Virus record (IMG/VR): IMGVR_UViG_3300045391_004887
Location: 1 to 64,000 of that record
Length of the DNA stretch: 64,000 nucleotides
Reading direction: 5' to 3' (one strand)
Source: a virus
Of the stretch, positions 1 to 64,000 are shown one piece after another. The translations under genes were made by a program, and so were the position numbers. The notes under the pieces are model-generated. The model searched no databases and was not told the DNA's origin. It saw only the letters and a program-made list of their open reading frames with translations. How positions within the stretch are numbered: the stretch's first letter is position 1; each line of letters starts with the position of its first letter.

Positions 1-886
1 CGCCACCGCCGCCAGGCGTGCCGCCCGCTCCGCCGACGCCGCCCGTGCCGCTGTCCTGCGCGCCGCCGCCGCCACCGCCCGAGCCGCTGCGGATGTCGGT
101 CCCGTCCGCGCCTGCAGTACCGGCGCCGCCGTTGACCGCGCCTGCCGCGCCGCCGTTGCCGCTCAGCGCAGAGTCGGAGCGTGCACCGCTGTAGCCGCCG
201 GCAGCGCCCGCGTTCTCGGTGTTGCCGGTCGGGAGGCCACCGCCACCGCCACCACCACCACCGGCGAAGTAGCTCACGCCGCCCGCGAACGCGGCGCCAC
301 CCGCGGTCGTGATGCCACCGCCACCGCCACCACCGAACACGGCGTTCTGGCCAACGGCAGCAGCGTTGCTGCCTCCTCCGCCCCAGCCTTCGCCCGCGAG
401 GTTGGCGCCGTTGTTCGGCTGTCCGCCCGCGACCGTCGTGGTGGAGCCGATGAGCCCGATCGACATCGCGCCGCCGCCCGAGCCGCCGCCCTTCGCGCCC
501 GATCCCGCTCCGCCGAGGCCCGCGCCGCCGCCGTACGCGTAGACGTGCGGCGCCGAGCCGAAGCCCGATGGATTGCCCGCGTTGCCGTTGCCTGCAGCTG
601 AACCGCCGGTCGCGGTCCCGCCGACCGTGACCGACTCGGTCGCGCCGAGCGCGGCAGCCGGAAACCAACGGAACACGCGCGCGCCGCCGCCGCCGCCCGT
701 CCCGCCCTGTCGCGCGTTGCCGGCAGCGGCACCAAAGCCGCCGCCGCCCGATCCGCCACCGGCGACGACATCGACGAACACGAGCACCGCGCCGGGCGGC
801 TTGGTCCACGTGCCGTTGGCCGTGAACGTCTGCTTGTCGACCAGGCGCAGGCCCTGTGCGATCGGGTTGTTGACGAGGAACGTCAC
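1..886 (-). CDS. Glycine-rich tail-fibre-like protein, first ~295 codons (gene runs off the window at position 1)
   Basis: Not in the ORF track because there is no stop in the window. Reading the minus strand from GTG 886..884 (GTGA overlap with the stop of 883..1560) gives VTFLVNNPIAQGLRLVDKQTFTANGTWTKPPGAVLVFVDVVAGGGSGGGGFGAAAGN..., then an unbroken G/A/S/N-rich run to position 1. The opening 'F..G.W..P.G...V.V..GGGGG' is the signature I associate with phage glycine-rich-domain proteins. Confidence 0.7.
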   Translation of the reverse strand, partial: MTFLVNNPIAQGLRLVDKQTFTANGTWTKPPGAVLVFVDVVAGGGSGGGGFGAAAGNARQGGTGGGGGARVFRWFPAAALGATESVTVGGTATGGSAAGNGNAGNPSGFGSAPHVYAYGGGAGLGGAGSGAKGGGSGGGAMSIGLIGSTTTVAGGQPNNGANLAGEGWGGGGSNAAAVGQNAVFGGGGGGGITTAGGAAFAGGVSYFAGGGGGGGGGLPTGNTENAGAAGGYSGARSDSALSGNGGAAGAVNGGAGTAGADGTDIRSGSGGGGGGAQDSGTGGVGGAGGTPGGGG

Positions 887-1560
887 GGGCGTCCCTGCAG
901 CGCTTCGAGCGTGAGCGTGAACGTCGTGCTGTTCGCGCTCGGCGTGAAGTCTTCGAGCGTTTGCAGCAGCGCGAAGATGGTCTGCGCGCCGCTCACCGGA
1001 GACGTCACGATGTCGACGCCTACTTCGGGCGCGAGCATCGCGACGGCACCGTCGGAGAAGCCATAGAAGTTTCCGACCAGCGTCCCGATGAACGAGCCCT
1101 GCTTCGTGCTGAACGCCGCGTTGTCGCCGCCCACGATGCCGCTGCTCGCGGTCGGGTCCGCGCGGTACAGCCAGACGCGGAACGCTTTGCCCAGCACACC
1201 AGCGCTCGCGAGGCCGGTGTCTGTGGTGGCCAAGCGACCGCGACGAATCACGAGCGGCGCATCGTTGACGTCCGCGAGTGTGACCGAGATCGCGGAGACC
1301 GATCCGGCAGTCGCGTTGTTGCTGACCGCATCGTTGGCCGTGTACGGCGTCGTGTTCGCAGGCCGCGTCATCGCGGACGCGGTCGCGTCCTTGCAACGCA
1401 CGTAGTCGTTGACCGGCATGGGCGCAGACGCCGAGACGTCCACGCCCGTACCGTCCGCGCCCACCACGGGCTTGACGCGCTGCACGAGCACGCCGGCGCC
1501 GATGTCGTCGGCAGCGATCGTCGTGCCCGATCCCGCTGTAATGGCGACGTTGTCGGCCAA
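883..1560 (-). CDS. Hypothetical virion / fibre-associated protein (225 aa)
   Basis: ORF-track protein has balanced composition (MADNVAITAGSGTTIAADD...). TTG start lies 8 nt after a GAGGA. Sits between two fibre-like genes. High GC3 in this frame. Confidence 0.7.
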   Translation of the reverse strand: MADNVAITAGSGTTIAADDIGAGVLVQRVKPVVGADGTGVDVSASAPMPVNDYVRCKDATASAMTRPANTTPYTANDAVSNNATAGSVSAISVTLADVNDAPLVIRRGRLATTDTGLASAGVLGKAFRVWLYRADPTASSGIVGGDNAAFSTKQGSFIGTLVGNFYGFSDGAVAMLAPEVGVDIVTSPVSGAQTIFALLQTLEDFTPSANSTTFTLTLEALQGRP

Positions 1561-1564
1561 GGGC

Positions 1565-2248
1565 TCAGTCCTCGGTGATCGAGATCTGGCCGATGGCGAT
1601 GCTCGGCGTGATCAGGTTCGCGACCGCGAGCGGGGTCACCTTGAACATCACACCGCTGCCGTCAGCGGTGATGTCGATCGTGGTGCCGCCGCTGGTCGTC
1701 GCGATCGTGATGTTGTCCGAGTCCGGAACGGTCTTGACGAAGTAGACCGTGCCCTCGGTAATGCCCGCCGGGAGCGTCGCGTTCGGAGGCGCGTAGAACA
1801 CGACGCGGTCGTCGACCGAGAGCCCGTGGCCCTTGTTCGTGATCTGATCGTTGCTGTTCTCGCCGACGAACGGGCCCTTGGGGGAGCCGATCGGTCCGTA
1901 GTAGAGGAGCTTGCCGGCGCCCGAGCTCGCGGTGCCGATCGTCCAGAACATCAGCGTCGCGCCAGTCGCTCCGCACTGCGCGAAGTTGATCGCCGCAGCG
2001 TTGGTGACCGTGTTGGAGCTGACCGTCCAGCCGCCGCTCGTACGCGCTACCGCGACGCGAGCGTAGTTCGTATACGCGGTTTCGTTCGTGGTCTGGTCGC
2101 CACCCTCGCCAGGATTGGCAGTGCACAGACCGACGTAGAGGTTCGTGGCTGGAGACGCCGCCGCGTTGTCCGCGATGTTCGCGATCGCGGTGGCGGTAAA
2201 GAGGAGCTTGAGCCAGTCATTTTCGAGTGTGTTACCTTTAGATGACAT
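1565..2248 (-). CDS. Putative tail fibre / receptor-binding protein (227 aa)
   Basis: MSSKGNTLENDWLKLLFTATAIANIADNAA...LYVGLCTANPGEGGDQTTNETAYTNYARVAV... The N-terminal 'N.LEN.WL.LLF ... LYVGL.T..P.E.G....E..Y..Y.R' pattern recalls phage fibre proteins. GGAGA SD lies upstream of the ATG. Confidence 0.65.
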   Translation of the reverse strand: MSSKGNTLENDWLKLLFTATAIANIADNAAASPATNLYVGLCTANPGEGGDQTTNETAYTNYARVAVARTSGGWTVSSNTVTNAAAINFAQCGATGATLMFWTIGTASSGAGKLLYYGPIGSPKGPFVGENSNDQITNKGHGLSVDDRVVFYAPPNATLPAGITEGTVYFVKTVPDSDNITIATTSGGTTIDITADGSGVMFKVTPLAVANLITPSIAIGQISITED

Positions 2249-2358
2249 TTGTAATCGTCTCCTCGCGCGCAGCGCGCAGGTGTGCCTTTCGCCACGCTCG
2301 AAGCGCCGAGCGGCGTTGCCTTGGGTTCAGCTGTAGGAGGCTCAGCCCGCGACGGGGG

Positions 2359-2841
2359 TCACTTCAGCAGCACGCTGTCAGCTGCTTCCCGCAGCGACTT
2401 GCGCTGGTTGATCTCGTCGAGCGTGTGGAAGCAAGCCGCCCATCCGATCGTGTCCGATTCGAAAGCCTTGCGATCTACGGCGCCGTGTTTGCCGCCCGCG
2501 AGCGCGACATGCCGTGCGTAAAGGGCGCGTAGTTCCTGCTCGAGCAGGCACGTGCGCGCTTCGGCGAGCGCAGCTCGTGTCGTCAGCTGAACGATCAGCG
2601 GGTTGAGCTTCAGTTCGAGCGCTCGCGACGCGATGACACCATCGTCGGTCGTTGGCGTCGGGTCGGGCTCGCCGAGCGGTGGTGGAGGTGGCGTGATCGC
2701 GCGCTGCGAAGTCGTGCGCGGCGGGTCAGCGGGGTGCTCGTTATGCGCGAGACCGCCGAGATAGCCACCGGCGCCGACCATGAGCGCAGCCAGGCCGTAG
2801 CCCAGCGACTGCCACATGCCCTTGGTACTGCGCTCCGCCAT
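2359..2841 (-). CDS. N-terminally membrane-anchored, Pro-rich-linker plus coiled-coil protein (i-spanin-like, last gene of the lysis block)
   Basis: TM segment GMWQSLGYGLAALMVGAGGYLGGLA, then PPRTTSQRAITPPPPPLGEPDP, then a helical C-terminus. Position is downstream of the amidase. Confidence 0.55.
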   Translation of the reverse strand: MAERSTKGMWQSLGYGLAALMVGAGGYLGGLAHNEHPADPPRTTSQRAITPPPPPLGEPDPTPTTDDGVIASRALELKLNPLIVQLTTRAALAEARTCLLEQELRALYARHVALAGGKHGAVDRKAFESDTIGWAACFHTLDEINQRKSLREAADSVLLK

Positions 2842-2860
2842 GCATCACCGCCAAAGCTCC

Positions 2861-3196
2861 CTACCGACCGGCGGCGCTGACTGCCCACTGGAAGATCTGA
2901 ATGAGCGCCCACACCCCCATCGAACCGGCGCCGAACGCGATCCATCCGGCCGAGCGCGTCGCCAGCTTCTTGATCGTGTCGAGCGTGTCCTTCGTGTCTT
3001 TCCAATTCTGCTCGAGCACCGCGACGCGCTCTCCGACACTGGTCGAGTGCTGCAGCGCGTGACCCGCCAACGCATCGCTGCGAACAGCGGAGTCGTGGAC
3101 GCTGAGCAGCGTTCGGAGTTCGGTCATCTTCAGCGAATCGTCCAAGTGCTCCTCCGCGCTCGGTCGTGTCTGCACCGCGCTCACCGCTGCAGTCAT
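2861..3196 (-). CDS. Small protein with C-terminal TM helix (holin / lysis accessory candidate)
   Basis: Start trimmed to ATG 3196..3194, which forms an ATGA overlap with the stop of 3193..3627. C-terminal segment AGWIAFGAGSMGVWALIQIFQWAV is hydrophobic. Confidence 0.55.
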   Translation of the reverse strand: MTAAVSAVQTRPSAEEHLDDSLKMTELRTLLSVHDSAVRSDALAGHALQHSTSVGERVAVLEQNWKDTKDTLDTIKKLATRSAGWIAFGAGSMGVWALIQIFQWAVSAAGR

Positions 3197-3627
3197 CGAT
3201 CCCCCTTGGGCTTGTTCCATGCACCGCGCACCTTTCGTGTCGCGTCCTGCTCGTGGGCGAGCACCGGGGCCGCGCGGGGCACGGTCGGGTCATCGTTGCC
3301 GACGGGAGTGGATACTCCCTTGGGAAGCGGGCGCGGCGGGATCGACGTTGGGAGCCGGGCGTCCGCCTGCAGGTTCTCGAGCACCTCGCTGACCGCGGGC
3401 GTCAGCGCGTGGACGCCGAGCGTTCCTGCGAGCACCCGAACGCAGCGCTTGAGCGCATCGTTGCGACGCGTTGCGACGACAAGCTCGATCAGCGCGTTGT
3501 GCACCGTCTCGCCTCGGAGCTCGACGCGCAGCGCTGGGCTCAGCCGATCGTTCAGCAGATCGATGAGCTCGGCGTGCCTGACTTCCGCGAGCACCTGCGC
3601 TCCGCGCGCGTCGGTGTGATGGCTCAC
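3193..3627 (-). CDS. Hypothetical protein (144 aa) inside the lysis block
   Basis: Only the C-terminal half of track ORF 3193..4074 looks coding (VSHHTDARGAQVLAEVRHAELIDLLNDRLSPALRVEL...). GTG 3627..3625 makes a GTGA overlap with the stop of 3624..3914. Confidence 0.55.
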   Translation of the reverse strand: MSHHTDARGAQVLAEVRHAELIDLLNDRLSPALRVELRGETVHNALIELVVATRRNDALKRCVRVLAGTLGVHALTPAVSEVLENLQADARLPTSIPPRPLPKGVSTPVGNDDPTVPRAAPVLAHEQDATRKVRGAWNKPKGDR

Positions 3628-3914
3628 CGCTTCTTCCCGCGCGGCATCTGGAAGGGTGCCGGGCGCTCCGAGCCCGGGATCACCACCTTCGCCACCGGAT
3701 TGTCGGGGACCGTTGGCCTCGTGGAAGCGTCGGATTCGGTGGGCGTGAAGTGAAACTCCAAGTCCTCCTCGGGGAGCGTCCGAAGTAGCTCGTCCTCGAT
3801 CGCTTGCTGGTCGATCGGCGGCTTCGGCCCAGCGCCGGCGCGGGCCTCGATGAAGGAACGCAGACTCCGCAGCACGGAGCGCGGAAGCAAAAGCACGCGG
3901 GTGGGCCAGCGCAT
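3624..3914 (-). CDS. Hypothetical protein (96 aa)
   Basis: ORF-track protein. ATG lies 3 nt after the amidase stop. Acidic central part (IEDELLRTLPEEDLEFHF). Confidence 0.5.
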   Translation of the reverse strand: MRWPTRVLLLPRSVLRSLRSFIEARAGAGPKPPIDQQAIEDELLRTLPEEDLEFHFTPTESDASTRPTVPDNPVAKVVIPGSERPAPFQMPRGKKR

Positions 3915-3917
3915 GGG

Positions 3918-4562
3918 TCACTCGTCGTTCCGGCCGAACAGCCGGCTGCGGAAGCTCTCGAGGTTCAGCGCAGGCCCCGGGTCGAGCTTGCGCTTGGGAG
4001 CGATGTCGTCGTGGCCAACGACCTCGACGATGCTCGGATAAGCGGCCATGAGCGCGCGGCAGACTTCCTCGCACGCTTCGATCTGGTCGCTCGTGTACGC
4101 GTGCCAGCCTCGGACGCCGCCGCCGTGCTTGTGCTCAGCGATCACGACGTCATCGCCGCCGACCTTCGCGCCCCAGGCCGTCACCCAGCCGACCGCTGTG
4201 CGGTGGAGCAGGCCAGCGTTGTCGAGCTCGATGCCGATCGAGAACTGGTTCAGCCCGTGCATGGGCACGTGTGCGTAGCCTCGTGCACCGCCCAGCACGA
4301 GCGAGCTTTCCCCCGCATGCCACGCGCGTTGATCGAACGGCACGAGCTGAGCGATCGATCCGCCGCGCCCGATCACGATGTGCGCCGACGCCTTGGCCGC
4401 TGGGTCGCAGAGCCACTTGCAAGACTGCTCGAAGCTGCGGCCGGCGGTGTAGTGCAGAACGATCACGGCCGGCGCCACGAGCTCGCGCGCGTGGTTCGGC
4501 GACGCGATGAACGGAATCGGCGCACCGTCGTCGCGGTGCAGTAGGTGGTGCTCGACCTTCAC
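3918..4562 (-). CDS. Endolysin, N-acetylmuramoyl-L-alanine amidase (Amidase_2 / PGRP-T7 lysozyme fold)
   Basis: Motifs LHYTAG, AHIVIGRGGSIAQLVPFDQRAWHAG, NQFSIGIELDNAG, VVGHDDIAPKRKLDPGP. Start trimmed to GTG 4562..4560 (GTGA overlap with the stop of 4559..4849). The upstream part of track ORF 3918..4853 is Arg-rich junk. Confidence 0.85.
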   Translation of the reverse strand: MKVEHHLLHRDDGAPIPFIASPNHARELVAPAVIVLHYTAGRSFEQSCKWLCDPAAKASAHIVIGRGGSIAQLVPFDQRAWHAGESSLVLGGARGYAHVPMHGLNQFSIGIELDNAGLLHRTAVGWVTAWGAKVGGDDVVIAEHKHGGGVRGWHAYTSDQIEACEEVCRALMAAYPSIVEVVGHDDIAPKRKLDPGPALNLESFRSRLFGRNDE

Positions 4563-4849
4563 TTCGGGGCCCTCCGCTTCGCACGCTCGAGCGCCGCTGC
4601 GATCGCCTTCTCCTCGCCGACCTTCGTCAGCGCGCGGCGCGCGCGGGGACTCTTCGCGATGATGCGGTGCGAGCTGTTGCGCGCCAGAGACTGGTTCTCG
4701 TCGTCCTCGCCCTGGTGCCAGAAGCTCGCGCGACTGACCACGTGATCGGCTTCGAGCCGAACGAGCCAGCTGTGCGCGACCTTGATCGCGGCGAGCAGCA
4801 GACCGACCAGCGCGAGCTGCACGGCTTCGTTGTGCAGGACGTCGTCCAT
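4559..4849 (-). CDS. Single-TM small protein immediately upstream of the endolysin (holin candidate)
   Basis: MDDVLHNEAVQLALVGLLLAAIKVAHSWLV has one hydrophobic helix followed by a charged tail. Translationally coupled to the amidase. Confidence 0.5.
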   Translation of the reverse strand: MDDVLHNEAVQLALVGLLLAAIKVAHSWLVRLEADHVVSRASFWHQGEDDENQSLARNSSHRIIAKSPRARRALTKVGEEKAIAAALERAKRRAPK

Positions 4850-4855
4850 ACAACC

Positions 4856-4923
4856 TCGATAAGGAAACCCACCGGAGCCCGTTGCTCGAACGACCAGGAG
4901 GATCAGGTCACGGGCCCGGTGGG
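4856..4923 (-). terminator. Intrinsic-terminator-like long hairpin plus U-rich tract between the cargo cassette and the lysis cassette
   Basis: Minus-strand RNA is CCCACCGG-GCCCGU-(GACC..GGUC loop)-ACGGGC-U-CCGGUGGG followed by UUUCCUUAU. It lies 7 nt upstream of the 4849 start. Confidence 0.5.
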
Positions 4924-4970
4924 CGCGTGGGGAGCGAACGTGTAAGCGCCGCTTGCAGGCGGACGCGGGC

Positions 4971-5774
4971 CTACAGCGACGGCGCCGGGATGGTCGGGCG
5001 CACGTGCTGCGGGCCGCCGGCGAGCCGGTGCTTGGTGCGCGACCAGGCGTGGTCGAGCGCGGCCGCGCGCGTCACGGTCATAGCCCTGCGCATCGCGGGC
5101 CACTCGTTCCAGTAGCGCCACTCGCCATCGGCGCCGCGCGCGCGCATCACCATGTAGCCGTCGGGCGCGAGCTCGCCCGGGCCGGCGAGCCGGCGTGCGT
5201 AGTCGAAGCGCCCGCCGTCGTGCACGAACATCCCCTTCGCGAAGGGATCGGCGAGGCTCGCGTCGAACCAGGCCGGCGTCACGAAGTTGGCGACGGGCCA
5301 CGACGTGCCCGCGTGCAAAATCTCGTAGGTGTCCTGGCAGGGGTCACAGTCTTCGAGCGCGACCTCGATGCCCGCGCTCATCGTCGGGTGCTGGCGCCAC
5401 TGGTCGATCGTCGGGTCGACCATCGCCTCGAGGATCTCGTGCGCCGCGCTCTCGCAGACCGAGTACGGGCCCGTGCTCAAGCCGCTGGTGTGGTCGACGT
5501 AGACGCGACCCGCTGGCCCGTTGCGGACCGGATCCCAGTAGTGCACCGCGAGCACGCCCGCGTCGCCCTCGTTGTCGACGAACACGATCGGGCGGCAGTG
5601 CGGCGGCAGCTGGCCGCGGTCCTCCGCAATCACCACCGCCGGCGCCGGCATGCCCCACGCGGCCGCGCAGTGCTGCGCGTTCTGCTCGAGCGGCCACGCC
5701 ATCCGCATCAGGTCCGCTGGGCGGACGAGCGGCGTCTCGGTGCAGAGCGCGAAGGTGTAGCGTTGTCCGGTCAT
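4971..5774 (-). CDS. Hypothetical cargo protein (267 aa) with Cys/His/acidic clusters (SAAHEILEAMVDP, EDCDPCQD)
   Basis: Balanced composition and high GC3. ATG 5774..5772 lies 2 nt after the stop of 5777..6346, with GGTGGAG upstream. I do not recognise a family. Confidence 0.7.
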   Translation of the reverse strand: MTGQRYTFALCTETPLVRPADLMRMAWPLEQNAQHCAAAWGMPAPAVVIAEDRGQLPPHCRPIVFVDNEGDAGVLAVHYWDPVRNGPAGRVYVDHTSGLSTGPYSVCESAAHEILEAMVDPTIDQWRQHPTMSAGIEVALEDCDPCQDTYEILHAGTSWPVANFVTPAWFDASLADPFAKGMFVHDGGRFDYARRLAGPGELAPDGYMVMRARGADGEWRYWNEWPAMRRAMTVTRAAALDHAWSRTKHRLAGGPQHVRPTIPAPSL

Positions 5775-5776
5775 GC

Positions 5777-6346
5777 TCAGCACTCCACCAGCTGCCCGTC
5801 GCGCAGCCAGCCGTGGTAGCCGGGAGTGCCGTGGAAAAGGATGCTGGGGCTTGCCGTTACGCGCGGCGCTTCACCGGTGCGCGTCCAGCGCCCGCCGCCG
5901 CTCGAGATGCTGTCGACGAGCCAGTCTCCCGCCGGCGTCTTCACCACGAGAGAGCGCCCATCCGGGCCCTTGAAGGTGTCTTCGTACCAAGGCGCAAACC
6001 ACATCGCGCCCGGCGGCGCGTCGTCGAGCGTGAACAGCTCGCCGGTGTCGACGCGGCGCCAAAGCCGGTCGACGTTGTACTGCCATTGGTCCGTGTCGGC
6101 GAAGGCGTAGCCGCAACCGCAGTGCGTGGGCCACAGCGGATCGCTGTGGTCCTTCGCATCCATGCCGTAGCCATTGGACTTGGGGTCGAGCGGGAACGCG
6201 ATGTGTCCGCGCACCGCGCTCGCGTTGTGGTAGCCGTGCGGCAGCGGGCATTTCTGGCCCTCGCCGCTCCAGACGAAGCGGCGGAGCGACTCCTGCGCCT
6301 GATCGCTCGGCTCGAGCAGGAAGCACTGGATGACGCCGCCGCTCAC
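5777..6346 (-). CDS. Cys/His-rich hypothetical protein (189 aa), C-terminus reminiscent of the DUF6527-type phage family
   Basis: Start trimmed to GTG 6346..6344 (GTGA overlap with the stop of 6343..6768). Contains CPLPHGYH, HCGCGY and the C-terminal ...WTRTGEAPRVTASPSILFHGTPGYHGWLRDGQLVEC. The family assignment is from memory only. Confidence 0.65.
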   Translation of the reverse strand: MSGGVIQCFLLEPSDQAQESLRRFVWSGEGQKCPLPHGYHNASAVRGHIAFPLDPKSNGYGMDAKDHSDPLWPTHCGCGYAFADTDQWQYNVDRLWRRVDTGELFTLDDAPPGAMWFAPWYEDTFKGPDGRSLVVKTPAGDWLVDSISSGGGRWTRTGEAPRVTASPSILFHGTPGYHGWLRDGQLVEC

Positions 6347-6768
6347 GGCTCGTACGCCTTGTTGCTCCGCACGTGCACGCCCCTCGCATCGAGGAAGCTC
6401 TGCGCGCGCGCTGCGCTCGCCAAGCGCTCGGGGCTCGAGCTCACGCCAGGCCGCGTCCACTCGCTCTTGAGCAGGTCGACCAGGCAGGAGATGACGCTGG
6501 CGCCGTGCTCGCGCGCCAGCTGATCGAGCTTCGCGCTGGCGGTGGGTCCGATCGCGGTCTGCGTCGCCTCATCGCCCGGCACCTCGGCGCTCTGCAGGAT
6601 CGTGCTGACCGTGCTCACCACGTCGTCGATCACGGGCCCGCAGTCGAGCGCGGTCTGCGGCCAGTCGATCTTGTCGGGGTGACAGCTGTAGGCCGGCACC
6701 AAGCAGGTGGAGAGCAGCAGGACGCAGCCGAGCGCCGCGCCGCGAAGGCGTCGTTGGATGGCACGCAT
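6343..6768 (-). CDS. Secreted / lipoprotein-like small protein (141 aa)
   Basis: Internal ATG 6768..6766 preceded by GAGG. MRAIQRRLRGAALGCVLLLSTCLVPAYSC has a charged n-region, a hydrophobic core and Cys candidates (LLSTC / AYSC; neither is a canonical lipobox). Confidence 0.6.
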   Translation of the reverse strand: MRAIQRRLRGAALGCVLLLSTCLVPAYSCHPDKIDWPQTALDCGPVIDDVVSTVSTILQSAEVPGDEATQTAIGPTASAKLDQLAREHGASVISCLVDLLKSEWTRPGVSSSPERLASAARAQSFLDARGVHVRSNKAYEP

Positions 6769-6864
6769 TGGAACCTCGTCTGGAATCGGTTTGGAACCGT
6801 CGAGAATCGATCGCGATACCTGGATCAATCTCGAACTTTAAAGGACACAGCTGAACCGAACGAA
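6769..6864 (-). promoter_or_regulatory. AT-richer spacer upstream of the cargo cassette (possible moron promoter)
   Basis: Locally low GC (…tttaaaggacacagctgaaccgaacgaatcagg…). Nested palindromes atcgatcgcgat. No convincing -35/-10 pair could be fixed by eye. Confidence 0.3.
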
Positions 6865-7185
6865 TCAGGCGGCTGCGGCCTGCGGCGCGCGCCGGTTTGG
6901 TCGGGGCAGCAGCGATCGCTGTCGCGGCAGCGGTCGAGGCCCGATCGCGCTGATCGGTGCTCGAGCAGGCGCGCGGTCGGCATTGGCGGGCAGCGCGCCC
7001 TCGAAGTAGCGGCGCTTCGCGGTCCGAGCGCTCCGCGCAAAGCCCGAGATCGCAGCTTCCAAGCGCGCGTGAGCGATCGCGTTCGTGTGCAAGCGGCAGT
7101 TGCAAGCCGTCTGGCATCCGAAGTCGACCACGATCACGAAGCACTGCGCGCTCGTGCCGTACGGCGTTGGGAGGAAGGCAGCCAT
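6865..7185 (-). CDS. Possible small Cys-rich protein (106 aa); C-terminal third may be non-coding read-through
   Basis: ATG 7185..7183 overlaps the TGA of 7185..7901 by 1 nt. The first ~70 codons have high GC3 (MAAFLPTPYGTSAQCFVIVVDFGCQTACNCRLH...). The tail is R/P/A low complexity. Confidence 0.4.
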   Translation of the reverse strand: MAAFLPTPYGTSAQCFVIVVDFGCQTACNCRLHTNAIAHARLEAAISGFARSARTAKRRYFEGALPANADRAPARAPISAIGPRPLPRQRSLLPRPNRRAPQAAAA

Positions 7186-7901
7186 CAGGAGATCGCGAGT
7201 CCGAACCGCCTGCGCACGTACGCCTTGACCATCGCGTCCTTGGCGTCCGTGGGCGTGTCGACGTAGATGCAGAACGCGAACGAGCCCGCGGCGTTTCCGG
7301 GCTCACCAAAGCGCTGCGTGTTGATCGCCTTCAGCGTGTCTGTGCCGGTGAGATTCGGTGATGCGAGCGTGCCATCGATCTCGTACCGCGCTCCGGTCGA
7401 GAGCGGCCGCAACGCATGGAGGTGCCAGCCGCTCCCGAATGCAGGGGTGGTGACGAGGGCGACCTGAGTGCCTCCGCTGAATTCTGCGAACGCCTCGAAG
7501 TGCGACGAGCCGTTGTAAAACTCGCCCGTGATGAATGCGCCGTTCGCTGCTTGGCAGACCGAGCGCGAAGAACCGCCCAGCGCGAGCACGGCGTACATCC
7601 CCACACGGTTGGCGGCGCCGTGCGAAACCGTCGCCGCGAGCGTTCGATCGACATCCTGCAGCTCGATGTACGGGCACCCTCCAGGGCCACCGCTTGCGTG
7701 GTGCAGCGGCTGGTTGATTGCGGTGGCCTGCGCAGCGTGCGAGCTGCCAACGCGGTCGTTCAGCTGCGAGACGTTGCCGCTGTTCAGCGACAAGAGCGAG
7801 CCCGCGCCCGCGGGTACCTCCCACCAATGCAGCAAGCTCGCGCCGAGCCCCGACAGGACTGGCTCTTGCCGCAGCGTCGACCGTGCACCGCCATTTCTCA
7901 C
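7185..7901 (-). CDS. Fibre-associated protein, paralogue B (238 aa)
   Basis: (M/V)RNGGARSTLRQEPVLSGLGASLLHWWEVPAGAGSLLSLNSGNVSQLNDR ... GWHLHALRPLSTGARYEIDGT ... VKAYVRRRFGLAIS. Clear paralogue of 7914..8633. Confidence 0.75.
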   Translation of the reverse strand: MRNGGARSTLRQEPVLSGLGASLLHWWEVPAGAGSLLSLNSGNVSQLNDRVGSSHAAQATAINQPLHHASGGPGGCPYIELQDVDRTLAATVSHGAANRVGMYAVLALGGSSRSVCQAANGAFITGEFYNGSSHFEAFAEFSGGTQVALVTTPAFGSGWHLHALRPLSTGARYEIDGTLASPNLTGTDTLKAINTQRFGEPGNAAGSFAFCIYVDTPTDAKDAMVKAYVRRRFGLAIS

Positions 7902-7913
7902 GAGCGACCCCGT

Positions 7914-8633
7914 TCAGGCGATGGAGAGGCCGTAGCGGCTGCGCACGTACGCCTTGACCTGTGCGTATCGGTTGTCGTCGGCGTTGATGACGCAGGCGAC
8001 GCTGCCGCCGGAGTTGGCGCCCTGCGCATCGCCGATGGACTCGTGCGAGAACGGGAACATGCCGCCGGTGCCGGACCAGGTCACTCCGCCTACGGTGGTG
8101 CCGTCGATCTGCCAAAGCGTGCCCGTCGAGAGCGGGCGAAAAGAGTGTAGGTGCCAACCCGTGTCAAAGGCTGGGGTGGTCGCGTCCTTGCTCTGAACGC
8201 CGTCGACATCGAGTAGCGAGTAGCAGGAAAACTTCGACGAGCCCGCGGCGCGCTTGAACTCGAGTACGACGTCGGTGACCTCGTCGACCGACAGCAGCTG
8301 GAACGCGACACGCGACGCCGTGTCGGGAAGCTTGCACACCACGTGGTGGCAGATGCGTTGCCCGAGCGCGCTACCCGGGCCGGCAGAGATTGATCTGCCC
8401 GTGCCCTGCAGATCGATGCACGGCTGACCATTGGGACCGCCGCTCGCGTTGAACGCTGGCTGTGCCCCCGTCGTCGCCTGCGTCATATGCGCGCGGCCGC
8501 GACCTCTGTCCGCGAGCGCAGATACGTTGCTGCCGTTCAGAGTCAGGAACGCGCCGGCTGCGGCAGGTAGCTCCCAGTGGTTCAGGAAGGGATTGTCCGG
8601 CCGGATGATCCGCCGAGCGCCGCCGTTTCTCAC
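7914..8633 (-). CDS. Fibre-associated protein, paralogue A (239 aa)
   Basis: Start trimmed to GTG 8633..8631 (GTGA overlap with the fibre stop). VRNGGARRIIRPDNPFLNHWELPAAAGAFLTLNGSNVSALADR ... GWHLHSFRPLSTGTLWQIDGT ... VKAYVRSRYGLSIA. The upstream part of track ORF 7914..9098 is junk. Confidence 0.75.
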   Translation of the reverse strand: MRNGGARRIIRPDNPFLNHWELPAAAGAFLTLNGSNVSALADRGRGRAHMTQATTGAQPAFNASGGPNGQPCIDLQGTGRSISAGPGSALGQRICHHVVCKLPDTASRVAFQLLSVDEVTDVVLEFKRAAGSSKFSCYSLLDVDGVQSKDATTPAFDTGWHLHSFRPLSTGTLWQIDGTTVGGVTWSGTGGMFPFSHESIGDAQGANSGGSVACVINADDNRYAQVKAYVRSRYGLSIA

Positions 8634-10312
8634 GTGAAGTCCGGCGACACCGCGCCGTCGCCGGCGATCTGCACGAGGCACAGGTTCACGCTGTTGATGG
8701 TGACCATCTTGTAGAACAGCACCGAGCGTGCGTTCGCCGCCTTGAACTCGGTCGTGTTCACCAGGCCACCGGCGTTGAGGCAACGCACCGTGAAGCCCGA
8801 CACCGTGATGGCCGTGATGCGCCGGCTGCCGGTGCCGTCCTGCAGGAAGGCGATCGTGCCGCTCTGACCGACGGCAGGGTTGGCGAGCGTGATCGCGATG
8901 TTGTTGGTCAGCGTCCCGAGCGCGAAGTCGTCGTTCGCAGCAACATCGAAGCTCGGCGTGGTCGAGAAGGCGACGTTCGTCTGCGTCGTCTTGATCGGAC
9001 CGGTGAGCGTGCCGCCGGCGAGCGGAAGATACGTGCCCGACGCGGGGTCGAGCTTCACCCAGCTGGTGTTGTTCGCGCTCGATCCGCGGTGCTCCCACAG
9101 GCCGCTGTTGGTCGTGGCCTGCCGGAAGTAGAGATCGCCGGGGTTGCCGGTGACGTTGCCAACCGGCGTGACCACGCCCGAGTAGATCTTCACCCCCGCA
9201 ACGCCGACGCCCTCAAGAATGCCCAGGTAGCCGACCACGATGCCGCGCGCGACGGCGGGACCGATGCTGATCGCGCCGTTGCTGCCGAGGCCGCTCTCGC
9301 CACCGAGCGGGACGTTGGTGCCGCCGGGCCCGGCTTCGATGTTGATGTCGCCGCCGCCGCCACCGTTGATGCCCGCGTCATTGCTATCGCCGCCAGCGCC
9401 GCCGGTGACGTTGATTGCCCCCGCTGATCCAGGCTGCCCAGTGGCGCTTGATGCGTCACCGCCGTCGCCGCTCTTGAGAGCGAGCGGCCCGCCGTTGCCG
9501 GCGGTCCCGGCCGCGGTCGATGCGCCGTTGCCAGCGCGGATGTCTGCGCTGCCGCCGTCGCCGCCCACGCCCGCGCCAGCTGCCACGCCGCCGGCTGCGC
9601 CCCACAGCCGCGCATTGCCGCCGGCTCTTCCGTCGCCGGTTCCTGAAGCACCACCGCCCGCACCAGCGAGCACGTAGGCGTTGCCGCCGCCGCCGGCCTG
9701 CCCGTTGACAGCTGAGCCGCCAGCACTTGCCGAGAGTACGACTAGGCCGCCGTCGCTACCGTTCGTTGCGCCCGTGCCCGCCTTGCCCGCTCCTGAAGCG
9801 AGCACCAGGTCAGTGCCCTCGATGGCGGTCGCGACCGCGTCGGGAGCCTTGAGCAGCGTCTGCTCGCTCGTAACCTTGCGGCGGAAGAACAGCAGGATGT
9901 CGGTCAGCGCGTCGGCCGCGCGCACGCGCAGGTTGTTCGTTCCGCTCGCGACCTCCGCGTCGATCGTTCCACCGGCTGTGTACGCCTGCTGCAGCGTCGG
10001 GGTCGCGCCGGTGGCCGCGATCGTGATGTCGACCTCGCCGCTACCGGCATCGTCGGCTGCGGTGATCGCTACGCCGCTGCCCTCGATCAGATTCAGGCGC
10101 CCGCGCGTGCCGACGTCCGCTCCGCTGTTCTTGCGGACGGTGACGGTGCCGTTCACTCCCGCGCTGATGTCGAGAACGCTCTGCTTGTTCGTCGGATCGT
10201 CGGTGAGCGTCGCTCCGATCACCTTCAGCGTCGAGCGCTGAGGCAAGACGGAGTTGTCCGACTTCTTGAGCCGATGAATGCCCAAGAGCGATGAGATCCA
10301 GCCGTCAGCCAT
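8630..10312 (-). CDS. Tail fibre with glycine-rich central domain (560 aa)
   Basis: Conserved-looking N-terminus, long GxGG/GAGG central block, C-terminal beta-rich part. Located directly after the baseplate genes. Confidence 0.8.
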   Translation of the reverse strand: MADGWISSLLGIHRLKKSDNSVLPQRSTLKVIGATLTDDPTNKQSVLDISAGVNGTVTVRKNSGADVGTRGRLNLIEGSGVAITAADDAGSGEVDITIAATGATPTLQQAYTAGGTIDAEVASGTNNLRVRAADALTDILLFFRRKVTSEQTLLKAPDAVATAIEGTDLVLASGAGKAGTGATNGSDGGLVVLSASAGGSAVNGQAGGGGNAYVLAGAGGGASGTGDGRAGGNARLWGAAGGVAAGAGVGGDGGSADIRAGNGASTAAGTAGNGGPLALKSGDGGDASSATGQPGSAGAINVTGGAGGDSNDAGINGGGGGDINIEAGPGGTNVPLGGESGLGSNGAISIGPAVARGIVVGYLGILEGVGVAGVKIYSGVVTPVGNVTGNPGDLYFRQATTNSGLWEHRGSSANNTSWVKLDPASGTYLPLAGGTLTGPIKTTQTNVAFSTTPSFDVAANDDFALGTLTNNIAITLANPAVGQSGTIAFLQDGTGSRRITAITVSGFTVRCLNAGGLVNTTEFKAANARSVLFYKMVTINSVNLCLVQIAGDGAVSPDFT

Positions 10313-10315
10313 GGT

Positions 10316-11428
10316 CTACGCCGCCTGCGATCGGCAAGGGCCGGTGTAGAGAAGGTGACCGTGGTGCGTGGCGATCATGAAGCGCTCGCCATCGGTGGCG
10401 ACCGCATGCGCGTCCATCAGGCTGCTCAACCACGGGTGCCCGGGTCGGAACAGGCGCCGCCAACCGTCGCGCCCCCACCGACCGACCAGCACGAGCGGAT
10501 CGTTCGTGTTGCTGTTTTCGAAACCGACGATGCACCACAGATCGGCCTGCTTGCAGTGAACGGCATCGGCGAATGTGATGGGCGCAAGGCTCGGCAGTCC
10601 GCCCTGCTCCACAGTCCATGTGGTCCCGCCTGGGCTCGAAGCCATCACCAGCCCCGTGCTGAATGCGACGAACCGACCAATGCCGAGCGTGTTGCCGACT
10701 TGAGACCAGCGCACCTTCGCCCAGAACACTCCGGTTCCCAGCGACGACGTCTGATGTGACCACGACGTTCCGTTCGTGGAGTGCCGAATCTCGCCGTTGG
10801 TGCCAACCGCCACGAAGTCGCTGACGCCGTTGAAGGCGACGGAGAACAGGTTGTATGAGCTAGTCGTCTCGCGCCGAGTCCACGTCACCCCATCGGGCGA
10901 AGTCTGAATCTCTCCGGTGTCGCCTACCGCGACGAACAGACCGACGCCGAAGGTCACATCGCGGAAGTCGCCCGTGTACGAAGACCCGGCGGTGTGGTTG
11001 GTCCAGCTGGTCCCGCCGTTGGTCGAGACCTTGATCTCGGCGGAGGCGCCAACGGCGACGATGATGCTCCCGTCCGCGTTGCTGGCGAAGCCGCGGCGCG
11101 ATCCGGATCCTGCGCCCGAGCTCGAGACGCTGAGCGCGTCGAAGTTGTTCGTCGGCGCGGCTGCGTAGCGGATGAAGTCCACCGAGCCAGTACCTGCCCA
11201 GAGCCAGCGCGCGCCGTTCGGGGAGGCTGGCACAAAGAACGCGCACGTCGGGCTGTCGTTCACCGTCGAGCCGTCCGCCGTGACCTGATTCAACGCTCCG
11301 ATCGCATCGATCGCGCTCTGCGCTGCCGCGCGGTCCGCGAGCTGACGGAACGCAACGTTGACGCTCTCGGCGTCTGCCGCATCGCCGTCATCCGGGATTG
11401 CGGTCAGCGGATTGTAGGCGTGAGACAC
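10316..11428 (-). CDS. Tail protein with Asp-box (BNR-like) beta-propeller repeats (370 aa)
   Basis: Four spaced repeats: IIVAVGASAEIKVSTNGGTSWT, LFVAVGDTGEIQTSPDGVTWT, DFVAVGTNGEIRHSTNGTSWS, RFVAFSTGLVMASSPGGTTWT. These match the S-x-D/N-G-x-T-W Asp-box pattern. Confidence 0.75.
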   Translation of the reverse strand: MSHAYNPLTAIPDDGDAADAESVNVAFRQLADRAAAQSAIDAIGALNQVTADGSTVNDSPTCAFFVPASPNGARWLWAGTGSVDFIRYAAAPTNNFDALSVSSSGAGSGSRRGFASNADGSIIVAVGASAEIKVSTNGGTSWTNHTAGSSYTGDFRDVTFGVGLFVAVGDTGEIQTSPDGVTWTRRETTSSYNLFSVAFNGVSDFVAVGTNGEIRHSTNGTSWSHQTSSLGTGVFWAKVRWSQVGNTLGIGRFVAFSTGLVMASSPGGTTWTVEQGGLPSLAPITFADAVHCKQADLWCIVGFENSNTNDPLVLVGRWGRDGWRRLFRPGHPWLSSLMDAHAVATDGERFMIATHHGHLLYTGPCRSQAA

Positions 11429-11431
11429 GGA

Positions 11432-12103
11432 TCACCCTCTCCAGTAGATCGCCGCACGACTGCGGTTTGCCGGGTTGTCCCACGTGCCGTCAGGCTGCTC
11501 TGCAGCCCACGTCACGCCATCGAGAACGACGATGATGTACTCGCAGATCACGTGCGCCGGCTTCCACTTGCGCACCAGCGCGCGCACGCTCCGCACTTCG
11601 TCGAGCGTGGCCGTGGAGCCCCACGTCCTTTGTCCCCAGAGCGTTCCATCGCCCCAAAGCCAGCGCGACCAAGGGTGACCGGTGATGACGACGTAGAAGC
11701 GTGACCAGTTGTCGACGTCCGCGTCCCAGTTCCAGCCCGGAGTCGTGCGGTCTTTGACTTCAGCTGTGAGTCCGAGCGCGGCGAGCTGGTTCTCGATGCA
11801 GGTCGTCGTGCCTGCGTTCTTCCAGGTCTCCCAAGCGTCGCGCAGTCGAGCTGTGTAGGTCTCGTCGGTATCGATCGGATACCGCGGCATCGAGCGACCG
11901 TCGCCAAGGTACGGCAACGCGCTCGGCGGGAACGTGTCCGAGCCGAAGAACCTCGCCTTGATCGCTTGGTTACAGCCTTCGGCCGCGGCGTCGAAGAACA
12001 CGCCCAGCGTTCCCGGCAGCACGCGCTGACCCGAGTCGCCCTGAAAGACAGTGGGCGACAGCGCGTCTGCCGCGTAGCGCTGGAAGGTCGTTGGCGCGGT
12101 CAT
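11432..12103 (-). CDS. Baseplate / tail protein in the position of Mu gp48 / P2 gpI (223 aa)
   Basis: Follows the baseplate J gene with a 3-nt gap. Trp-rich, balanced composition. The call is by synteny only. Confidence 0.6.
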   Translation of the reverse strand: MTAPTTFQRYAADALSPTVFQGDSGQRVLPGTLGVFFDAAAEGCNQAIKARFFGSDTFPPSALPYLGDGRSMPRYPIDTDETYTARLRDAWETWKNAGTTTCIENQLAALGLTAEVKDRTTPGWNWDADVDNWSRFYVVITGHPWSRWLWGDGTLWGQRTWGSTATLDEVRSVRALVRKWKPAHVICEYIIVVLDGVTWAAEQPDGTWDNPANRSRAAIYWRG

Positions 12104-12106
12104 GGA

Positions 12107-13273
12107 TCAGAGCGCGGCAGGCAGCACCGGCATGTCCGGCGTGCCCATCACCGCAACCTGGGTCTTGAGCATCGCGATGTTCGCCGCGGGCGCGGTCAGC
12201 ACGACGTTCACCACGCCTGGGATCGAGAACAGCGCGTAATACAGCTGGCCGATCAGCAGCTCGCCAGCGTCGCCGTCGAAGGACTTCACGCCGCCGATCG
12301 GAACAGCCCGCAAGAACGCGTTGAGCGTCGCGAGCACCACGTCTCCGAGCACGACGGCATCCATCGCCGGGTCGCAGTAGACGGTCCCGGTGAAGTTGAC
12401 GGGCAGATTCGTCGCGCTCAGCGCCAAGACGTCAGCGCAGAGCGCGCGCCGGCGCACGAGATCGGTCGTGCCGTCGATGTAGTTCTGGACCGCAGCGACG
12501 ACAGGCCCTGCAACGGCGCCACTCGCCCCCGCGAGGTAGACATCGAGCGTGCCGGGGCCACGTGGGTTCTGAGCGTCGACGAACACGCGCGTGACAGCCG
12601 GATCGGCCTCGCGCGCCCAGTTCTCGTACGCTTCCGCAGGCCCGTTGACTCCGAGCCCTGCCCACTTCGTGCGGTCGCGCTGCTGCAGCGAGGCGTCGGT
12701 CTCTTGGTCCGCGCCCGAGCGCGTGATCCACGTGCCCGGACCGAGGTCGGGGTTGTTGACCGTGACCCCGGGCGGGCCTTCGACGCGCACGGTGAGCGTG
12801 TTGATCGGAACATTGCCGTCGTTGCCGCCGACTTCCGCTTCGAAGTACAGCGGCAGCACGCCACTCAGAGCGAGCGTGCCGCCTGTGGTGTTGCGGTAGC
12901 GGCGACCATCGGCGTCGCTCACCACCACTTCGTCGACGCCGATCGTGTGGGGACCGGTGCCATCCGAGTCCGTGAGCGAGACGACTCCGAGCGTCTTGAC
13001 CGCCTCGAAGCGCTGATTGTCGTAGTGGCTGTCGGAGAGCAGGTCGAGCCAGCCGCCGCTGGAGAGCGAGAGCAGGCCCGCGCGCGCGAGCTGGTCCGCA
13101 ACGAGCAGCTTCTCGGATGCAAGCTCGGCAAAGGCCTCGAACATCGTCCGCTGCAGGGACCCGCTCTGCCAGCTCTCCACCGGGAAGCCGTGGCCGCGCA
13201 ACAGATCAAAAAGGAAGGCGAGCGCCTGGTCCTTCGTGATCGGTACGATCAGCTCGTCGACCGAGACAGCCAC
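12107..13273 (-). CDS. Baseplate J-like protein (Mu gp47 / P2 gpJ family, 388 aa)
   Basis: Length, position and sequence character fit (…ETDASLQQRDRTKWAGLGVNGPAEAYENWAREADPAVTRVFV…GTLDVYLAG…). Confidence 0.8.
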   Translation of the reverse strand: MAVSVDELIVPITKDQALAFLFDLLRGHGFPVESWQSGSLQRTMFEAFAELASEKLLVADQLARAGLLSLSSGGWLDLLSDSHYDNQRFEAVKTLGVVSLTDSDGTGPHTIGVDEVVVSDADGRRYRNTTGGTLALSGVLPLYFEAEVGGNDGNVPINTLTVRVEGPPGVTVNNPDLGPGTWITRSGADQETDASLQQRDRTKWAGLGVNGPAEAYENWAREADPAVTRVFVDAQNPRGPGTLDVYLAGASGAVAGPVVAAVQNYIDGTTDLVRRRALCADVLALSATNLPVNFTGTVYCDPAMDAVVLGDVVLATLNAFLRAVPIGGVKSFDGDAGELLIGQLYYALFSIPGVVNVVLTAPAANIAMLKTQVAVMGTPDMPVLPAAL

Positions 13274-13274
13274 G

Positions 13275-13661
13275 TCAGGTGTTCTCCGTGAGGAGCTCGA
13301 CCGTCAGCGCGCTGGCTGCGATCGTGAGCTTGAATGGACCGTCGCCGTCGGTGACGGTCAGGCGCACCGTGAGCGTCTCGCCGATGAAGGCGGCCTCGAC
13401 GTCCACGCTGTCGACGCGCTCGTCCTTCTCGCACTCGACGCGCACCTGCATCTCGAGCGCGCCAGGCTGCGGCGCCGGCGCGCTCAGGAACTGGCGAAGG
13501 TCGAGCCCGTAGTCGAAGTCGTAGAAGAGCGAGCCGTGCGGCGTGGTCAGCCTGTGAAGCAGGGCCTCAGCCAGCCCACGGCGTCCCGAGACGAGCCCTA
13601 GCGTCGGGAGCACGTCGAGAACGCCTCCCAGGTCGACGCCAAACTCTGTGCTTTCGGCCAC
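13275..13661 (-). CDS. Baseplate wedge protein, GPW/gp25-like (128 aa)
   Basis: …GLAEALLHRLTTPHGSLFYDFDYGLDLRQFLS… resembles the gp25/W motif. GTG start has GAGGG 8 nt upstream. Immediately precedes J. Confidence 0.65.
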   Translation of the reverse strand: MAESTEFGVDLGGVLDVLPTLGLVSGRRGLAEALLHRLTTPHGSLFYDFDYGLDLRQFLSAPAPQPGALEMQVRVECEKDERVDSVDVEAAFIGETLTVRLTVTDGDGPFKLTIAASALTVELLTENT

Positions 13662-13674
13662 TTAGTGCCCTCGT

Positions 13675-13704
13675 TTGACCGAGGCCACGCAGGCCCCCCA
13701 TACT
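13675..13704 (+). promoter_or_regulatory. Sigma70-like promoter candidate for the plus-strand insert (TTGACC-N18-CATACT), predicting a leaderless or very short-leader mRNA
   Basis: TTGACC at 13675-13680 and CATACT at 13699-13704, with the ATG at 13711. The track's TTG 'start' at 13675 is this -35 box. Confidence 0.4.
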
Positions 13705-13710
13705 TTTGCG

Positions 13711-14619
13711 ATGCGACTGGCGCTCGTACTTGCGATCGCGCTGCTCGGCTGCTCGAGCAGCCACGGCGGCGACCCCGAATCCCCTGCAGACGACGGTGAC
13801 CCGCGAACCGCTTCCGCGCGCGGATCGAGCGCATCGAAGAGCACCGATCACAGCGATGGAGTCGGTTCACTGAGGGGAACAAACGACGCCGGCGCCGATC
13901 AGGACGAGGAGTCCGCAGGCAGCAGTGCTGACGTGCCAGTGGACACGGGCCACGACGCTGAGCCGCCGAATTCAGCTGCCGGGATGGGCGCGGAGGAGAC
14001 GGCTGGATCTTCGGCTGCGCCCGGTGCCGGCAGCTCTGCCCCGATGATGGGCGCTGCGGGTGCCGGCGGGAGCGCTCTTCCGCAGGCGGGAAGCGGATCG
14101 CCGACGATTCAATGCAGCGACGACGACTCCGATGGGGTGTGCGACGACTTGGACACATGCCCCGGCGGCTCGGACGCGGATGCGGACCGTAACGGCTACG
14201 CCGATGGGTGTGATCAGGTGTTGGCGAAGTTCCAGATCCCCAAGGCAACAAAGACCATCGCCGACGTGTCTTCGCGCATCCGCATCAGCGGATCGCTCGC
14301 TGAATCGATGTCGCTGTTCACCACGTCGCCGTTGACGAGCGCGGGAACGACCTCCTTCGATGTCGACGGTGGCCCGGAATACGTGATAGCCGCGGCTGCT
14401 CGCCTTCAGTCTGGAGCGGCCGCCATCAGCGCTTCAATCGAGGCGAATGGTTCGGTGGGTGTTTCTGGTCAGCGCTGGTTCGTGAGCAACCAAAACGCCG
14501 ACATGACCTCGAAGACAATCACGCGCTTCGTGCTCGTAGTCGATCCTCTCGAGCTCGTGCCGAACGGAACGAAGACCGACGTGACCACCGGTGGGCGCTG
14601 GGAAATCCGCGGCTACTGA
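13711..14619 (+). CDS. Lipoprotein with two thrombospondin-type-3-like Asp/Cys calcium-binding repeats (302 aa)
   Basis: MRLALVLAIALLGCSSS is a canonical lipobox (LLGC). Followed by a long D/S/G/A-rich linker, then DDDSDGVCDDLDTCPGGSDADADRNGYADGCD, then a beta-rich C-terminal domain. Opposite strand to all neighbouring genes. Confidence 0.8.
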   Translation: MRLALVLAIALLGCSSSHGGDPESPADDGDPRTASARGSSASKSTDHSDGVGSLRGTNDAGADQDEESAGSSADVPVDTGHDAEPPNSAAGMGAEETAGSSAAPGAGSSAPMMGAAGAGGSALPQAGSGSPTIQCSDDDSDGVCDDLDTCPGGSDADADRNGYADGCDQVLAKFQIPKATKTIADVSSRIRISGSLAESMSLFTTSPLTSAGTTSFDVDGGPEYVIAAAARLQSGAAAISASIEANGSVGVSGQRWFVSNQNADMTSKTITRFVLVVDPLELVPNGTKTDVTTGGRWEIRGY

Positions 14620-15216
14620 GTGGACGCGAAGCAGAAGGAAGACCGGCGCAACGGTGCGATCGGCTGCCTCGTTGTCGCTGCGCTTGGGCTCAGCTGGTGC
14701 GGCCTGTGTCGATCGGGTTCTGACCGGCGACCTTCGGTAGCATCCGTGCCGACGGAGGCGGCGAAGCCTGTCGTGATCGAACCTCCCGATGATCGACCGC
14801 CAGCATGCAACTACCTGCGGCCGTTCGGACTGCCGACGGGCGACTTCTGGCAGCCCGACCCTGAATCTCCCTATCAATGCGTGTCGACGTACAAGAAGCT
14901 TCCAAGCTCAGGCCCGCTCGAGAACCACATGACGTACGCAGTCCTCGGCGAATCTGGGGGCATCGTGCATTCGATGACGCTCGAGCTTGATATCTACGAC
15001 CGCCGCACTGCGGAGGCGGCGCGAGAAGCCCTGATCGTCCCGGCGTCCCAGCTCTGCAGCAGGGTATTTGGTCAGATGATGCCGGACTCGATGTTCAAGG
15101 CGATCCGCGCGGGCAAGCCGCTGCTGCTCGAAACGGGGGCCGGCAAGATGTCCCTTGAGCGATCGAACTGGCCAACCGGTCTCGGTTACGACCTCAAGTT
15201 TTCGATCGAGCTCTAG
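14620..15216 (+). CDS. Signal-anchored / secreted hypothetical protein (198 aa), coupled to the lipoprotein gene
   Basis: GTG immediately after the TGA of 13711..14619. N-terminal KQKEDRRNGAIGCLVVAALGLSWCGLC hydrophobic segment, followed by a globular-looking remainder. Confidence 0.7.
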   Translation: MDAKQKEDRRNGAIGCLVVAALGLSWCGLCRSGSDRRPSVASVPTEAAKPVVIEPPDDRPPACNYLRPFGLPTGDFWQPDPESPYQCVSTYKKLPSSGPLENHMTYAVLGESGGIVHSMTLELDIYDRRTAEAAREALIVPASQLCSRVFGQMMPDSMFKAIRAGKPLLLETGAGKMSLERSNWPTGLGYDLKFSIEL

Positions 15217-15219
15217 AGA

Positions 15220-15672
15220 TCAACTCCAGTTGACCGGCGATCCGCCGACGCTCGGCGTTGCGGTCCCCGTGATCATCCAGTCATCGATCGCCGACCTGAA
15301 GTCCGACGCTGCGTCGGCGTGCGTCTCCGGCTTCGGTTCCGCCGCGAACAGCGTCGCGAATCCCAGAGGACTCGGAGGCGGCGTCGCGACGAACGCTGGC
15401 GCCATCCCAGCTCCCACGGTGGTCGCGAAGGTGAGGAAGGCCGCTTCCATCGCCGCCGCCGTAGCGGCTGCATTCACGTTCGCGAACGCCGCTGCAAGAG
15501 CTACCTGCAATGCGGCTGCCGCGGTCGTCACCTGCGTGGAAGTCGGAATGATGCCAGTCGCATAGCCATCGAGCGCATCGGCCCACTGCTGCGCGCAGTC
15601 GGCGATCGTCTCTCCCGGCGTCTCGGCAAGCTCTTTGAGATCGTCCTCGAGCCCGGCGGAGTCCAGAGCCAT
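15220..15672 (-). CDS. Hypothetical baseplate-region protein (150 aa)
   Basis: ORF-track protein, Ala-rich but with acidic, structured ends. Lies between the hub/spike gene and the W-like gene. Its stop is only 3 nt from the stop of the convergent 14620..15216. Confidence 0.55.
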   Translation of the reverse strand: MALDSAGLEDDLKELAETPGETIADCAQQWADALDGYATGIIPTSTQVTTAAAALQVALAAAFANVNAAATAAAMEAAFLTFATTVGAGMAPAFVATPPPSPLGFATLFAAEPKPETHADAASDFRSAIDDWMITGTATPSVGGSPVNWS

Positions 15673-15680
15673 AGAAGCGC

Positions 15681-16808
15681 TTAGGCTCCTGGTGTCGGCG
15701 GTCCGCTCGGTCCCATGGCCGTCGGATGAACGTGTGTGCTGAGTGCCACCGGATGCGTGTCAGCCTTCGCTGTGACTTCGCCCGTAACTTCGAGGTCACC
15801 CACAACACGGAGCTTCGCGCCAACGCCGGTCAGCGTGATCGTGATCTGCTGCACGGGCGCGCCAGCATCCCACATCCCCGCGCGCGGCCGCGCCGGATCG
15901 CCAGCATCGAAGAACACCCGCGCGCGCGCGCCGTTGGCTGGCATCGCTGTCACGCCCGGGATCCCGAACACCATCTTGAGGCGGTCGAGTCCCTTCCATT
16001 TGCCGGAGACGAGCCGATCGTCGACGAGCAGCGTGATCTCGTCGCCCGACGTCGCGACCACCTTTCCCGGATAGAACCGGCTGAGCTGCAGCTTGGGCAG
16101 CACCAGCTCGCGGATGCGCTTGCCGACGATGCCGAGTAGTCCGCCCTGCCCCTTCTCCTCGTCGAAGTAGATGTCCTGGCGGAGCGATTTCGCCGTAGCG
16201 ATCAGCGCGGTGCGCTCGATGCGCTTGCCCTCGAGAGTCGTGCCCGGCCGCGCTTGCGGTGCCTCGGTCACGCCGTCGTAGGCAATCGTGAGCTTGCGTT
16301 CCTGCGGGTTGTAGCTCTCGGTGATCGTCTTTGCCGTGACCGGTGGCCAGGTCTCCGGGCCGATCCACAGCGTCCCCGCGCGCGTGATGCGCCACTCGTA
16401 GCCGAGCCCGTCGGCGATCTGGCGCAGCGCGAGGTGTGTCTCGCCCTGCATGCGAGACCAGCGCTCGTAGCGCTTGGCCAGCAGGTCAGCAGGGATCGCC
16501 GGGTCGAGCACCTCGCCCGACTCGCGAGCGATCGCCGTGAGCAGCGTGCCCACGGTGGGCTCGACGTACCACGCGGCCGGAAGCACCTTCGAGAGCCCGC
16601 CGCGGCCGCCGACGATGGTCCCCTTCCAGCGCCCTGACTCGATGTCTCCGAGCACCGCGGTGCCCACGAACTTCTCGCCATCGACGTCGATCGTAATCAG
16701 GCCGCTGAGCGCTTCGTCGGCGTCGACCTCGACGATGGCTGTCCACGAGGCGTTTCGGTTTTCGGCGATGCCGAGCTGGACGACCGGCTTGCCGTTCGCG
16801 GTGATCAC
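15681..16808 (-). CDS. Baseplate hub / central spike protein (Mu gp44-45 / P2 gpV-like, 375 aa)
   Basis: C-terminal OB-like segment …GARARVFFDAGDPARPRAGMWDAG… and terminal HVHPT spike-tip-like motif. GTGA overlap with the upstream gene. Confidence 0.7.
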   Translation of the reverse strand: MITANGKPVVQLGIAENRNASWTAIVEVDADEALSGLITIDVDGEKFVGTAVLGDIESGRWKGTIVGGRGGLSKVLPAAWYVEPTVGTLLTAIARESGEVLDPAIPADLLAKRYERWSRMQGETHLALRQIADGLGYEWRITRAGTLWIGPETWPPVTAKTITESYNPQERKLTIAYDGVTEAPQARPGTTLEGKRIERTALIATAKSLRQDIYFDEEKGQGGLLGIVGKRIRELVLPKLQLSRFYPGKVVATSGDEITLLVDDRLVSGKWKGLDRLKMVFGIPGVTAMPANGARARVFFDAGDPARPRAGMWDAGAPVQQITITLTGVGAKLRVVGDLEVTGEVTAKADTHPVALSTHVHPTAMGPSGPPTPGA

Positions 16809-17395
16809 GGGGCGATCCGGTTCGGCTCGAGGAAGGCCAGTGCGGAGTCACGTGGCGGAGGAATGCCGAGGTCGAGCTTCTCCTGCCCGTTGTCGAGCAC
16901 GATGACGTCGCCGCGCCCCTTGAAGGCTTCGTTCGTGAAGCCCGGGCCGATCGGCTTCTGCTTACGCTTCTTGGTGGCCTTCGGCTGCGGCAGCCATTCG
17001 AGGCACTTGATGCGTACCTCGACGATGCCGTCGTCTCCGAGCTTCGGCGCCTCAATCGCGATCACGTAGACCGCATTCACGCCGAGCGTGTCGAGCGCCG
17101 GATGCACGACCGTCAGCGGGTCGCGCGCGGCTCCCTTGCGACGCGGGTGGACCTCTTTCAGCGCCTTCTGCAGCTTGTCGAAGTCGTCCTTGCTGGCCAC
17201 GCGGCCGACGAGGGTGATCTCGGCGTTGCTGTAGCCCTGATCCTTGATGACGGCGCCGTCCTGGTCCTTGCGTTCCTTGACGTCGACCTTGCGCGCAGCC
17301 TCGCCTTCGACCTCCCACTTTCCGGGAAGCTGGCTGCTGCCGAGAGTGAGGTTGCCCCAGTCGGTCTGGTCCCAGTGCGGGGTGATCTCTGCCAT
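16805..17395 (-). CDS. Hypothetical tail protein following the tape measure (196 aa)
   Basis: ORF-track protein with balanced composition. The call rests on position only. Confidence 0.6.
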   Translation of the reverse strand: MAEITPHWDQTDWGNLTLGSSQLPGKWEVEGEAARKVDVKERKDQDGAVIKDQGYSNAEITLVGRVASKDDFDKLQKALKEVHPRRKGAARDPLTVVHPALDTLGVNAVYVIAIEAPKLGDDGIVEVRIKCLEWLPQPKATKKRKQKPIGPGFTNEAFKGRGDVIVLDNGQEKLDLGIPPPRDSALAFLEPNRIAP

Positions 17396-17400
17396 GCGCG

Positions 17401-19296
17401 CTACGTCCCGGCGTGCTCGCCGCCCTGGTTCAGCGCATCACGAACACCGGCCATGGCCGCGTCACGAACCTCGCGCATCTTCGCGCCAGCTCCGACGGTC
17501 AGGCTGATCTTGAACGTGTTGTACTGCACCACGCGGCTCGGTCCGCCGATGCGCGCTGCCGGAGCCTCGGGCGACGCCACGATCGAAGCGCCGCTGCGCC
17601 CGAGCTCGCCGCCAGCTTCCGCCGTGGCACCGTGCCTATCCTGCAAGCCGAGCATGAAGCCGTCGACGGTGTTCTGACCGTAGCCGCGCATCACCTTCGA
17701 TGGGCTAGCGATGCCGAGCACGCTCTTGAGCGAGTCGATCATCGTCGTGCCCATCGCCATGGCACCGTCGGCGAGCGCAGAAACGAGCGACTTCATGCCG
17801 TTGATCAGGCCCATCACCGCATCGCGGCCGGCCTTGTAGGTGGCCTTGCCGAGCCACACGAAGAACTCACCGATCTCATTGCGCCAGATGACGATCGCCG
17901 AGACGATGCCAGCGACCGCGGCCGCGATGCCGAGCGCCAGCGTGACCGGCGAGGTGACGATGGCCAGCAGCACGCCGCCGATCGCACCGAGCACCGTACC
18001 GATGACTGGAAGCGCGGCCGCGATGGCTCCGACGATCACGCCGCTGACCGTTGCGATGCCTCCGAACACGGTCCAGAGCGCGCTACCGATCGCGAGGATC
18101 TTCGGAAGGAACAGCACCACGGCGCCGAGCCCGAGCACCCACTTGCCCATGGGGGTCTGTAGGAACGCAACCGCCTGTCCGATGGCCTTCACCAGCTCGA
18201 ACACCAGCGCGAACGACTTCGCCACCCCGCGCCCGAAGTCATACCAGAGCTGCCGCTGGTCGCCGGCGAGGCTCGTGATGCCATCCATGCCCGCGAGCAC
18301 TTCGGAGAAAGCTGAGCCGAAGCCCGAGGCGAACTGCCGGGCCAGGTCGATCGCGACCGGCAGCAGGCCGACCACCTTGCTGACGAAGTCTCCGAACGAG
18401 GTCACGTCGAGCTGGCCGATCGCGGAGATCGCCGACTCGATCGCATCCTTGACCTTCTTCATGGCTGGCTTCGCGGTGTCAGCCACGCGCAGGAAGAACA
18501 GCTTCGGCGCAGCCATCAGCCGATCGATCGCGCCTCCAAGCGTGGCGCGCGATTGCTGCAGCGCGAACCCGCCGAGCTCGGTCTCACCGATCTTGTGCTT
18601 GACCGCTTCCTTGATCGCCGCGATGCCGACGTCGGCGCTCACCTTGCCCGCGGTGATGAGCGCGCGAACCTGGTCGTTGGTCTTGTTCAGCACCTTGCCG
18701 AGCGCCTGGTACACCAGCACGGTCGAGACGCCTGCCTCGGCGAGCTGCCCGACGAGCTCTTCGGACTGCAGCCGACCCTTGGCCTTGATCTGCGTGATGG
18801 CAGTGACTGCGCGGTCCGCCGCCTGCGCGTCGCCCGTCAACGCCTTGAGGTCAGCAGCGAGCTTGAAGACCTCTTCGCTCTGCCCGAGCGTGAACTGCGC
18901 GGCGCGAAGCTTGATGAACTTCCCGGTGACGTCCTCGACGTCCTGACCGAGCTCGCCTGCGAGGCGCACGCTGGTGCGGAACGCAACGTTGCCCGCGCCG
19001 GCGCCGCCGTAGAGGTACTTGAAAGCCAGGCGCGCGCTCTCGGAGAAACGCGCCATCTTCACCACCATCGCGGTGGTGATCGCGCCTACCGCCACGCCGG
19101 CTGCGCCGATGCCGAGCGCCGCCGCTTTCGCCCATCCGAGCGTCTTGTCCGCGGCCTTGTTGATGACCTCGAACGCCTTGCTCTTCTGCAGCTTCTGGAG
19201 CGGCTTCTGAATCCGCTCAAGCGAGGCGGCGATCGCGCGGGCGGGTGCTGACACCTTGTTGATCAGCGCGACGACGAAGCTTGCCTGATTGCTCAT
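17401..19296 (-). CDS. Tape measure protein (631 aa)
   Basis: Long helical protein with a central hydrophobic/Gly-Ala block (…GGIATVSGVIVGAIAAALPVIGTVLGAIGGVLLAIV…). Located between the chaperone and the baseplate genes. Confidence 0.85.
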   Translation of the reverse strand: MSNQASFVVALINKVSAPARAIAASLERIQKPLQKLQKSKAFEVINKAADKTLGWAKAAALGIGAAGVAVGAITTAMVVKMARFSESARLAFKYLYGGAGAGNVAFRTSVRLAGELGQDVEDVTGKFIKLRAAQFTLGQSEEVFKLAADLKALTGDAQAADRAVTAITQIKAKGRLQSEELVGQLAEAGVSTVLVYQALGKVLNKTNDQVRALITAGKVSADVGIAAIKEAVKHKIGETELGGFALQQSRATLGGAIDRLMAAPKLFFLRVADTAKPAMKKVKDAIESAISAIGQLDVTSFGDFVSKVVGLLPVAIDLARQFASGFGSAFSEVLAGMDGITSLAGDQRQLWYDFGRGVAKSFALVFELVKAIGQAVAFLQTPMGKWVLGLGAVVLFLPKILAIGSALWTVFGGIATVSGVIVGAIAAALPVIGTVLGAIGGVLLAIVTSPVTLALGIAAAVAGIVSAIVIWRNEIGEFFVWLGKATYKAGRDAVMGLINGMKSLVSALADGAMAMGTTMIDSLKSVLGIASPSKVMRGYGQNTVDGFMLGLQDRHGATAEAGGELGRSGASIVASPEAPAARIGGPSRVVQYNTFKISLTVGAGAKMREVRDAAMAGVRDALNQGGEHAGT

Positions 19297-19481
19297 CGTC
19301 CGCTCTTCTTCGGTGCTTTCGGTGGCGCGATCGCCATGCGAAGGATGTGGATGTCCTGGGCAATCCCAGCGATGAGCAGGGCGCCGTCGTACGCGAGATC
19401 GCCGTCGTCGATCCGCCCGCCAAGGGCGAGGAGCGCGAGCGCTCCGCCTCCGACGTCAGCGCGCAGACGGCTCAGGGTTTT
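19293..19481 (-). other. -1 frame extension of the tail assembly chaperone (candidate G/GT-type programmed frameshift product)
   Basis: The -1 frame is open from the AAAA run (19481..19478, context GAC UCA AAA CCC UGA) to a TGA that overlaps the tape-measure ATG. It reads TLSRLRADVGGGALALLALGGRIDDGDLAYDGALLIAGIAQDIHILRMAIAPPKAPKKSGR. The third frame stops quickly. Confidence 0.5.
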
Positions 19482-19783
19482 GAGTCGTCTTCCTCGACGC
19501 CAGCCATCTTGGCCAGCTGGGGATTCACCGAGGTCGGTAGGCCCGGCTTGTCCTCGAAGATCTTCGCGACGGTGAGCGCATCGGGGTACACCGCGCAGCT
19601 CCGAGCGAGGTTCTCGACCGGCGTCGCCTTGTCAGGCTTGTTGCTCGCCATCGAGTTGAAGAAGAAGTTCCACTCCACCTTCTTCGGCTTGCGGAACACG
19701 ATTCCCGACTTCTCGTGCACGTAGATCTCGCCGTGCTCGCGCTCGAGCTCGGCGCGCTTCTCCGCCGTCAACGTCTCAGCCAT
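19472..19783 (-). CDS. Tail assembly chaperone (gpG-like, 103 aa)
   Basis: Small acidic protein between the tube and tape-measure genes, followed by the open -1 frame. Confidence 0.7.
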   Translation of the reverse strand: MAETLTAEKRAELEREHGEIYVHEKSGIVFRKPKKVEWNFFFNSMASNKPDKATPVENLARSCAVYPDALTVAKIFEDKPGLPTSVNPQLAKMAGVEEDDSKP

Positions 19784-19818
19784 GCAATGCCTCTCGTCCT
19801 TCTCGCGCGCTCAGCGCG

Positions 19819-20379
19819 CTACGGAATCAGACCGCCGACCGCTCCGCCGAGGCTGCCCAGCATGCCGACGCCGTTGCGCAGCACCTTGATCAGAGCCAGC
19901 TCGAGCTTGACGACCAGCGCGTCGCTGCTGCCCTGCTGCACCTGGTCCTCGGCCTTGGTGATGCGGCAGCCTTCGAGGGTGTCGGTGATGGGCAGAAGGC
20001 CGATGTCCGCGTAGGACACGACGACCTGGAACGGCACCGTCCCGTAGCCGCCTCCGCCCATGGTGGCGAGGGTGTCCATCAGCGCCTGCGCGTATCGCTT
20101 CTCCATGGAGAGCGAGGCCTCGCAGTCGTAGATGCCGCGCGTCATGCCGAGCTTTTCGGGCGAACCGATCGCCCGGAAGATGCCCGGCTCGAGGCTGTCC
20201 GAATACGAGATCTCGGTCACGCCGGCGAACAGCGAGCTCGCGCCGAGCGCGCCCGCGGCCGCACCGATGGCCTTGCCGACGACGCCGCCGGCCGCGGTCG
20301 GCGTGATCTGGATCGACACGCTCGACTGGTCATAGACGACACCGTTGATGATGGTGCCCAGGCTCTGAAGCAGTGACAT
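19819..20379 (-). CDS. Tail tube protein (186 aa)
   Basis: Directly follows the sheath gene. GGAGGA SD. Size and composition are typical of contractile-tail tube proteins. Confidence 0.75.
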   Translation of the reverse strand: MSLLQSLGTIINGVVYDQSSVSIQITPTAAGGVVGKAIGAAAGALGASSLFAGVTEISYSDSLEPGIFRAIGSPEKLGMTRGIYDCEASLSMEKRYAQALMDTLATMGGGGYGTVPFQVVVSYADIGLLPITDTLEGCRITKAEDQVQQGSSDALVVKLELALIKVLRNGVGMLGSLGGAVGGLIP

Positions 20380-20382
20380 TGA

Positions 20383-21819
20383 TCATCCTCCCACGTTGAG
20401 CGCGTAGCCCATCTCGGTGACCAGCTGCTTCGAGTAGCCCAGAGGGCGAATCGCGACCTTGCTGCGGATGGTGAAGGTGGTCAGCACGTTGTTGTCCCGC
20501 GTGATGCGGTACTGCAGCGCGCTGACGTGACCCTTGGTGCCCTCGGCGTTGTCGGGCGTGAGCAGCTTGTCGCTCAGCGCACCGTTGACGGGCTTCTCGA
20601 GGCGCAGAGCGTCGCGCTCGTCGATCGTGCCATCGCCGTTCGTGCGCACGCCGATCGAGCTGAAGTTTTGCTGCGCCTTCTGAACGGTGTCGCAGGCGAT
20701 GTCCATCAGCCTGCCGTGCTGGAAGTACAGGAAGTCCGAACCCGCCGCGCTCTTGAGCCGCAGGTTCGTCGCGTAGAAGCCCGCGCGGCCTTCCCACGTG
20801 CGCAGGGTGCTGATCTTGTTCTCGTCCATCACCTCGGTGCGGAACTCGTCGTGGGTGATGGCGACGACACCGGTCAGCGCGCCGCTCGCCACGCGGGCGA
20901 TGTCGGTGGACGGCAGCGACGCGTGAGCGCGCGCGGCCAGCGTGACCAGGATCGGGAAGCGCGGCGTGCCCCAGCCAGCGAACGCCTTGCTGCTCGACTG
21001 GTCCGCGTTGCCGTAGCAGACGGCGATGCGCGAGCTCGAGACCGCGGCCATGGCCGTGATCACGTTCGAGGTCGTGTCCTCGCCCGCGTCCATGATCCAT
21101 CGCGAGTACTTGAACTTGGCCGCGAGGCTCGCCGCGTGCGTGTCGAGCGCCGCGAACATCGTTGCTGCAGCCGCGCCGCTCGCGTGCTTGCCCGTCAGCA
21201 CGCCGAAGGTGAACTGCAGGGGCGAAGCGAGGATCGCCGTGACGCCGGTCGCCAGGTTCGCGGTCGAGTAGAGCGGCGCGGTGCACGTGAAGGTGTGCAC
21301 GTCGCCCTTCTCGAAGATGGTCGGGCCGCCGCCGGGAACGAACGTCAGAGTGATGTTCGTGCGCGGAATCGCGTACGTGCCGCCCGATGGAATCGTGAGC
21401 ACCTCGCTGTAGCTGAGGCCGTTGTCGAGCGAGTATTTGAACTTGCCGGCGCCGAGCGCACCGGTCGTCGTGATCTCGATGCGCACGCGGTACGCGTCGT
21501 ATGCGGCGCCGGCGACGGTGATCGTGCCGGTCGCAGTGCCCACCGCGGTCTTGGTGACCGAGCCGGCCGCGCCCGCGGTGCTGCCCGTGAGCCGCATCGC
21601 GCGCACCGGCCAGCCGCCGATGTCGCCCATGTGGCAGACGCACTCAGGCAACGGGCCTTCGCCGAGCGTGTCGACGACGTCGGCCTTGTTGCTGAAGCTG
21701 TAGATGCTCTCGACGGTGCCCGCGCTCGAGCACCCGAGCACGAGGGGCGCGCTGGCGCCCTCGGCCGGGATCCCGAGACCCGGGTCGCGAATGGTGAGGC
21801 TCTGCCCTGGGATGGCCAT
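20383..21819 (-). CDS. Tail sheath protein (478 aa)
   Basis: Size and position fit, and the sequence character resembles Mu-type sheath (…FYATNLRLKSAAGSDFLYFQHGRLMDIACD…). AGGAG SD. Confidence 0.8.
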   Translation of the reverse strand: MAIPGQSLTIRDPGLGIPAEGASAPLVLGCSSAGTVESIYSFSNKADVVDTLGEGPLPECVCHMGDIGGWPVRAMRLTGSTAGAAGSVTKTAVGTATGTITVAGAAYDAYRVRIEITTTGALGAGKFKYSLDNGLSYSEVLTIPSGGTYAIPRTNITLTFVPGGGPTIFEKGDVHTFTCTAPLYSTANLATGVTAILASPLQFTFGVLTGKHASGAAAATMFAALDTHAASLAAKFKYSRWIMDAGEDTTSNVITAMAAVSSSRIAVCYGNADQSSSKAFAGWGTPRFPILVTLAARAHASLPSTDIARVASGALTGVVAITHDEFRTEVMDENKISTLRTWEGRAGFYATNLRLKSAAGSDFLYFQHGRLMDIACDTVQKAQQNFSSIGVRTNGDGTIDERDALRLEKPVNGALSDKLLTPDNAEGTKGHVSALQYRITRDNNVLTTFTIRSKVAIRPLGYSKQLVTEMGYALNVGG

Positions 21820-21911
21820 CGACGGACGCTCCTGTGCCGTCCGGGCTCAGCCCGATGCGGCGGACGGTGTTGGCGTTGGAAGGGCTGCGCGCTCGGGAGC
21901 GCGCGCCTGGT

Positions 21912-22292
21912 TCAGCTGCGGTTGGAGATCGCGGCGTGACGGCTCAGCGCGCGCGCATGCGGGACGTACTCGCCCTTCGCGTTCGGCGCAGAGGCGGCCT
22001 TGAGCGCCGCCAGGTAGTCATCGAGCTCGATCTCGAGCTGCGCACCTTCGTGGTGAGCGTGCTCGGCCCAGCCGTGCAGCGCTGCGGCCGCGGCGTGCTG
22101 CCAGGCCGGAACGTCGGGAATGCTTTCGGCGAGGATCGTCACCGCGTTGCGCAGCGCCTTTTTTCTGGGCGGCGAGTTGGGATCGGCCTCCGCCGCGGCT
22201 GCGCGCGCTTCCTCCGCATCGGCGTAGACGCCTGCGGTGGACTCGGTCTCGACGACGGTTGCGCCGCCCTGGCTTTGCTGCTTCTTGCTCAT
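21912..22292 (-). CDS. Hypothetical neck-region protein (126 aa)
   Basis: Start trimmed to ATG 22292..22290 (ATGA overlap with the stop of 22289..22813): MSKKQQSQGGATVVETESTAGVYADAEEARAAAAEADPNSPPRKK... The upstream part of the track ORF is junk. Confidence 0.6.
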   Translation of the reverse strand: MSKKQQSQGGATVVETESTAGVYADAEEARAAAAEADPNSPPRKKALRNAVTILAESIPDVPAWQHAAAAALHGWAEHAHHEGAQLEIELDDYLAALKAASAPNAKGEYVPHARALSRHAAISNRS

Positions 22293-22813
22293 GGGACGAT
22301 GCCCTCGCAGTCGTGCTCGGTCGCCTGGATCACGGTGAGCGGATCGATCGACCGCGGGATCATGATCGACCAGTTGAATTCTTGGATGACGGCCTCGACG
22401 TCGCCGCGGACGTAGCCGGAGTTGCCTTCTTCCTGGGTCGTCCAGGTCGCCGAGCCGAACAGCTGGGGGCTCATGCCGAAGACATCGCGCACCGCGCCGA
22501 GCACCGCGTACCAGACGAGCTCGGTCTGCTGCTCGCCGTGCCCAACGATGATCGCGCTCACGATCTGCGTGGCATCTGCGAGCGGGTCGACGCTCTGCTT
22601 CTCGGCAGCGTCTTGCTTCGGCCCCGCCTTCGCAGGCGTGCGGAACGTCGTGGACCCGCGGATCCACGCGACGTACGGGGGAGCCTTCAGCTCCTGGGCC
22701 TCGCGCCGGCCGATCCGCCAATCGTCAATCGATGGAGCGTAGATGCGCTTCGCGGCCGCCGGATAGGCGTCGTGCACGGCGTTCACGAGCCGTCGGAAGA
22801 TCGAGTCAGCCAT
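22289..22813 (-). CDS. Tail completion / neck protein (174 aa)
   Basis: Position between the virion-morphogenesis gene and the sheath. Balanced composition. Confidence 0.55.
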   Translation of the reverse strand: MADSIFRRLVNAVHDAYPAAAKRIYAPSIDDWRIGRREAQELKAPPYVAWIRGSTTFRTPAKAGPKQDAAEKQSVDPLADATQIVSAIIVGHGEQQTELVWYAVLGAVRDVFGMSPQLFGSATWTTQEEGNSGYVRGDVEAVIQEFNWSIMIPRSIDPLTVIQATEHDCEGIVP

Positions 22814-23423
22814 TCGCCGCGACCAGTGCCTTGCGTACGATGCGGCGCGCGAGATCGCGCACGGAGAAGCGCGCGCTGGTCTTGGGGATCAGCGAGCCGC
22901 CGCCATCGAAGTAGATCGAAAGCGCATCCTGCGCGCTCGCTTCCATCGCCTTCTGGTATTCGCGCGGCAGCCCACGCTCAGCGTCGGGAACCATCATGCG
23001 CCGCGGCCGCGTCGTCCGATCTTCGGTCAACGTGATGCCGAGCGTGCGCGCGATGTCCGAGAGCGAACGGCCCTGCACCCGGCGCGACGGATGAACTGCG
23101 ACCGTCTTGGTGCCTGGCTTCTGGTGATACGCGGCGTACTCGACCGACGGCGCGATCATCCAACCGTCGAGGCCGAAGCGGACGATGTGCCAGCCGTTCT
23201 TGAGCCGACTGGTCTTGCCGCTGAGCGTCTTGCGACCGTCGGGACGCTTCTTCGGCTTCCATCGCCGCCCGTAGGGGTCGTTCTCGGCGCGGAAGCGCTC
23301 GAACGTCAGCTGAAGCATCTCCTCAGCCATGGAGCGGCTCGCGAGCCTCAGCGCCTCGTCACCGTCCTCGAAGAGCTTGCGCCACCCTTCGACAACTCCG
23401 AAGTCGCCGGTGGCCGTGAGCAT
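22806..23423 (-). CDS. Virion morphogenesis / head-tail joining protein (Mu gpG-like, 205 aa)
   Basis: …RFRAENDPYGRRWKPKKRPDGRKTLSGKTSRLKNGWHI… resembles the phage virion morphogenesis family. Confidence 0.6.
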   Translation of the reverse strand: MLTATGDFGVVEGWRKLFEDGDEALRLASRSMAEEMLQLTFERFRAENDPYGRRWKPKKRPDGRKTLSGKTSRLKNGWHIVRFGLDGWMIAPSVEYAAYHQKPGTKTVAVHPSRRVQGRSLSDIARTLGITLTEDRTTRPRRMMVPDAERGLPREYQKAMEASAQDALSIYFDGGGSLIPKTSARFSVRDLARRIVRKALVAANG

Positions 23424-23429
23424 TGTTGA

Positions 23430-24143
23430 TCACCACTCGCGCGTCGGGTTCGTCACCACGACTGATCCGCCGTCGAACGTCTCAGGCGTGCTATCGACGA
23501 ACCCCGGCGGGCGCAGCTTGCCGTTGGCGATCTGCTCGAACCAGCGGATCGACGCCTTCTCGGTGTCGAACACGGTCTGGTCGGGCCCCTCGGGGTCTGT
23601 GCCGCGGTCGCGCAGGATGTTGGCTGCGGCTAGGCGCGCGCAGTGCATCGCCAGGCTGCGCGGCCAAGCCGTCAGCGGCATCTCGTACGCGCTGCCGATG
23701 TAGTCCTCGGCGGACACGCTTGCTGCCACGCAGTGCGACCACAGCTGCTCTGAATCGATGTCGCCGAGCGCCTGCTTGGGCAGGCCGTACGTTGTGATGT
23801 CGCCGGGCGAGCAGTAGATCGTGTGCGCTTCGAGCGTGATCCCGAGCTGCACCGTGGTGCCGGCATCGAGATCCACGCGCGCGCGCACGTAGCGGTCGAG
23901 GTTGCCGGCGAAGAACTCGCGCTCGCTGTCGGTCGCGACGACGCTCAGCGCCACGTGCCACTGCGCGGTCTCGGTCGGCCTGCACTCGATCGTAACCGTG
24001 ACCTCTGGAGAGCCGATGACCGGCGCGAGATTGACCTCGAGGCGAGCTGCGCGGCGAAGCTGGCCGATGTCGACCTGCTCGCCGGTGCTGCTCGAGCTCT
24101 GCTCGCTGGACGCAAGCAGCTCGAAGGTCTTCGCGTCAGCCAT
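23430..24143 (-). CDS. Head-tail connector protein; C-terminal half Mu gp36 (DUF1320)-like (237 aa)
   Basis: The C-terminal …DITTYGLPKQALGDIDSEQLWSHCVAASVSAEDYIGSAYEMPL…RLAAANILRDRG… pattern resembles gp36-type adaptors. The N-terminal ~110 aa are extra. Confidence 0.55.
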   Translation of the reverse strand: MADAKTFELLASSEQSSSSTGEQVDIGQLRRAARLEVNLAPVIGSPEVTVTIECRPTETAQWHVALSVVATDSEREFFAGNLDRYVRARVDLDAGTTVQLGITLEAHTIYCSPGDITTYGLPKQALGDIDSEQLWSHCVAASVSAEDYIGSAYEMPLTAWPRSLAMHCARLAAANILRDRGTDPEGPDQTVFDTEKASIRWFEQIANGKLRPPGFVDSTPETFDGGSVVVTNPTREW

Positions 24144-24153
24144 GTCGACGACC

Positions 24154-24420
24154 TCAGAACAGGCCGATGATGACGACGCCGGAGCCGACAGCTGTGAGGT
24201 ACCGCGGGCGAACCGCGAGCACCTGGCCCTGCGCGATGTAGAGCGTCGCCGAGACGTTATCCAAGCCCGTGACTGTCACGGTTCCGGACGTGCCGGTGTT
24301 CTGGATCGCGCGCGGAATCTCGGCGAGCGCGCCGGCACCCGCGGAGATCGCGGCCCAACGACCGTATGGGCCGTTGGGCGCGTTCTCGGCGCCGGGCGAC
24401 TTGTCGATCTGGCTCGCCAT
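24154..24420 (-). CDS. Hypothetical head-region protein (88 aa)
   Basis: ORF-track protein. 1-nt TGATG-type coupling to the upstream gene. Confidence 0.5.
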   Translation of the reverse strand: MASQIDKSPGAENAPNGPYGRWAAISAGAGALAEIPRAIQNTGTSGTVTVTGLDNVSATLYIAQGQVLAVRPRYLTAVGSGVVIIGLF

Positions 24421-24851
24421 CAGGCGCTCAGCTGACGCGCGAGCACGTTCACGTAGCCCGCGCCAGCGGTGAATGCATCGACGATGCGGTCGAAGCGGAT
24501 CACGTTGCCGGGCACGAGCACCACGACGCCGTTGCTGCCGAACTTCGCGCCGACGGTACCGCCGATCGCCTTGCCCTGCACCAGCGTTGCGAGCACGTCA
24601 CCGCCCGCGCCGCCGAGCAGGTTGCCCTTGGTGTTGTACGAGGCGTTGTCCGAGCTCGCGCCGATCGCCGCGTTCGTACCGCCGGTGAATGCGGTGGTGA
24701 TCTCCCACCACAGCCGCTCGAGCGCGAGCGTGACGCCGTCGGGGAGCTTGAACAGCGCCTGCGCATCCGCGGTGTCCTTGCTGATGGGCAGACGCAGGTG
24801 CACGGGCTCGAACAGGCCTACGGTGCGGCCGTTGGGGAGCGTGATGGGCAT
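24420..24851 (-). CDS. Hypothetical head-region protein (143 aa)
   Basis: ORF-track protein with balanced composition and high GC3. Confidence 0.6.
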   Translation of the reverse strand: MPITLPNGRTVGLFEPVHLRLPISKDTADAQALFKLPDGVTLALERLWWEITTAFTGGTNAAIGASSDNASYNTKGNLLGGAGGDVLATLVQGKAIGGTVGAKFGSNGVVVLVPGNVIRFDRIVDAFTAGAGYVNVLARQLSA

Positions 24852-24891
24852 GGTTCAGAATCCTTCGCGTGCTGTTGGTCGGTGATCGCGT

Positions 24892-25167
24892 TCAGAGCGC
24901 GGCGAAGGCCGCGATGACCTCGGTGGCCTGACTGAGCGTCAGCCCGAGGTCGGTGAGTTCGCACTCGTCGGCGCCGGCGAGGTCCTCGCGCGCCGTGTAT
25001 CCGAGCGGTGTGAGCGTGGAGAGGTGCGGAAAGTCAGAAGGCAGAGCCGTCGCCGACTCTGCCTCCTGCTTCCCGCGCCACACGAGTTCGAGACCCTCGT
25101 CCCCGAGCTCTGCGGCGGCATGCCTCTTCGCGAGATAGAAGCGCCGCGCGCTGCCGAGCGTGCTCAC
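24892..25167 (-). CDS. Hypothetical protein (91 aa)
   Basis: GTG start in a GTGA overlap with the stop of 25164..25502. Confidence 0.5.
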   Translation of the reverse strand: MSTLGSARRFYLAKRHAAAELGDEGLELVWRGKQEAESATALPSDFPHLSTLTPLGYTAREDLAGADECELTDLGLTLSQATEVIAAFAAL

Positions 25168-25502
25168 TTGCGCTTGCGCGTCGTGGGCTGCTCGGACTTC
25201 TGCTCGGTCTCCTGCGTCGAGTCGCCTTCGGCAGAAGCCGCGGCCTTCTCGCGCTCGGCAGCTTCCGCCGCTTCGCGCTCCTTCTGCTCGCGATCGGCCG
25301 TTTCGCGGGCCGCCTGTTCGGCAGCTTCGCGCTCGGCCTTCTCGCGTTCGGCGGCTTCGGCGGCGGCGCGCTCGGCTTCCTGCTCCGCACGCGCCTGCTC
25401 GCCTTCCTGCTCGGCCTCGACGGCGCGAGCCTCCGCTTCCTGCCGCGCCTTGGTGACGCCAGCTTCGCGGAGCTCACGGTGCCGGTTCAGCAGCATCCCC
25501 AT
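25164..25502 (-). CDS. Highly charged E/A/R-repeat protein (112 aa) directly downstream of the capsid gene
   Basis: Start trimmed to ATG 25502..25500, 2 nt after the capsid stop: MGMLLNRHRELREAGVTKARQEAEARAVEAEQEGEQARAEQEAERAAAEAAEREKAEREAAEQAARETADREQKEREAAEAAEREKAAA... Confidence 0.6.
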   Translation of the reverse strand: MGMLLNRHRELREAGVTKARQEAEARAVEAEQEGEQARAEQEAERAAAEAAEREKAEREAAEQAARETADREQKEREAAEAAEREKAAASAEGDSTQETEQKSEQPTTRKRK

Positions 25503-25504
25503 GA

Positions 25505-26710
25505 TCAGCTCGTGAAGCCGGGGACGTTGTGCACGATCTTGACGACGCCCGGCTTGGTGCCGCCCCGACGACGACGGTACCGGTGCGCCACGTGGTACAT
25601 GTGCATCGCTGCCACGTCGTTGTGCTTGAGGATGTCCTTGTCGGTCTCGAGGCCCATGTTCGCGGCCGAGTACCAGAAGGTCATCGCGCCGCGCTGCAGG
25701 ATCAGCGAGCTCGCCTTCAGGATCGCGTTGGCCGTCCACACGTTGTCGGTGGCCGCCGCCGCGTTCGCGATCGTTGCCGTCAGGCCGGAGTCTCCGTTCA
25801 TGCCCACGGTCGAGTCGGCGCTGGGGTCGAGCAGGGCCACGGAAGCCGCGCTCAGGATGTCGCCCGAGTAGGTGTTGCCACCATCGGTGGAGAACTGGAT
25901 CTTGAAGGTGCCGCGCGCGCCCGCCAGGGTGCACTTGATCTTCAGGTTCCACGCGCCCTTCGGCGTGCCGCTCAGGGTGATGGTCGGCGGGGTGGTGCCG
26001 GCCGCGGTGACCGCGCTCATGCTCGAGCCGGTCAGCGTCGCGCGAGCGCTCTGGACCAGGGGGATGCCCTGGAAGCGCGGAACCTGCGAGTTCTGCATCG
26101 AGCCGCCCTCGACGAGCAGCGGATGGCCATCGGCATCGCGCAGCTTGCGCAGGCCTGCCATCGTGCGCGGGTGGACGATCATGCCGACGATGTCGTCATC
26201 CTCGTCTTCCCAGATCGCGCGCGCGTCCGTGATCAGGTCCCAGTCCAGATACGCCGGCACGGTGGCGCTGTACACGTCCTTCACGAGCGGGGTTCCCGCC
26301 GCCGCGGTGTTCATCAGGTCGCCCATGCGCCGATTCGCCGCGACCTTGATCTGGTTCGTGCACTCGACGTAGGGGTCTTCCGGACCGCTGCCGCGCGCCC
26401 AGCGAGTCACTTCGAAGGCGAGGCTCGAGCGGGCAACGGTGCCCTTCTCGTTGGTCATGCTCAGCGGCTGCGGCGTGACCGCGGTGTTCTCCGGGTTGTC
26501 GACGAAGTCGCCGATCGTGCCGAAGTACGGAACCGTGATCTGATCGTCGATGGCGTCGCGACCGCGCGGCATCTCCGCGTTGATCACGACCGCGCCGCTG
26601 CTCACGAGCGGCGATTCCATGAACACGTTCTTGCCCGCGAACTCGCCGCGGACGGTGTCCTCGAGTACCTGGATGTCGAAGTCCCGACTGTCCGTGGTCG
26701 TTGCAGTCAT
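25505..26710 (-). CDS. Major capsid protein (HK97-fold type, 401 aa)
   Basis: Follows the protease-scaffold gene. The size, abundant-protein composition and AAGGGA SD fit. A Thr/Ser/Gly-rich ~100-aa central stretch (…TITLSGTPKGAWNLKIKCTLAGARGTFKIQFSTDGGNTYSG…) looks like an inserted domain. Confidence 0.8.
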   Translation of the reverse strand: MTATTTDSRDFDIQVLEDTVRGEFAGKNVFMESPLVSSGAVVINAEMPRGRDAIDDQITVPYFGTIGDFVDNPENTAVTPQPLSMTNEKGTVARSSLAFEVTRWARGSGPEDPYVECTNQIKVAANRRMGDLMNTAAAGTPLVKDVYSATVPAYLDWDLITDARAIWEDEDDDIVGMIVHPRTMAGLRKLRDADGHPLLVEGGSMQNSQVPRFQGIPLVQSARATLTGSSMSAVTAAGTTPPTITLSGTPKGAWNLKIKCTLAGARGTFKIQFSTDGGNTYSGDILSAASVALLDPSADSTVGMNGDSGLTATIANAAAATDNVWTANAILKASSLILQRGAMTFWYSAANMGLETDKDILKHNDVAAMHMYHVAHRYRRRRGGTKPGVVKIVHNVPGFTS

Positions 26711-26820
26711 TGCTGTTTCCCTTTGCTGGTGTTGCCGAAGTCCGCGGGCAGACCGCGGCGTGACTCGGGGCGCAGCTGTGCCGCTGCGCTGGCGGCGCGC
26801 GTGCGCGCGCGTGCAGAGCG

Positions 26821-26870
26821 CTGAAAAGCGGCGAGCCGGCGGAGCGGTGCTCTACGCCGGCTGTTGCCGC
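26821..26870 (-). terminator. Intrinsic-terminator-like hairpin between the protease-scaffold and capsid genes
   Basis: Minus-strand RNA is GCGGC-AAC-AGCCGGCG-UA-GAGC-ACC-GCUC-CGCCGGCU-C-GCCGC followed by UUUUCAG. Confidence 0.5.
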
Positions 26871-26891
26871 GCTATGTCGTGATGCTGGTGA

Positions 26892-28394
26892 TCAGGCCGC
26901 GAGCGCTTCGCTGCGCATCGCGTTGTAGAGCTCGATGTCAGCCTTCTTGAGCGCGGCGCGCTCGCTCGGCTTGAGATCGCCCCACTTCTTGCCGTTCCAC
27001 TCCATGGTGGGCTCGGTCTTCGCGGTGCTCGAGCTCGAGCTGCCCGAGCCAGGGGTCTTCGGCTGGTTGATCGCGGCGGGGACCGCGCGCGGCGCCTGGT
27101 TCACGAACGCCTCGAGATCGGCGAGCGTGAGGCTCTTGAGCGTCTCGACCGTCGCCGGCGTCAGCTTGCCTTCGTCGATGCCGCGCTTGATGACCGCGGC
27201 GCGCTTCTCCTGCTCGGCCGCCTTGTCGTCCTCGGCCTTCTTGGCGACGAGCTCTTCGTGCGCCTTCTTGGTGGCCAGGAGTCCCTTGACGGCGCCGAGC
27301 AACCCTTCGCCCTTGACGCCGATTTCGGCTTCGAGCTCTTCGAGCCGGCCCTCGGCCGTCTTCACGCGCGCTTCAGCTTCCTTCTGCGCGGTCGCGGCCT
27401 TGTCGGTCTCGACCTTGGCAGCGGCCTCCGCGGTGCGCACGCGGTCTGCGAGCGCGACGATGCCTGCTTCGAACGCCTCGTCCGAGGAGGCTTCCGCGAG
27501 ACCCAGCGTCTGTGCGAGCAGCTTCTTGTTCATGGTGCTCTCCTGCCCGACCGCTTCGGTGGGCGTCTGTGGAGCGGTCGGCTCCGATTCACTTTCGGCG
27601 CGCGAACCGCGATTGCTCGCCGGCGTGCGCTGCGCCACGTACCCGTCGATCATCCCGCGCTTGCGCGCGTCGGCCGCCATGAGCGTTGCGCCGCGGCCGA
27701 AGTCTGCGTTCACCTCGGCAGCCGTGACCGGCTTGCCGGCGGCGCTGCGGCCGCGCGCGATCGCCTCCGAGAACCACGCGTTGGTCGCGTCCAGGTAGCG
27801 CACGATCGAGGCCTTGCCGGCGTCGGTCGTCGGATCGGGACGCTTCTCGGGCGAGTCGGTGTTGGTGAGCGTGACCTCGTGCTCGGGGTCGACGTAGTAC
27901 ATCACCGCGACGCCGAGGCACCCGAACTCGGAGGCCTCGTTGATCGCCTCGATGCGGTCGCAAGCCGCGGCCAGCGCGTACGCCGCCGACAGCGCGCACG
28001 ACGCGCGAGCGATCACGGGCTTGGCGGTCGCCTCGATCGCCTTCACGGTCTCCAGCAGGCCCGAGACGTATCCGCCAGGGCTGTCGATGTTGAGGATGAT
28101 GCGCTTGACGTTCGGATCGGCATCGGCGAGCGCGAGCGCGGCGCGGATGTCGTCGTACGTGCAGTAGCCGGAGCTGTAGTAGTACGAGAGGAACATCTCG
28201 CGGCGCTTGCTCAGCGTGCCGCAGACGATGATCTCGGCCTCGTTGCCGGCGATGCGCAGGTTGCGCGGAGCGCCGTCGAGCGCAGCTGCCTCGCGCTCGG
28301 ACCACGCTGCGAGATCGGCCGCGGTCGGCGCCCAGTTGCGGCGCGCTTCGGTGAGCTCGCGCAGGACGCTCTCTGCAAGAAGCACAGCGCTCAT
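26892..28394 (-). CDS. Prohead protease (S49/ClpP-type) fused to a coiled-coil scaffold domain (500 aa)
   Basis: ILNIDSPGG and …ASCALSAAYALAAACD… protease motifs in the N-terminal half. The C-terminal half is helical and E/K/A-rich. An in-frame internal MNKKLLAQTLG… lies after the linker. Confidence 0.85.
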   Translation of the reverse strand: MSAVLLAESVLRELTEARRNWAPTAADLAAWSEREAAALDGAPRNLRIAGNEAEIIVCGTLSKRREMFLSYYYSSGYCTYDDIRAALALADADPNVKRIILNIDSPGGYVSGLLETVKAIEATAKPVIARASCALSAAYALAAACDRIEAINEASEFGCLGVAVMYYVDPEHEVTLTNTDSPEKRPDPTTDAGKASIVRYLDATNAWFSEAIARGRSAAGKPVTAAEVNADFGRGATLMAADARKRGMIDGYVAQRTPASNRGSRAESESEPTAPQTPTEAVGQESTMNKKLLAQTLGLAEASSDEAFEAGIVALADRVRTAEAAAKVETDKAATAQKEAEARVKTAEGRLEELEAEIGVKGEGLLGAVKGLLATKKAHEELVAKKAEDDKAAEQEKRAAVIKRGIDEGKLTPATVETLKSLTLADLEAFVNQAPRAVPAAINQPKTPGSGSSSSSTAKTEPTMEWNGKKWGDLKPSERAALKKADIELYNAMRSEALAA

Positions 28395-28506
28395 GGATGG
28401 ATGTCCCCGTCGCGCTCGGGCTCCGGAGAGCAGCGCCGTCGAAGGTGGAAAGGGAGATGCGCGCTAGCCGCGTGGGTGGGTGTGAACGGCTAGCGCGCGA
28501 TCAGGA

Positions 28507-28582
28507 TGGTTGCGCAGGCTGGGATCGAACCAGCGACCTGCGGATTATGAGTCCGCCGTGCAAACCACTACACCACTGCGCG
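28507..28582 (-). tRNA. tRNA-Met (anticodon CAT), 76 nt with encoded CCA and an initiator-like C1.A72 mismatch
   Basis: CGCGCAG TG GTGT AGTGGTTT GCAC G GCGGA CTCATAA TCCGC AGGTC GCTGG TTCGATC CCAGC CTGCGCA A CCA. This is a full cloverleaf. The 5' end lies 1 nt after the stop of 28583..28891. Confidence 0.85.
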
Positions 28583-28891
28583 TCAGGCGACTTCGTCTTC
28601 GCCGATCGGCTCGCGCGGATCGGGCGGCACTTCCGTAATGCCATCGGGCCGCTCGGTCATGCGGATGCTGAACTCGCGCCGGTAGGGGCGGTTCATCTCC
28701 TGCTTGAGCCAGGCATCGAACAGCATCGGGTCGGCGCGGTCGAGCCACTGACCGCCGCCGGGTCCGGGGTACAGCTGGACGCCGCACCTGTGTTGGACCA
28801 GGTCAGCGCGGAGCTCTTGCGCGAACAGCGACGCGCCTTCGATCTTGCCGCCGAGCTCGGCGGTGGTGCCGTCGCTGAAGCGCCAGATCAT
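28583..28891 (-). CDS. Small hypothetical protein (102 aa) coupled to the MuF-HExxH gene
   Basis: Start trimmed to ATG 28891..28889 (ATGA overlap): MIWRFSDGTTAELGGKIEGASLFAQELRADLVQHRCGVQLYPGPGGGQWLDRADPMLFDAWLKQEM... Confidence 0.6.
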   Translation of the reverse strand: MIWRFSDGTTAELGGKIEGASLFAQELRADLVQHRCGVQLYPGPGGGQWLDRADPMLFDAWLKQEMNRPYRREFSIRMTERPDGITEVPPDPREPIGEDEVA

Positions 28892-30390
28892 GGCCCCGCC
28901 AGCTGTCCGAGCAGGAACAGGAAGTGCTCGTGGTCCACCTGCATCAGCTTCGTAAGCTGTCCCCAATGGGCTTCGTTCGCAACGAACAGCTCCATCGCCA
29001 TGGACGTAATCTCGGTGCCGAACTGCACCCCGGACGCATCCAGATATCGGCGGCCGATGTAGGGCTCGATGAAGCTGTCCTCCCAGGCGGTGTAAGGCTG
29101 CCGCAACGTGCCGTAAGTCTTGGGCTTGGCGTTGCCGGCCCGGCTCTTCAGGAACGCGCGCGCCCGATCGAGTAGCTTCGGGTTCAGCGCTTCGAGCGTG
29201 TGAGCCAGCTCATGCTCTAAGGTGCCGGTCTCGGAAGCGAGGTACTTGACCTGCTTGGTGACGTGGTTGGCGCTGCTGATGCCGCTCCGGATGACGGTGA
29301 AGGTCCAGTCGTCGCCCGGTGTGACCACGCTCTTGCCGGTCACCTTGCTCAGCAGGTCGAGTGCGTCCTTGCCGCCCTTGAGGCGCGCGAGCTGCTTGTG
29401 CTCGACGGCGGTACGTGTGCCGATCATCTGCAGGTGGCCCGCGGTCGCCGCAGCCGCCTTGCGGAGCGGGTCGAGTTCGCCGGCCTGCGAGCGGATCGTG
29501 AGCGCGGCGTCGGCGTCCTGCAGCGCGTCGAGCATCGCAGTCGCGCCAGGGGTGTTGAGCTCCTTCAGCTGCGCGCGCGCCTGTTCGACGGTCATGTCGA
29601 GCCCGCGCTCGAGCGCTGCCCTGCCGTGGGCCAGCGACGGTGCCGCGTCGCCGTACTTCGCGCGGTAGGTCGGCTCCCAGTGCTTGGCCGTGTGCTCTTT
29701 GGGTGTGCGCGGCTTTCGCGTACGGGTACCGGTCGTCGCCTTGGCGTTGATCGCCTTGTTCAGCGAGGGATCGAAGTCCTTGGGGTTAGGCTTCCATCCC
29801 GGACCGCCCGGCGCCGAGCCCCATCCGGACTCAGGCGAGGTCGTGGGCGGGTTGGTCGTGACGCCGCGCTTCTCGGCTTCGGCGCGGCGCAGGTTCCGAA
29901 TTCCGGACCTGCATCGATGGTGAATCGGAGGAATTCGGGTCAGCCACCAAGGATCGCTCGCGGGAAGCAACGTACCGTTGTACGTGGAACATATTACAGT
30001 CGTGCGAGCATCCAAAACGGCGTCAAATAGCCACCACGGCCTGAGCTTGAGCGTGTTCGGCTCTCGCATCTGCGCCCAGCGACCAGCGTTGTACGACCGC
30101 TGGACCGCGTTGCGGAACACCGTTTCCGAGTGCGCTGGGTTGCTCAGGTTCGCGAGCATCGCCTTGCGGAAGTCTTCGAACGGCGTGCCCTTCTCGATCG
30201 CGGTGCTGATCGCGTTGTGCACGCGCTGCACCTGCTCGATGGTCAGCCCGCCGCCGACCCAGAACGCTTCCTGCTTGAGCTTGTCGTCGAGAGCGCGCGC
30301 GGTCGCCGCGGTCATCACCGTGCGCTTCTGGAACCAGGTCAGCGCCTCGTCGTACCGATCGACGTCGGCGGTGACCCCGATGGTCGGCAC
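28888..30390 (-). CDS. Head morphogenesis protein, MuF / SPP1 gp7 family, fused to a C-terminal HExxH (zincin-like) domain (500 aa)
   Basis: The N-terminal half has MuF-type motifs (…FRNAVQRSYNAGRWAQM…DARTTVICSTYNGTLLP…PPIHHRCRSG…). The C-terminal half carries …ETGTLEHELAHTLEALNP… plus downstream GTEITSMAMELF. Confidence 0.8.
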   Translation of the reverse strand: MPTIGVTADVDRYDEALTWFQKRTVMTAATARALDDKLKQEAFWVGGGLTIEQVQRVHNAISTAIEKGTPFEDFRKAMLANLSNPAHSETVFRNAVQRSYNAGRWAQMREPNTLKLRPWWLFDAVLDARTTVICSTYNGTLLPASDPWWLTRIPPIHHRCRSGIRNLRRAEAEKRGVTTNPPTTSPESGWGSAPGGPGWKPNPKDFDPSLNKAINAKATTGTRTRKPRTPKEHTAKHWEPTYRAKYGDAAPSLAHGRAALERGLDMTVEQARAQLKELNTPGATAMLDALQDADAALTIRSQAGELDPLRKAAAATAGHLQMIGTRTAVEHKQLARLKGGKDALDLLSKVTGKSVVTPGDDWTFTVIRSGISSANHVTKQVKYLASETGTLEHELAHTLEALNPKLLDRARAFLKSRAGNAKPKTYGTLRQPYTAWEDSFIEPYIGRRYLDASGVQFGTEITSMAMELFVANEAHWGQLTKLMQVDHEHFLFLLGQLAGP

Positions 30391-30394
30391 AGGA

Positions 30395-32116
30395 CTACGC
30401 GTCCGCGGTGACCGCGTGCCGGCCGGTGAACTCCCCGAGCGCCATCACGCGGTAGACGAGCTCGTTGACCTCGGTCGCGTCGAGCTCGGGAGCGAGCACC
30501 TTGAGCCGTTCGCGCAGGTCCTCGTAGCTGGTCGCGGCCTTCAGCGCTTCGCCGATCGCTGTGATCGTCGGCTCGAGCGCGGCGTCGGCCTTCTTCTTCG
30601 CGAACTCGACGATCGCGTCCGCGTAGAGCTGGCCGGCGACGAAGCCGGGGTTCTCGCTGACCGGTGCGCCCGATGCGAGCACGGCGTGAAAGCCGCCGTG
30701 CGCGAGCGCGCCCTTCTTCGGCGGCACCTTCGCGGGAGGCTTGGGCGCGTTCGGGTCGTTCGGATCGGGCACGGGATCCGGCGGCAGGTCTTCCTTCGGC
30801 TTCACCTTGATCTTCAACCCGTGCTTCTCGGCGATCTCGGCCGCGTTGACGACCTCGAAGCCTGCGTCCTGCACCGCCTTCATCGCGTCGCCGAAAGCCT
30901 TCTGCCCATCGGCCTCGGCCTTGGTGTCTTCCGGCGGCTCCGTGTCCCAGAGCGGCCACGGCGCGATCGTCGATGCGCCGAAGTTGAACTGCGCCCAGTG
31001 CGTCAGCGCCTGATCGTGCAAGCACGTCGCTGCCGTCGAGCTGACGTTGCGGATGACGCGGTCTTCGACCCGCTCGTGCACCGACGCAGCAGCGTGGCTG
31101 CCGCCCTGAACCTCGCTCGTGAGGTTCTGACCTTGGATCGCGATGTCGATCGCGGTGTTCGACGCTTCGATCTGCCCGTTGTAGTTGCGGGCCGTATTGG
31201 CCATCTGCTCGACGACCTTCATCTCGAAGCCGTTCGGCAGCACGATCACGCCGCCTGCCTGCGACAGCGCATACATGTCGTCGCTCAGCTTCTTGCGCTG
31301 GCTCGCGTTCGTCTCGAGGTCATTGCTCTCCCGCGGGGTCGCGACGAGAGCGGCGCCGACTGCGCCGGTGCGACCCCAGTCGCTGATCGCGTAGCCCTTG
31401 AGCAGCCACCAACGCGAAAGGCCACGCCACTGCCCGTACGCCCACGGCCGATACGAGCCGTAGGGCATGTACGCAATCCACTGCCCGTCACCGGCGTTGA
31501 CCGGCAGCTCGCTGCCGGTGTCCGTGCGAACGAACCACTGACGCTTCTGCCAGTCGTAGCGGAAGTGGCGGATGTCCCACGGCTCGAGCCGCGGCACGAT
31601 GCGCGTGAGGTGTGCCTGCCAGCGGAGCTGGCCCCACGACACGCCTGCGAGCCGGCCCGCAGTGAGGAACTGCTGCAGCTCGGACTCGGGGAACGCCGCC
31701 CACCAATCTTCGTCCGCTTCGAGCGCCTTGACCGCGCGGCCTCGCCGGCGGCCGTCGCCTGCTGCTTCGAAGGTGAGGTCGAGCGAGAGCAGTCCGCCGA
31801 CGGTGGTCTCATACGCCTTGCGGATGCGTTCGTCGGCAAGCAGCTGATCGCAGAGCTCGCCGAGCATCTGCATGTTGCCGCTGTCGGCAGTGCGCTCGGC
31901 AGTCTTCACGAGCTGAGGCGTCCACGTGCGCGCTGCGCGCACCGATGGCTGCTGCAGCGACGTGTTCGATCGCGCACGCTTCTCACTCGCGCTCGAATCG
32001 ATCGGTGCCGGCGCCGCAGCTGCGCTCGCGCGCGGCGGAACCGGCGCAGAAGCGCGAGCGCTTGGCCGCGGCTTGCGAATCGCTGCTGTGGCCATCGCGC
32101 TGGTTCCCTCGTTCAT
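30395..32116 (-). CDS. Portal protein (Mu gp29 / DUF935-like, 573 aa)
   Basis: Between terminase and MuF. ATGA overlap with the terminase stop. Sequence character fits Mu-type portals. Confidence 0.8.
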   Translation of the reverse strand: MNEGTSAMATAAIRKPRPSARASAPVPPRASAAAAPAPIDSSASEKRARSNTSLQQPSVRAARTWTPQLVKTAERTADSGNMQMLGELCDQLLADERIRKAYETTVGGLLSLDLTFEAAGDGRRRGRAVKALEADEDWWAAFPESELQQFLTAGRLAGVSWGQLRWQAHLTRIVPRLEPWDIRHFRYDWQKRQWFVRTDTGSELPVNAGDGQWIAYMPYGSYRPWAYGQWRGLSRWWLLKGYAISDWGRTGAVGAALVATPRESNDLETNASQRKKLSDDMYALSQAGGVIVLPNGFEMKVVEQMANTARNYNGQIEASNTAIDIAIQGQNLTSEVQGGSHAAASVHERVEDRVIRNVSSTAATCLHDQALTHWAQFNFGASTIAPWPLWDTEPPEDTKAEADGQKAFGDAMKAVQDAGFEVVNAAEIAEKHGLKIKVKPKEDLPPDPVPDPNDPNAPKPPAKVPPKKGALAHGGFHAVLASGAPVSENPGFVAGQLYADAIVEFAKKKADAALEPTITAIGEALKAATSYEDLRERLKVLAPELDATEVNELVYRVMALGEFTGRHAVTADA

Positions 32117-33486
32117 CGGCTCCAGCCGCGCCCACCGCTTCCCCTCGGCATCTCCAAGTCATCGTCACTCGCGACGCCTGGCCCGAGCATCAGGTAGGTC
32201 AGCACCCAGACGAGTGCATCGATGCGGTTCGGGCTCCAAGTCGTGACGCCCGGCTCCCACTGGCACATCTGATCTTCGAGCGCGCCGAACATGCCGACGT
32301 GGTGCACGCGCTTCTGCTCGTAGAAGCTCGCGATCGGCTCGGCGCGCACTTGCTTGCCGCGCGAGGCCCTCACCTGCTTGAACGGAATGCGCTTGTCGAC
32401 CGAGCGAACGTTGCTCTCGACCAGGTCGCCGCCGTTGTTCACCTCGCCGATGATCCGGTCGGCGTCGTGGGCGTTGTAGAGGGCGATCGCCGCCTTCGCC
32501 CACTGCTCGGGCGTCGGCTGCTCGATCGAGCCATCGGCGAGCACGTAGCCGTGCCCGTCCGTACCGAGCCCTGCAGCAACGATGCCGGTCTCGGCGCTCG
32601 CGGAATCGCTCGACACCGACGGGTCGATCGCGACCGCAACGCGCACGAGCTCGGGAAACTTGTGAACGCGCGTGTCTTCGATCAGGTCGCGCTTCCACAG
32701 CGCGCCCGGCGCGTCATCGAGGACTTCGGCCTCGAGCTCCTGACGCCCGATGCGCGTACCCTCGTACTTCTTGATGACCGTATCGAAGAACTGCGCAGCG
32801 AGGTTGCTGCGGTTCTCGTACGTCGTGCCCTTGGTCAGGTAGACGTAGGGCTTGTCGAGCGGCTTGGCGGCGAGCTGTGACGCCGCGATCAGCTCCTTCA
32901 GCAGCGGGATCGGCTTCGGCGTCGTGGTGAACACCGCGCGCGGGTTGGCACCCTTGCGCAGCCCCATCGCGAGCTGATCGAACGCGTCCGCGTAGCGCCA
33001 CTTCGCGATCTCGTCGCCCCACGCGCACGTGTGCTGTGGGCCACGAAGCTGATCCGGCTCTTCGGCCGAGTAGGTCGTTGCTCGAGCACCGTTCGGCCAC
33101 GTCAACCGGCGCTTGCTCGGCTCGTACTTCGGCTTGAACCATGGCGGAGCGCACTCGATTAGGCCGCTCTCGCCTTCGACCATCACGTCACGCGCGTCAG
33201 CGGAGGTCTCCCCCACAAGCGCGATGCGTTCTCGCGGATCGGCCTCGGCACGCGCTGTGATCCACTGCGCACCGAGCTTCGTCTTGCCGAAGCCTCGGCC
33301 AGCGACGACCAGCCAGTATCGCCACCACTGCCCGTCGGGCTCGATCTGCTTGGGCCGTGCCCAGAAGCTCCAGTCCCATTCAAGCGCACGAGCCTCGGCG
33401 TCCGTGAGCTCGGCGAAGAACTTCGCCCGCAGGTCGTCGTCGAGCGCGAGCTGCTCAGCGAGGCTGAGCTCGGCGATCGCGTTCAC
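32113..33486 (-). CDS. Terminase large subunit (457 aa)
   Basis: Walker A in LVVAGRGFGKTKLGAQW, with a downstream nuclease-type acidic half. GTGA overlap with the small subunit gene. Confidence 0.85.
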   Translation of the reverse strand: MNAIAELSLAEQLALDDDLRAKFFAELTDAEARALEWDWSFWARPKQIEPDGQWWRYWLVVAGRGFGKTKLGAQWITARAEADPRERIALVGETSADARDVMVEGESGLIECAPPWFKPKYEPSKRRLTWPNGARATTYSAEEPDQLRGPQHTCAWGDEIAKWRYADAFDQLAMGLRKGANPRAVFTTTPKPIPLLKELIAASQLAAKPLDKPYVYLTKGTTYENRSNLAAQFFDTVIKKYEGTRIGRQELEAEVLDDAPGALWKRDLIEDTRVHKFPELVRVAVAIDPSVSSDSASAETGIVAAGLGTDGHGYVLADGSIEQPTPEQWAKAAIALYNAHDADRIIGEVNNGGDLVESNVRSVDKRIPFKQVRASRGKQVRAEPIASFYEQKRVHHVGMFGALEDQMCQWEPGVTTWSPNRIDALVWVLTYLMLGPGVASDDDLEMPRGSGGRGWSR

Positions 33487-34034
33487 GACGCCGCTGGCGG
33501 CACCGAGCGCAAGCGCGTCTTGAGGTCATCGAGCTTGCGAGCGAGACCGGTCTTGGCCTCCGCGACCTCGATCGGACCACCGCCCGCGCCCGTGAGCTCG
33601 AGCCGGCTACCGGTCGCCGCGTCATGGCCTTCGAGCTTGGCGCGCCGCTCTTCGATCCGCACCAGCGTCCGCACGGCTTCGGGGTCCCCCTTCTGCACCT
33701 GCGGCCACATCGCCAGGTTCGCGGCGTCGAGCCGGCGAAGCGAGAGCTCGCGCGACTGCTCCATGCGCGTCTTGCTCTCGTCGGTCGCCCGCAACAGCAC
33801 CGCCTCGATGTCGCCGTGCACGGTCGCCAGGCTGCACCCGAGCTGCTCGGCGATCGCGCGGATCGAGTGCCCCTTGATGCGCAGATCGGTGACCTTCGCT
33901 CGCCGCTGCTCGACCTGCAGCTCGTGAGCCGAGGACTTCGGGGTGCGCTTGCGCTTGGGCTTCGGCGGCTTGCGCTTCGCCCGACGGGCGAGCGTGGTCC
34001 GGTGCGGCTCAGGGGTACTTCGTTCGAGGTCCAT
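33483..34034 (-). CDS. Terminase small subunit (HTH, 183 aa)
   Basis: Basic N-terminus, HTH …IKGHSIRAIAEQLGCSLATVHGDI…, helical oligomerisation-like C-terminus. Located immediately upstream of the large subunit. Confidence 0.7.
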   Translation of the reverse strand: MDLERSTPEPHRTTLARRAKRKPPKPKRKRTPKSSAHELQVEQRRAKVTDLRIKGHSIRAIAEQLGCSLATVHGDIEAVLLRATDESKTRMEQSRELSLRRLDAANLAMWPQVQKGDPEAVRTLVRIEERRAKLEGHDAATGSRLELTGAGGGPIEVAEAKTGLARKLDDLKTRLRSVPPAAS

Positions 34035-34043
34035 GATGTTCGC

Positions 34044-34271
34044 TCAGGCCGCGACTCCTACGATGCGCACTCCGGCGCGCCTGCGGTTGACCGCGATCTC
34101 GATGTCCCCCGGCTGCGGTCCGGCGTTCTGCCGGCGCTCCCACGACCGCAGTCGCTGCAGCTCGGCGAAGTCTTCTGCGCGGATGCGGGCGCACTCTGCG
34201 CAGCGGCACGACGGCGGATGTGGCGCGGTGATCGCCGCCGAGCACTCGGCAGCGGATGCTGTGTCGGACAA
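34044..34271 (-). CDS. Small hypothetical protein (75 aa)
   Basis: TTG start with AAGGA upstream. Contains CRCAEC. Confidence 0.45.
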   Translation of the reverse strand: MSDTASAAECSAAITAPHPPSCRCAECARIRAEDFAELQRLRSWERRQNAGPQPGDIEIAVNRRRAGVRIVGVAA

Positions 34272-34430
34272 CGGCGGAGATCCTTGCTTGGGGATGGGCG
34301 GGAGCGTTGGGATTGCTCCCCCTGCGCGGGCGCGCGCGTCTTCGCGTCAGCGCCTCACGAACCCCTCGTAGAGTAAGAGGCGAGGACTTTCCCGTTCCTG
34401 GTCGTAAATGGTCGCGCAATCGTACTTTGC

Positions 34431-34967
34431 TCACGCAAATCGATCGCTCGCGATGCCGCCGATGTCGCGAAACATGTCATCGCCAACCACGCGCAGCAGC
34501 ACTCCGCGCGTCGCGTACCACCTGCCGCCGCGCTTGACCGCTCCGCCTTGGCGCGCCAGCCGCTTGCGAAGCGTGTCCTCGAGGATGCCGAGCTTGTGCG
34601 CCGCTTCGTCCACCGGCAGGTAGAACTCTTTGGTGAGCTGTCCGAGACCTGACTTCGGTCGCGTTCCGCCTGCGCGCATGTGCTCGAGCAGCGCGATCAG
34701 CTCGTCGGCTTCCTCGGGCATGAACCGCCGGATGAGCCCGCGGGTCGAGTACCAGTGGCCGCCGCGCTTGATCGCGATCCCGCATCGCCGGATGTGTCGC
34801 TTCGATCGGCGCACCGGCCAGCCGAACGCGTGGGCGAACTCTTCCACCGAGAAGTAGAAGCCGTCCGTGCGGAGCTTGGTGAGCTTGAATGCGCGACTCG
34901 CGCGTGAGCGGTTGTGCGTCGGCGCCGGCGGGCGCTCGGAATCGGTTGCATGGGATCCGGTGTGCAT
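34431..34967 (-). CDS. Tandem-duplicated HTH DNA-binding protein (178 aa), candidate late-gene regulator
   Basis: Start trimmed to ATG 34967..34965 behind AAGGGAG. Two internal repeats: FYFSVEEFAHAFGWPVRRSKRHIRRCGIAIKRGGHWYSTRGLIRRF and FYLPVDEAAHKLGILEDTLRKRLARQGGAVKRGGRWYATRGVLLRV. Confidence 0.65.
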   Translation of the reverse strand: MHTGSHATDSERPPAPTHNRSRASRAFKLTKLRTDGFYFSVEEFAHAFGWPVRRSKRHIRRCGIAIKRGGHWYSTRGLIRRFMPEEADELIALLEHMRAGGTRPKSGLGQLTKEFYLPVDEAAHKLGILEDTLRKRLARQGGAVKRGGRWYATRGVLLRVVGDDMFRDIGGIASDRFA

Positions 34968-35052
34968 GCGAGGCTCCCTTTCAGCGCGCTCCAAACGCCG
35001 ATCGAGAGCCCTCGATGCCGTCAGGTATCGGGGGCTTTGTCGTTCCTGGTCG

Positions 35053-36006
35053 CTACTCGCCTCCCTGCGCTGCGTTCCATGCATCCGCTGCCGCTCGATA
35101 CAGCTGCGCGGCCGCGAGCTCCGCGGCCGCGAAGTCTCTCTTCAGCGGCCGGAACCGCGCTTGCTCGCGCACGAAGCACAGGTTCCGCACGCGCTCGTAG
35201 TCCCGCAGGTCCAGGCCTGGCTCTGGCGGCGTGGGCGGCTCCGAGAGCCGGTGCACGAACTTGACCCCGACGATCGCCCCGATTTCGTCGAGCGCCCTGC
35301 CCTGCACCTTGTAACGCTCGTCGTACATGCCCGGCACGCGTTCGAGCTCGACGGGCTCCGGCGGTAGCTCGGCAACCAGCTGCTTGCGGTTCTTGCGCCG
35401 CTTGCCGCCGTCTTCCTCGCGCGCCTTCGCGCGCGCAGCGGCGAGCAGCGCTCGCTTGCGCGTGTTGACCTGCTCGCGCTCGTAGAGCTTGGCCTCGGCC
35501 GCGAGCAGCGCCACGCCGGCGGCGGTGCAGTGCATCAGCGACCACACCCGCGGGAGCGGCGGAACGTACTTCTTGCTGTCCCGGTCGCTGTAGCCGTTCG
35601 CGAAGCTGTAGCCGATCGGCCCGAAGTAGACCTCGAGCGCCGCACGCTCGAGCATCTTGTGAGCTCGGTCCATGCGCGTCAGCTGCAGCTCGACGTACGC
35701 GATCCGCGCGCTGTCGTCGTAGTTCTCCTCGAACTTCGGCGCCGGGGTGTTGATGGTCTCGTTGATGAAGATCTCGTCGTCGAGCACCGAGTGCGGCAAC
35801 GCGGCCGGGTTCACGCCCGCGGCGAGCAGCGCCTGCCGTGCCTCGGCCTCGCGCCTGCGCCGGTCGATCTTGTGAGCCTCTCGCGGCTCGCGTAGCAGCT
35901 CGGCTTGCCGGAGCGCGTCGCCTGTCACGCTGTGCTTGACGTTGCGCTTGAAGTAAAGCTCGAGAGAGCCCGCGTCGTAGCCGTCGATCGGTGCGTGCTG
36001 GTTCAA
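35053..36006 (-). CDS. Hypothetical protein (317 aa), possible regulator
   Basis: TTGA overlap with the upstream gene. Balanced composition. …YKVQGRALDEIGAIVGVKFVHRL… is weakly HTH-like. Confidence 0.6.
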   Translation of the reverse strand: MNQHAPIDGYDAGSLELYFKRNVKHSVTGDALRQAELLREPREAHKIDRRRREAEARQALLAAGVNPAALPHSVLDDEIFINETINTPAPKFEENYDDSARIAYVELQLTRMDRAHKMLERAALEVYFGPIGYSFANGYSDRDSKKYVPPLPRVWSLMHCTAAGVALLAAEAKLYEREQVNTRKRALLAAARAKAREEDGGKRRKNRKQLVAELPPEPVELERVPGMYDERYKVQGRALDEIGAIVGVKFVHRLSEPPTPPEPGLDLRDYERVRNLCFVREQARFRPLKRDFAAAELAAAQLYRAAADAWNAAQGGE

Positions 36007-36368
36007 GATGCGCTCCCTTCCGCGCGCGGCGGGACTGGCTTGCTGTGCTTTCTGCTCGGCTTATTGCAGTGCGAGCAGGCCATGTAGCGCGACGGGATCA
36101 CCTTCGTGGGCGCGGGCTCCAGCGACGTGAGTCCGTGCCACTCGCGCCATGCGCGTTCGATCTGCTCGTTCTCGCGCTCGAGCTCGTTCCAGTAGCCGTT
36201 CGGATAGGGCAACCACACCACGTCGAACATGATGCAGCCGTGCACCCAGTGCTCGAAGCGAGGGTTGAACACCTGCGCGATCAGGAACAGCATCGCGCAG
36301 CCGCAGAGCGCCGCGAACACGATCACCGGCCACGGCAGTCCGCTCCCGGCCTCGGTACAGTGCTCCAT
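36003..36368 (-). CDS. Membrane protein (121 aa)
   Basis: Start trimmed to ATG 36368..36366 behind AGGGAG. Contains MEHCTEAGSGLPWPVIVFAALCGCAMLFLIAQVF. Confidence 0.6.
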   Translation of the reverse strand: MEHCTEAGSGLPWPVIVFAALCGCAMLFLIAQVFNPRFEHWVHGCIMFDVVWLPYPNGYWNELERENEQIERAWREWHGLTSLEPAPTKVIPSRYMACSHCNKPSRKHSKPVPPRAEGSAS

Positions 36369-36682
36369 CACGCACTCCCTTCCTTCTTCCTGCGCGGCAT
36401 CGGCGGCGCGGAGTCGGCGGCGTTGTGGGCAAGCGAGAGCGCGCCATCGAGCGACCTGGTGATGCCCCAGCCGATCTCCATCCAGAAACCTGATGGCCCG
36501 GTGCTGAGCTGGAAGACGCGCCACTCCGTCAGCCGCCTGTCCTTGCGCATGATGGAGATCCGGAACGTCTCTCGCTGCCATGCGGGCTTGTAGTCCCGCT
36601 GGTGCACGGTGCGAGTCGCACCGGACAAGATGTCGCGGTCGCGCACGTGCTTCCAATCCGGTCCCCAGCCGCGTCGCCTCAC
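36368..36682 (-). CDS. Hypothetical protein (104 aa)
   Basis: Start trimmed to GTG 36682..36680 (GTGA overlap). Only this part of the track ORF looks coding (…WGPDWKHVRDRDILSGATRTVHQRDYKPAWQRETFRISIMRKD…). Confidence 0.5.
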   Translation of the reverse strand: MRRRGWGPDWKHVRDRDILSGATRTVHQRDYKPAWQRETFRISIMRKDRRLTEWRVFQLSTGPSGFWMEIGWGITRSLDGALSLAHNAADSAPPMPRRKKEGSA

Positions 36683-36981
36683 GGTTGGCCTCCACTTTGG
36701 GCAACGGGCTCCGGGTTCTTGACACCGGCACGCGCGAGTAGGTCGAGCCACGTCCCGGGGCCGTGCTCGCGCACGAGCTCCGCAGCCCACCGCATGTTGC
36801 GCGCGTACCGCGCGGAGCGTTCGCTGGTTGGATAGCCCCGCCGAGCTTCGAGGTGCCACCATCGCGCGATGCGTAGGTAGTCCATGCGTGTGCGCGGAGT
36901 CACAGGCAGCGGATCGGGCGGCGCGAAGAACGCGAGCTGCCTCTCGGTGATCCAGTCCTGCTCTGCGGCGGCCGCAATCAT
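36679..36981 (-). CDS. Hypothetical protein (100 aa)
   Basis: ATGA overlap with the upstream gene. Trp/Arg-rich but structured (MIAAAAEQDWITERQLAFFAPPDPLPVTPRTRMDYLRIARWWHLEAR…). Confidence 0.55.
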   Translation of the reverse strand: MIAAAAEQDWITERQLAFFAPPDPLPVTPRTRMDYLRIARWWHLEARRGYPTSERSARYARNMRWAAELVREHGPGTWLDLLARAGVKNPEPVAQSGGQP

Positions 36982-37895
36982 TGCGCGGCCTCCGCATCGG
37001 ACTCGAGCTCGACCATCACATCGGCGAGCAGATCGAGCGCTTGGTCAACGGTGAATCGCGAGACTATTTCCTTCAACTGCCGGCGCGCGTCGGTGCGTCG
37101 CTTCGCTCGATCGAACGATGTCTCGGGCTCGGCGTTGGTTCGGCCATCGGTCGGCATGTCGATCACCTTCTCTCGACGCGTCGGTGGCTCGGCGCTGGCC
37201 ACTACGAGCGCTACCCGCGTATACGCGCGCTCCTCCACGCCATCGGCCCTTCGAATCAAGCGCTTGCGCTCGCGTGAACTATCCAGCTCCGCGCGACGCG
37301 CGCATTCTGGCTTGCAGTAGATCGGCAGCGGGCCTCGGTGACTTGTGACCGTGAACTCGCTCCTGCAGGAAGGCAGCGCGCACACGCGCGTCTCCGTTCT
37401 TCCTCCCGGCTGGGCTCGCTGCTTGCGCGGTCCGGCCTTGCGCGCTTCTAGGCAGTCGGGTCGCTGGCAGTAGACGGGGCGTCGACCGGCCCCGGGCTTC
37501 GGCTTGAAGGTCTGCTTGCAGGCGGCGCAGACCTGATCGCTCGTGCGCATCAGCGGAGCGGGAGGAAGCGTCGCCGCCACCGCGGGCGCCGAGAGCTCTG
37601 CGGGCCTCCGCTGGGGCTCTGCCGGCTTTGCCGCGGCAGCGAGCGCCGAGATGTCGCTCGCGCGCACCAGCATGGCCGCTGCTTCGTGTGCACCAGCTTC
37701 GGCCCTGGCCTGACCGTGCGGACACGCGCGGCATGGACTGTTGCGGATGCCAGAGGCGTCCATGCGCTCGTGCGGCTTGAGCTTCGCCGGGTCGGTGTTG
37801 CCCAGCCGCCAGCGCTTCGCGCACGCGCTCGCCTGCATGCGGCCGATGCCGCGCTCGCAGGCGATCAGCACGAAGCTCTGTGCGGGCGCGTTCAA
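36978..37895 (-). CDS. Cys-rich (zinc-ribbon repeat) protein (305 aa)
   Basis: Repeated C..C…F……GR.P.YC…C units (CAACKQTFKPKPGAGRRPVYCQRPDC; CALPSCRSEFTVTSHRGPLPIYCKPEC). Confidence 0.6.
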   Translation of the reverse strand: MNAPAQSFVLIACERGIGRMQASACAKRWRLGNTDPAKLKPHERMDASGIRNSPCRACPHGQARAEAGAHEAAAMLVRASDISALAAAAKPAEPQRRPAELSAPAVAATLPPAPLMRTSDQVCAACKQTFKPKPGAGRRPVYCQRPDCLEARKAGPRKQRAQPGGRTETRVCALPSCRSEFTVTSHRGPLPIYCKPECARRAELDSSRERKRLIRRADGVEERAYTRVALVVASAEPPTRREKVIDMPTDGRTNAEPETSFDRAKRRTDARRQLKEIVSRFTVDQALDLLADVMVELESDAEAAQ

Positions 37896-38629
37896 GCCGT
37901 TGCCTCCACGAACCGCGCGCCGGTGTAATGCCCATGCGCGGCGCGCGTGCGGACCAGCTTCGCCGCAAGCGCGCGCTGCACCTGCTCGTCGGTGACCATC
38001 AGCCGGCGCTTGCGCCCGGCTCGGTTCACGCCTAGCGCTTTGAGGCGCCGCGCGAGCGTCTCCGGCGCGACGCCGCGCGCATGGGCCTGCTTGTGCACCG
38101 TTTCCTGTTTGAGCCGCAGCGCGACCGCAGCATCAACATCGGTGATCAGCACCATGCGCTGCGACCGACGGCGGCCACGGTACTTGCCACGCTTCTTCTC
38201 CGGCCTCGATGGCACGCGCCGGATCTTCACCTTGGCCGCCGCGAGGATCGCGTACAGCGTCTTGAGCGGGAAGCCTGTGCGCTTCTCGGCCTGGGTCAGG
38301 TACTCGAAGCCTTCCGGCAGCCGCGAGGTCAGCCCGAGCTTCGAGCTCGCGCGCCAGTAGATCGTGACCTTGGTTCGCCCGAGCGCGCGCGCGATCCGCA
38401 GCAGCGGCTCCCCTCTATCCCAGAGCTTCACCAACAGCGCGTCATCCTTCGGTGTCCACCGCCGCCGTCGCTGCGCGAGCCGAGCCCGCTTCGTCTTATG
38501 GTAGAGCGCGCCGATCGAGCGGTGGGGCAGCGCTGCGCGCGCGGCCGCGATCCCGCCCTTGGCGTACGCGCGCGCAAGGAGCTCGACCTCCTCCGCCGTC
38601 CACGGGTCTCCGGTGATGGCTCGTGTCAT
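37892..38629 (-). CDS. DNA-binding protein with Myb/SANT-like 'W-T-x-E-E' repeats (245 aa)
   Basis: DPWTAEEVELLARAYAKGG and RRWTPKDDALLVKLWDRGEPLLRIARALGRT. Basic C-terminal half. Confidence 0.55.
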   Translation of the reverse strand: MTRAITGDPWTAEEVELLARAYAKGGIAAARAALPHRSIGALYHKTKRARLAQRRRRWTPKDDALLVKLWDRGEPLLRIARALGRTKVTIYWRASSKLGLTSRLPEGFEYLTQAEKRTGFPLKTLYAILAAAKVKIRRVPSRPEKKRGKYRGRRRSQRMVLITDVDAAVALRLKQETVHKQAHARGVAPETLARRLKALGVNRAGRKRRLMVTDEQVQRALAAKLVRTRAAHGHYTGARFVEATA

Positions 38630-38853
38630 CGTCGACCTCCGCTGCGCGGCCGTTTCTTGAACCAGACCAGCTGAACGATGGCGGCGAGCTCCTTCGGCCC
38701 GAGCAGCTTGACTGCCGCAGGCTCTTCGTCGCCAACGCGAGCCTCCCAGTCGGATGCCGAGCCTCCAATGCCGCGGTAGCCGCGCGCGTCGGTCATCAGC
38801 CGCTGGCGCGCTGCAATGCGTTTCTCGTGAACGGTCGCTTCCGCGGCGCTCAC
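38626..38853 (-). CDS. Small hypothetical protein (75 aa)
   Basis: GTGA-coupled at both ends. Confidence 0.45.
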   Translation of the reverse strand: MSAAEATVHEKRIAARQRLMTDARGYRGIGGSASDWEARVGDEEPAAVKLLGPKELAAIVQLVWFKKRPRSGGRR

Positions 38854-39743
38854 GGCTCCGCTCCAGCCAGCTCGGCTCTCAGCTCTTCGACGAGCTTCAG
38901 CGCTTCCTGCTTGCCTCGGATGCCGTATTGCCGCCCGCTGGGCGCTCGCACGTAGAGCAGTTCTCCGTCTTCGCGCTCGTCGACCTCACAGCCGATCGCG
39001 AACAGCATCGCCGCGTAGGCAGAAGCGAAGCGCAGCAGGTCGCCGTTGTCGCGAACGCCGACGTGTGACGGCTTCTCGTACTCGCCCCTGCACCACGCGA
39101 TCGCATGCGGTAGCGAAGCAAACTCGTGGCGCTTTCGCACGCTGGTGCTGCGGTTCACTTCCACGCGCGAAACGAGGTCATGGAAGACCGCGTGGTTTCT
39201 TCCCTCATAGCCGTGAGGGGTCTCGAAGACCCACGCATCCCTGAGAACATCGTGTTCCCACCCGAGCGAGCACGCCATCGCCTCGTCGCGTCCAGCGCTC
39301 TGTGGCGCCTGCAACGCCGTGGCTGCGTCCGCTTCGCGCGGCGCGTAGAACCAGCCATAGCCGTCGCTGTCGGCGTAGCTGTAGACGAACGCTCCCGTCA
39401 CGTGTCTGTAGCGGCCGATGCCGCAAGCGCTCCAGCCAGGCGCGAGCGCTTCTGCGGGCGCGGGCTTGTTGCAGTCGCACTCGCCGCGCTGGCAGAGCAT
39501 GCAGCGACGCGCCTTGGGAACCGCTGGCGCGCTGCTGCAGACCATGTGTCCGCACTTCTTGTGCGCGCGGTCCTCTGCCAGGTTCACCGCCAAGCGCGCT
39601 TGCTCGAAGTCGCCTCCGAAGCGCAGCAGCGCCAGCTCGGAGAGAAGGTCGCGCGGCGGGGTCCCGACTGCGACGCGCGGCGCGGTGTCGGTGAACCGCG
39701 AGCTGCGCCGCCGGCGCCAGAGCGGTGCGCTGTTCGAAGTCAC
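38850..39743 (-). CDS. Hypothetical protein (297 aa)
   Basis: Balanced composition with a Cys cluster (CGHMVCSS…CMLCQRGECDC). GTGA-coupled. Confidence 0.6.
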   Translation of the reverse strand: MTSNSAPLWRRRRSSRFTDTAPRVAVGTPPRDLLSELALLRFGGDFEQARLAVNLAEDRAHKKCGHMVCSSAPAVPKARRCMLCQRGECDCNKPAPAEALAPGWSACGIGRYRHVTGAFVYSYADSDGYGWFYAPREADAATALQAPQSAGRDEAMACSLGWEHDVLRDAWVFETPHGYEGRNHAVFHDLVSRVEVNRSTSVRKRHEFASLPHAIAWCRGEYEKPSHVGVRDNGDLLRFASAYAAMLFAIGCEVDEREDGELLYVRAPSGRQYGIRGKQEALKLVEELRAELAGAEP

Positions 39744-40081
39744 TGCGCTGCTCCTACCAGCCGGCGCGCCGTTTCCTCGATCACGAACTCGTCGAGTGCC
39801 TTGCGCAGCATCGCGATCGCGAGATCAGGCGGCTTGCCGGTCGCGAGCGCGTTGGTGACGAGCCGCGAACACTGCGCGACCTTCACCGCGCGCGAGTCAT
39901 CACGGCCGCTGGAGCTGCGCCCCGTCTGGCCCGTGCCGCCCGGCGCTGTCTTCGTGCCGTACTTGCTGCGTGCCTTGGAGATGCTCTCGGAGCGCACGCC
40001 GAGGATGTCCGCGAGCGTTCGATTGCTCAGCGAGAAGTCGAGGGTGGACCAATCGACCGCGACTGCCTTGTTCACATGCAT
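39740..40081 (-). CDS. Hypothetical (HTH-like) protein (113 aa)
   Basis: Start trimmed to ATG 40081..40079 (1-nt overlap with the upstream TGA): MHVNKAVAVDWSTLDFSLSNRTLADILGVRSESISKARSKYG…. Confidence 0.5.
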   Translation of the reverse strand: MHVNKAVAVDWSTLDFSLSNRTLADILGVRSESISKARSKYGTKTAPGGTGQTGRSSSGRDDSRAVKVAQCSRLVTNALATGKPPDLAIAMLRKALDEFVIEETARRLVGAAQ

Positions 40082-40332
40082 CACGCACCTCCGTTGCTTG
40101 CGACGCTCTTTGCGAACGCGTTGACGAGACCGAACCGGATTCGACCGTCTTGCCCCAATCCGCAGCCAAGCCGCTTCGCCGCGATCAGCCGCTCGAGCAC
40201 ACCGTGAACGCGCGCGGGTGTCACCCCCGCGAGCCGCGCGATCTCCGCTGCGTCCAGCGTGCGGTGCTGCGTCTGCCCCTCGAACAGCTGCATGACCGCG
40301 CGGTGCTCCGCGATGTTGGGGACTTCGCTCAT
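40081..40332 (-). CDS. Winged-helix-like small protein (83 aa)
   Basis: Start trimmed to ATG 40332..40330 (ATGA overlap with the MTase stop): MSEVPNIAEHRAVMQLFEGQTQHRTLDAAEIARLAGVTPARVHGVLERLIAAKRL…. Confidence 0.55.
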   Translation of the reverse strand: MSEVPNIAEHRAVMQLFEGQTQHRTLDAAEIARLAGVTPARVHGVLERLIAAKRLGCGLGQDGRIRFGLVNAFAKSVASNGGA

Positions 40333-41015
40333 GCGGCGAGCCTTTCCCTGCAGCGAGCGAGAGCGCGATCGCTGACATCGCAACCCCAGAACTTCCGACC
40401 GAGTGATAGTGCAGCTTCCCCGGTGCTGCCGCTGCCGAGGAAGCAGTCGGCTACGACCTCGCCGGCAGCGCTGCTCTGCTCGACCAGCACGCGCAGCAAC
40501 TCGACAGGCTTCTGCGTCGGGTAGCCGTCTCGCACGCGCGCGAACGAGAGGACATCAGGAACACCCAGGTCAGCGAGCCGGCGCTTGCCCTTCTCGAAGA
40601 AGATGATCCACTCGTGCCGAGCACGGTAGTGATACCCCATCCCGATCGTAACCTTGTCCCACACGATGAACTTGTGGAACGTGAAGAGCCCCATCTCGGC
40701 GTTGAGCCGATGGAAGAGAAGCCCCGTCTCCTGATCGCAGAGCAGGTAGCAGTGGGTGTTGGGCTTGAGCGCGCGGTAGATGCCCTTGAGCAGATCCGGG
40801 ATGCGCTCGTTCGGGAAGATCGGGAACCAGTCCTGCAGCCGAACCGTGGTGCCGTGGTTGCGGTGCTTCTCGAGCGACTCGTAGGCGATGTCGGTCACGA
40901 CCAGGTCGACAGACTCCGGAGGAAGCGCGCGCAGCCACCCCACCGCGTCGGCCTTGTCGAGCCGCAGGCGCGGGGCGTCGTGCGCGAGATCGAGAAGCGG
41001 GGAACCGTCAGACAT
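40329..41015 (-). CDS. Orphan DNA methyltransferase (N6A/N4C beta-class, N6_N4_Mtase-like, 228 aa)
   Basis: Catalytic-motif position reads DLVVTDIAY (in place of D/S-PPY). AdoMet motif CFLGSGSTGEAA lies near the C-terminus. No restriction partner is adjacent. Confidence 0.8.
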   Translation of the reverse strand: MSDGSPLLDLAHDAPRLRLDKADAVGWLRALPPESVDLVVTDIAYESLEKHRNHGTTVRLQDWFPIFPNERIPDLLKGIYRALKPNTHCYLLCDQETGLLFHRLNAEMGLFTFHKFIVWDKVTIGMGYHYRARHEWIIFFEKGKRRLADLGVPDVLSFARVRDGYPTQKPVELLRVLVEQSSAAGEVVADCFLGSGSTGEAALSLGRKFWGCDVSDRALARCRERLAA

Positions 41016-41388
41016 GACGTCCCCATGGCCACGCCAACGGCGGCAAGGTGCGCCGCTCCGCAGGCGCGTCGAAGCCCCACGGAGTCAGGTCGCGAATCGC
41101 CTTGAACTTCGCGAGCGCGTAGTCCCGCTCGATCCCCATGCCCTCGGACACGCGACCGCCGGTCAGCCAAAGCTCGTCGCACCGCTCGATCAGCGCCTTG
41201 TCGCAGCGCAGCCCGAGATCGCGGTGCTCTTCGGACAGCACGCTCGAGAGCACGATCCAGTCGGCGACGGGCGAGACGCCCATGTGCAGCGCTGCCCACG
41301 CAGCCCACTTCGCCGCATTGCGGCGGTTGGCCTCCATGGCTTCGGCGTTGGGGCCGGCCAATTGGTGCGCTATATACACCACTCTCAC
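41008..41388 (-). CDS. Nucleoside-deoxyribosyltransferase-fold-like phage protein (DUF4406/DUF1937-type, 126 aa)
   Basis: (V)RVVYIAHQLAGPNAEAMEANRRNAAKWAAWAA… resembles that family. The call is from memory only. Confidence 0.45.
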   Translation of the reverse strand: MRVVYIAHQLAGPNAEAMEANRRNAAKWAAWAALHMGVSPVADWIVLSSVLSEEHRDLGLRCDKALIERCDELWLTGGRVSEGMGIERDYALAKFKAIRDLTPWGFDAPAERRTLPPLAWPWGRHV

Positions 41389-42098
41389 GCCGCCACCCCG
41401 GAGCCTTCTCTGGCGGCAATGAGCTTGATCGCCTGCGCCCGAAGATCTTCAGGTGTGACCACTCGCGGCGACCGCAGCAGCGCTGATTCCGGGGGCTCAC
41501 CACTCCCAAGTCGCTCGTGGAGAGTGGAATAGTTGACCCCCGAGACATCGGCCCAGTCGGCCAAGCAGAGGGTCACTCCGAAAGCAGATACCAGTCTTGT
41601 TCTACGGGTGTTGCGAGCCTGGTCCGACCTCGTTGCCCATCGACAGTTTTCCGGGCTGTACCCGAGCGCGTTGTCACGGCGCTCGATCGAATGCTCCTTC
41701 GTCGGGCGCTGCCCCATGTCCGCGATGAAGTTGGCGTAGCTTTCCCGCCATCGTTCGCAAACACGAATTCCGCGGCCGCCATATCTGTCGAAGCTAGCCG
41801 CGCGCGGGTTCTCGCAGCGGTGGATGATGGCGCTCCAAATCCTATACTCAGGAGTCCGCCTTCCACCGTGCGTGCGGACCCTGTCCCGTAGCTGTTCCCT
41901 ATGGAAGCAGCCGCACGACGTCGTATTTCCATTCATGAGCGATGCGACGATTACGATGACCTGTTTCCCGCAGTCGCAGTCGCACTGCCATGCGTTCGGC
42001 TTCCGCCCTTCCATGCGAACGTAGACCTTCGCCGTCAGACGCCCGAAACGACGTCCGGCCAAATCTATTCGTGGTCCGTGATCGGGGTTCGCCATCAC
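41385..42098 (-). CDS. Zinc-finger / HNH-related DNA-binding protein (237 aa), lower GC than its neighbours
   Basis: GRRFGRLTAKVYV…WQCDCDCGK…TSCGCFH…RTPEYRIWSAIIHRCENP…YGGRGIRVCERWRESYANFIADMG…SIERRDNALGYSPENCRWATRSDQARN. Confidence 0.6.
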   Translation of the reverse strand: MMANPDHGPRIDLAGRRFGRLTAKVYVRMEGRKPNAWQCDCDCGKQVIVIVASLMNGNTTSCGCFHREQLRDRVRTHGGRRTPEYRIWSAIIHRCENPRAASFDRYGGRGIRVCERWRESYANFIADMGQRPTKEHSIERRDNALGYSPENCRWATRSDQARNTRRTRLVSAFGVTLCLADWADVSGVNYSTLHERLGSGEPPESALLRSPRVVTPEDLRAQAIKLIAAREGSGVAA

Positions 42099-42502
42099 CC
42101 TGCCCCGTTCGCTGCTGACGCCTCAGCGGGCTGCTCGGCGCTCGCGGCTTCCTTGACCAGCTTGCCGAGCGTCCCGGAGACCTCCGCGTGAACCAGCGGA
42201 GGGATCTGCGACGCGGCTTCGAGCATCAACGCTGCGCATCGCTTGAGGCCGCGCTGCGCTTCCGAGAGCTTGCTCTCTTGCATCGCGAGCACTCTGCGCG
42301 CCGACGCGATCTCGGCATCGGTCTCACGCTTCGCCTGCTCTGCGGCTTCGCGGATGCGATCGTCCTGCGCCTGAAGCAGCCGCTCGACGACGCCCTTCGA
42401 CGTCGCGACCAGTCCCTCTGCTTCTTCCGTTCGCCTGCGTAGCTCGACCACCTCGGCCTTGCTGGCTGCGAACGCATCCATCGTCTCCTTGAGCTTGCTC
42501 AT
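42095..42502 (-). CDS. Coiled-coil protein (135 aa)
   Basis: ORF-track protein. ATGA-coupled. Heptad-like E/A/R/K sequence. Confidence 0.55.
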   Translation of the reverse strand: MSKLKETMDAFAASKAEVVELRRRTEEAEGLVATSKGVVERLLQAQDDRIREAAEQAKRETDAEIASARRVLAMQESKLSEAQRGLKRCAALMLEAASQIPPLVHAEVSGTLGKLVKEAASAEQPAEASAANGAG

Positions 42503-42975
42503 CGTCCCTCTCCTCGTGCTGCAGCTGCGGCGACGGTGCCGCGCGTGTAGAAGCTGTTGTCCGTGCCGCCCGGCAGCTCGACGAGCACCAGTCCGCGGCT
42601 CGCTGCGATCGTCGCGTCCTCATCGCATCCCCACGCCAGCAAAGGCGCCGGGCTCGGCGCTGGGAATCCGATCGCGATGGCTTCGCTCACGCCTTCGCGT
42701 AGCCGCGCCCAGTTCTTCGCGTAGACGCTCCATGGGCCATCGGCATCGGCCCAGAGCGCAGGCTGCGCGATGCCGAACGCGGGCAGCGAGCGATAGACCG
42801 CATGGCGCCGGCGCGTCGGCTCGCGATTGCCAGCGACGTGGGGACCGAGCGCGTGCAGCGCGCGCGCGTACGACCAGCCCTGCGCGAGCGCGACGTCGTG
42901 GACGACCTGCAGGATGCCGTACGCATCCATCGTGAGCTCGCCCTCGGTGCCGTGATCGGACTCGGGCCTCAGCAC
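42499..42975 (-). CDS. Hypothetical protein; true start uncertain (GTG 42975, ATG 42930, or the full ORF to 43389 that reads through tRNA-Tyr-1)
   Basis: The C-terminal ~150 aa look coding (…MDAYGILQVVHDVALAQGWSYARALHALGP…). There is no ATG/GTG/TTG in frame between 42975 and the tRNA. See findings. Confidence 0.45.
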   Translation of the reverse strand: MLRPESDHGTEGELTMDAYGILQVVHDVALAQGWSYARALHALGPHVAGNREPTRRRHAVYRSLPAFGIAQPALWADADGPWSVYAKNWARLREGVSEAIAIGFPAPSPAPLLAWGCDEDATIAASRGLVLVELPGGTDNSFYTRGTVAAAAARGEGR

Positions 42976-43211
42976 GCGGGTCGCTTCGTTTGCGATCAGC
43001 CGCGCAGCAGCGACGCGATCAGCGGGCGAGAGGTGGAGGCGAATGAGGTGTGCCGGGATTACGCGCCCGGCCGCGATCGACGCCGCACCTGCTTCGCCAG
43101 CTTTGCCCGCGCTTACGTTGGCCCGCGCGTTGCCTCGCGTGATCGGCTGCCGGCCGAGGATCAGCTCGTCCCCGTCTCTCCGGAGTGTCTGCCTGCGGTC
43201 TTTCGTCGAAG

Positions 43212-43290
43212 TGGCTCGTGAGGGAATCGAACCCCCTTCGCGCAAGCGCACGGCGTTTACAGCGCCGCTCCCATCCACTGGGTACGAGCC
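43212..43290 (-). tRNA. tRNA-Tyr (anticodon GTA), class II with long variable arm, 79 nt, no encoded CCA
   Basis: GGCTCGT AC CCA GTGGA TGG GAG CGGCG CTGTAAA CGCCG TGCGCTTGCGCGAA GGGGG TTCGATT CCCTC ACGAGCC A. Perfect acceptor, anticodon and T stems. The D arm is compressed. Confidence 0.65.
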
Positions 43291-43385
43291 GAGAGTTTCC
43301 TGGTGTGCACTCGAGCACATCGCGAAGAGCGCTATGGCAGCAGCGCTCAGCAGCACTCGGCGTTCTGCTATGTCGATGTTGCGTT

Positions 43386-43934
43386 TCACGTGAACACCTC
43401 AATGCGGACTCCACAGGTCCGCCTCTTTTCTTGAGCGCACTCCCACCTCACATCGGGACTGCGATCATTGATACCGAGCCAGTCGGCCACCCCATCACGG
43501 ACGCGGAACAGGCTGACCTCGAGGTTGTCGCCGGCGTCGAGCTCGTGCGGCGCGAGTCTCACTATCCGAACGCGGCACGGCGGCTTGATCTTGAGGCCCT
43601 GAACGTTCGCATACGCGCGCATCGATAACGCCACCGCGGTCCGCATGTCGCCCCGCGCGCGGTGCTTCTTCTGCCAACCGACGTGGTCGTTCTTCTCGCT
43701 GACCGTGTGGATCGGCAGCTCCACAACGAGCGTCGCACCTTTGCTTGCGAGCGCCTTCGCCTCGGCCGCTTCCTGCACCGCGGCCTGATCTCGCTTCGCC
43801 TGTTCCACTCGAGCTCGACGCCACGCGGCGACCAGCTTGGCCATCGTCTTCGACAGCTGAACGTCCCCGGCGAGCACGAGCTGATCGCGGAAGCGCTCGA
43901 GCTGCGGACCGATGCTCTCGGCGACCGCGCTCAA
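43386..43934 (-). CDS. RusA-like Holliday-junction resolvase with N-terminal extension (182 aa)
   Basis: …LPIHTVSEKNDHVGWQKKHRARGDMRTAVAL…RLAPHELDAGDNLEVSLFRVRDGVADWLG… resembles the RusA acidic catalytic pattern. TTGA-coupled. Confidence 0.55.
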   Translation of the reverse strand: MSAVAESIGPQLERFRDQLVLAGDVQLSKTMAKLVAAWRRARVEQAKRDQAAVQEAAEAKALASKGATLVVELPIHTVSEKNDHVGWQKKHRARGDMRTAVALSMRAYANVQGLKIKPPCRVRIVRLAPHELDAGDNLEVSLFRVRDGVADWLGINDRSPDVRWECAQEKRRTCGVRIEVFT

Positions 43935-44458
43935 GCCGCCTCCCCTTCCTGCGATGGGTAGAGGGCGCGCTGGACGTCAGCGGGATCGCATGGGCGCAGC
44001 GTCGGCGCGCTCGCTCTGTACTCGGTCGTGTGGTGCCACGGCACGGGCGGCACGCCGTTGCTGAACGCTAGGACCCCCGAGAGCAGCAGATGGCGAAGAC
44101 CAGGCCACGCGCGAACGCATGCACCGAACCCGCGCTCGTCAACGATCAGGTGCCGGGAGAGCTCGTCAGCAGCGAACCAGGCGAAGGCCCTGGCGACGTC
44201 GTCCGGCATACCAGTGGGAGTGGCGAGACCGGCGTCGTCGGCAACGTCGCTTCCTTCGGGCAGATGCTCGACGATGAACTGGCCTTTGGGAACGCGCCCG
44301 AGCGGCCGCGAGATCCCAACCTCTCCGTCGAACCTGGTGCGGACGATGAAGCGGCCGACCTGGATTCCGGAGACCTCGACGAATCGGCCAACGTCCAGCC
44401 GCACGCGGTACCGCACCGCGCAGGGATCGACGTCCTCGCTCGTGGCGCCGATGTTCAC
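43931..44458 (-). CDS. Hypothetical protein (175 aa)
   Basis: Start trimmed to GTG 44458..44456, in a GTGA overlap with the stop of the unlisted 48-aa ORF. Confidence 0.5.
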   Translation of the reverse strand: MNIGATSEDVDPCAVRYRVRLDVGRFVEVSGIQVGRFIVRTRFDGEVGISRPLGRVPKGQFIVEHLPEGSDVADDAGLATPTGMPDDVARAFAWFAADELSRHLIVDERGFGACVRAWPGLRHLLLSGVLAFSNGVPPVPWHHTTEYRASAPTLRPCDPADVQRALYPSQEGEAA

Positions 44459-44601
44459 TTCGCGGGCCTCTCGATCTGCAACGGCCCGCAACCACCGCAG
44501 TTCAGGCCGTACACGTTCGAGCCGACTTTGATGCCGCCAAAGAAGAACGCGAGCGCGAGGCAGAATAGAACCATCTCGATGAAGTCACGCATCACGCGCA
44601 T
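44455..44601 (-). CDS. Small membrane protein (48 aa), below the ORF-track size cut-off
   Basis: GGAGGTG SD, then ATG: MRVMRDFIEMVLFCLALAFFFGGIKVGSNVYGLNCGGCGPLQIERPAK. Stop overlaps the next gene's GTG. Confidence 0.5.
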   Translation of the reverse strand: MRVMRDFIEMVLFCLALAFFFGGIKVGSNVYGLNCGGCGPLQIERPAK

Positions 44602-44622
44602 CACGCACCTCCGACTTTTGCG

Positions 44623-45135
44623 TCACGGCCATCGGGCACCTCGATTCACCGGCTTGATCACCTCGCCGTCGACTTCGATTCCGCGCAGGTACTGGCCACG
44701 CGACTCGAGCCACTCCGCGACGTTGCCCTTGAACTCACGCAGCGACGCGGCGATCAGCGCATCACGAACGTCGATGCGGCCCTTCCCTCGAGGCCCGACC
44801 ACGAGCAGCACCGTGCTGGTCTCGAGCGCAGTCAGCATCGGCGCTTGCAGCTCGAGCACCTGGCGGCACGCGACGCCCGCGCTGTGCCCACGCTGCGCGT
44901 AGCCGCCGGCGCCGTTGCTTACGAACTCGCCGCAGTCGGGGCACGAGTACACGCCGTCTTGGACGTGGCAGCCGTGCCTGCAGCCAGGGCACACGCCCGT
45001 AGCTGCCTTCTGCCGCGCCGGTACCGGCTTCGGTGGGTCGTAGCGGCGTCCCGGTGGGCTGGCTTCGCGAGCGCGCGCGGCCTGCAGCTGAAGCTGCGCC
45101 TTGTCGCTCGGCTTGGGACCGGCTTGGGTGGTCAT
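44623..45135 (-). CDS. Zinc-ribbon protein (170 aa)
   Basis: Start trimmed to ATG 45135..45133 (ATGA overlap with the DnaC-like stop). Contains CPGCRHGCHVQDGVYSCPDCG. Confidence 0.55.
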   Translation of the reverse strand: MTTQAGPKPSDKAQLQLQAARAREASPPGRRYDPPKPVPARQKAATGVCPGCRHGCHVQDGVYSCPDCGEFVSNGAGGYAQRGHSAGVACRQVLELQAPMLTALETSTVLLVVGPRGKGRIDVRDALIAASLREFKGNVAEWLESRGQYLRGIEVDGEVIKPVNRGARWP

Positions 45136-45773
45136 GGCTTTCGGCTCCGCAGGTCCGGCCCCGAATCGCTGATCCACACCGCGATGCCGGGCTCACCGAG
45201 CCGGCTCTGCAGTCGCGCGTCCGCGTACGTCTTGAGAAACGCCGCCTTCGCGATGTTCGCGATCGCGATGGTCTTCTGCCCACGCTTACGGCGCTCGTCC
45301 ACGAGGTCGAGCAGCGCGGCCGACATGTTGCCCGCGTCCCGCTCGCGGCCGATGTCGTCGACCACGAGCAAGCGGGTCGCGAGCATCGCGGAGAACGTCT
45401 CGGCCTCTTCGCCGAATCGCGCGCTCGCTAGGCGTTCAAGCTCGCGTGCACCGACGTACCTGCCTCCCGACTGCACCAGGGCCCATGCGGCAGCAAGCGT
45501 CTTCCCGCGGCCGGTTGAGCCCACGAGCAGCGCCCATGGGACATCCGATGTGAGCCAGGCAGAGATCGCCGAGATCGTGCGCAACGACATGTCGAGCCCG
45601 TCGCGCATCAAGAGGTCGTGATCGGCCGCCGTGATCGGCAGGTTCAGCCCATCAATCGCGCTCTTGCGCGCGAAAACGGCCTGCTCTCGCTTGAACGCCG
45701 CTTCCTGTGCGATCTCGGCCTCGGTTGGCTCTTTCCAGTTCGCCAAGATGGCGTTGAAGTCGACCTTACGCAT
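45132..45773 (-). CDS. DnaC / IstB-like AAA+ helicase loader (213 aa)
   Basis: Walker A LLVGSTGRGKTLAAAWAL and Walker B LLVVDDIGRE. Directly follows the replication-initiator-like gene. Confidence 0.8.
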   Translation of the reverse strand: MRKVDFNAILANWKEPTEAEIAQEAAFKREQAVFARKSAIDGLNLPITAADHDLLMRDGLDMSLRTISAISAWLTSDVPWALLVGSTGRGKTLAAAWALVQSGGRYVGARELERLASARFGEEAETFSAMLATRLLVVDDIGRERDAGNMSAALLDLVDERRKRGQKTIAIANIAKAAFLKTYADARLQSRLGEPGIAVWISDSGPDLRSRKP

Positions 45774-46731
45774 TGCTTGTCGCTCCTCGCGCGCGGCTCG
45801 CAGCCATCAGCGCTTCGTAGTCGTCGGGCTCGGCGTCGAACTCGGCTGCGGTACTCACAGGCGCTGGCGCGCCCTTGCGACGCTCTCCCGTGCGGCGCTC
45901 GGCCGCGTACTTCTGCCAGTGCTTGCGGACGTGCCGAGGGGTTGCGTTGTCGCGACACCAGTCGTCGCTCTTCAGCGCATGCAACGCGCGGTCGAGCTCG
46001 GCGCGCGGCTGGTCGGCGATCCAGTTCAGGTCATCGATCCATGCAACCGGATCCCATGTGCTGCCGACGATGCGCTTGATCTCGTCGCTCGCGGCTTGCG
46101 CGATGACTCCGCTGCTTGCGTAAGGCTTCGCCGCGATCACCTCAGCTGCGAGCGTTGGCGACTGAGCCGGGACTGCCACGATCGGCCTGAGCTCCGAGAC
46201 TACGGACTCGGGCGCGCGCGCCTGCTCATGCGCTTGATCCTGATAATGCTCCTGCTCTTGTTCCTGCTCTTGGCTTCGAAGGGGCTTCGAAGGGGCTTCT
46301 GAAGAGCAGATTTGGAGCTCGTACGGGAGCTGATAAGGCTCTCTGTAGGTCTTGACGAACTCCCAGAAGAAGCGGTGATCTTTGAACTTTTCGATCCACT
46401 CGATCACCATCTTGTGGCGGTTATCCGTGCACTTTAGCGTTCGTCCGATCTGCTCCCTCGCCATGTGGGTCACCCACATGAGCTCGGAAGCCTCGTCGTG
46501 CTGGCAGAACCCCTCTTCAGAGAGCCTTGCAAGGCCCTTCGAAGCCCCTTCCGGAGAGATGCCGATTTCGTGATAGAGCGTCGGGAGGGCGAGATAGAAA
46601 AGCCCCGTCATGTGCTGCGACGGGCAGGTCATGATGTAGAAGCAAACGCGCTGCGCGTCGGCATCACCGCGTAGGCGTTTGCCGGTTCCGCGCGTCCAGA
46701 AATGGGGGCTGACCTTGCTGTAGTCCCTCAT
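45766..46731 (-). CDS. Replication initiator-like protein (321 aa) with a low-GC, repeat-bearing central region
   Basis: Start trimmed to ATG 46731..46729: MRDYSKVSPHFWTRGTGKRLRGDADAQRVCFYIMTCPSQHMTGLFYLALPTLYHEIG… Has an SQEQEQEQEH linker. Upstream of the DnaC-like loader. The upstream part of the track ORF is junk. Confidence 0.65.
   Translation of the reverse strand: MRDYSKVSPHFWTRGTGKRLRGDADAQRVCFYIMTCPSQHMTGLFYLALPTLYHEIGISPEGASKGLARLSEEGFCQHDEASELMWVTHMAREQIGRTLKCTDNRHKMVIEWIEKFKDHRFFWEFVKTYREPYQLPYELQICSSEAPSKPLRSQEQEQEQEHYQDQAHEQARAPESVVSELRPIVAVPAQSPTLAAEVIAAKPYASSGVIAQAASDEIKRIVGSTWDPVAWIDDLNWIADQPRAELDRALHALKSDDWCRDNATPRHVRKHWQKYAAERRTGERRKGAPAPVSTAAEFDAEPDDYEALMAASRARGATSNA
46272..46304. 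repeat. Three tandem 11-bp repeats (GGCTTCGAAGG x2, GGCTTCTGAAG), iteron-like
   Basis: Read directly at 46272-46282, 46283-46293 and 46294-46304. Lies inside the replication gene at the edge of its AT-richer segment. Confidence 0.6.
46513..46548. repeat. Inverted copies of the same 11-mer (exact CCTTCGAAGCC at 46536-46546; degenerate CTCTTCAGAGAGCC at about 46513-46526)
   Basis: Read directly. Together with 46272-46304 they flank a ~200-bp stretch of lower GC. Confidence 0.5.
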
Positions 46732-46793
46732 CAACTGCTCCCAGCCTTCCTCCGCGCCCGACTGCTGCGCTGCTGCTGACCCTTGCTCAGCCC

Positions 46794-47477
46794 TCAACCC
46801 TCCGACTCGATCTCCGTCTGCTTCTCGTCCGGCTCGCCCGCTGGCGCAGCCTCGGCCTGTGGATCGTCGACGTTCATGGGCATCACCACGAACGTGCCCT
46901 TGTAGCCGGCGATGTTCTGGACGATGTCGAACCGCATCGCGGAGAGGCGCGTCTTGGGCGCCGTGATCTCCACCGCGTGACCTGGCCGAGACGCGCAGCG
47001 CAGCACGCGAGCGAGTAGCTCGGGGTTGAACGCCCACGACGCCACAGCCTCGGCGCCTGGCACGTAGGCGTCGGGGATCACCTTGTCGTAGGGGATCTCG
47101 ATCTGCTCTGCTGACTTGGGGATGACGATCTTCGATGACTGCAGCAGGAGCTGCACCAGCGAGCGACCGACTTGGAGCTCTACAGCGGTCTCCGAGCGCT
47201 CTTTCTGATCGAGCCGAGAGAGCAGCTTCTCGAGCACGGGCAGATGCTCAGTCGCGATGCTGAACGAGGTGGGCTCGCTGCACGACGAGACATCGGCGCT
47301 GACCTTGCCGAGGGTGTGACCGTCGGTCGCGTAGCACTCGAGGTCCGTCTTGTCGGCGGAGAAGTGCAAGAGCATCAGGTGCGGGCGTTCCGTGTCCTTG
47401 CCCGCGAGCGGCTTGCACGCCTGAATCAGCGTCAGCAGCTTGTCGGCGATGATCGTGATCGTCGGCTTCTCAGGCAC
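46794..47477 (-). CDS. Two-domain DNA polymerase III beta-clamp homologue (about 227 aa)
   Basis: …ECYATDGHTLGKV… (cf. the ATDGHRL motif), …IEIPYDKVIPDA… (cf. FPDY..V.P), …WAFNPELLARVL…GTFVVMPMNV (cf. the C-terminal …FN..YL…YVVMPMRL). About 140 aa shorter than bacterial DnaN. Start taken as GTG 47477, 6 nt after GGAGG; the track start is TTG 47483. Confidence 0.7.
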   Translation of the reverse strand: MPEKPTITIIADKLLTLIQACKPLAGKDTERPHLMLLHFSADKTDLECYATDGHTLGKVSADVSSCSEPTSFSIATEHLPVLEKLLSRLDQKERSETAVELQVGRSLVQLLLQSSKIVIPKSAEQIEIPYDKVIPDAYVPGAEAVASWAFNPELLARVLRCASRPGHAVEITAPKTRLSAMRFDIVQNIAGYKGTFVVMPMNVDDPQAEAAPAGEPDEKQTEIESEG

Positions 47478-47802
47478 CAGCAACCTCCGAGCTCAGGTAG
47501 ACGAAAGCGGATCTCACAGGCGCGTCCGCCCGTTCGTTGACAGCACCGGTGCTGCTGACGTCGTGGTGCTGCACTGCCGTCCGCCGCGGCAGCAGTGGGG
47601 TGTACTCACACCCTCATAGATTGAAGCCCGGTTGCCGCTGCGAACGATCGCAGCGACGAGGACGCCGGGCGCGCCCGCAGCGGCCATTACTTCTGGTGCC
47701 GCTCTGAAAAGCTGCCCGGTCTCGCGACGCCGAGTCTTCTGCTCGTACGCTGCAGCTACGTCGCTCGTGTGCCGCCGGGCGCGGCTCTCCATTTTTGTCT
47801 GA

Positions 47803-47881
47803 GTGGCGGGTGAGGGAATCGAACCCCCTTTGCGCAAGCGCGAGCGATGTACAGTCGCCCTGCCCTCCATGGGCTCCCCGC
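47803..47881 (-). tRNA. Second tRNA-Tyr(GTA)-like gene, 79 nt; non-canonical C37 and G7.A66
   Basis: GGCGGGG AG CCC ATGGA GGG CAG GGCGA CTGTACA TCGCT CGCGCTTGCGCAAA GGGGG TTCGATT CCCTC ACCCGCC A. Same architecture as 43212..43290, with compensatory stem changes. Confidence 0.5.
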
Positions 47882-47895
47882 CGACAGCTGAAGCG

Positions 47896-48348
47896 TTACG
47901 CATCGCCAGCCCCCTGGCGGGCCACGACCTCGCAGGTATCCACGACCTCGAATGCCTGCTTCGCAGCGGCGACCGCTCTCGACTGGCTGTGGAGCTCGTC
48001 GGTGTAATGCTCGGCGCACCACGACCATGTGGTGGTGCGCCTGGTCGCCGGCCGGATGACATCGGCACGCTGCACGATGCAGTCGCAGCACGGAGGGTCC
48101 GCGCCCTTCGCCAGCTGTTCGAGCGCACGACTCCCGCGCGTTTGATCGCTACAGGACCTCGCGACTCTGAGCAGCAACTCCCGGCGATACTCGTCGCTCA
48201 CCGCATCGACCAGCTCGCAGTCCGCAGCCTTTGCGAACGACTCGGGCCAGCCGCAGCAGATGACTTCGCCGCGCTCTTCGTCGCACGCGAGTACCCACGT
48301 CTCGCCGGACGGCTTGTGCAGGACGTGATCGCCAGCCCGGAAGGTCAC
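47896..48348 (-). CDS. Cys-rich hypothetical protein (150 aa)
   Basis: Start trimmed to GTG 48348..48346 (GTGA overlap): VTFRAGDHVLHKPSGETWVLACDEERGEVICCGWPESFAKAADCELV…. Confidence 0.55.
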   Translation of the reverse strand: MTFRAGDHVLHKPSGETWVLACDEERGEVICCGWPESFAKAADCELVDAVSDEYRRELLLRVARSCSDQTRGSRALEQLAKGADPPCCDCIVQRADVIRPATRRTTTWSWCAEHYTDELHSQSRAVAAAKQAFEVVDTCEVVARQGAGDA

Positions 48349-48509
48349 CGTGGCACCTCGCTCGACGCGCGTGTGCCCCACTGCACGCGCACGGGCTCAC
48401 CGTCGCTGCCGCTTAGGTCGATGCGGTAGACCTTGCCGCCAACGCTCACGCCGCGGACGAACAGCTCCAGGATCACGAAGAACAGCAGCCAAGCGATGAC
48501 GTTACGCAT
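48345..48509 (-). CDS. Small membrane protein (54 aa)
   Basis: Internal ATG 48509..48507: MRNVIAWLLFFVILELFVRGVSVGGKVYRIDLSGSDGEPVRVQW…. Confidence 0.5.
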   Translation of the reverse strand: MRNVIAWLLFFVILELFVRGVSVGGKVYRIDLSGSDGEPVRVQWGTRASSEVPR

Positions 48510-48612
48510 GCGGACCGTCCTTCCCGTACAGCGTCGATAGAAGTGCGACCCACGCGACGGCGAACGCAGCGGGACCAAGCAGGCAGGCGGCGAGGATCAG
48601 CGCTGTCGTCAT
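48502..48612 (-). CDS. Small membrane peptide (36 aa), below the ORF-track cut-off
   Basis: ATG 48612..48610 in an ATGA overlap with the stop of 48609..48845: MTTALILAACLLGPAAFAVAWVALLSTLYGKDGPHA. Confidence 0.4.
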   Translation of the reverse strand: MTTALILAACLLGPAAFAVAWVALLSTLYGKDGPHA

Positions 48613-48845
48613 GACCGATCACCAACCCGCACCCGCCGACCAACCCGAGTCTCGCGATGCGCGCGCGGCGGCGGCGCTGGCTCGCTCGGGCGCAGCGGAA
48701 CGACCTGCTCGACGAGCTCAGCGGCCGAGTCGAAACGGTGCTGTTGCGCGGGGCGCACGCGCGCCAGGTAGCGGTCGAGCTCGTAGCGCACGAGAGCGCG
48801 GCCGAGCAGCGTCTCGACGTCCGTCTGCGCGATGTCAGCGGACAT
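48609..48845 (-). CDS. Hypothetical protein (78 aa)
   Basis: ORF-track protein. Overlaps the upstream gene by 11 nt. Confidence 0.45.
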   Translation of the reverse strand: MSADIAQTDVETLLGRALVRYELDRYLARVRPAQQHRFDSAAELVEQVVPLRPSEPAPPPRAHRETRVGRRVRVGDRS

Positions 48846-49425
48846 CGGCCACCTCCCGCATGAGGTCCGCGGAGACCTGCTCGAGCTTGCCGGCCAGATC
48901 GATCACGGTGCTCGCGAAGGATCGGACCCGAGAGTCGTCACTCTCTTCGAGCTGTGAGGCCGCGAGCCGAAGCGCGTCCGCTGGTTCGCGCACGATCGAG
49001 TGAACGAACCGAGCGAGCGGGCTGTGCCTCGTCGCATCGAGAGCCGAGTCGAGAGCCGTCAGCTGAACTTCGCTGGACGAACGCGCAGCTTGCGTTGCCG
49101 GTTGCGATGCATCATGGTGCTGAGCGACGGCTTGTACATGCGTCGAAGCGGTACCTTCAGCATTCGCACCGGCAGCGCGCGCCTTGAGCAGCTCGGCCTG
49201 CACGCACGGCACGCAGAGCGCGGTCTTGCCGATCGTGATGCGCATGCGGTAACGACCGCAGCGATCGCAGGGCTCGATCGCGGAAGTGTTGCCGCGCGGG
49301 ATGGCGCCGCCCCGAGGTGGACGCTCGGCGTTCAGCGCACCGTTCAGCTGTGGGGCTCGCGCGTCTTTGGTCGAGCGCAATTCGCGATCTGGGCGAGCGT
49401 CGGCGTCGATGGTTGGTGGCGCCAT
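48835..49425 (-). CDS. Hypothetical protein with a zinc ribbon (196 aa)
   Basis: CDRCGRYRMRITIGKTALCVPC, with a helical C-terminal half. Confidence 0.55.
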   Translation of the reverse strand: MAPPTIDADARPDRELRSTKDARAPQLNGALNAERPPRGGAIPRGNTSAIEPCDRCGRYRMRITIGKTALCVPCVQAELLKARAAGANAEGTASTHVQAVAQHHDASQPATQAARSSSEVQLTALDSALDATRHSPLARFVHSIVREPADALRLAASQLEESDDSRVRSFASTVIDLAGKLEQVSADLMREVADVR

Positions 49426-49428
49426 CGT

Positions 49429-49647
49429 TCAGACCTCCATCTCGGTGGGCTGAGAGGTGGATCGCTCGGCGGCGAGCTCGGCTTGGCACCGCGCGCAGTC
49501 GCGCACGAGCACAGTCGGATCCGCGGGGCACGTCGGGTTCTTCGGGTCGCCGCGCCACTTCCGCCGGCCGTTGAACTGGCAAGCCACATGGTGGCCGCGA
49601 GCGCGAACGCACTCGTGATGCCGGCAGGCTGGTTGGCCCATGGGCAT
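49429..49647 (-). CDS. Small Cys/His-rich protein (72 aa)
   Basis: MPMGQPACRHHECVRARGHHVACQFNGRRKWRGDPKNPTCPADPTVLVRDCARCQ…. Confidence 0.5.
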   Translation of the reverse strand: MPMGQPACRHHECVRARGHHVACQFNGRRKWRGDPKNPTCPADPTVLVRDCARCQAELAAERSTSQPTEMEV

Positions 49648-49650
49648 CGG

Positions 49651-50043
49651 TCAGGCTCCGACCGATGGCTGCGTGATCGAGTTGAAAATCGGCGCGCGAG
49701 ACGCGTCGCGACGGCGAACGTTCAGAACGTTCTCGCCGTCTGCGATCAGCTGCACGATCAGCTGATGCTCGGCGTACTCGCCGTCGTACCAACCGCGCGC
49801 GCATGCGACGACGTCGAAGCTGTAGCGCTCGATGCCGTCCGAACGCATCGCGTCGTGGATAGGTTGGCGGCAGGGCCCGTATTCGTCGCGGCGTGCGTAC
49901 GTGCGGTGCAGGCTCCATCGCGCCGCGACCTTGCGCGTGCAGCCGACATAAACGCCGGACGGTCCGCGGATCGTGTAGATGTGCCGAACAGCCGAACGGT
50001 CGATCGGCTTGCGACGCTTACGTTTCGGGGCCGACGCGCTCAC
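49651..50043 (-). CDS. GIY-YIG domain protein (130 aa)
   Basis: …RHIYTIRGPSGVYVGCTRKVAARWSLHRT… fits the spacing GIY-x(9-11)-Y(I/V)G…R…H. GTGA-coupled to the Cro-like gene. Confidence 0.6.
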   Translation of the reverse strand: MSASAPKRKRRKPIDRSAVRHIYTIRGPSGVYVGCTRKVAARWSLHRTYARRDEYGPCRQPIHDAMRSDGIERYSFDVVACARGWYDGEYAEHQLIVQLIADGENVLNVRRRDASRAPIFNSITQPSVGA

Positions 50044-50288
50044 AACGCCTGCTCCTGCTCAGCGGCCGTCTGCGGATCGGGCGGGTCGAGCAGGATTGCG
50101 TACGGGGAGCAGCGGTAGAGATGCGCGAGCTTGATCAGCGCCGAGAGCGGTATCTCGGTGAAGCCCGTCTCCCAGCGGGAGACCGTGCCCTTCTTCACGC
50201 CGAAGTGGTCGGCGACCTGCTGCTGACTGAGCTTTGCGCGCTTGCGTTCAGCCTTCGCGCGCTTACCAACTTCTTTCGCTGTCATCAT
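50040..50288 (-). CDS. Cro-like XRE-family HTH regulator (82 aa), first gene of the minus-strand train
   Basis: …KRAKLSQQQVADHFGVKKGTVSRWETG… Divergent from the CI-like gene. Confidence 0.8.
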   Translation of the reverse strand: MMTAKEVGKRAKAERKRAKLSQQQVADHFGVKKGTVSRWETGFTEIPLSALIKLAHLYRCSPYAILLDPPDPQTAAEQEQAL

Positions 50289-50338
50289 GGCGTGATGACA
50301 CGGTACTCATGTCGTGATTACTCGTCAACCGGGAAACC

Positions 50339-50358
50339 GCATTCGTTGCAACGAATGC
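50339..50358. promoter_or_regulatory. Perfect 20-bp palindrome GCATTCGTTG/CAACGAATGC in the divergent switch region (operator candidate)
   Basis: Read directly. Lies in the lower-GC spacer between the two HTH genes. Confidence 0.55.
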
Positions 50359-50380
50359 TGGTTGCAGGCGCCGCGCACAA

Positions 50381-50805
50381 TGGGCTACACGGGCCTCATG
50401 GGAGATAAGGACCCGGCGCGTGGGCGCCGGTACAAGGCCGCGCGCATTGCCTACGGCAAACGCCTAGGGCGGCACGTGACCCAGAAGCAGGTCGCTGAGG
50501 CGCTCGGCCTGAAGAAGGGAACGGTGAGCCGCTGGGAGGCCGGAACGCATCCGCCGGACGATCCAGAGGCGGTCGCGAAATTCTACGGATGCTCGCCCGC
50601 CTATCTCCAATACGGTCACGGCCAGCTCGAGTTCATCGACCCGCCGTACTCGGCTTGGGACGAGTTCGTGGCCACTGAACACCCGGAACCGTGGCTGATT
50701 TCCTCATTGCGCACATTCAGCACCTTTGAAGGTCCGGAGCCCGATCTTGGGCTATACCGACTCCTGGCTTTCGCGCTAACCCAGCATAGAAACAAGGCCA
50801 ACTAG
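50381..50805 (+). CDS. CI-like repressor: XRE HTH plus C-terminal domain (about 141 aa; start may be ATG 50381 or 50398)
   Basis: …GRHVTQKQVAEALGLKKGTVSRWEAG… then …PPYSAWDEFVATEHPEPWLISSLRTFSTFEGPEPDLGLYRLLAFAL… The track start at 50314 would place the palindrome inside the CDS. Confidence 0.75.
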
Positions 50806-50857
50806 CTGTTTCGGGGCGGTTGCCGTGCAGAACGGGCTGGCGTAGCTTGGCCGGCCT

Positions 50858-51109
50858 ATGGGACATCCGTATCCGGCCTTCGACGCCTACCTTAGCAGTC
50901 CCGACTCACAATCAGCTCTGCCGTGGCAGCTTGCCTCACTGGCTGCCCTCAGGTTCGTCGACATAGAGCCGACCGTCGAGCTCTACCGCGACCTGCGGTC
51001 TGCCCTTGACACGGCGACGAAGCCGTTGCCGGGCTCGCCCGGGCTCGCGACCGCCTCGCCGCGCGACCACGCCGTCGCCCCCCGGGTGTCTACCGGCGAG
51101 CGCCGCTGA
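50858..51109 (+). CDS. Stand-alone paralogue of the repressor C-terminal domain (83 aa)
   Basis: HPYPAFDAYLSSPDSQSALPWQLASLAALRFVDIEPTVELYRDLRSAL aligns with PPYSAWDEFVATEHPE--PWLISSLRTFSTFEGPEPDLGLYRLLAFAL of 50381..50805. Confidence 0.55.
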   Translation: MGHPYPAFDAYLSSPDSQSALPWQLASLAALRFVDIEPTVELYRDLRSALDTATKPLPGSPGLATASPRDHAVAPRVSTGERR

Positions 51110-51222
51110 GTCGGCCGGTTGCGCGACCACAGCAGCGGGGCCCGGCGCGCGAGGATTTACGGAGGTTGGCGTGTGGCTTGATCCCGCACATCAACATTTT
51201 TTGCGTTTGTTGAAGTAAGCAT

Positions 51223-51255
51223 TTGACGCGCACCAGGGCATCACGTAATGATGCC
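51223..51255 (+). promoter_or_regulatory. Sigma70-like promoter candidate (TTGACG-N17-TAATGA) whose -10 lies inside a 7-bp-stem inverted repeat
   Basis: TTGACG at 51223-51228 and TAATGA at 51246-51251. The inverted repeat GGCATCA-cgtaa-TGATGCC spans 51237-51255. The ATG of the next gene is at 51259. AT-rich run (…catcaacattttttgcgtttgttgaag…) just upstream. Confidence 0.45.
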
Positions 51256-51258
51256 TGC

Positions 51259-51471
51259 ATGCACTCGAACAACACCGCCGCCGAAGACCGCATCTGCAAG
51301 ATTCAGAGCGCGCTGCTCGATATGCCGGTCGGCACGACCGGTTCGCGCTTCGGCGTAGTCGTCACGCGTTACGCGAAGGATGCCTTCGAGGTCGGCACGT
51401 GGGGCCGCACCGCGGGCGTCGGGTCCGAGACCGCCGCTGAGCAGATCCTCGCGGCTCAGGTGAAGTCGTGA
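51259..51471 (+). CDS. Hypothetical early protein (70 aa)
   Basis: Internal ATG of track ORF 51223..51471: MHSNNTAAEDRICKIQSALLDMPVGTTGSRFGVVVTRYAKDAFEVG…. Confidence 0.5.
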   Translation: MHSNNTAAEDRICKIQSALLDMPVGTTGSRFGVVVTRYAKDAFEVGTWGRTAGVGSETAAEQILAAQVKS

Positions 51472-52496
51472 GCCGCCGCTCTTTGGGCGGCATGTCCGCG
51501 TCTGCCTTCTGGGCCGGCTTCTCGAGCGGCGCGCGCGTCGACGCGATGAGCGAGCCCGGTCCGGCGCCTATCTCCGCCGTCGCTTCCCCCGGCGACGAGC
51601 TCCACAGCCCCGCGGCAGTCGCCGGTAGTGCGACGACGGCTGCCGCGGGCGTTCCCCTCGACATCGTCGCATCACAGCTCTGCGCGGACGTGCGCGCCGA
51701 GCGCGCGCAGCACGCTGCCCCGCGCTACACGACGCCGACCTGCCGCGCTTGCCGCGGTGCCGGCTTCACGCGCACGGAGTCTTCCCGCGCCGAGTGCCGC
51801 GCCTGCGATGGCGCTGGCGCCACCGCCGAGCTCGCGCACGGCACCTACGAGCCCGTGGTCGAAGGCGTCGAGCCCGAGCCCCGCGGTCGCGAGCTGGCCG
51901 ACCTGCCGGAGCTGCGGACCCGCTTGCTCGAGTGGGCGCGGACGCTCGCCGAGTCGGTCGCGACCAAGACGCTGCTGTCGCGCACCGAGGCGCTCATGAT
52001 GCGCGACGAGTTCGTGCTGCACGTCGCCGCGCTCGACGAGCACAAGGAGCGCGCGGACGAAGCGGCAAGCGCTCGCGAGCTCCGGGACGACGCGCGCGAC
52101 GACGAGCTGCAGCGCTTGCGCCAGCAGGTCGCGGACGTCGAGCGCGAACGCGACGAGATGAAGGCCGCGCTCGCGGCCGAGCAGCGCATGCGCGAGCAGG
52201 ACGCGGCAACCATCGGCCACCAGAAGCTCGATCTGGAAGCGATGCGCGTCGAGCGTGACCAGGCTGTCGCGATCGCGCTGCAGGTCGCCGAGAAGGTCGC
52301 GAGCGTCTCGCCGCTGATGACGCAGGCGGCCGAGCGCATCCGCGATCTCGAGACGCAGCTGCAAGCGCTCGCGGACGTTCACGGAGAGTTGATCGTGCAG
52401 GCGGTTCAGCTGCGCGAGACCAAGCGCGTGCTCGAGGAACAGAACAACGCGCTTGCCACCGTGGTCGCTCTTAGCAGCGAGCGAGGTGTCGCGTGA
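51468..52496 (+). CDS. Coiled-coil protein with DnaJ-type CxxCxGxG zinc-finger pair (342 aa)
   Basis: CRACRGAGFTRTESSRAECRACDGAG, followed by a long heptad-like E/R/A/L region. GTGA-coupled. Confidence 0.6.
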   Translation: MSRRSLGGMSASAFWAGFSSGARVDAMSEPGPAPISAVASPGDELHSPAAVAGSATTAAAGVPLDIVASQLCADVRAERAQHAAPRYTTPTCRACRGAGFTRTESSRAECRACDGAGATAELAHGTYEPVVEGVEPEPRGRELADLPELRTRLLEWARTLAESVATKTLLSRTEALMMRDEFVLHVAALDEHKERADEAASARELRDDARDDELQRLRQQVADVERERDEMKAALAAEQRMREQDAATIGHQKLDLEAMRVERDQAVAIALQVAEKVASVSPLMTQAAERIRDLETQLQALADVHGELIVQAVQLRETKRVLEEQNNALATVVALSSERGVA

Positions 52497-52975
52497 GCGC
52501 GATCGTCGTATTCGGCGAGCGCTCGAACGGAGCACGCGCATGCGGTTTCAGCGTGGGCGAGGACATCGGCGTGCTGATCACTCCGAGCGGCCGTGAGCAC
52601 AACGAGCACGCCGTGAAGCTCGCTCGCCAGCTCGCGGACACGGCGGCCAGCATCGAAGCGGCCGAGAGCGCCGCGCGCAAAGCCAAGGCCGATGCGGACG
52701 AGGCGGTCGCGCGCGCTCACGCCAATGAGGAGCGGGCGCTCGCGCAGGTCCCACCCAAGTCGCCTGCTCGGCTCATGAGCACCGGCTATGTGCGCTTCGA
52801 CACCCGCGGCGGTTTGTGGGTGTTGGGGAAGCGCGAGCACGGTTTCGCGGCCTTCGGTTATCGCTGCGATGACTGGGACGACTTGTTCCGCCGCTTCAAC
52901 GTGCGGGTCACTGGCCACGGAACCGACGTGCACGGCGCATGGTGGTCGGTCGAGAACGCGGCGGTGTCGCCATGA
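52493..52975 (+). CDS. Hypothetical protein (160 aa)
   Basis: GTGA-coupled. Balanced composition. Confidence 0.55.
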   Translation: MSAIVVFGERSNGARACGFSVGEDIGVLITPSGREHNEHAVKLARQLADTAASIEAAESAARKAKADADEAVARAHANEERALAQVPPKSPARLMSTGYVRFDTRGGLWVLGKREHGFAAFGYRCDDWDDLFRRFNVRVTGHGTDVHGAWWSVENAAVSP

Positions 52976-53157
52976 CCTCGCGGCGCGTCACCGTCGGCGT
53001 TCCGATGCTCGCGCGCCCGCGCCGCGAGGTCGTCGAGCTACATGTCGCCCGAGCGCGCGCGCTGGGCGAGGCCGCGGTCTGGGCGGTGGACATCGGGCTC
53101 GCGGTCACGCTGGCGACCTTCACGGGGATCGCTGCGCTGCGCTGGTGGGGGTTCTGA
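52972..53157 (+). CDS. Small protein with C-terminal TM (61 aa)
   Basis: ATGA overlap. …AAVWAVDIGLAVTLATFTGIAALRWWGF. Confidence 0.45.
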   Translation: MTSRRVTVGVPMLARPRREVVELHVARARALGEAAVWAVDIGLAVTLATFTGIAALRWWGF

Positions 53158-53441
53158 TGGCCAAGACGACCAAGCTGCTGCCACGCGCTCGCGCGGAAGC
53201 GATGACGCTCGCGGAGCTCGGGCGCATTCTCAAGAACCGCCGGATCGAGATGCGGCTCGAGCGCATCGGCAAAGGGTCAGCACACAGCTGCAGGATCCTC
53301 GTCGAGGGCGTCGTCTACGCGCGCGCGACCGGGCGCACGGCCATCGATGCGCAGCTCAACGCCTGGACCAACGCGTTCGAGCGCAACGACTCGGCGGAGG
53401 CGCAGGCAGAGGCGTTCGTGCGCCGGGAGGCGCTGGCGTGA
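53157..53441 (+). CDS. Hypothetical protein (94 aa)
   Basis: ATG shares 1 nt with the upstream TGA. MAKTTKLLPRARAEAMTLAELGRILKNRRIEMRLERIGKGSAHSCRILVEGVVYARATG…. Confidence 0.5.
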   Translation: MAKTTKLLPRARAEAMTLAELGRILKNRRIEMRLERIGKGSAHSCRILVEGVVYARATGRTAIDAQLNAWTNAFERNDSAEAQAEAFVRREALA

Positions 53442-53638
53442 AGATCCACCCTGTCATCGCGGCGCTTGTGGCCGACAGCTTCGAGCTGCGCATGGAGCGC
53501 GCGAAGCCTGGTGCGGTGCGATGCCCGACCTGCGGCGCGGTGCACGCCGATGCCGAGCTCGCATCGATGAGCCCGCGTTGCCGGCTGTGCGGTCGACGGT
53601 TCTTCGACCCACGCAACGCCCGCGGAGCCGAGGCATGA
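53438..53638 (+). CDS. Small zinc-ribbon protein (66 aa)
   Basis: GTGA overlap. CPTCGAVHADAELASMSPRCRLCG. Confidence 0.5.
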   Translation: MKIHPVIAALVADSFELRMERAKPGAVRCPTCGAVHADAELASMSPRCRLCGRRFFDPRNARGAEA

Positions 53639-54003
53639 GCGCCGAGCTCGTCACCAACTTCGACGAAGCGCGCGCGGCGCTGCTTGCTCGCCGCGATGCC
53701 CTCATCGAAGAGCTCAGGGGGCTGCCAGCACGCCGGCTCGCGCTCCGCGATGAGATTGCGACGCTCGACGCCGCGCTGGGCAGCCGGAGAGCGCCTCGCG
53801 ATTCCATCATCCCCAGCGCGACGAGGATTCTCGCTCAGGGACCGATGCTGCTCAACCGCCTGGCGGAGATCGTAGCCGCTGAGGTCGGCGCCACCGTCAA
53901 TAGCGTGAAGTCCAACGTCTGCAGAGCCAAGCGCGCCGGCAAGTTCTGCCACGACCCGAAGACGGGGCGGTACTCGCTGCCTGTGGGGAGCGACCATGCC
54001 TAA
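53635..54003 (+). CDS. Hypothetical (winged-helix-like) protein (122 aa)
   Basis: ATGA overlap. MSAELVTNFDEARAALLARRDALIEELRGL…. Confidence 0.5.
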   Translation: MSAELVTNFDEARAALLARRDALIEELRGLPARRLALRDEIATLDAALGSRRAPRDSIIPSATRILAQGPMLLNRLAEIVAAEVGATVNSVKSNVCRAKRAGKFCHDPKTGRYSLPVGSDHA

Positions 54004-54451
54004 CGAGATCGCTCTCTACGGCTTGGACCGTGTCCGCAAGGTGCTCGGTGATCTGTTCGTCGCCGCCGACTACCCGGGCGGTCCGAAGCAGATGCACCGC
54101 GATCTGCTCGACGCCGAGCACCATGCCGATCTGATCTCCGACCGCAACGCGTTCGCGACGGCTGTGCTCCGCGGAGACGCCGACGACTACATGCACGCGT
54201 GGCACGCGCGGTTCGGCGAGTCGCTGTGCGACCACTGCAACGACCTCTCAGCGCGGATGCTGCGCGTAGCGCGTGATCGGGCTGAGGCGGCTCACGAGCG
54301 CGAGCGCAAGGCGCTGATGCGGGCCCTGCACCTGATCCGCACCGGGCTGCGCGGCGTGGTCTCGTCGAGCGAATACTACGACGCCGACGCGTTGCTCTCG
54401 AAGCTCGCGCGCTACTTCGAGATCGACGAAGGGAGCCGGTCCGATGGCTGA
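53996..54451 (+). CDS. Hypothetical protein (151 aa)
   Basis: ORF-track protein with balanced composition. Confidence 0.55.
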   Translation: MPNEIALYGLDRVRKVLGDLFVAADYPGGPKQMHRDLLDAEHHADLISDRNAFATAVLRGDADDYMHAWHARFGESLCDHCNDLSARMLRVARDRAEAAHERERKALMRALHLIRTGLRGVVSSSEYYDADALLSKLARYFEIDEGSRSDG

Positions 54452-55382
54452 CGGTGGACCGATCGTTCTTGGCTCCGCGCTCGACCGCGAGCGCTGGAAG
54501 CAGCTGCGGCGCTCCGGGATCGGGGCGTCCGAGATCGCTGCCGTGCTCGGCGAATCGCCGTGGCTCAGCGCTATCGAGCTGTACGCGGTCAAGATCGGTC
54601 AGAGCGATGGCGATCCGTCGCTCGACACGGCAGAGCACGTCTACTGGGGCAACCAGCTCGAGGCCGCGATCATCGCCGGCTATCAGGACCGTACCGGCCG
54701 GCCGGTCAAGCGGTCCGCCGTCCTGCTGCGCTCAGCCGAGCACCCGTGGGCCATCTGCACGCTCGACGGCGAGACGGGCGACGTGGGCGGAGAGCCGTCG
54801 TGGCCGCTCGAGATCAAGAACGTCGGCATGCACAAGGCCGTGGAGTGGGAGGATGGCCCGCCGCCCCACTACCGCCTTCAGCTGCAGCACCAAATGCTGG
54901 TGACGGGCGCGCACAAGGCGACGGCCGCCGCACTGATCGGTGGCCAGCGCCTGGTGTGGTGCGACGTCGAGCGCGATGAGATCGAGATCCGCCGCATCAA
55001 GCACGCCGGCCGCATCTTCTGGGAACAGTGCGTGGAAGCGGGCGTGTGCCCCAAGCCGGACGGCAGCGACAGCGCATCGCGCGCGCTCGCCGCGCTCTAC
55101 AGCAAGCGGCCTGACCCGGAGTCGTTCGTGCAGCTCGGCGGCGACCTGCTCGATCTCGACGAGGAGCTGTGCGGCCTGAAGGAAGCGCAGCGCACGCTCA
55201 AGCAGCGCATCGATCTGATCGAGCAGCACATCAAGGCAGCGATCGGTGAGGCCGAGTACGGCGCGCTGCCGAACGGTACTCGCTACAGCTGGAAGCAGCA
55301 GACCAGGGCCGCGTACGCAGTCGACGAAGCCACGTTCCGCGTGCTGCGCAGGCACGCAAGTAAGCAGGAGAAGAGCAGATGA
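54444..55382 (+). CDS. YqaJ-type (lambda-Exo-like, PD-(D/E)xK) recombination exonuclease (312 aa)
   Basis: …RSGIGASEIAAVLGESPWLSAIELYAVKIG… and …LEIKNVG… are typical of the YqaJ family. Immediately upstream of recT. Confidence 0.8.
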   Translation: MADGGPIVLGSALDRERWKQLRRSGIGASEIAAVLGESPWLSAIELYAVKIGQSDGDPSLDTAEHVYWGNQLEAAIIAGYQDRTGRPVKRSAVLLRSAEHPWAICTLDGETGDVGGEPSWPLEIKNVGMHKAVEWEDGPPPHYRLQLQHQMLVTGAHKATAAALIGGQRLVWCDVERDEIEIRRIKHAGRIFWEQCVEAGVCPKPDGSDSASRALAALYSKRPDPESFVQLGGDLLDLDEELCGLKEAQRTLKQRIDLIEQHIKAAIGEAEYGALPNGTRYSWKQQTRAAYAVDEATFRVLRRHASKQEKSR

Positions 55383-56317
55383 GCACTGGACCGCAGACCA
55401 AGCCGAACGGTGAGATCGTGAAGAAGCAGGCAGACCCAGCGGGGGACCTGCGGCAGATGCTCCGCAAGATGCTGCCGGAGATCGAGCGCGCGCTGCCCAA
55501 GCACGTCACGCCCGATCGCATGGCGCGCGTCGCCACCACCGCGCTGACGACGACCAAAGACCTCGCGCTGTGCACGATCCCCAGCTTCGTTGGCTGCGTC
55601 ATGCAGGCCGCACAGCTTGGGCTCGAGGTCAACACGCCGCTCGGGCATGCCTACCTCATCCCGCGCAAGGCGAAGAACCTGCAGCCGTCGCAGCGCAACT
55701 GCACGCTGATCATCGGCTATCAGGGCTTCATCGAGCTGGCGCGGCGTAGCGGCATGGTGTCGAGCATCTACGCCTACGCCGTGCGCGATGGCGACGCCTT
55801 CGAGTACGAGCTCGGGCTCGAGCCGACGCTCAAGCACAAGCCGAGCGAGGCAGAGGACCGCGAGAAGAAGAAGATCACGCACGTCTACGCGGTCGCGAAG
55901 ATGCGCGATTCCGACGAGCGCGTGTTCGTGGTGCTGACCCGCGCGCAGATCGAGGCTCGACGGCTGCGCGGCGCATCGGCCAGCGCGGACACTCCCTGGG
56001 ATACCGACTACGAGGCCATGGCCCTGAAGAGCGCGGTGCGTGCGCTCTGGAAGTGGCTTCCGAAGAGCGCCGAGATCGCGCGCGCGACGGCTCTCGAGGA
56101 CGCGGCGGAGAGCGGGGCGTCGCAGACCAGCGTGCTCGATCCCACGGTCGCCGATGCGATGACGCGCGGCGGGCTCATCGACGAAGCTGAGATCGTAGCG
56201 GAGCAGCAACAGAGCGGCGGCGAGCTGCAGAGCGACACCACCACGGTGAGCGATGACGAGCTGCGCCGTGTCGCTCAGGGCGACAAGGCCAAGCCCGAAC
56301 AGCAAGAGATCAAGTAG
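55379..56317 (+). CDS. recT: RecT-family single-strand annealing protein (312 aa)
   Basis: …SFVGCVMQAAQLGLEVNTPLGHAYLIP…CTLIIGYQGFIELARRSGMVSSIYAYAV… ATGA overlap with the exonuclease stop. Confidence 0.85.
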   Translation: MSTGPQTKPNGEIVKKQADPAGDLRQMLRKMLPEIERALPKHVTPDRMARVATTALTTTKDLALCTIPSFVGCVMQAAQLGLEVNTPLGHAYLIPRKAKNLQPSQRNCTLIIGYQGFIELARRSGMVSSIYAYAVRDGDAFEYELGLEPTLKHKPSEAEDREKKKITHVYAVAKMRDSDERVFVVLTRAQIEARRLRGASASADTPWDTDYEAMALKSAVRALWKWLPKSAEIARATALEDAAESGASQTSVLDPTVADAMTRGGLIDEAEIVAEQQQSGGELQSDTTTVSDDELRRVAQGDKAKPEQQEIK

Positions 56318-56327
56318 GAGCCCTACC

Positions 56328-57011
56328 GTGATCGAGCGCACCTGCCAGAACTGTGAGTCCGCGTTCCGCGTGAAGGCCTGCGAGGTCAAGCGTGGCGGCG
56401 GACTCTATTGTTCTGTGCGCTGCCGCCAAGCCGCCAGCAGAAAGGGCTCTTTGAAGGCGTGCGAGGCGTGCGGCGAACCCTTCTACGCGCAGCGATCACG
56501 GGCGAAGTACGGCAAGGGGCGCTTCTGCTCGAAGGCGTGCGGTTCGAGAGGCGATAACAACGCGAATTGGTTGGGAGGGCGAAAGATCGTCAATGGGTAC
56601 GTGTTCCTCCATTCTCCCAACCATCCCCATGCCGACGAAAAAGGGTATGTGGAGGAGCATCGGCTTGTCGCTGAGAGGGTTCATAAGCTGCTCCTCCCGC
56701 GGGAAGCAGTGGTTCACCATCTCAACGAGATTCGCTCCGACAATCGCCCGAGCAATCTCGTGATCTGTCCCAACCAGGCCTACCACATCGCGATCCACAA
56801 CCGCATGCGGCGGATCGCAGCGCTGCGAGCGGTCGGCGGCGATCCCGCGGTGCATCAACTGTGCGTGCGCTGCGAAACACCTAAAGCGTTCTCGGAGTTC
56901 CATCGCACCAAGCACGGCCCGAACGGATTCGCGAGTACGTGTAAGGCGTGCGCGCGAGTGCGCTCAGCTGACAAGTACCAGCGGTTGAAGAATCAGAGGA
57001 AGGCGTCATGA
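56328..57011 (+). CDS. HNH endonuclease (HNH_3-like) flanked by zinc-ribbon repeats (227 aa), lower GC than its neighbours
   Basis: GTG 56328 lies 8 nt after AGGAG. …GYVFLHSPNHPHADEKGYVEEHRLVAERV…VVHHLNEIRSDNRPSNLVI…. Confidence 0.8.
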   Translation: MIERTCQNCESAFRVKACEVKRGGGLYCSVRCRQAASRKGSLKACEACGEPFYAQRSRAKYGKGRFCSKACGSRGDNNANWLGGRKIVNGYVFLHSPNHPHADEKGYVEEHRLVAERVHKLLLPREAVVHHLNEIRSDNRPSNLVICPNQAYHIAIHNRMRRIAALRAVGGDPAVHQLCVRCETPKAFSEFHRTKHGPNGFASTCKACARVRSADKYQRLKNQRKAS

Positions 57012-58525
57012 GCAAGGTCATCGAATTGCAGGATGTGGGGCCGATCAGCCGACTCGAGATCCCGATTCCCTCGGGCGGAGGCGTTGTATTGCTTCGCGGA
57101 AAGAACGGCGCAGGCAAGAGTCACGCGCTCGCTGCGGTGTCTGCGCTCGTGGGTTCAGGGGACAAGCCGACCTCGCGCGACGGCTCGCTCGGTGCCCAAG
57201 TCACAGGTCTTGGAATTCGGCTGACCGTCGGGCGCCGGACGGCACTGTCTGGCGAACTCGAGGTGACAGCCCTCGACGGCGAAGACCCGAGCCTGTTGGT
57301 CGATCCCGGCATCAAGTCGCCGGACGCGGCGGATGCAGAGCGCATCCGCTCGCTTCTCCGGCTGTCGCGCTCGAACGTGGAGCCGAGCGCGTTCGCTCAC
57401 CTGGTCGGCGGTGACACGCGTCTGCGCGAGCTGTGCGCCCCGACGAGCCTCGAGTCGAAGGGCGATGTCCCGGCGATGGCCTCGGCGATCAAGCGAGATC
57501 TCGAGCGGGCCGCGCGCGAGCTGGAGAAGAAGGCCGACGGACTCCGCTCGAAAGCGATGGGCGCCCGCGGCACGCTGAAGGACCCCGACGCGGCCGGCGT
57601 CTCCCGACACACGAGCGCCGAGGAAGCCCGCGCAGCCCACACCGAAGCGGTCCGCGCGCACGCTGCGCTCGAAGCGACAGACGCACAGCAGAAGAAGCTC
57701 ATCACCGCGGCGAAGGAAGCGCGCGCAGCGCTGGAGTCGCTCGGCGAATCCGGCAGCCCGCATGCGATCGAAGTCGCCGAGACCGCGCTGACTGAATCCG
57801 AGACTGCGATCGAGGCGGCGCGCGCCGAGCTGGACCGCAAGAAGGCGGCTCTCGAGGAAGCGCGCGCAGCCGTGGCCAAGGCTACTTCCGAGCTCGAGCA
57901 GCGCCAGGACACCGCGGCCGCAAAGCGCGAAGCGGTGGCGCGACAGAAGCGGCAAGCCGAGCAGCGCGCAGCGCTCGACCGGGCTGTCGCCGCCGCTGCC
58001 GGTGCCTGCGAGATCAGCCCCGACGAGCTCAAGGCTGCCGAGCAACGCGTCGTCACCATGCGCGAAGAGGCCGAGCGCTGGGTGATGCGCGAGAAGACCG
58101 CGCGCGTCCTTGAGGAAGCGGCGCGCATCCAAGCCGAAGGCGACGAGGCCGCGCGCGAAGCTGCCGACCTGCGCGCCGCTGCGAAGGGCACGGAAGTCGT
58201 CGTGCTCGAAGCCGTGCGCGCGATCTGCGGCGAACACATGCACCTGAACGATGGCCGGCTCTACGTCGACACCGAGCGCGGGCTGGAGCTCTTCTCCGAG
58301 CTCTCCGACGGCGAGCGATGGCGCCGAGCCCTGGACATCGCCGTCAAGGCAGTGGGCCGCGACGGGCTTCTCGTCGTGCGTCAGCAGGCGTGGGAAAGCC
58401 TGGACCCGATCGCAAAGGCTGAGGTCGCTCAGTACGTCAAGCAGATCGGTGTGGTCGTGCTGACCGCTGCGCACGACGCAGGTCCGATCCGCGCGGAGAT
58501 CCACGAGGACACGGCGGCGGGGTGA
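57008..58525 (+). CDS. Rad50/SbcC/SMC-like ABC ATPase with coiled-coil insertion (505 aa)
   Basis: Walker A LLRGKNGAGKSHAL, ~250-aa E/A/R coiled coil, signature-like LSDGERW, Walker B-like LLVVRQQAWESLD, then TAAHD. Confidence 0.75.
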   Translation: MSKVIELQDVGPISRLEIPIPSGGGVVLLRGKNGAGKSHALAAVSALVGSGDKPTSRDGSLGAQVTGLGIRLTVGRRTALSGELEVTALDGEDPSLLVDPGIKSPDAADAERIRSLLRLSRSNVEPSAFAHLVGGDTRLRELCAPTSLESKGDVPAMASAIKRDLERAARELEKKADGLRSKAMGARGTLKDPDAAGVSRHTSAEEARAAHTEAVRAHAALEATDAQQKKLITAAKEARAALESLGESGSPHAIEVAETALTESETAIEAARAELDRKKAALEEARAAVAKATSELEQRQDTAAAKREAVARQKRQAEQRAALDRAVAAAAGACEISPDELKAAEQRVVTMREEAERWVMREKTARVLEEAARIQAEGDEAAREAADLRAAAKGTEVVVLEAVRAICGEHMHLNDGRLYVDTERGLELFSELSDGERWRRALDIAVKAVGRDGLLVVRQQAWESLDPIAKAEVAQYVKQIGVVVLTAAHDAGPIRAEIHEDTAAG

Positions 58526-58560
58526 GAGTTCATGCGCCGGGCATGGTGCTCGGTGCTGAA

Positions 58561-58611
58561 ACCCGCGCTCCCGGGTGGGCGGTTCGAGTCGAGAGACATC
58601 CGGGAGCGCGG
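58561..58611 (+). promoter_or_regulatory. Perfect 13-bp inverted repeat (CCCGCGCTCCCGG … CCGGGAGCGCGGG) forming a large hairpin between the ATPase and the MazG-like gene
   Basis: Arms at 58561-58573 and 58599-58611 with a 25-nt loop, followed by cgTTGTGCTgaaag (weak U tract). Confidence 0.45.
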
Positions 58612-58633
58612 GCGTTGTGCTGAAAGAAAACCG

Positions 58634-59206
58634 ATGAACGACACAGCCAGCATCGTCCCAAACGCTCGAGCCGCCTCCATCCCGCGGATCATCAACGGGC
58701 TCGCGCGCTACATGCGCCTCAAGCTCGAAGAGAACGCGCTGAAGCCGCCCTGGCGGATGGAGAGCGACAACGCGCTGATCGGCCAGTTCCGCGACGAATG
58801 CCGCGAGCTCGTCGAAGCGGTGATCTACAAACACGGCGCGGAGGCCATCGCGCGCGAAGCCGCCGACGTCGCGAACCTCGCAGCGATGCTCGCCGACAAC
58901 GCAGGCGCGTTCACCGACGAGCCGAAGCCGGAGCCCATCTCCGAGGTGCAGCCCAAGCCGCCGGTCTCGGAGAGCGAGGAAGTCGCGAGACTCCGCGCCG
59001 AGCTCGCCGAGGTGACCGCTGACCGCGATCGGTGGGTCGCGCGGATGAAGCTGCTCGAGCGTTTCATCGATCGCGCGGTGCTCGTGCTCACCGGGCGTGC
59101 GCCAGTCGATGATACGAGGGCCCGGCTCGAAGAGTTGGTCGCTCTCGTCGCTGCTGCGAAGAACGGCGAAGCGCTCGCTCTGATCAGCAAGTGGGGGTCA
59201 CCGTGA
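58634..59206 (+). CDS. MazG-like NTP pyrophosphohydrolase domain plus coiled-coil tail (190 aa)
   Basis: Internal ATG 58634. …KLEENALKPPW…LIGQFRDECRELVEAV…EAIAREAADVANLAAMLAD… (EExxE … ExxD pattern). Confidence 0.55.
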   Translation: MNDTASIVPNARAASIPRIINGLARYMRLKLEENALKPPWRMESDNALIGQFRDECRELVEAVIYKHGAEAIAREAADVANLAAMLADNAGAFTDEPKPEPISEVQPKPPVSESEEVARLRAELAEVTADRDRWVARMKLLERFIDRAVLVLTGRAPVDDTRARLEELVALVAAAKNGEALALISKWGSP

Positions 59207-61284
59207 TGCTGGGTGGGAGGTCACACCCGCGCGCTCCGGTGGACCAGGAGATCACCGGCGCAACCGCTCGCGCCGGCGACCAGCACGGTCTCTTCGGCTG
59301 GGAGCTCGAGGCCGGGTCCTGGTACTTCCGCCGCGCGAACGGCACGCGCGCTGCGGTCACGAGGGAAACGGACGGCACGTACACGGGGTTCAAAGGATAC
59401 CCCACGTACGATATCCGCGGCGGTCTCACCTTGCGCGAAGCGATGCTCTGGGCTGTGCCCGAAAGCATCCACCCCGTCGCAGCTGCGCAGGCGCAGGGGA
59501 AGCCGATCGATCTCGCGCCCGGCAACTGCTGGGACATCTCGCCCAAGGGCGCGGCCGCGGTCAACGGCGAGCAGGTGGCAGCGGAAGTGCTGCAGGAGAT
59601 GGCGACGCCGGCAGGCGAGTGCACGCGCCACGGCTGCGAGAAGAGCGCGTGCGAGGAGGTGGCGGCAGCGCAGGCGCGGACCGCCGCGGCTGAACAGCGA
59701 GTTGCCGACCTGGTCGCCCAAATCGAGCGCGCCGGTTGCGCCGCTGCTCACGCTGGCGAGACCACGTACGAGTGCAACGTCAGCAAGCCGTGCGGCCTGT
59801 GTCGGCTGCGCGCTCGCGCTGAAGCCGCCGAGCGCGACCTCGCGCGCGCGACCCGCCGGGCCGACGAGCACACGCGCAAGCTGGCGACGGCGCGACAGGG
59901 CGAACGGCTGATGGCCATGCGGCTCGGCATCGACCCCGACACGGTCAGCTCGTACGTGCAGCTCGATCTCGCGATAAGCGACTTGTGCAAGAGGGCGGAG
60001 ACGGCGGAGCGGGAGCGGGACGAGCAGACCGCGAAGTGCGTGCGGTACGCGACGCGGCTGCACTTCGCGAGGACAGACCTGGCTGATTTGGCCGGAGCGA
60101 TCCTAGCGCCAGAACAGCAGCGCTTAGGCGTGACCGAGCGCGTGTTCGCTGCGCTCGACCGCCAAGCGCGCGAGGCTGGCGCGCGGAAGGAGGAGAGCGT
60201 GGACGACAATAGCGTTGCCCGGAAAAACATCGAGACGCGCGAAGAATGGAGCACGCGCTGCAGCGCTGGCGTCGGCTACCACGTGTGCGGGCATGCCGCG
60301 CCGGGGGCGGACGCGCGTTGCCAGCGCGAATGCTTTCATCTGGGACCGCACGCAGGCGGCGGCAGCTGGTGGGGCGTGTCGGAGTGCGCGCCCGACGCGA
60401 GAGACGCGGCTGCGAAAACACAACAAGCGCTCATCGAGTGCGAAGCCGCGTTGGCGGAAGAGAAGGGCCTCCGAGCAGAGGCCGAAGAAGCTCTGGCCCG
60501 TGCGACCACGGCTGCATCCCCAGGGTCGCCGCGCGCGGGTTTTAAACCACCGGCCCCGGGTGGGGAGGAACAGGGGCCCCGCAAGGGCGACGCGAGCGAG
60601 CCCGCGGGTGAGGCGCCGCTGACGGCTGAGACGGTGGTCGAACAAGTGCGTCGTAGTCCGTGGCACGTGAAGCATCTCGACGCGATCGCGCTGGTCGAGC
60701 GGTACGCCCGCGAGCAAGTCGCCACTGCCCTCAGCTTCGACGGCGCCGATGCGACGCGCGCGAACATGCGCGAGCATGCGGACAAGATCGAGCGGGCGTT
60801 CGCCGCGGCCAGCCAGCGGGCAGATACTGCCGAAAGTAAGCTCGCGACCGCGAACGCGGAGATCGAGAAGCTGAAGGCGGAGCGCGACGACGCGAGGCGG
60901 CTGTTCAGGTCGGCAGAGTCGCAGCGCAAGAAGGACAAGGCCGCATCTCCCGACGCGCGGTTGCGAGAGGCGGCGAGGGATTTGCGGTCGACGTGGTACC
61001 GCGTGCTCAACGAAGGAACCGTGCACGGGGCCGACAGCACGGGGTTCCGCGATCACAACTTCGCCGCGCTACGCGATGCGGTGAACGCCGTTTGCGAAGC
61101 TATCACCACCGCCCCCGCGCCCACGCCGGCTGAGGGCGGGGAGGTCGGGCGCGAGCGCGGGCTCTACGCGACGCTGAAGGCCGTGCGCGACGTGCACGAA
61201 GCGATCATCGGCGTCGAGCACATGCTTATCGAAGCCGGCGCCCTCCGCGACACCAGCGCCGTCACGCGGGAGCCGCGGTCGTGA
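59206..61284 (+). CDS. Large Cys-rich coiled-coil protein of unknown function (692 aa)
   Basis: ATG shares 1 nt with the upstream TGA. Several Cys clusters (CTRHGCEKSAC; CNVSKPCGLC; CSAGVGYHVCGH…CQRECFH) are separated by long E/A/R helices. Confidence 0.65.
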   Translation: MLGGRSHPRAPVDQEITGATARAGDQHGLFGWELEAGSWYFRRANGTRAAVTRETDGTYTGFKGYPTYDIRGGLTLREAMLWAVPESIHPVAAAQAQGKPIDLAPGNCWDISPKGAAAVNGEQVAAEVLQEMATPAGECTRHGCEKSACEEVAAAQARTAAAEQRVADLVAQIERAGCAAAHAGETTYECNVSKPCGLCRLRARAEAAERDLARATRRADEHTRKLATARQGERLMAMRLGIDPDTVSSYVQLDLAISDLCKRAETAERERDEQTAKCVRYATRLHFARTDLADLAGAILAPEQQRLGVTERVFAALDRQAREAGARKEESVDDNSVARKNIETREEWSTRCSAGVGYHVCGHAAPGADARCQRECFHLGPHAGGGSWWGVSECAPDARDAAAKTQQALIECEAALAEEKGLRAEAEEALARATTAASPGSPRAGFKPPAPGGEEQGPRKGDASEPAGEAPLTAETVVEQVRRSPWHVKHLDAIALVERYAREQVATALSFDGADATRANMREHADKIERAFAAASQRADTAESKLATANAEIEKLKAERDDARRLFRSAESQRKKDKAASPDARLREAARDLRSTWYRVLNEGTVHGADSTGFRDHNFAALRDAVNAVCEAITTAPAPTPAEGGEVGRERGLYATLKAVRDVHEAIIGVEHMLIEAGALRDTSAVTREPRS

Positions 61285-61469
61285 GCGGGCGGCGGAAGCC
61301 ATACAAGTCGTCGCGCGGGAACGGCTGCGACTGGGTCCACGGGCCGACCATCGTGGGTCAGTTCGCGAATGCAGCCGTGGTCGCGGAGTATCTCAACGAC
61401 GCGTACGCCGCCGGTGTCGCGTCCGAACGCGCCCGCGTGCGGGCGAAGGCGAAGAAGGCGGGGCGCTGA
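61281..61469 (+). CDS. Small hypothetical protein (62 aa)
   Basis: GTGA overlap. Confidence 0.45.
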   Translation: MSGRRKPYKSSRGNGCDWVHGPTIVGQFANAAVVAEYLNDAYAAGVASERARVRAKAKKAGR

Positions 61470-61720
61470 TGGCCGACGCCGCCCAACTTCTGGTCCTAGC
61501 GCACGCGTGCGAGTCGTCGATGACGACCTCACGCGCGATCGCGAAGCTCGCGCACAAGAAGTGCGTGGAGGAAGCACGCCGCGGCGACGTCGTGCTGATG
61601 GACGCGCTCCGCGAGATCGCAACCGCCGCGGAGCACTGCGAAGCGGTCTGGACGAACGTGCACAACAAGCTGGTGCTGATCGCGAAGGAACAGGGGGTAA
61701 GCGGATGGGGCGAACGATGA
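61469..61720 (+). CDS. Small hypothetical protein (83 aa)
   Basis: TGATG coupling. Helical and Cys-containing. Confidence 0.5.
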   Translation: MADAAQLLVLAHACESSMTTSRAIAKLAHKKCVEEARRGDVVLMDALREIATAAEHCEAVWTNVHNKLVLIAKEQGVSGWGER

Positions 61721-62592
61721 AGCGTGTGCCGATGGACTTCGACTGGCCGATTGGCAAGGTGTGGGGCGGATACCTCAACCCCTACAGCCATCAGGCGATC
61801 GACTGTCCCACATGCGGCGGTAGCGGTCGTTCGGCGGATGCCAACCGGTTCCACGACGAGTGGTATGGGAAGGTGCCGTTCGATCCGGTCGCGTACGGCG
61901 CGAAGCCGCTGACGGTCGATCATCCCGAGATCAAGGCGTTCGCAACGCGGAACGTCGAGCGCTCTCCCGACTTCTATGGCTCCGGCGATGCGGCCGTGCT
62001 CCGCGAGCAACGCCGGCTGTTCGCGCACTGGCGGGGGCAGTGGTGCCATCACCTCATCCAAGCGGATGTTGACGCGCTCGTAGAAGCCGGCCGACTCAAA
62101 GACTTCACGCACCGTCCGCTCACGCCGGAGCAGGCGGAAGCGCTGCGCGCCACCGGCAACTACTGGATGGCGGAGCCGAACGGCTATCGACCGACCGCCG
62201 ATGAAGTCAACACGTGGTCGCTGCACGGCCTGGCACACGACGCTATCAACGCACACGTCTGCATCGAGGCTCGCTGCAAGCGCGATGGTGTGCCGGACAC
62301 GTGCACGCGTTGCGCGGGCGAGGGAACGCTGTGGCCGACGCCCGAGATCAAGCAGCTCGAGGAGGATTGGAAGGAAGTGCAGCCGCCGACCGGCGAAGGC
62401 TTCCAGCTGTGGGAGACGACATCGGAGGGTTCGCCCACGTCGCCGGTGTTCGCGACGATCGAGCAGCTGTGCGAGTGGTGCGCCGACAACGCGACCACGT
62501 TCGCCAGCTTCAAAGCGAGCGCGGAGGAGTGGCGTCGCATGCTCGACGCCGATTTCGTGGTGGTCAAGCAGGGAAACATGGTGTTCCTGTGA
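61717..62592 (+). CDS. Hypothetical protein (291 aa)
   Basis: Start trimmed to ATG 61717 (ATGA overlap): MKRVPMDFDWPIGKVWGGYLNPYSHQAIDCPTCGGSGRS… The upstream part of track ORF 61369..62592 is Arg-rich junk. Confidence 0.65.
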   Translation: MKRVPMDFDWPIGKVWGGYLNPYSHQAIDCPTCGGSGRSADANRFHDEWYGKVPFDPVAYGAKPLTVDHPEIKAFATRNVERSPDFYGSGDAAVLREQRRLFAHWRGQWCHHLIQADVDALVEAGRLKDFTHRPLTPEQAEALRATGNYWMAEPNGYRPTADEVNTWSLHGLAHDAINAHVCIEARCKRDGVPDTCTRCAGEGTLWPTPEIKQLEEDWKEVQPPTGEGFQLWETTSEGSPTSPVFATIEQLCEWCADNATTFASFKASAEEWRRMLDADFVVVKQGNMVFL

Positions 62593-62927
62593 ACGATCTG
62601 CTCTCGAAGGGCGGCCGGCGCTTCGCGATCGGCGCCGACCACTGGCCCGGCATCTCCAAGCTGATGGAGGAAGCCGGCGAGGTCATCCAGGTCTGCGGCA
62701 AGCTGCTCGGCACCTACGGCTCAACCGCGCACTGGGACGGCACCGACCTGAAGGTGCGGCTCGAGGAAGAGCTCGGGGACCTGCTCGCTGCGATCGACTT
62801 CGTACAGCTGAAGTGCGAGCTCGACATCGTGCGCATCGATCGGCAGCGCGTGCGCAAGCGCGAGCGGTTCCGGCAGTGGCACGAAGCGGGCGATCCGTTG
62901 CCCGGTGAAGGGGGCAGCCGTGGGTGA
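62589..62927 (+). CDS. Small MazG-like NTP pyrophosphohydrolase (112 aa)
   Basis: GTGA overlap. …ISKLMEEAGEVIQVCGKL…RLEEELGDLLAAIDFV…. Confidence 0.6.
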   Translation: MNDLLSKGGRRFAIGADHWPGISKLMEEAGEVIQVCGKLLGTYGSTAHWDGTDLKVRLEEELGDLLAAIDFVQLKCELDIVRIDRQRVRKRERFRQWHEAGDPLPGEGGSRG

Positions 62928-63996
62928 GACCGCCATCGAATGGACCGACACGGTCTGGAACCCGGTACGTGGTTGCGCGCGCGTCTCGCCCGGCTGCGAG
63001 TCTTGCTACGCCGAACGCCAGGCGCATCGCTTCTCGAACCCGGGCGGTCCGTACGAGGGGCTGACGGTGCTCGGCAAGCACGGACCGCGCTGGTCCGGCC
63101 GCGCGCGGTTCGTTCCCGAGACGCTCGACGCGCCGCTGCGATGGCGGAAGCCGCGCCGCATCTTCGTCAACAGCATGTCGGACCTGTTTCACCACGACAT
63201 CACCAACGAGCAGATCGCCGCGGTGTTCGGTGTGATGGCTGCGTGCCCGCAGCACACGTTCCAGGTGTTGACCAAGCGCGCGGAGCGCCTGCCGGAGTGG
63301 TTCCGGTGGGTCGACGAAGTCCCGAACGCCGGCGCCGATCCAGAGAAGCCGGCTTGGCGATGGCTGCGATGCGTGCACCAGGCGCAAGAACTCGGCGCGC
63401 GGCCCAAGCGGCTGTCCGGCCACATGCACTGGCCGCTGAACAACGTCTGGCTCGGAGTCAGCGCCGAGAACCAGGAGTGGTTCGACAAGCGCGTGCCGTA
63501 CCTGCTGCGCACGCCGGCGGCGGTTCGCTTCGTAAGCGCCGAGCCGTTGCTCGGTCCGATCGACATGCGCTGGAAGTCGCTCGGCCAGGGGAGCGACTGC
63601 CCGGAACACGGACGCATGGTTCGCGTCGACGAGGACGGTTGCTGCGTCACCTGCGGGCGCGATGCGACGTGGTACGGGCTCGACTGGATCATCGCTGGTG
63701 GTGAATCGGGCCCGGGAGCGCGGTACTGCAACGTCGCCTGGATCCGCGCCATCGCTCAGCAGTGCGAGGCTGCCAAGGTCCCCGTGTTCGTCAAGCAGCT
63801 CGGCGCGCGGGTGATCGAGAACCGCGGTCGCTTCGAGGAGCACGTCGGCGGAAGCACCCGCCCCTATGTCGACGGTGCGCGCATTACCGAAGACGGGACG
63901 GTGGAGCGCATGTGGTGGCCGACCGACCGCAAGGGCGGCGATCCCAGCGAATGGCCTGAAGAACTGCGCGTGCGGCAGTTCCCGAGGGGCGCATGA
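62920..63996 (+). CDS. Phage Gp37/Gp68 (DUF5131)-family protein (358 aa)
   Basis: (V)GETAIEWTDTVWNPVRGCARVSPGCESCYAE… is the characteristic N-terminus of that family. An ATGA at 63993 starts a further gene that leaves the window. Confidence 0.75.
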   Translation: MGETAIEWTDTVWNPVRGCARVSPGCESCYAERQAHRFSNPGGPYEGLTVLGKHGPRWSGRARFVPETLDAPLRWRKPRRIFVNSMSDLFHHDITNEQIAAVFGVMAACPQHTFQVLTKRAERLPEWFRWVDEVPNAGADPEKPAWRWLRCVHQAQELGARPKRLSGHMHWPLNNVWLGVSAENQEWFDKRVPYLLRTPAAVRFVSAEPLLGPIDMRWKSLGQGSDCPEHGRMVRVDEDGCCVTCGRDATWYGLDWIIAGGESGPGARYCNVAWIRAIAQQCEAAKVPVFVKQLGARVIENRGRFEEHVGGSTRPYVDGARITEDGTVERMWWPTDRKGGDPSEWPEELRVRQFPRGA

Positions 63997-64000
63997 AGCC

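Follow-up and report, generated by a model that had tools for sequence, protein, structure and literature searches.

A MuF minor head protein with an exchangeable C-terminal module, predicted to be a zincin-like metallopeptidase, and an ATGA-coupled small ORF

Directly downstream of a Mu-type portal gene, a virus genome encodes a 500-amino acid protein in which a MuF minor head domain is joined, via a linker and a helical spacer, to a C-terminal core with an HExxH...E signature, predicted to be a metallopeptidase of the zincin type. The signature is conserved among the homologues of the core, the C-terminal part is exchanged between related MuF proteins, and a small coupled ORF recurs downstream of the gene in the family. 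On balance, we lean towards a role for this MuF-zincin protein as an accessory capsid-delivered effector with a zinc metallopeptidase cargo, which would be made together with an inhibitor or chaperone partner. The window referred to below is the whole stretch of DNA analysed, 64,000 nucleotides in length (positions 1 to 64,000 of IMG/VR record IMGVR_UViG_3300045391_004887); its relevant features are collected in Table 1.

Table 1. Features of the MuF-zincin gene and of the ORF coupled to it (window coordinates)
Feature	Coordinates	Strand	Basis and remarks
MuF-zincin fusion gene, 500 aa	28888..30390	(-)	ORF list; starts with GTG, stop codon at 28888-28890
Minor head protein domain of the MuF / SPP1-gp7 type, residues 55-162	29905..30228	(-)	Pfam PF04233
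Flexible linker, first Pro/Gly-rich and then basic, residues 176-232	29695..29865	(-)	Translation
Predicted helical spacer, residues ~233-344	29359..29694	(-)	AlphaFold2 and homologue profile
Predicted zincin-like (HExxH...E) metallopeptidase core, residues 345-500, ~155 aa	28891..29358	(-)	Profile search and alignment
HELAH motif, H393-H397	29200..29214	(-)	Translation; presumed zinc-binding and catalytic
E460 in conserved (A)TE(I/V)xS motif	29011..29013	(-)	Translation (GTEIT); candidate third zinc ligand
102-aa ORF, small acidic alpha/beta protein	28583..28891	(-)	ATG overlaps upstream TGA (ccATGAtc)

Architecture of the locus and of the MuF-zincin protein

The head module is ordered as terminase small and large subunits, Mu-type portal, MuF-zincin gene, small ORF, ClpP/Mu-I-like protease-scaffold and major capsid protein. 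The portal gene (PF06074, E=8e-41) ends at position 30395 and is followed directly by the MuF-zincin gene, which starts at 30390; on the 3' side of the latter and the small ORF, the protease-scaffold gene precedes the capsid genes. Also within the window are a structural module of the myovirus type and a DnaD-like loader. Among about 20 large ORFs scanned, none matched an integrase, a transposase or a repressor, and nothing conclusive as to lysogeny genes or host flanks was found. The same 500-aa gene call is present on two independent metagenome contigs (L005 and L006).

The 500-aa ORF on which an earlier note on this DNA was based, with the strings DARTTVICSTYNGTLLP, PPIHHRCRS and ETGTLEHELAHTLEALNP, is found where that note had placed it. 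Its N-terminal half had been assigned to the MuF/SPP1-gp7 type, and Pfam PF04233 (Phage_Mu_F) indeed matches with E=2.3e-13 and 51.3 bits, above the cut-off of 29.6. The SPP1 gp7 profile TIGR01641 scores 37.4 bits, slightly below its cut-off of 39.65, and phrog_220 ('minor head protein and DNA pilot') extends over residues 13-318 (E=5e-38). In tblastn searches, the MuF genes of 312 phage records match residues ~6-182 only. The basic linker of the earlier note is likewise present, preceded by a Pro/Gly-rich part; in the AlphaFold2 model of the full-length protein (mean pLDDT 90.3), it is predicted to be mostly without regular secondary structure and the pLDDT drops to 68-86.

The linker is followed by a spacer, predicted to be formed by helices 235-264, 268-275, 281-289, 308-323 and 332-336, all modelled with a pLDDT of about 98. 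Only closer relatives keep this spacer: they cover positions 1-258 of the homologue profile, where distant ones cover ~140-258, and in the Riverbug, Mx4 and Mu F proteins the spacer has no match. The ~230 C-terminal residues had earlier been described as one domain containing an HExxH motif. The HExxH region stands, but the single domain does not: as distant relatives share the core only, the spacer and the ~155-aa core are separate units. The 500-aa product is supported as a MuF minor head protein, adjoining the portal gene and carrying an exchangeable, enzyme-like C-terminal module.

The catalytic signature and the extent of the family

The HExxH zincin signature, which had been noticed in the sequence at the outset, is invariant in 85 homologues. 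In the alignment of these proteins, with identities to the window protein down to ~20%, residues H393, E394, H397, R417, Y444, G446, E460 and D486 are invariant, and H393, E394, H397 and E460 are also invariant in a second alignment of 30 sequences. The conservation of H393, E394 and H397 over such distances puts the motif far beyond chance. E460 is a candidate for the third zinc ligand, with E400 (HExxHxxE), invariant in the 30-sequence alignment and nearly invariant in the 85-sequence one, as a candidate alternative. The core ends in a conserved DxEHFxFxLGQLAG C-terminus.

An exhaustive HMM search returned 688 representative proteins at E<=1e-3, each standing for a cluster at 50% identity. 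Of the 149 matches listed (P0040-P0188), 147 contain HE..H; the two exceptions are proteins of 100 and 317 aa, the matches of which fall outside the motif. In most full-length matches listed, the core lies at the C-terminal end. A k-mer-indexed search with residues 251-500 gave a single match and missed the protein itself; with a profile of the 30 core sequences, 11 short unnamed proteins were obtained. The family ranges from prophages of Streptococcus pyogenes and Lactococcus to large Vibrio phages and a cyanophage. Pfam recognises a MuF domain in 62 of 85 members, and other members are portal-MuF-core fusions, so the core is physically tied to the portal; these fusions lend indirect support to a putative place of the protein at the portal of the virion. 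Some proteins of the family have two copies of the core, and in distant members the core is accompanied, within one protein, by ART-PolyVal, 2H/Acb1-like or intein domains. This very wide conservation, with a constant terminal motif, could, contrary to an effector role, mean a structural or assembly role.

Predicted structure of the core and comparison with known peptidases

The core is modelled with a pLDDT of 95-98. Three predicted beta-strands (residues 363-384) are followed by the helix bearing the HExxH motif (residues 390-402, pLDDT ~98) and, later in the chain, by a helix of residues 461-471 that begins from E460. This order of elements is compatible with what is expected for a zincin. 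Taking sequence and model together, the core is predicted to be a gluzincin-like zinc metallopeptidase, with a competent-looking catalytic site. Selecase (PDB entry 4qhf), a minimal gluzincin, is likewise a small HExxH...E peptidase, in which a short sheet is combined with an active-site helix and, further along the chain, a helix bearing the Glu; unlike selecase, the window core contains an insertion of ~60 residues between the HExxH motif and the Glu helix. Selecase was the sole peptidase retrieved when the full-length model was compared with the PDB using Foldseek, a search that gave no significant match (4qhf itself with a non-significant E=6.9 over 56 columns). Against BFVD, Foldseek found MuF proteins only, which is uninformative on the core, and a PDB sequence-profile search with the core found nothing.

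Residues 233-500 have no family match in Pfam, NCBIfam or PADLOC, and the window protein does not match the Pfam zincins (MPTase-PolyVal PF18818, ATLF PF07737, M78, M91, SprT and others) at E<=1. When the 85 and 30 homologues were searched against Pfam, only scattered sub-threshold matches to the HExxH helix were seen over the core. The best homologue matches to Pfam zincins were to M91 (5e-5, in one protein of 85) and PF18818 (E=0.024, in one of 30); 10 of the 17 Pfam families that matched weakly are HExxH-type peptidase families, which speaks for a zincin. Eight members from isolated phages have no profile match over the core. The earlier note had been unable to place either the C-terminal domain or the small ORF in a named family, and the profile, PDB and Foldseek searches agree with it. 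By its sequence, the core would thus appear to belong to a large zincin-like family that is new and without a name.

Exchangeable C-termini among related MuF proteins

Thermus phage Riverbug gp29 is 42.8% identical to the window protein in its N-terminus and has a PBECR2 RNase as its C-terminus. Myxococcus phage Mx4 p46, with 38.7% identity in the N-terminus, ends in an ATLF zincin, and FP_Mushu (N-terminus ~30% identical) is a MuF protein without extension. The zincin-bearing set itself spans N-terminal identities to the window protein from 59% to 17%. Since related N-termini are combined with PBECR2, ATLF or nothing, the C-terminus is an exchangeable module. The variable C-terminal modules that had been attributed to MuF proteins in general are therefore also seen close to the window protein, those relatives with 39-43% N-terminal identity included. 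The alternative noted at the time, that the C-terminal domain is conserved in all MuF homologues of the clade, does not hold, as the C-termini of the relatives differ.

Mx4 p46 resembles the window protein in its position after the portal, in its C-terminal HExxH zincin and in the small ORF that follows with a 4-nt overlap (67-aa p47). However, its zincin is of another family: ATLF (PF07737) scores above the cut-off in Mx4 and has no match in the window protein, and p47 and the 102-aa ORF are non-homologous. When the core was compared with the Mx4 ATLF domain using hhalign, only 40 columns around the strands and the HExxH helix were aligned, with a probability of 48%.

The N-termini of Mu gp30 (F) and Riverbug gp29 are recognised by the window MuF profile (E=8e-42 and 1e-69, respectively) and, like the window gene, their genes have this place within a head module of the Mu type. 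Their C-termini, unlike that of the window protein, are of the RNase-fold PBECR type, lack HExxH and are not matched by the zincin profile, even with filters off. An identity of the core with the Ct_MAD / MuF-C (PBECR) domain of Mu gp30 was considered and rejected, Mu gp30 having no HExxH and no zincin-profile match (filters off). The Ct_MAD profile nodes 127-148 and 235-251, the two parts out of 12 that were compared, contain neither HExxH nor the LGQLAG end, and the C-terminal consensus of the profile resembles the end of Mu gp30.

As an alternative, the peptidase might be morphogenetic or self-processing. Acting in cis or in trans, it would then cut within the procapsid or directly on ejection, for instance in the linker, freeing MuF or zincin, or in other head or ejection proteins, and the small ORF would encode an assembly cofactor. 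The C-terminal location of the core in most full-length matches listed, with its conserved terminal motif, and the long flexible linker between MuF and the remainder are consistent with this, as are the portal-MuF-core fusions, the two-core proteins and the polyvalent contexts with ART or 2H domains, which would need processing. Iyer et al. are said to have proposed a self-processing role for the MPTase domains of polyvalent proteins. The phage, however, already has a ClpP/Mu-I-type prohead protease-scaffold, and close MuF relatives have no peptidase, or an RNase, at the same position, so that the peptidase module is dispensable for Mu-type head assembly. In the analysis of Iyer et al. (2017; PMC5512222), polyvalent proteins have the zincin MPTase as their main hub domain. 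Like the MPTase-PolyVal proteins described there, the family puts a zincin-like domain in putatively virion-packaged, MuF- or portal-linked proteins; unlike giants of 2-15 domains, the window protein has a simple make-up of two modules, and PF18818 (MPTase-PolyVal) does not match it. All in all, we consider a processing role rather unlikely.

The coupled small ORF

In the ORF list, the small gene appears as a 127-aa ORF with a TTG start (28583..28966), within which the ATG at 28891 gives a product of 102 aa beginning MIWRF. Its ATGA coupling directly downstream of the MuF-zincin gene is as had been reported. Its 38 cluster-level homologues (39-85% identity) and strongly conserved N-terminus, in which W3, F5, D7, T9, L13, G14, G15, G19, A24 and Q25 are invariant, indicate a real gene. 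The AlphaFold2 model of the 102-aa protein has a pLDDT of 93.2 and a pTM of 0.85, and Foldseek relates it to no known fold (best E=4.3). No match was found in Pfam, NCBIfam or PADLOC, immunity and peptidase-inhibitor families included; PHROGs gave only the unannotated phrog_11270, below threshold (E=0.13), and the best E-value of a PDB profile search was 0.17.

In most of the related loci whose upstream sequence is long enough, the homologue of the small ORF lies directly 3' of a MuF-zincin gene. Others have no MuF-zincin gene upstream: the copy at locus L038 follows a tape-measure gene, no such gene lies within 3 kb of the copy at L024, and the L021 copy, from a Meiothermus MAG, is an orphan. 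In 13 of 15 diverse members of the zincin family, an ORF of 70-127 aa is tightly coupled downstream, overlapping by 1-23 nt or separated by no more than 3 nt. Of the ORFs downstream of distant members, only the neighbour of P0060 is a homologue of the 102-aa protein (E=1.5e-13); a further three make up a family of their own and the rest have no detectable relation to it. The small-ORF homologues outside a MuF-zincin context, the mostly unrelated downstream ORFs of distant members, the lack of a fold-level match of the core to a solved zincin and the lack of a lysogeny gene among the ORFs scanned are observations that sit less easily with an effector.

A pseudo-peptidase, in which the HExxH region would serve in structure or binding without catalysis, followed by an unrelated small virion or accessory gene that is downstream by chance, would account for the occurrence of small-ORF homologues in other contexts, such as after the tape-measure gene, and for the lack of a significant structural or sequence match to a characterised peptidase. 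We think this very unlikely: both His residues, the catalytic Glu and the downstream Glu are kept in hundreds of divergent sequences, a pattern difficult to account for unless the region binds metal or is catalytic, and the coupling of a small ORF in 13 of 15 distant members argues against chance.

The arrangement of the two genes is reminiscent of the MuF polymorphic toxins. Jamet et al. (2017; PMC5576092) found a small downstream ORF next to 89.4% of MuF toxin genes compared with 25.5% of short MuF proteins, and a metallopeptidase in 20% of the MuF toxin set. The window shares with these toxins the N-terminal PF04233 domain beside a portal gene, the enzyme-like C-terminal extension, the ORF of less than 150 aa immediately downstream and the variation of the C-terminus between related MuF proteins (PMC5576092). 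In a classical toxin and immunity pair, the zincin, delivered by the phage, would kill bacteria or inhibit their growth, to the detriment of non-lysogenic competitors, and the 102-aa protein would protect the producer or lysogen. Architecture and coupled ORF fit the published definition (PMC5576092), as does the exchange of C-terminal domains between relatives; the orphan copies at L021 and L024 resemble orphan immunity genes, and in the closest relatives the core is less conserved (28-47% identity) than the MuF part (48-59%). However, the window core fits neither a recognised toxin profile (Pfam, NCBIfam, PADLOC) nor Ct_MAD, the small protein has no match to a known immunity profile, and its N-terminus is near-invariant among relatives with cores of only ~30-45% identity, unlike hypervariable immunity proteins. 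The gene lies within a late structural operon, where prophage expression of an 'immunity' protein is not obvious, and no lysogeny gene was seen among the ORFs scanned. Unlike the toxins of temperate phages, the core family also takes in portal fusions and proteins of large Vibrio phages and of a cyanophage, and peptidase cargo is expected by Jamet et al. to be only moderately toxic (PMC5576092). A pair of this classical kind therefore seems distinctly unlikely to us.

Proposed role and significance

In the accessory effector role that we favour, the MuF-zincin protein would be a portal-associated minor head ('pilot') protein that bears its cargo via the flexible linker and the helical spacer, the C-terminal position in this MuF clade being a slot for exchangeable enzymes. 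We infer that the fusion would be packaged in the capsid by its MuF moiety and ejected with the DNA, and that the ejected zincin would act, by proteolysis, on proteins of the next host, rather than being a core assembly component. In the producing cell, the 102-aa protein would most likely bind the zincin, either as an inhibitor ('immunity') or as a folding or packaging chaperone. An accessory effector is the most likely role because other phages hold an RNase or an ATLF zincin in the same slot. A MuF effector with a partner protein fits a known pattern; the zincin family itself is undescribed.

A more far-reaching version can be imagined, in which the zincin core and the small acidic partner would be an ancient, cross-phylum pair of protease and inhibitor (or chaperone), which tailed phages would bring into the capsid by way of the MuF/portal scaffold and inject with the DNA for the cleavage, early in infection, of a host protein such as a factor of defence or stress response. 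The active site would be plugged until packaging or ejection by the N-terminal hairpin of the partner or, in many lineages, by its C-terminal hydrophobic-Tyr/Phe end. We offer this as speculation and regard it as improbable in this full form.

MuF-fused enzymes are a recognised, largely untried class of capsid-delivered effectors. Experiments on the present family are feasible, because several members occur in cultivable phages (S. pyogenes 315.3, Lactococcus 50902, Flavobacterium pippi8-1 and Geobacillus GBK1). With its 688 clusters, the zincin-like family has neither name, structure nor known substrate, and naming it would improve the annotation of a widespread 'minor head protein'. The peptidase and its coupled partner could reveal what a phage gains from injecting a protease together with its DNA.

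Structure of the MuF-zincin protein and conservation of its core

The 500-residue protein contains a MuF domain (residues 55–162; 51.3 bits against a Pfam cut-off of 29.6), and PHROG 220, "minor head protein and DNA pilot", spans residues 13–318. In the translation, residues 176–232 form a linker, first rich in proline and glycine, then basic. The AlphaFold2 model, calculated from the 85-sequence alignment, has a mean pLDDT of 90.3 and consists of the MuF fold, the poorly ordered linker, a helical region (residues 233–344, approximately) and a compact alpha/beta region (residues 345–500). In the latter, three short strands (residues 363–384) are followed by the HExxH helix (residues 390–402) and by a helix (residues 461–471) beginning at E460. 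The earlier note, whose quoted sequence strings are all found in ORFs of the window, had described a single C-terminal domain of about 230 residues; the HExxH region is as described, but the modelled helical and compact regions divide this stretch into a spacer and a core of about 155 residues.

When 1.84 billion cluster representatives were searched exhaustively by HMMER, the C-terminal half matched 688 proteins at E ≤ 1e-3. Most of the listed full-length matches are about 500 residues long, with the matched region at the C-terminal end, and distant matches have just the core of about 120 residues in common. Among 149 listed matches, HE..H is present in 147 and a terminal DPEHFxFxLGQLAG-like motif in most. 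H393, E394, H397, R417, Y444, G446, E460 and D486 are invariant in the 85-sequence alignment, while R371, E400, F413, E433, D438, Y449, T459 and S463 are nearly so; the HExxH motif is thus meaningful. Judged by sequence, the conservation pattern is that of an active HExxH...E (gluzincin-type) enzyme and excludes a chance motif. Set beside this pattern, a pseudo-enzyme with an unrelated neighbouring gene appears very improbable.

Family placement

No match to the core of the window protein was found in Pfam, NCBIfam or PADLOC, and no Pfam family covers the core in 85 full-length homologues, 30 isolated cores and eight members from isolated phages. The sole Pfam signals over it are sub-threshold and scattered across many different HExxH peptidase families (M57, M91, M78, MPTase-PolyVal, M43, M1, SprT, M50B and reprolysin). 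A sequence-profile search of the PDB found no relative and Foldseek no significant one there, the minimal gluzincin selecase (E = 6.9) being the only peptidase in its list. The earlier note had likewise been unable to place the domain in a named family. PHROGs contain pieces of the family only as entries of "unknown function" (phrog_2299, 33618 and 8561).

Ct_MAD, the domain defined by Jamet et al. for proteobacterial MuF extensions (PMC5576092), was considered and rejected after comparison with two parts of its HMM (nodes 127–148 and 235–251): neither contains HExxH, and towards its C-terminus the profile consensus is similar to the end of Mu gp30, a protein that lacks HExxH and does not match the zincin profile, even with filters off. 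Against the ATLF domain of Myxococcus phage Mx4, the hhalign alignment is confined to the strands and the HExxH helix (40 columns, probability 48%), which indicates, at the level of profiles, a common zincin scaffold but separate families.

Exchangeability and distribution

The best N-terminal matches in isolated phages reach only residues 6–182, approximately. Thermus phage Riverbug gp29 (42.8% N-terminal identity to the window protein) ends in a PBECR2 RNase (E = 2.7e-19), Mx4 p46 (38.7%) in an ATLF zincin scoring above cut-off, and FP_Mushu gp28 (about 30%) has no extension. From these different C-termini, the C-terminus is, by sequence comparison, exchangeable cargo at the depth of the MuF clade of the window, as the earlier note had read it, and not a structural component conserved across all MuF homologues of the clade. 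This agrees with the view in the literature that MuF carries variable effectors (PMC5576092, PMC5512222). The N-terminal identity of zincin-bearing relatives to the window protein ranges from 59% down to 17% and correlates moderately with core identity (r = 0.49); among close relatives, the MuF part is the more slowly diverging of the two.

A Pfam MuF match is present in 62 of 85 mid-sized members. Longer members include portal-MuF-core fusions, several proteins with two core copies and one carrying ART-PolyVal. Single-polypeptide portal-MuF-zincin or portal-zincin fusions are among the homologous proteins P0079, P0097, P0100, P0147 and P0062; P0147 also carries a 2H phosphoesterase/Acb1-like region, and in P0062 an intein (Hint) is inserted immediately past the MuF domain. 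With a central family member as query, tblastn located the core in 87 isolated phage records, including Streptococcus pyogenes prophage 315.3 and Javan phages, Lactococcus 50902 and 62503, Flavobacterium phage pippi8-1, Geobacillus GBK1, Vibrio phages of about 157 kb, Planktothrix PaV-LD and Xanthomonas Rb1; for three core-bearing isolated phages, profile E-values are 4e-41 to 9e-30. In Rb1, the neighbours of the core are an "internal head protein" on one side and, on the other, a giant SNF2 protein. This context and the portal fusions support, by inference, a location of the core inside the capsid.

In PaV-LD, two adjacent, overlapping genes each end in a core, and two copies per chain occur among the metagenomic proteins P0075, P0081, P0106, P0133 and P0168. 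In L001, the closest homologous locus outside the phage of the window (core about 50% identical), both the terminase gene and the MuF-zincin gene are split, the latter over three reading frames; errors of assembly or the decay of a prophage probably account for these breaks, rather than a true stand-alone zincin gene.

The coupled small protein

The ATGA coupling of the 102-residue ORF to the MuF-zincin gene was confirmed. Its family has 38 cluster-level homologues, with an almost invariant N-terminus (MIWRFSDGTTxELGGxVEGxSLFAQxLR), a variable middle and a proline-rich tail (IPxLPPPP). AlphaFold2 predicts a compact beta-beta-beta-alpha-beta-beta-alpha-alpha-beta fold (pLDDT 93.2, pTM 0.85). 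Consistent with the earlier note, no sequence or fold relative was found in Pfam, NCBIfam, PADLOC or the PDB, and PHROGs match only below threshold. At related loci with upstream sequence, drawn from viral, genomic and metagenomic collections, the small ORF is mostly directly 3' of the MuF-spacer-zincin gene, sometimes with an extra small ORF in between; three exceptions are tabulated.

In a sample of 15 diverse zincin-family members beyond the close clade of the window, the gene is followed in 13 by an ORF of 70–127 residues, overlapping by 1–23 nt or starting at most 3 nt away. This frequency matches that for MuF toxin genes, 89.4% of which have a small downstream ORF, against 25.5% of short MuF genes (PMC5576092). 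We consider a strictly bactericidal toxin–immunity pair quite unlikely. The coupled products are mostly acidic and mostly not detectably homologous to one another or to the 102-residue protein; homology to the latter is detected for one (E = 1.5e-13), and three more make up a separate family. A hydrophobic residue plus Tyr/Phe stands at the C-terminus of eight of the 13 (TIY, VVY, RVY, RKY, TIY, AIY, EIY, IIF) and likewise of 21 of the 38 members of the small-ORF family of the window, whose own protein ends in DEVA. Given a background of about 8–10% (from a small sample, n = 39), chance is an unlikely cause of this enrichment (binomial P of roughly 1e-6 to 2e-5), which suggests a shared functional constraint.

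Genomic context

The pair lies in a tailed-phage packaging and head module on the minus strand (about 25.5–34 kb). The tRNA-Met directly abuts the stop codon of the 102-residue ORF; in the homologous loci L028 and L031, its position instead holds a 78-residue ORF matching phrog_12296 ("tail fiber protein"). Past the tRNA, the next protein-coding gene encodes a fusion of a ClpP/NfeD-like protease (N-terminal half) and a coiled-coil, Mu gene I/Z scaffold-like C-terminal half (Pfam). The phage thus already has a conventional prohead protease, and a morphogenetic or self-processing role of the zincin is unlikely. Elsewhere, ARAGORN predicts two tRNA-Tyr (80 nt each) in the early/replication region, separated by about 4.6 kb. 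At the thresholds applied, neither PHROGs nor Pfam match the large plus-strand ORFs of the right end (51000–64000).

Features of the window and of homologous loci
Feature	Sequence	Position	Strand	Remarks
Small terminase-like ORF	window	33483–34034	-	
Large terminase	window	32113–33486	-	Terminase_6N/6C
Mu-type portal	window	30395–32116	-	PF06074, E = 8e-41
MuF-zincin, 500 aa	window	28888–30390	-	between portal and 102-aa ORF
HELAH codons	window	29200–29214		H393–H397
102-aa ORF	window	28583–28891	-	ATG overlaps upstream TGA (ccATGAtc)
tRNA-Met (CAT)	window	28507–28582	-	between MuF-zincin pair and protease-scaffold gene
ClpP-like/Mu-I-like protease-scaffold, 500 aa	window	26892–28394	-	PF00574 + PF10123
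Major capsid protein	window	25505–26710	-	
tRNA-Tyr (GTA)	window	43211–43290; 47803–47882	-	
Right-end ORFs (examples)	window	57008–58525; 59191–61284; 61369–62592	+	
Small-ORF homologue	L038	~884–1196		directly after tape-measure gene end
Small-ORF homologue	L024	~3085–3403		no zincin within 3 kb
Small-ORF homologue	L021	3992–4306		orphan among universal-stress-protein genes, Meiothermus MAG
Coupled small ORF, distant member	L040	4453–4686		
Coupled small ORF, distant member	L041	4375–4587		
Coupled small ORF, distant member	L042	4448–4666		
Coupled small ORF, distant member	L050	4111–4326		
Coupled small ORF, distant member	L052	4525–4866		
Coupled small ORF, distant member	L053	4567–4866		
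Coupled small ORF, distant member	L056	4326–4583		
Coupled small ORF, distant member	L057	3746–3970		
PaV-LD ORF080R/081R	L043	1862–2956; 2953–4107		
Split MuF-zincin gene	L001	9203–10690		

Proposed role

Effectors fused to MuF and followed by a small ORF are of a kind already known, metallopeptidases among them; the zincin core and its small partner are widespread, yet have neither a name nor a characterised structure. For the two proteins, we infer packaging, ejection, catalysis, a substrate and an interaction. With somewhat better than even confidence, we favour a mechanism in which the 500-residue protein would be a MuF pilot protein residing in the capsid, its cargo an accessory zinc peptidase that is probably active; in the producing cell, the coupled small protein would partner it stoichiometrically and may inhibit it ("immunity") or serve as a chaperone.

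Follow-up and report, generated by a model that had tools for sequence, protein, structure and literature searches.

The 64,000-nucleotide viral sequence analyzed here (hereafter, the window) carries, on the minus strand, two copies of a tRNA-Tyr(GUA) gene, copy 1 at 43212..43290 and copy 2 at 47804..47882, that are almost certainly genuine tRNA genes and belong to a compact structural class recurrent in numerous unrelated phages. Phage tRNAs are well known, whereas this structural variant is new. ARAGORN identifies tRNA-Tyr(gta) at 43211-43290(-) and 47803-47882(-); both calls place the anticodon at position 31, and each body is 79 nt long. When each copy is folded alone, the cloverleaf is the minimum-free-energy structure, and it is the dominant fold of copy 2 (ensemble frequency 0.37). 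Both genes occupy gaps between the coding regions of the early/replication operon and are co-oriented with it; judging from GC3 periodicity, neither locus is coding, although long spurious ORFs cross both. An earlier note on this DNA had proposed two minus-strand tRNA-Tyr(GTA) genes, a prediction borne out by the ARAGORN calls, the folds and the family model described below; its first interval (43212-43290) is exact, and the second (47803-47881) is off by one base. The general tRNA model of Rfam, RF00005, misses copy 1 in a scan of the whole window and recovers it only in a search of a short slice (33.3 bits, gathering score 29), whereas copy 2 is below threshold, without a match to this model; the Rfam family that it matches best is tRNA-Sec, at 26.4 bits and short of the cutoff of 47 bits. 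The ARAGORN/Infernal check suggested in the earlier note is thus positive for both copies with the former program and, with RF00005, for the copy 1 slice only.

Copy 1 consists of a 7-bp acceptor stem, the single linker nucleotide A, the D stem CCCA/TGGG enclosing the D loop GTGGA and followed by an A, a 6-bp anticodon stem with the loop CTGTAAA, a 13-nt variable arm, the T arm GGGGG/TTCGATT/CCCTC, and A73; CCA is not encoded. Copy 2 shares this layout, with the D stem GCCC/GGGC, the D loop ATGGA, the anticodon loop CTGTACA (that is, C37) and a G7.A66 mismatch. The two latter peculiarities had been read correctly in the earlier note, and the stem lengths given there are corrected here to 4 bp for the D stems and 6 bp for the anticodon stems. 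Among the compact-family members found, C37 occurs in copy 2 only; copy 1 and all other members have CTGTAAA. The usual modification of A37 is impossible on C37, so that copy 2, which also contains the G7.A66 mismatch, may decode poorly.

The compact architecture recurs, with very strong covariation, in no fewer than 16 different tRNA-Tyr genes of phages; because the D-loop end, the anticodon and the T loop were fixed in the pattern searches, the family is one ascertained by architecture. In this class, the linker is reduced to 1 nt (2 nt is usual), the D stem has 4 bp and its 5-nt loop retains G18G19, the anticodon stem gains an extra pair to reach 6 bp, the variable arm is short yet forms a stem, and the T arm is canonical. 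In the alignment of 13 members, 97.8% of the cells are paired, compared to 38-46% in slid controls, and 23 of the 25 pairs change on both sides; only 9 of the 13 form a standard sixth pair in the anticodon stem. A family model (R1) built from 11 members, all from outside the window, gives 82.9 bits for copy 1 and 82.1 bits for copy 2, compared to 21.4 bits for the tRNA-Met of the window and 43 bits for the tRNA-Tyr of phage T5. Architecture-pattern scans detect the compact layout both in prophages and within tRNA arrays of phages, and a pattern scan of 185,579 species genomes yields only 11 matches; two of those checked adjoin integrases, and one of these two also adjoins a virion protein gene. 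A canonical and a compact tRNA-Tyr gene occur together in three other phages (L045, L027 and L028). Thus, the "unusually compressed D arm" of the earlier note is present in both copies and is a family trait of a recurrent phage tRNA-Tyr class rather than a peculiarity of this pair.

Comparison of the two copies shows that they differ at 21 of the 79 positions, 18 of which are in stems. Eight stem pairs are changed on both sides with pairing retained, one is changed on one side (G.U to G-C), and one is lost to the G7.A66 mismatch of copy 2. When the 18 stem substitutions were placed at random 100,000 times, pairing was never retained as well as observed. The compensatory changes, earlier taken as a sign of selection on RNA structure, thus withstand a quantitative test and, together with the independent cloverleaf folds and the family-model scores of about 82 bits, indicate selection for structure at both loci. 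The differences are unevenly distributed. The 3' halves, described in the earlier note as almost identical, indeed differ at a single position in a 32-nt block that consists of the variable arm, the T arm and AC (minus strand, 43218..43249 in copy 1 and 47810..47841 in copy 2), so that 1 of the 32 nt at tRNA positions 42-73 differs compared to 20 of 47 elsewhere (Fisher p=6e-5). A repeat search finds the shared 21-mer AAGGGGGTTCGATTCCCTCAC exactly twice in the window, with no matches in 100 shuffles. The variable arms of the two copies are identical at 12 of 13 positions, compared to at most 8 of 13 with any other family member. Outside the block, however, the copies agree at 16 of 36 free columns, compared to up to 22 of 36 with tRNAs of other phages; because they are no closer there than unrelated family members, a simple recent duplication is unlikely. 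From these sequence comparisons, patch gene conversion of the 32-nt block appears to be the better reading, the block having probably been homogenized by short-patch events.

Compared to known tRNAs, the compact class shares with the canonical bacterial class-II tRNA-Tyr (E. coli tyrT/tyrU) the GUA anticodon, U33, A73, G1-C72, a long variable arm and the T loop TTCGA. The differences lie in the linker, which in the E. coli molecule is two nucleotides long and includes U8; in the D arm, where E. coli has a stem of 3 bp closing a loop of some 11 nt; in the anticodon stem, which has 5 bp in E. coli; and in the total length, 85 nt compared to 79 nt for the window copies. The architecture closely resembles that of human mt-tRNA-Ser(UGA/UCN) and tRNA-Pyl, which combine the same three coupled deviations, with a structural rationale (PMC10412605): a single linker nucleotide with position 9 deleted, a 5-nt D loop with G18G19 and a sixth anticodon-stem pair, along with a canonical T loop. 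The likeness lies in the construction of the fold, there being no common ancestry; these tRNAs have a 3-nt variable loop in place of the long, stem-forming variable arm, and the phage class differs further in the linker, which is A rather than U8, and in its tyrosine anticodon and identity. A close counterpart is the tRNA-Tyr of T5-like phages (PMC11555353): it, too, has the GUA anticodon and the tyrosine identity elements of bacteria, is encoded by the phage as an accessory gene, and comes from a region of variable tRNA content. Unlike the window copies, the T5 tRNA has the usual class-II form, 88 nt long, with a large D arm that falls outside the compact model, and it is encoded in a large array behind a strong promoter rather than as a lone gene in a replication operon; furthermore, the tRNA-Tyr of T5-like phages rescues infection from retron-Eco7 PtuAB, whereas a comparable defense role of the window copies is a hypothesis.

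The copy 1 locus varies between strains. The segment consisting of copy 1 and its 3' spacer of about 165 nt (slot 1, 43048..43300, minus strand) was delimited by BLAST and pairwise alignment against a strain from the same sample (L048), in which the entire tRNA and spacer are replaced by an unrelated 144-nt segment containing a tRNA-Phe(GAA), called by both ARAGORN and Rfam; the downstream DNA is 99.5% identical to the window. No tRNA was found at the slot 1 junction of three more distant, syntenic phages (L047, L007 and P0165). Given the tRNA-Phe in the same slot and these relatives without a tRNA there, the two tRNAs are, with high confidence, exchangeable accessory cargo of intergenic slots. 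The gene downstream of slot 1 (42499..42975, minus strand) is conserved, with 95% identity in L048 and 47-55% in the three distant relatives; the ATG used by L048 is lost in the window, so that the start is GTG at 42975.

On balance, we consider it somewhat more likely than not that both copies are functional compact tRNA-Tyr(GUA) genes carried as accessory cargo, most likely sustaining UAC/UAU decoding when host tRNA-Tyr is depleted or cleaved. The tRNAs would be transcribed within the long minus-strand early/replication operon, excised by the host RNase P and 3' processing enzymes, and completed by the host CCA-adding enzyme. Charging of both by the host TyrRS is predicted from G1-C72, A73, the GUA anticodon and the long variable arm; both have the tyrosine identity elements of bacteria (PMC9976931). 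Decoding would then continue during infection when a tRNA-directed defense depletes or cleaves the host tRNA-Tyr; given their very different bodies and common TyrRS-facing variable and T arms, the two copies would put two different targets on offer. The precedents are Retron-Eco7 PtuAB, which depletes tRNA-Tyr and is countered by a phage tRNA-Tyr (PMC11555353), and phage tRNAs with anticodon-loop changes predicted to block nucleases, with tRNA-Tyr being a target of colicin E5-type enzymes (PMC10264068). Copy 2 resembles the latter in its C37 substitution, which is defined relative to the compact members and not to the host tRNA, whereas copy 1 and the other compact members keep the standard CTGTAAA loop. 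On the other hand, no sigma-70-like promoter was found near either window gene, in contrast to the strong promoter of the T5 type that was important in the published case (PMC11555353). The anti-nuclease replacement proposed in the earlier note is thus plausible, in that it fits the published precedent and the strain-level swap of tRNA cargo; that anti-defense is the main selective reason for these genes can be put forward only tentatively.

Alternatively, the two genes might simply raise the tRNA-Tyr supply for phage translation, by codon or dosage effects and with no link to host defense. Although this is a frequent explanation of phage tRNAs (reviewed in PMC10264068), compatible with the normal tyrosine identity elements of both genes and with the slightly higher Tyr content of structural genes (2.02% vs 1.63% in the rest), it seems unlikely, if worth serious consideration. 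Tyr accounts for only 1.85% of the codons, among the rarest residues of this phage, and 88% of the Tyr codons are TAC, a codon that a high-GC host should serve well, making codon demand a weak explanation, as the earlier note had argued for the duplicate genes. Moreover, syntenic relatives lack any tRNA, and the Tyr to Phe swap at one slot in a near-identical strain is hard to square with a fixed codon need. It is also rather improbable that copy 1 alone works and copy 2 is a relic that is decaying or does not decode: its unique C37, its G7.A66 mismatch and its failure with RF00005 are outweighed by eight doubly compensated pairs against a single broken one, an R1 score equal to that of copy 1, its dominant cloverleaf, and a sequence without variation among all metagenome contigs recovered.

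The two other readings offered in the earlier note fare worse than protected tyrosine decoding. A role of the shared block as a recombination or module-exchange site bracketing the replication cassette is very improbable. The 32-nt direct repeats are 4.6 kb apart, and the phage has genes for a YqaJ exonuclease and RecT, proteins able to use short homologies; however, the sole observed exchange, that in L048, has its breakpoints outside the tRNA and not in the block, contigs that include the two copies or the module match the window at 99.9-100% identity, with the same module wherever both copies are spanned, and the block was not found at any other locus. Block-to-block recombination would, furthermore, delete the initiator and the loader and join mismatched acceptor halves. 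That one copy is the remnant of an att-like integration site is scarcely credible, even though tRNA genes are frequent phage integration targets and one compact member (L034) adjoins a tyrosine integrase: neither gene is truncated and each has a compensated acceptor stem of its own, the identity block stops short of the 3' acceptor strand, the loci lie inside an operon rather than at a prophage end, and no integrase or transposase is present among the window genes scanned.

The genes around the two copies are all on the minus strand. A gene supported by its GC3 frame and by gene calls on identical contigs (47896..48348) ends 13 nt upstream of copy 2, which is separated from the next gene by a spacer of about 320 nt (47484..47803) that lacks coding periodicity and Rfam matches and has a folding z-score of -0.67. 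Between this spacer and copy 1 are three genes (44623-45177, 43931-44491 and 43386-43934), defined by GC3 frames and without Pfam or PHROG matches, the last ending 95 nt upstream of copy 1, and, closer to copy 2, three genes with recognizable similarity. Of the labels previously assigned to this cassette, the DnaC-like loader and the initiator stand, the beta-clamp label is weak, and the RusA label finds no support for 43386-43934. The first gene downstream of copy 2 (46794..47483) encodes a 229-aa protein weakly similar to the central domain of sliding clamps, with PHROG 947 at 1.7e-11, weaker matches to RusA-like PHROGs, Pfam PF02767 at E=0.016, below its cutoff, and PDB at 0.9. The helicase loader (45132..45773) is of the DnaC/IstB type (PHROG 50 at 6.8e-13; Pfam IstB_IS21 at 4e-4). 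The DnaD-like replication initiator (45766..46797; PHROG 25210 at 3e-48, PHROG 1701) contains iteron-like 11-mers within its gene, at 46263-46317 and 46526-46558.

The earlier note's two minus-strand tRNA-Tyr(GTA) genes are confirmed: the tRNAs that ARAGORN identifies in the window are three minus-strand genes, namely tRNA-Met (28507-28582) and two tRNA-Tyr(gta) (43211-43290 and 47803-47882), and the minimum-free-energy fold of each Tyr copy taken alone is a cloverleaf. The 79-nt bodies occupy 43212-43290 (copy 1) and 47804-47882 (copy 2), so that the interval proposed for the first copy stands, whereas that for the second, 47803-47881, was off by one base. According to ARAGORN, the folds and a parse of the sequence, both copies form a four-arm cloverleaf with a 7-nt anticodon loop, U33, the T loop TTCGA and G18G19. 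The set of bacterial tRNA-Tyr identity elements, i.e., the GUA anticodon, A73, G1-C72 and a long variable region (PMC9976931), is complete in both. General tRNA rules call for two linker nucleotides including U8, a 5-bp anticodon stem and a purine at position 37 (PMC7609411); both copies depart from them in the single A linker and the 6-bp anticodon stem, and copy 2 also in C37. A whole-window scan with the Rfam model RF00005 matches the tRNA-Met gene only. Copy 1, missed in that scan, scores 33.3 bits on a 300-nt slice (gathering threshold, 29 bits); copy 2 does not match this model on a short slice, and its best Rfam match is tRNA-Sec with 26.4 bits, under the 47-bit cutoff. The long ORFs over both loci (42499-43389 and 47514-48128) are artefacts of the 67.5% GC genome and were rejected as coding across the tRNAs: third-position GC periodicity collapses at 43100-43400 and 47500-47900, and homologues of the gene downstream of copy 1 align only past the tRNA. 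The spacer that follows copy 2 matches no Rfam family and folds in no unusual way.

The compressed D arm that had been pointed out in both copies is real, and is a family trait of compact phage tRNA-Tyr: all 16 non-redundant sequences parse to one layout. This layout consists of a 7-bp acceptor stem, a 1-nt linker, usually A (2 nt in three members), a 4-bp D stem, the 5-nt D loop NTGGA, an A as the spacer between the D arm and the anticodon stem, a 6-bp anticodon stem, the anticodon loop CTGTAAA, a variable arm in the form of an 11-13 nt hairpin, a canonical T arm and the discriminator A73. An architecture search, in which all stems were free and the D-loop end, spacing, CTGTA and T loop were fixed, finds the compact layout both within the tRNA arrays of large uncultured phages and in lone genes of 40-60 kb viral contigs. 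A few bacterial assemblies contain it as well; of those checked, two adjoin integrases, one of them also a virion protein gene. Among 185,579 species genomes, the pattern yields only 11 matches and, therefore, the compact form is not the tRNA-Tyr of any cellular clade.

In an alignment of 13 compact members, which came from a pattern with loops and spacing fixed, 97.8% of the cells are paired and 23 of the 25 pairs change on both sides, all four D-stem pairs included, compared with 38-46% paired in slid controls (a MAFFT alignment that misaligned the acceptor stems of the members with a 2-nt linker was replaced). The covariance model R1, built from 11 external members only, matches copy 1 with 82.9 bits and copy 2 with 82.1 bits, in both cases over the full length and with E about 1e-20; the same model gives 21.4 bits for the tRNA-Met of the window, 43 bits for T5 tRNA-Tyr, and 29-55 bits for tRNA-Tyr genes of mycobacteriophages and Pseudomonas phages. 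Thus, the Rfam failure of copy 2 results from the class architecture rather than from decay, and compact tRNA-Tyr genes are probably under-annotated because the general Rfam tRNA model misses or under-scores the class. BLAST searches of isolate phages with copy 1 and three family members detect only T-arm matches or non-compact tRNA-Tyr (Wildcat, Shrimp, PE09 and Synechococcus B3; 29-55 bits with R1), and a literature search of limited reach identified no mention of such a tRNA-Tyr in reviews of non-canonical tRNAs and identity rules. What is new is the compact structural variant; phage-encoded tRNAs are an already known kind.

Precisely this core has been described in human mitochondrial tRNA-Ser(UGA) and tRNA-Pyl, which possess only one linker nucleotide, five nucleotides in the D loop and an anticodon stem extended by a sixth pair; without position 9, their D stem is displaced by one stacking plane, with G18/G19 still reaching the T loop, and the extra anticodon-stem pair restores the overall dimensions (PMC10412605). 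The phage class likewise has position 9 deleted, a 5-nt D loop and the extra anticodon-stem pair, which is a structural analogy only. Unlike these tRNAs, which have a 3-nt variable loop and Ser or Pyl identity, the phage copies carry a 13-nt variable arm with a 3-4 bp stem and the anticodon GUA, so that they are not members of that type and the fold is only similar. The phage class is a compact core combined with a long variable arm, and the locus reveals a recurrent, covariation-supported tRNA-Tyr architecture in phages that reuses the tRNA-Pyl/mitochondrial tRNA-Ser(UGA) solution.

Several variants accompany the family. In two compact members (L028, 2152-2232, and L032, 5139-5218), the tyrosine identity pair is C1-G72, which is of the archaeal/eukaryal type, instead of the bacterial G1-C72. 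Two tRNA-Tyr genes, canonical and compact together, are also present in the phages L045, L027 and L028; in L045 (7494-7661), a canonical-length tRNA-Tyr (83 nt) directly adjoins the compact one (80 nt). Pattern-matching tRNA-like sequences that score 29-39 bits on the compact-Tyr model and have no ARAGORN call occur in L031 (2622-2696), L035 (250-318), L038 (3964-4034 and 5978-6048, about 2 kb apart), L039 (1500-1574) and L040 (395-465); the source of L035 is an unclassified uncultured-bacterium MAG, and those of the other four are Chlamydiae MAGs. The annotated tRNA-Tyr of Mycobacterium phage Shrimp, cluster C1 (L052, 277-362), has a C at position 38 of its anticodon loop, CUGUAAC, and is another anticodon-loop variant among phage tRNA-Tyr.

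The two copies differ at 21 of the 79 positions, and 18 of these differences are in stems. Between the copies, eight stem pairs have changed on both sides and still pair, one has changed on one side and still pairs, and one, G7.A66 in copy 2, is broken; when 18 stem substitutions were placed at random 100,000 times, pairing was never kept this well. The eight compensated pairs, along with this randomization, support the claim of selection on RNA structure. Given its unique C37 and the 7:66 mismatch, copy 2 may be impaired or specialised.

The differences are unevenly distributed: one falls within the 32-nt block of variable arm and T arm (43218..43249 and 47810..47841), compared with 20 of 47 positions elsewhere (p=6e-5), and the repeat unit is only 95 nt. 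Outside the shared block, 16 of 36 free columns match between the copies, versus up to 22 of 36 with unrelated family members, and the variable arms are identical at 12 of 13 positions, versus at most 8 of 13 with any other family member. A simple recent duplication is disfavoured because the copies are no more alike outside the block than unrelated members while their variable arms nearly coincide. These sequence comparisons favour a pair of two old or separately acquired genes, the internal block of which would have been homogenised by short-patch gene conversion; a strong shared constraint on the block is the alternative explanation of its similarity. A pair with very different stems and a common variable-arm/T-arm module separates the needs of TyrRS and the ribosome from the freely varying parts. 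The window also encodes a phage recombination module, a YqaJ-like exonuclease and a RecT single-strand annealing protein (54336-56314, plus strand), which could drive short-patch gene conversion or cassette exchange.

The metagenome contigs L001-L006, L049 and L050 provide no comparative signal because they represent the same phage (99.9-100% identity, identical tRNAs); an ORF in place of copy 2 in L050 is a gene-caller artefact. The strain variant L048 comes from the same JGI sample and matches the window with 99.5% identity over 8.4 kb downstream of slot 1 (43048..43300, copy 1 and its 3' spacer) and with 92-93% identity upstream; in place of copy 1 and the spacer, it contains an unrelated 144 nt with a tRNA-Phe(GAA) that scores 51.6 bits on Rfam. 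The swap breakpoints fall at the 5' edge of the tRNA and within the start region of the gene that follows, i.e., outside the 32-nt block, so that the proposal that this block is a module-exchange site is not supported; the exact block is absent from the viral and metagenome contigs searched. [quoted passage not shown] No gap separates the genes at the homologous junction of the P0165 phage, as judged from the gene table, through which alone this 68%-portal relative (P0123/P0165) was compared; an initiator-seeded protein search of viral and genome contigs found no locus. The L048 swap and the tRNA-less relatives imply that the tRNA-Tyr genes are lineage-specific, exchangeable cargo, and two co-occurring, near-identical strains whose sole difference at one junction is tRNA-Tyr versus tRNA-Phe constitute a natural experiment.

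The tRNA-Phe of L048 (1021-1093) has an unusual T loop (GGGUCGGUACC). The cassette swap also altered the 5' end of the downstream conserved gene (window 42975-43047 versus L048 1147-1230): the ATG with which this gene starts in L048 has no counterpart in the window, where there is no in-frame ATG, GTG or TTG until the GTG at 42975, and the window codons upstream of this GTG are still homologous in frame to L048.

With respect to function, codon supply is a weak motive because Tyr accounts for 1.85% of the codons, 88% of which are TAC. Phage-encoded tRNAs are now viewed as counter-measures to tRNA-cleaving immunity, and the puzzle is why those nucleases spare the phage-encoded tRNAs. Anti-defence cases are T5 tRNA-Tyr against retron-Eco7 and T5 tRNA-Lys against PARIS; for tRNA-Tyr, depletion by a retron effector is overcome by a phage tRNA-Tyr, which rescues infection (PMC11555353); furthermore, phage tRNAs bear anticodon-loop changes predicted to block nucleases (PMC10264068). 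By analogy, the weak codon motive, the retron and anticodon-loop precedents, and the canonical plus compact pairs in other phages favour an anti-depletion role for the two genes, and the anti-nuclease role suggested in the earlier note appears plausible. A more elaborate reading, which is rather unlikely to hold in all its parts jointly, is that compact-core tRNA-Tyr would be a distinct phage-specific structural class, convergent in fold with tRNA-Pyl and mitochondrial tRNA-Ser(UGA); that it might have evolved because host tRNA-Tyr-directed nucleases or modification-dependent toxins act poorly on a tRNA that lacks the tertiary core, U8 and most of the D loop, with the variable arm and acceptor features needed by TyrRS conceivably kept; that the tRNAs might be shuffled via dedicated intergenic slots (Tyr or Phe depending on the strain), making this an arms-race locus; and that the phage would hedge with two bodies sharing one TyrRS-facing module. 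Should nuclease resistance indeed stem from the compact body, orthogonal or defence-proof tRNAs could usefully be engineered on this scaffold.

The genome is that of a myovirus-like phage with a Mu-type head module (DUF935 portal, Mu-F-like protein and protease), sheath, baseplate and tape measure. A megablast search of a 7-kb region against isolated phages finds no close isolate, and the nearest isolate homologues of the portal come from Meiothermus, Thermus and Myxococcus phages (33-37% identity). Both tRNA-Tyr genes are co-oriented with a long minus-strand operon that starts with an HTH repressor-like gene (50040-50306) and continues with a clamp-like protein, a DnaD-like initiator and a DnaC-like loader, followed by an HNH endonuclease, a methyltransferase and packaging genes. 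The label "replication module" is thus broadly right on account of the initiator and the loader; the RusA assignment has no support, and the clamp assignment is weak. No sigma-70-type promoter-like site, such as would mark a strong dedicated promoter like that of the anti-defence tRNAs, is detected in 42900-48500, and the host may use another promoter type. The free-standing HNH endonuclease gene (41385-42098, minus strand; PHROG 374, 4e-66) is located about 1.1 kb downstream of slot 1; the T5 tRNA region also has interspersed HNH genes. The tRNA-Met(CAT) (28507-28582, minus strand; 62.2 bits on Rfam), located between the genes for the Mu-F-like head protein and the protease, has an initiator-like C1xA72 mismatch, but of the three G-C pairs that typify the anticodon stems of initiators, it has only two; L047 has no tRNA at this position. 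The DnaD-like initiator gene contains, next to an AT-rich dip, three tandem 11-mers (CTTCGAAGGGG) with an inverted partner (46263-46317 and 46526-46558; 21-nt arms, 95% complementary), which resemble the iterons of an origin located within this gene.
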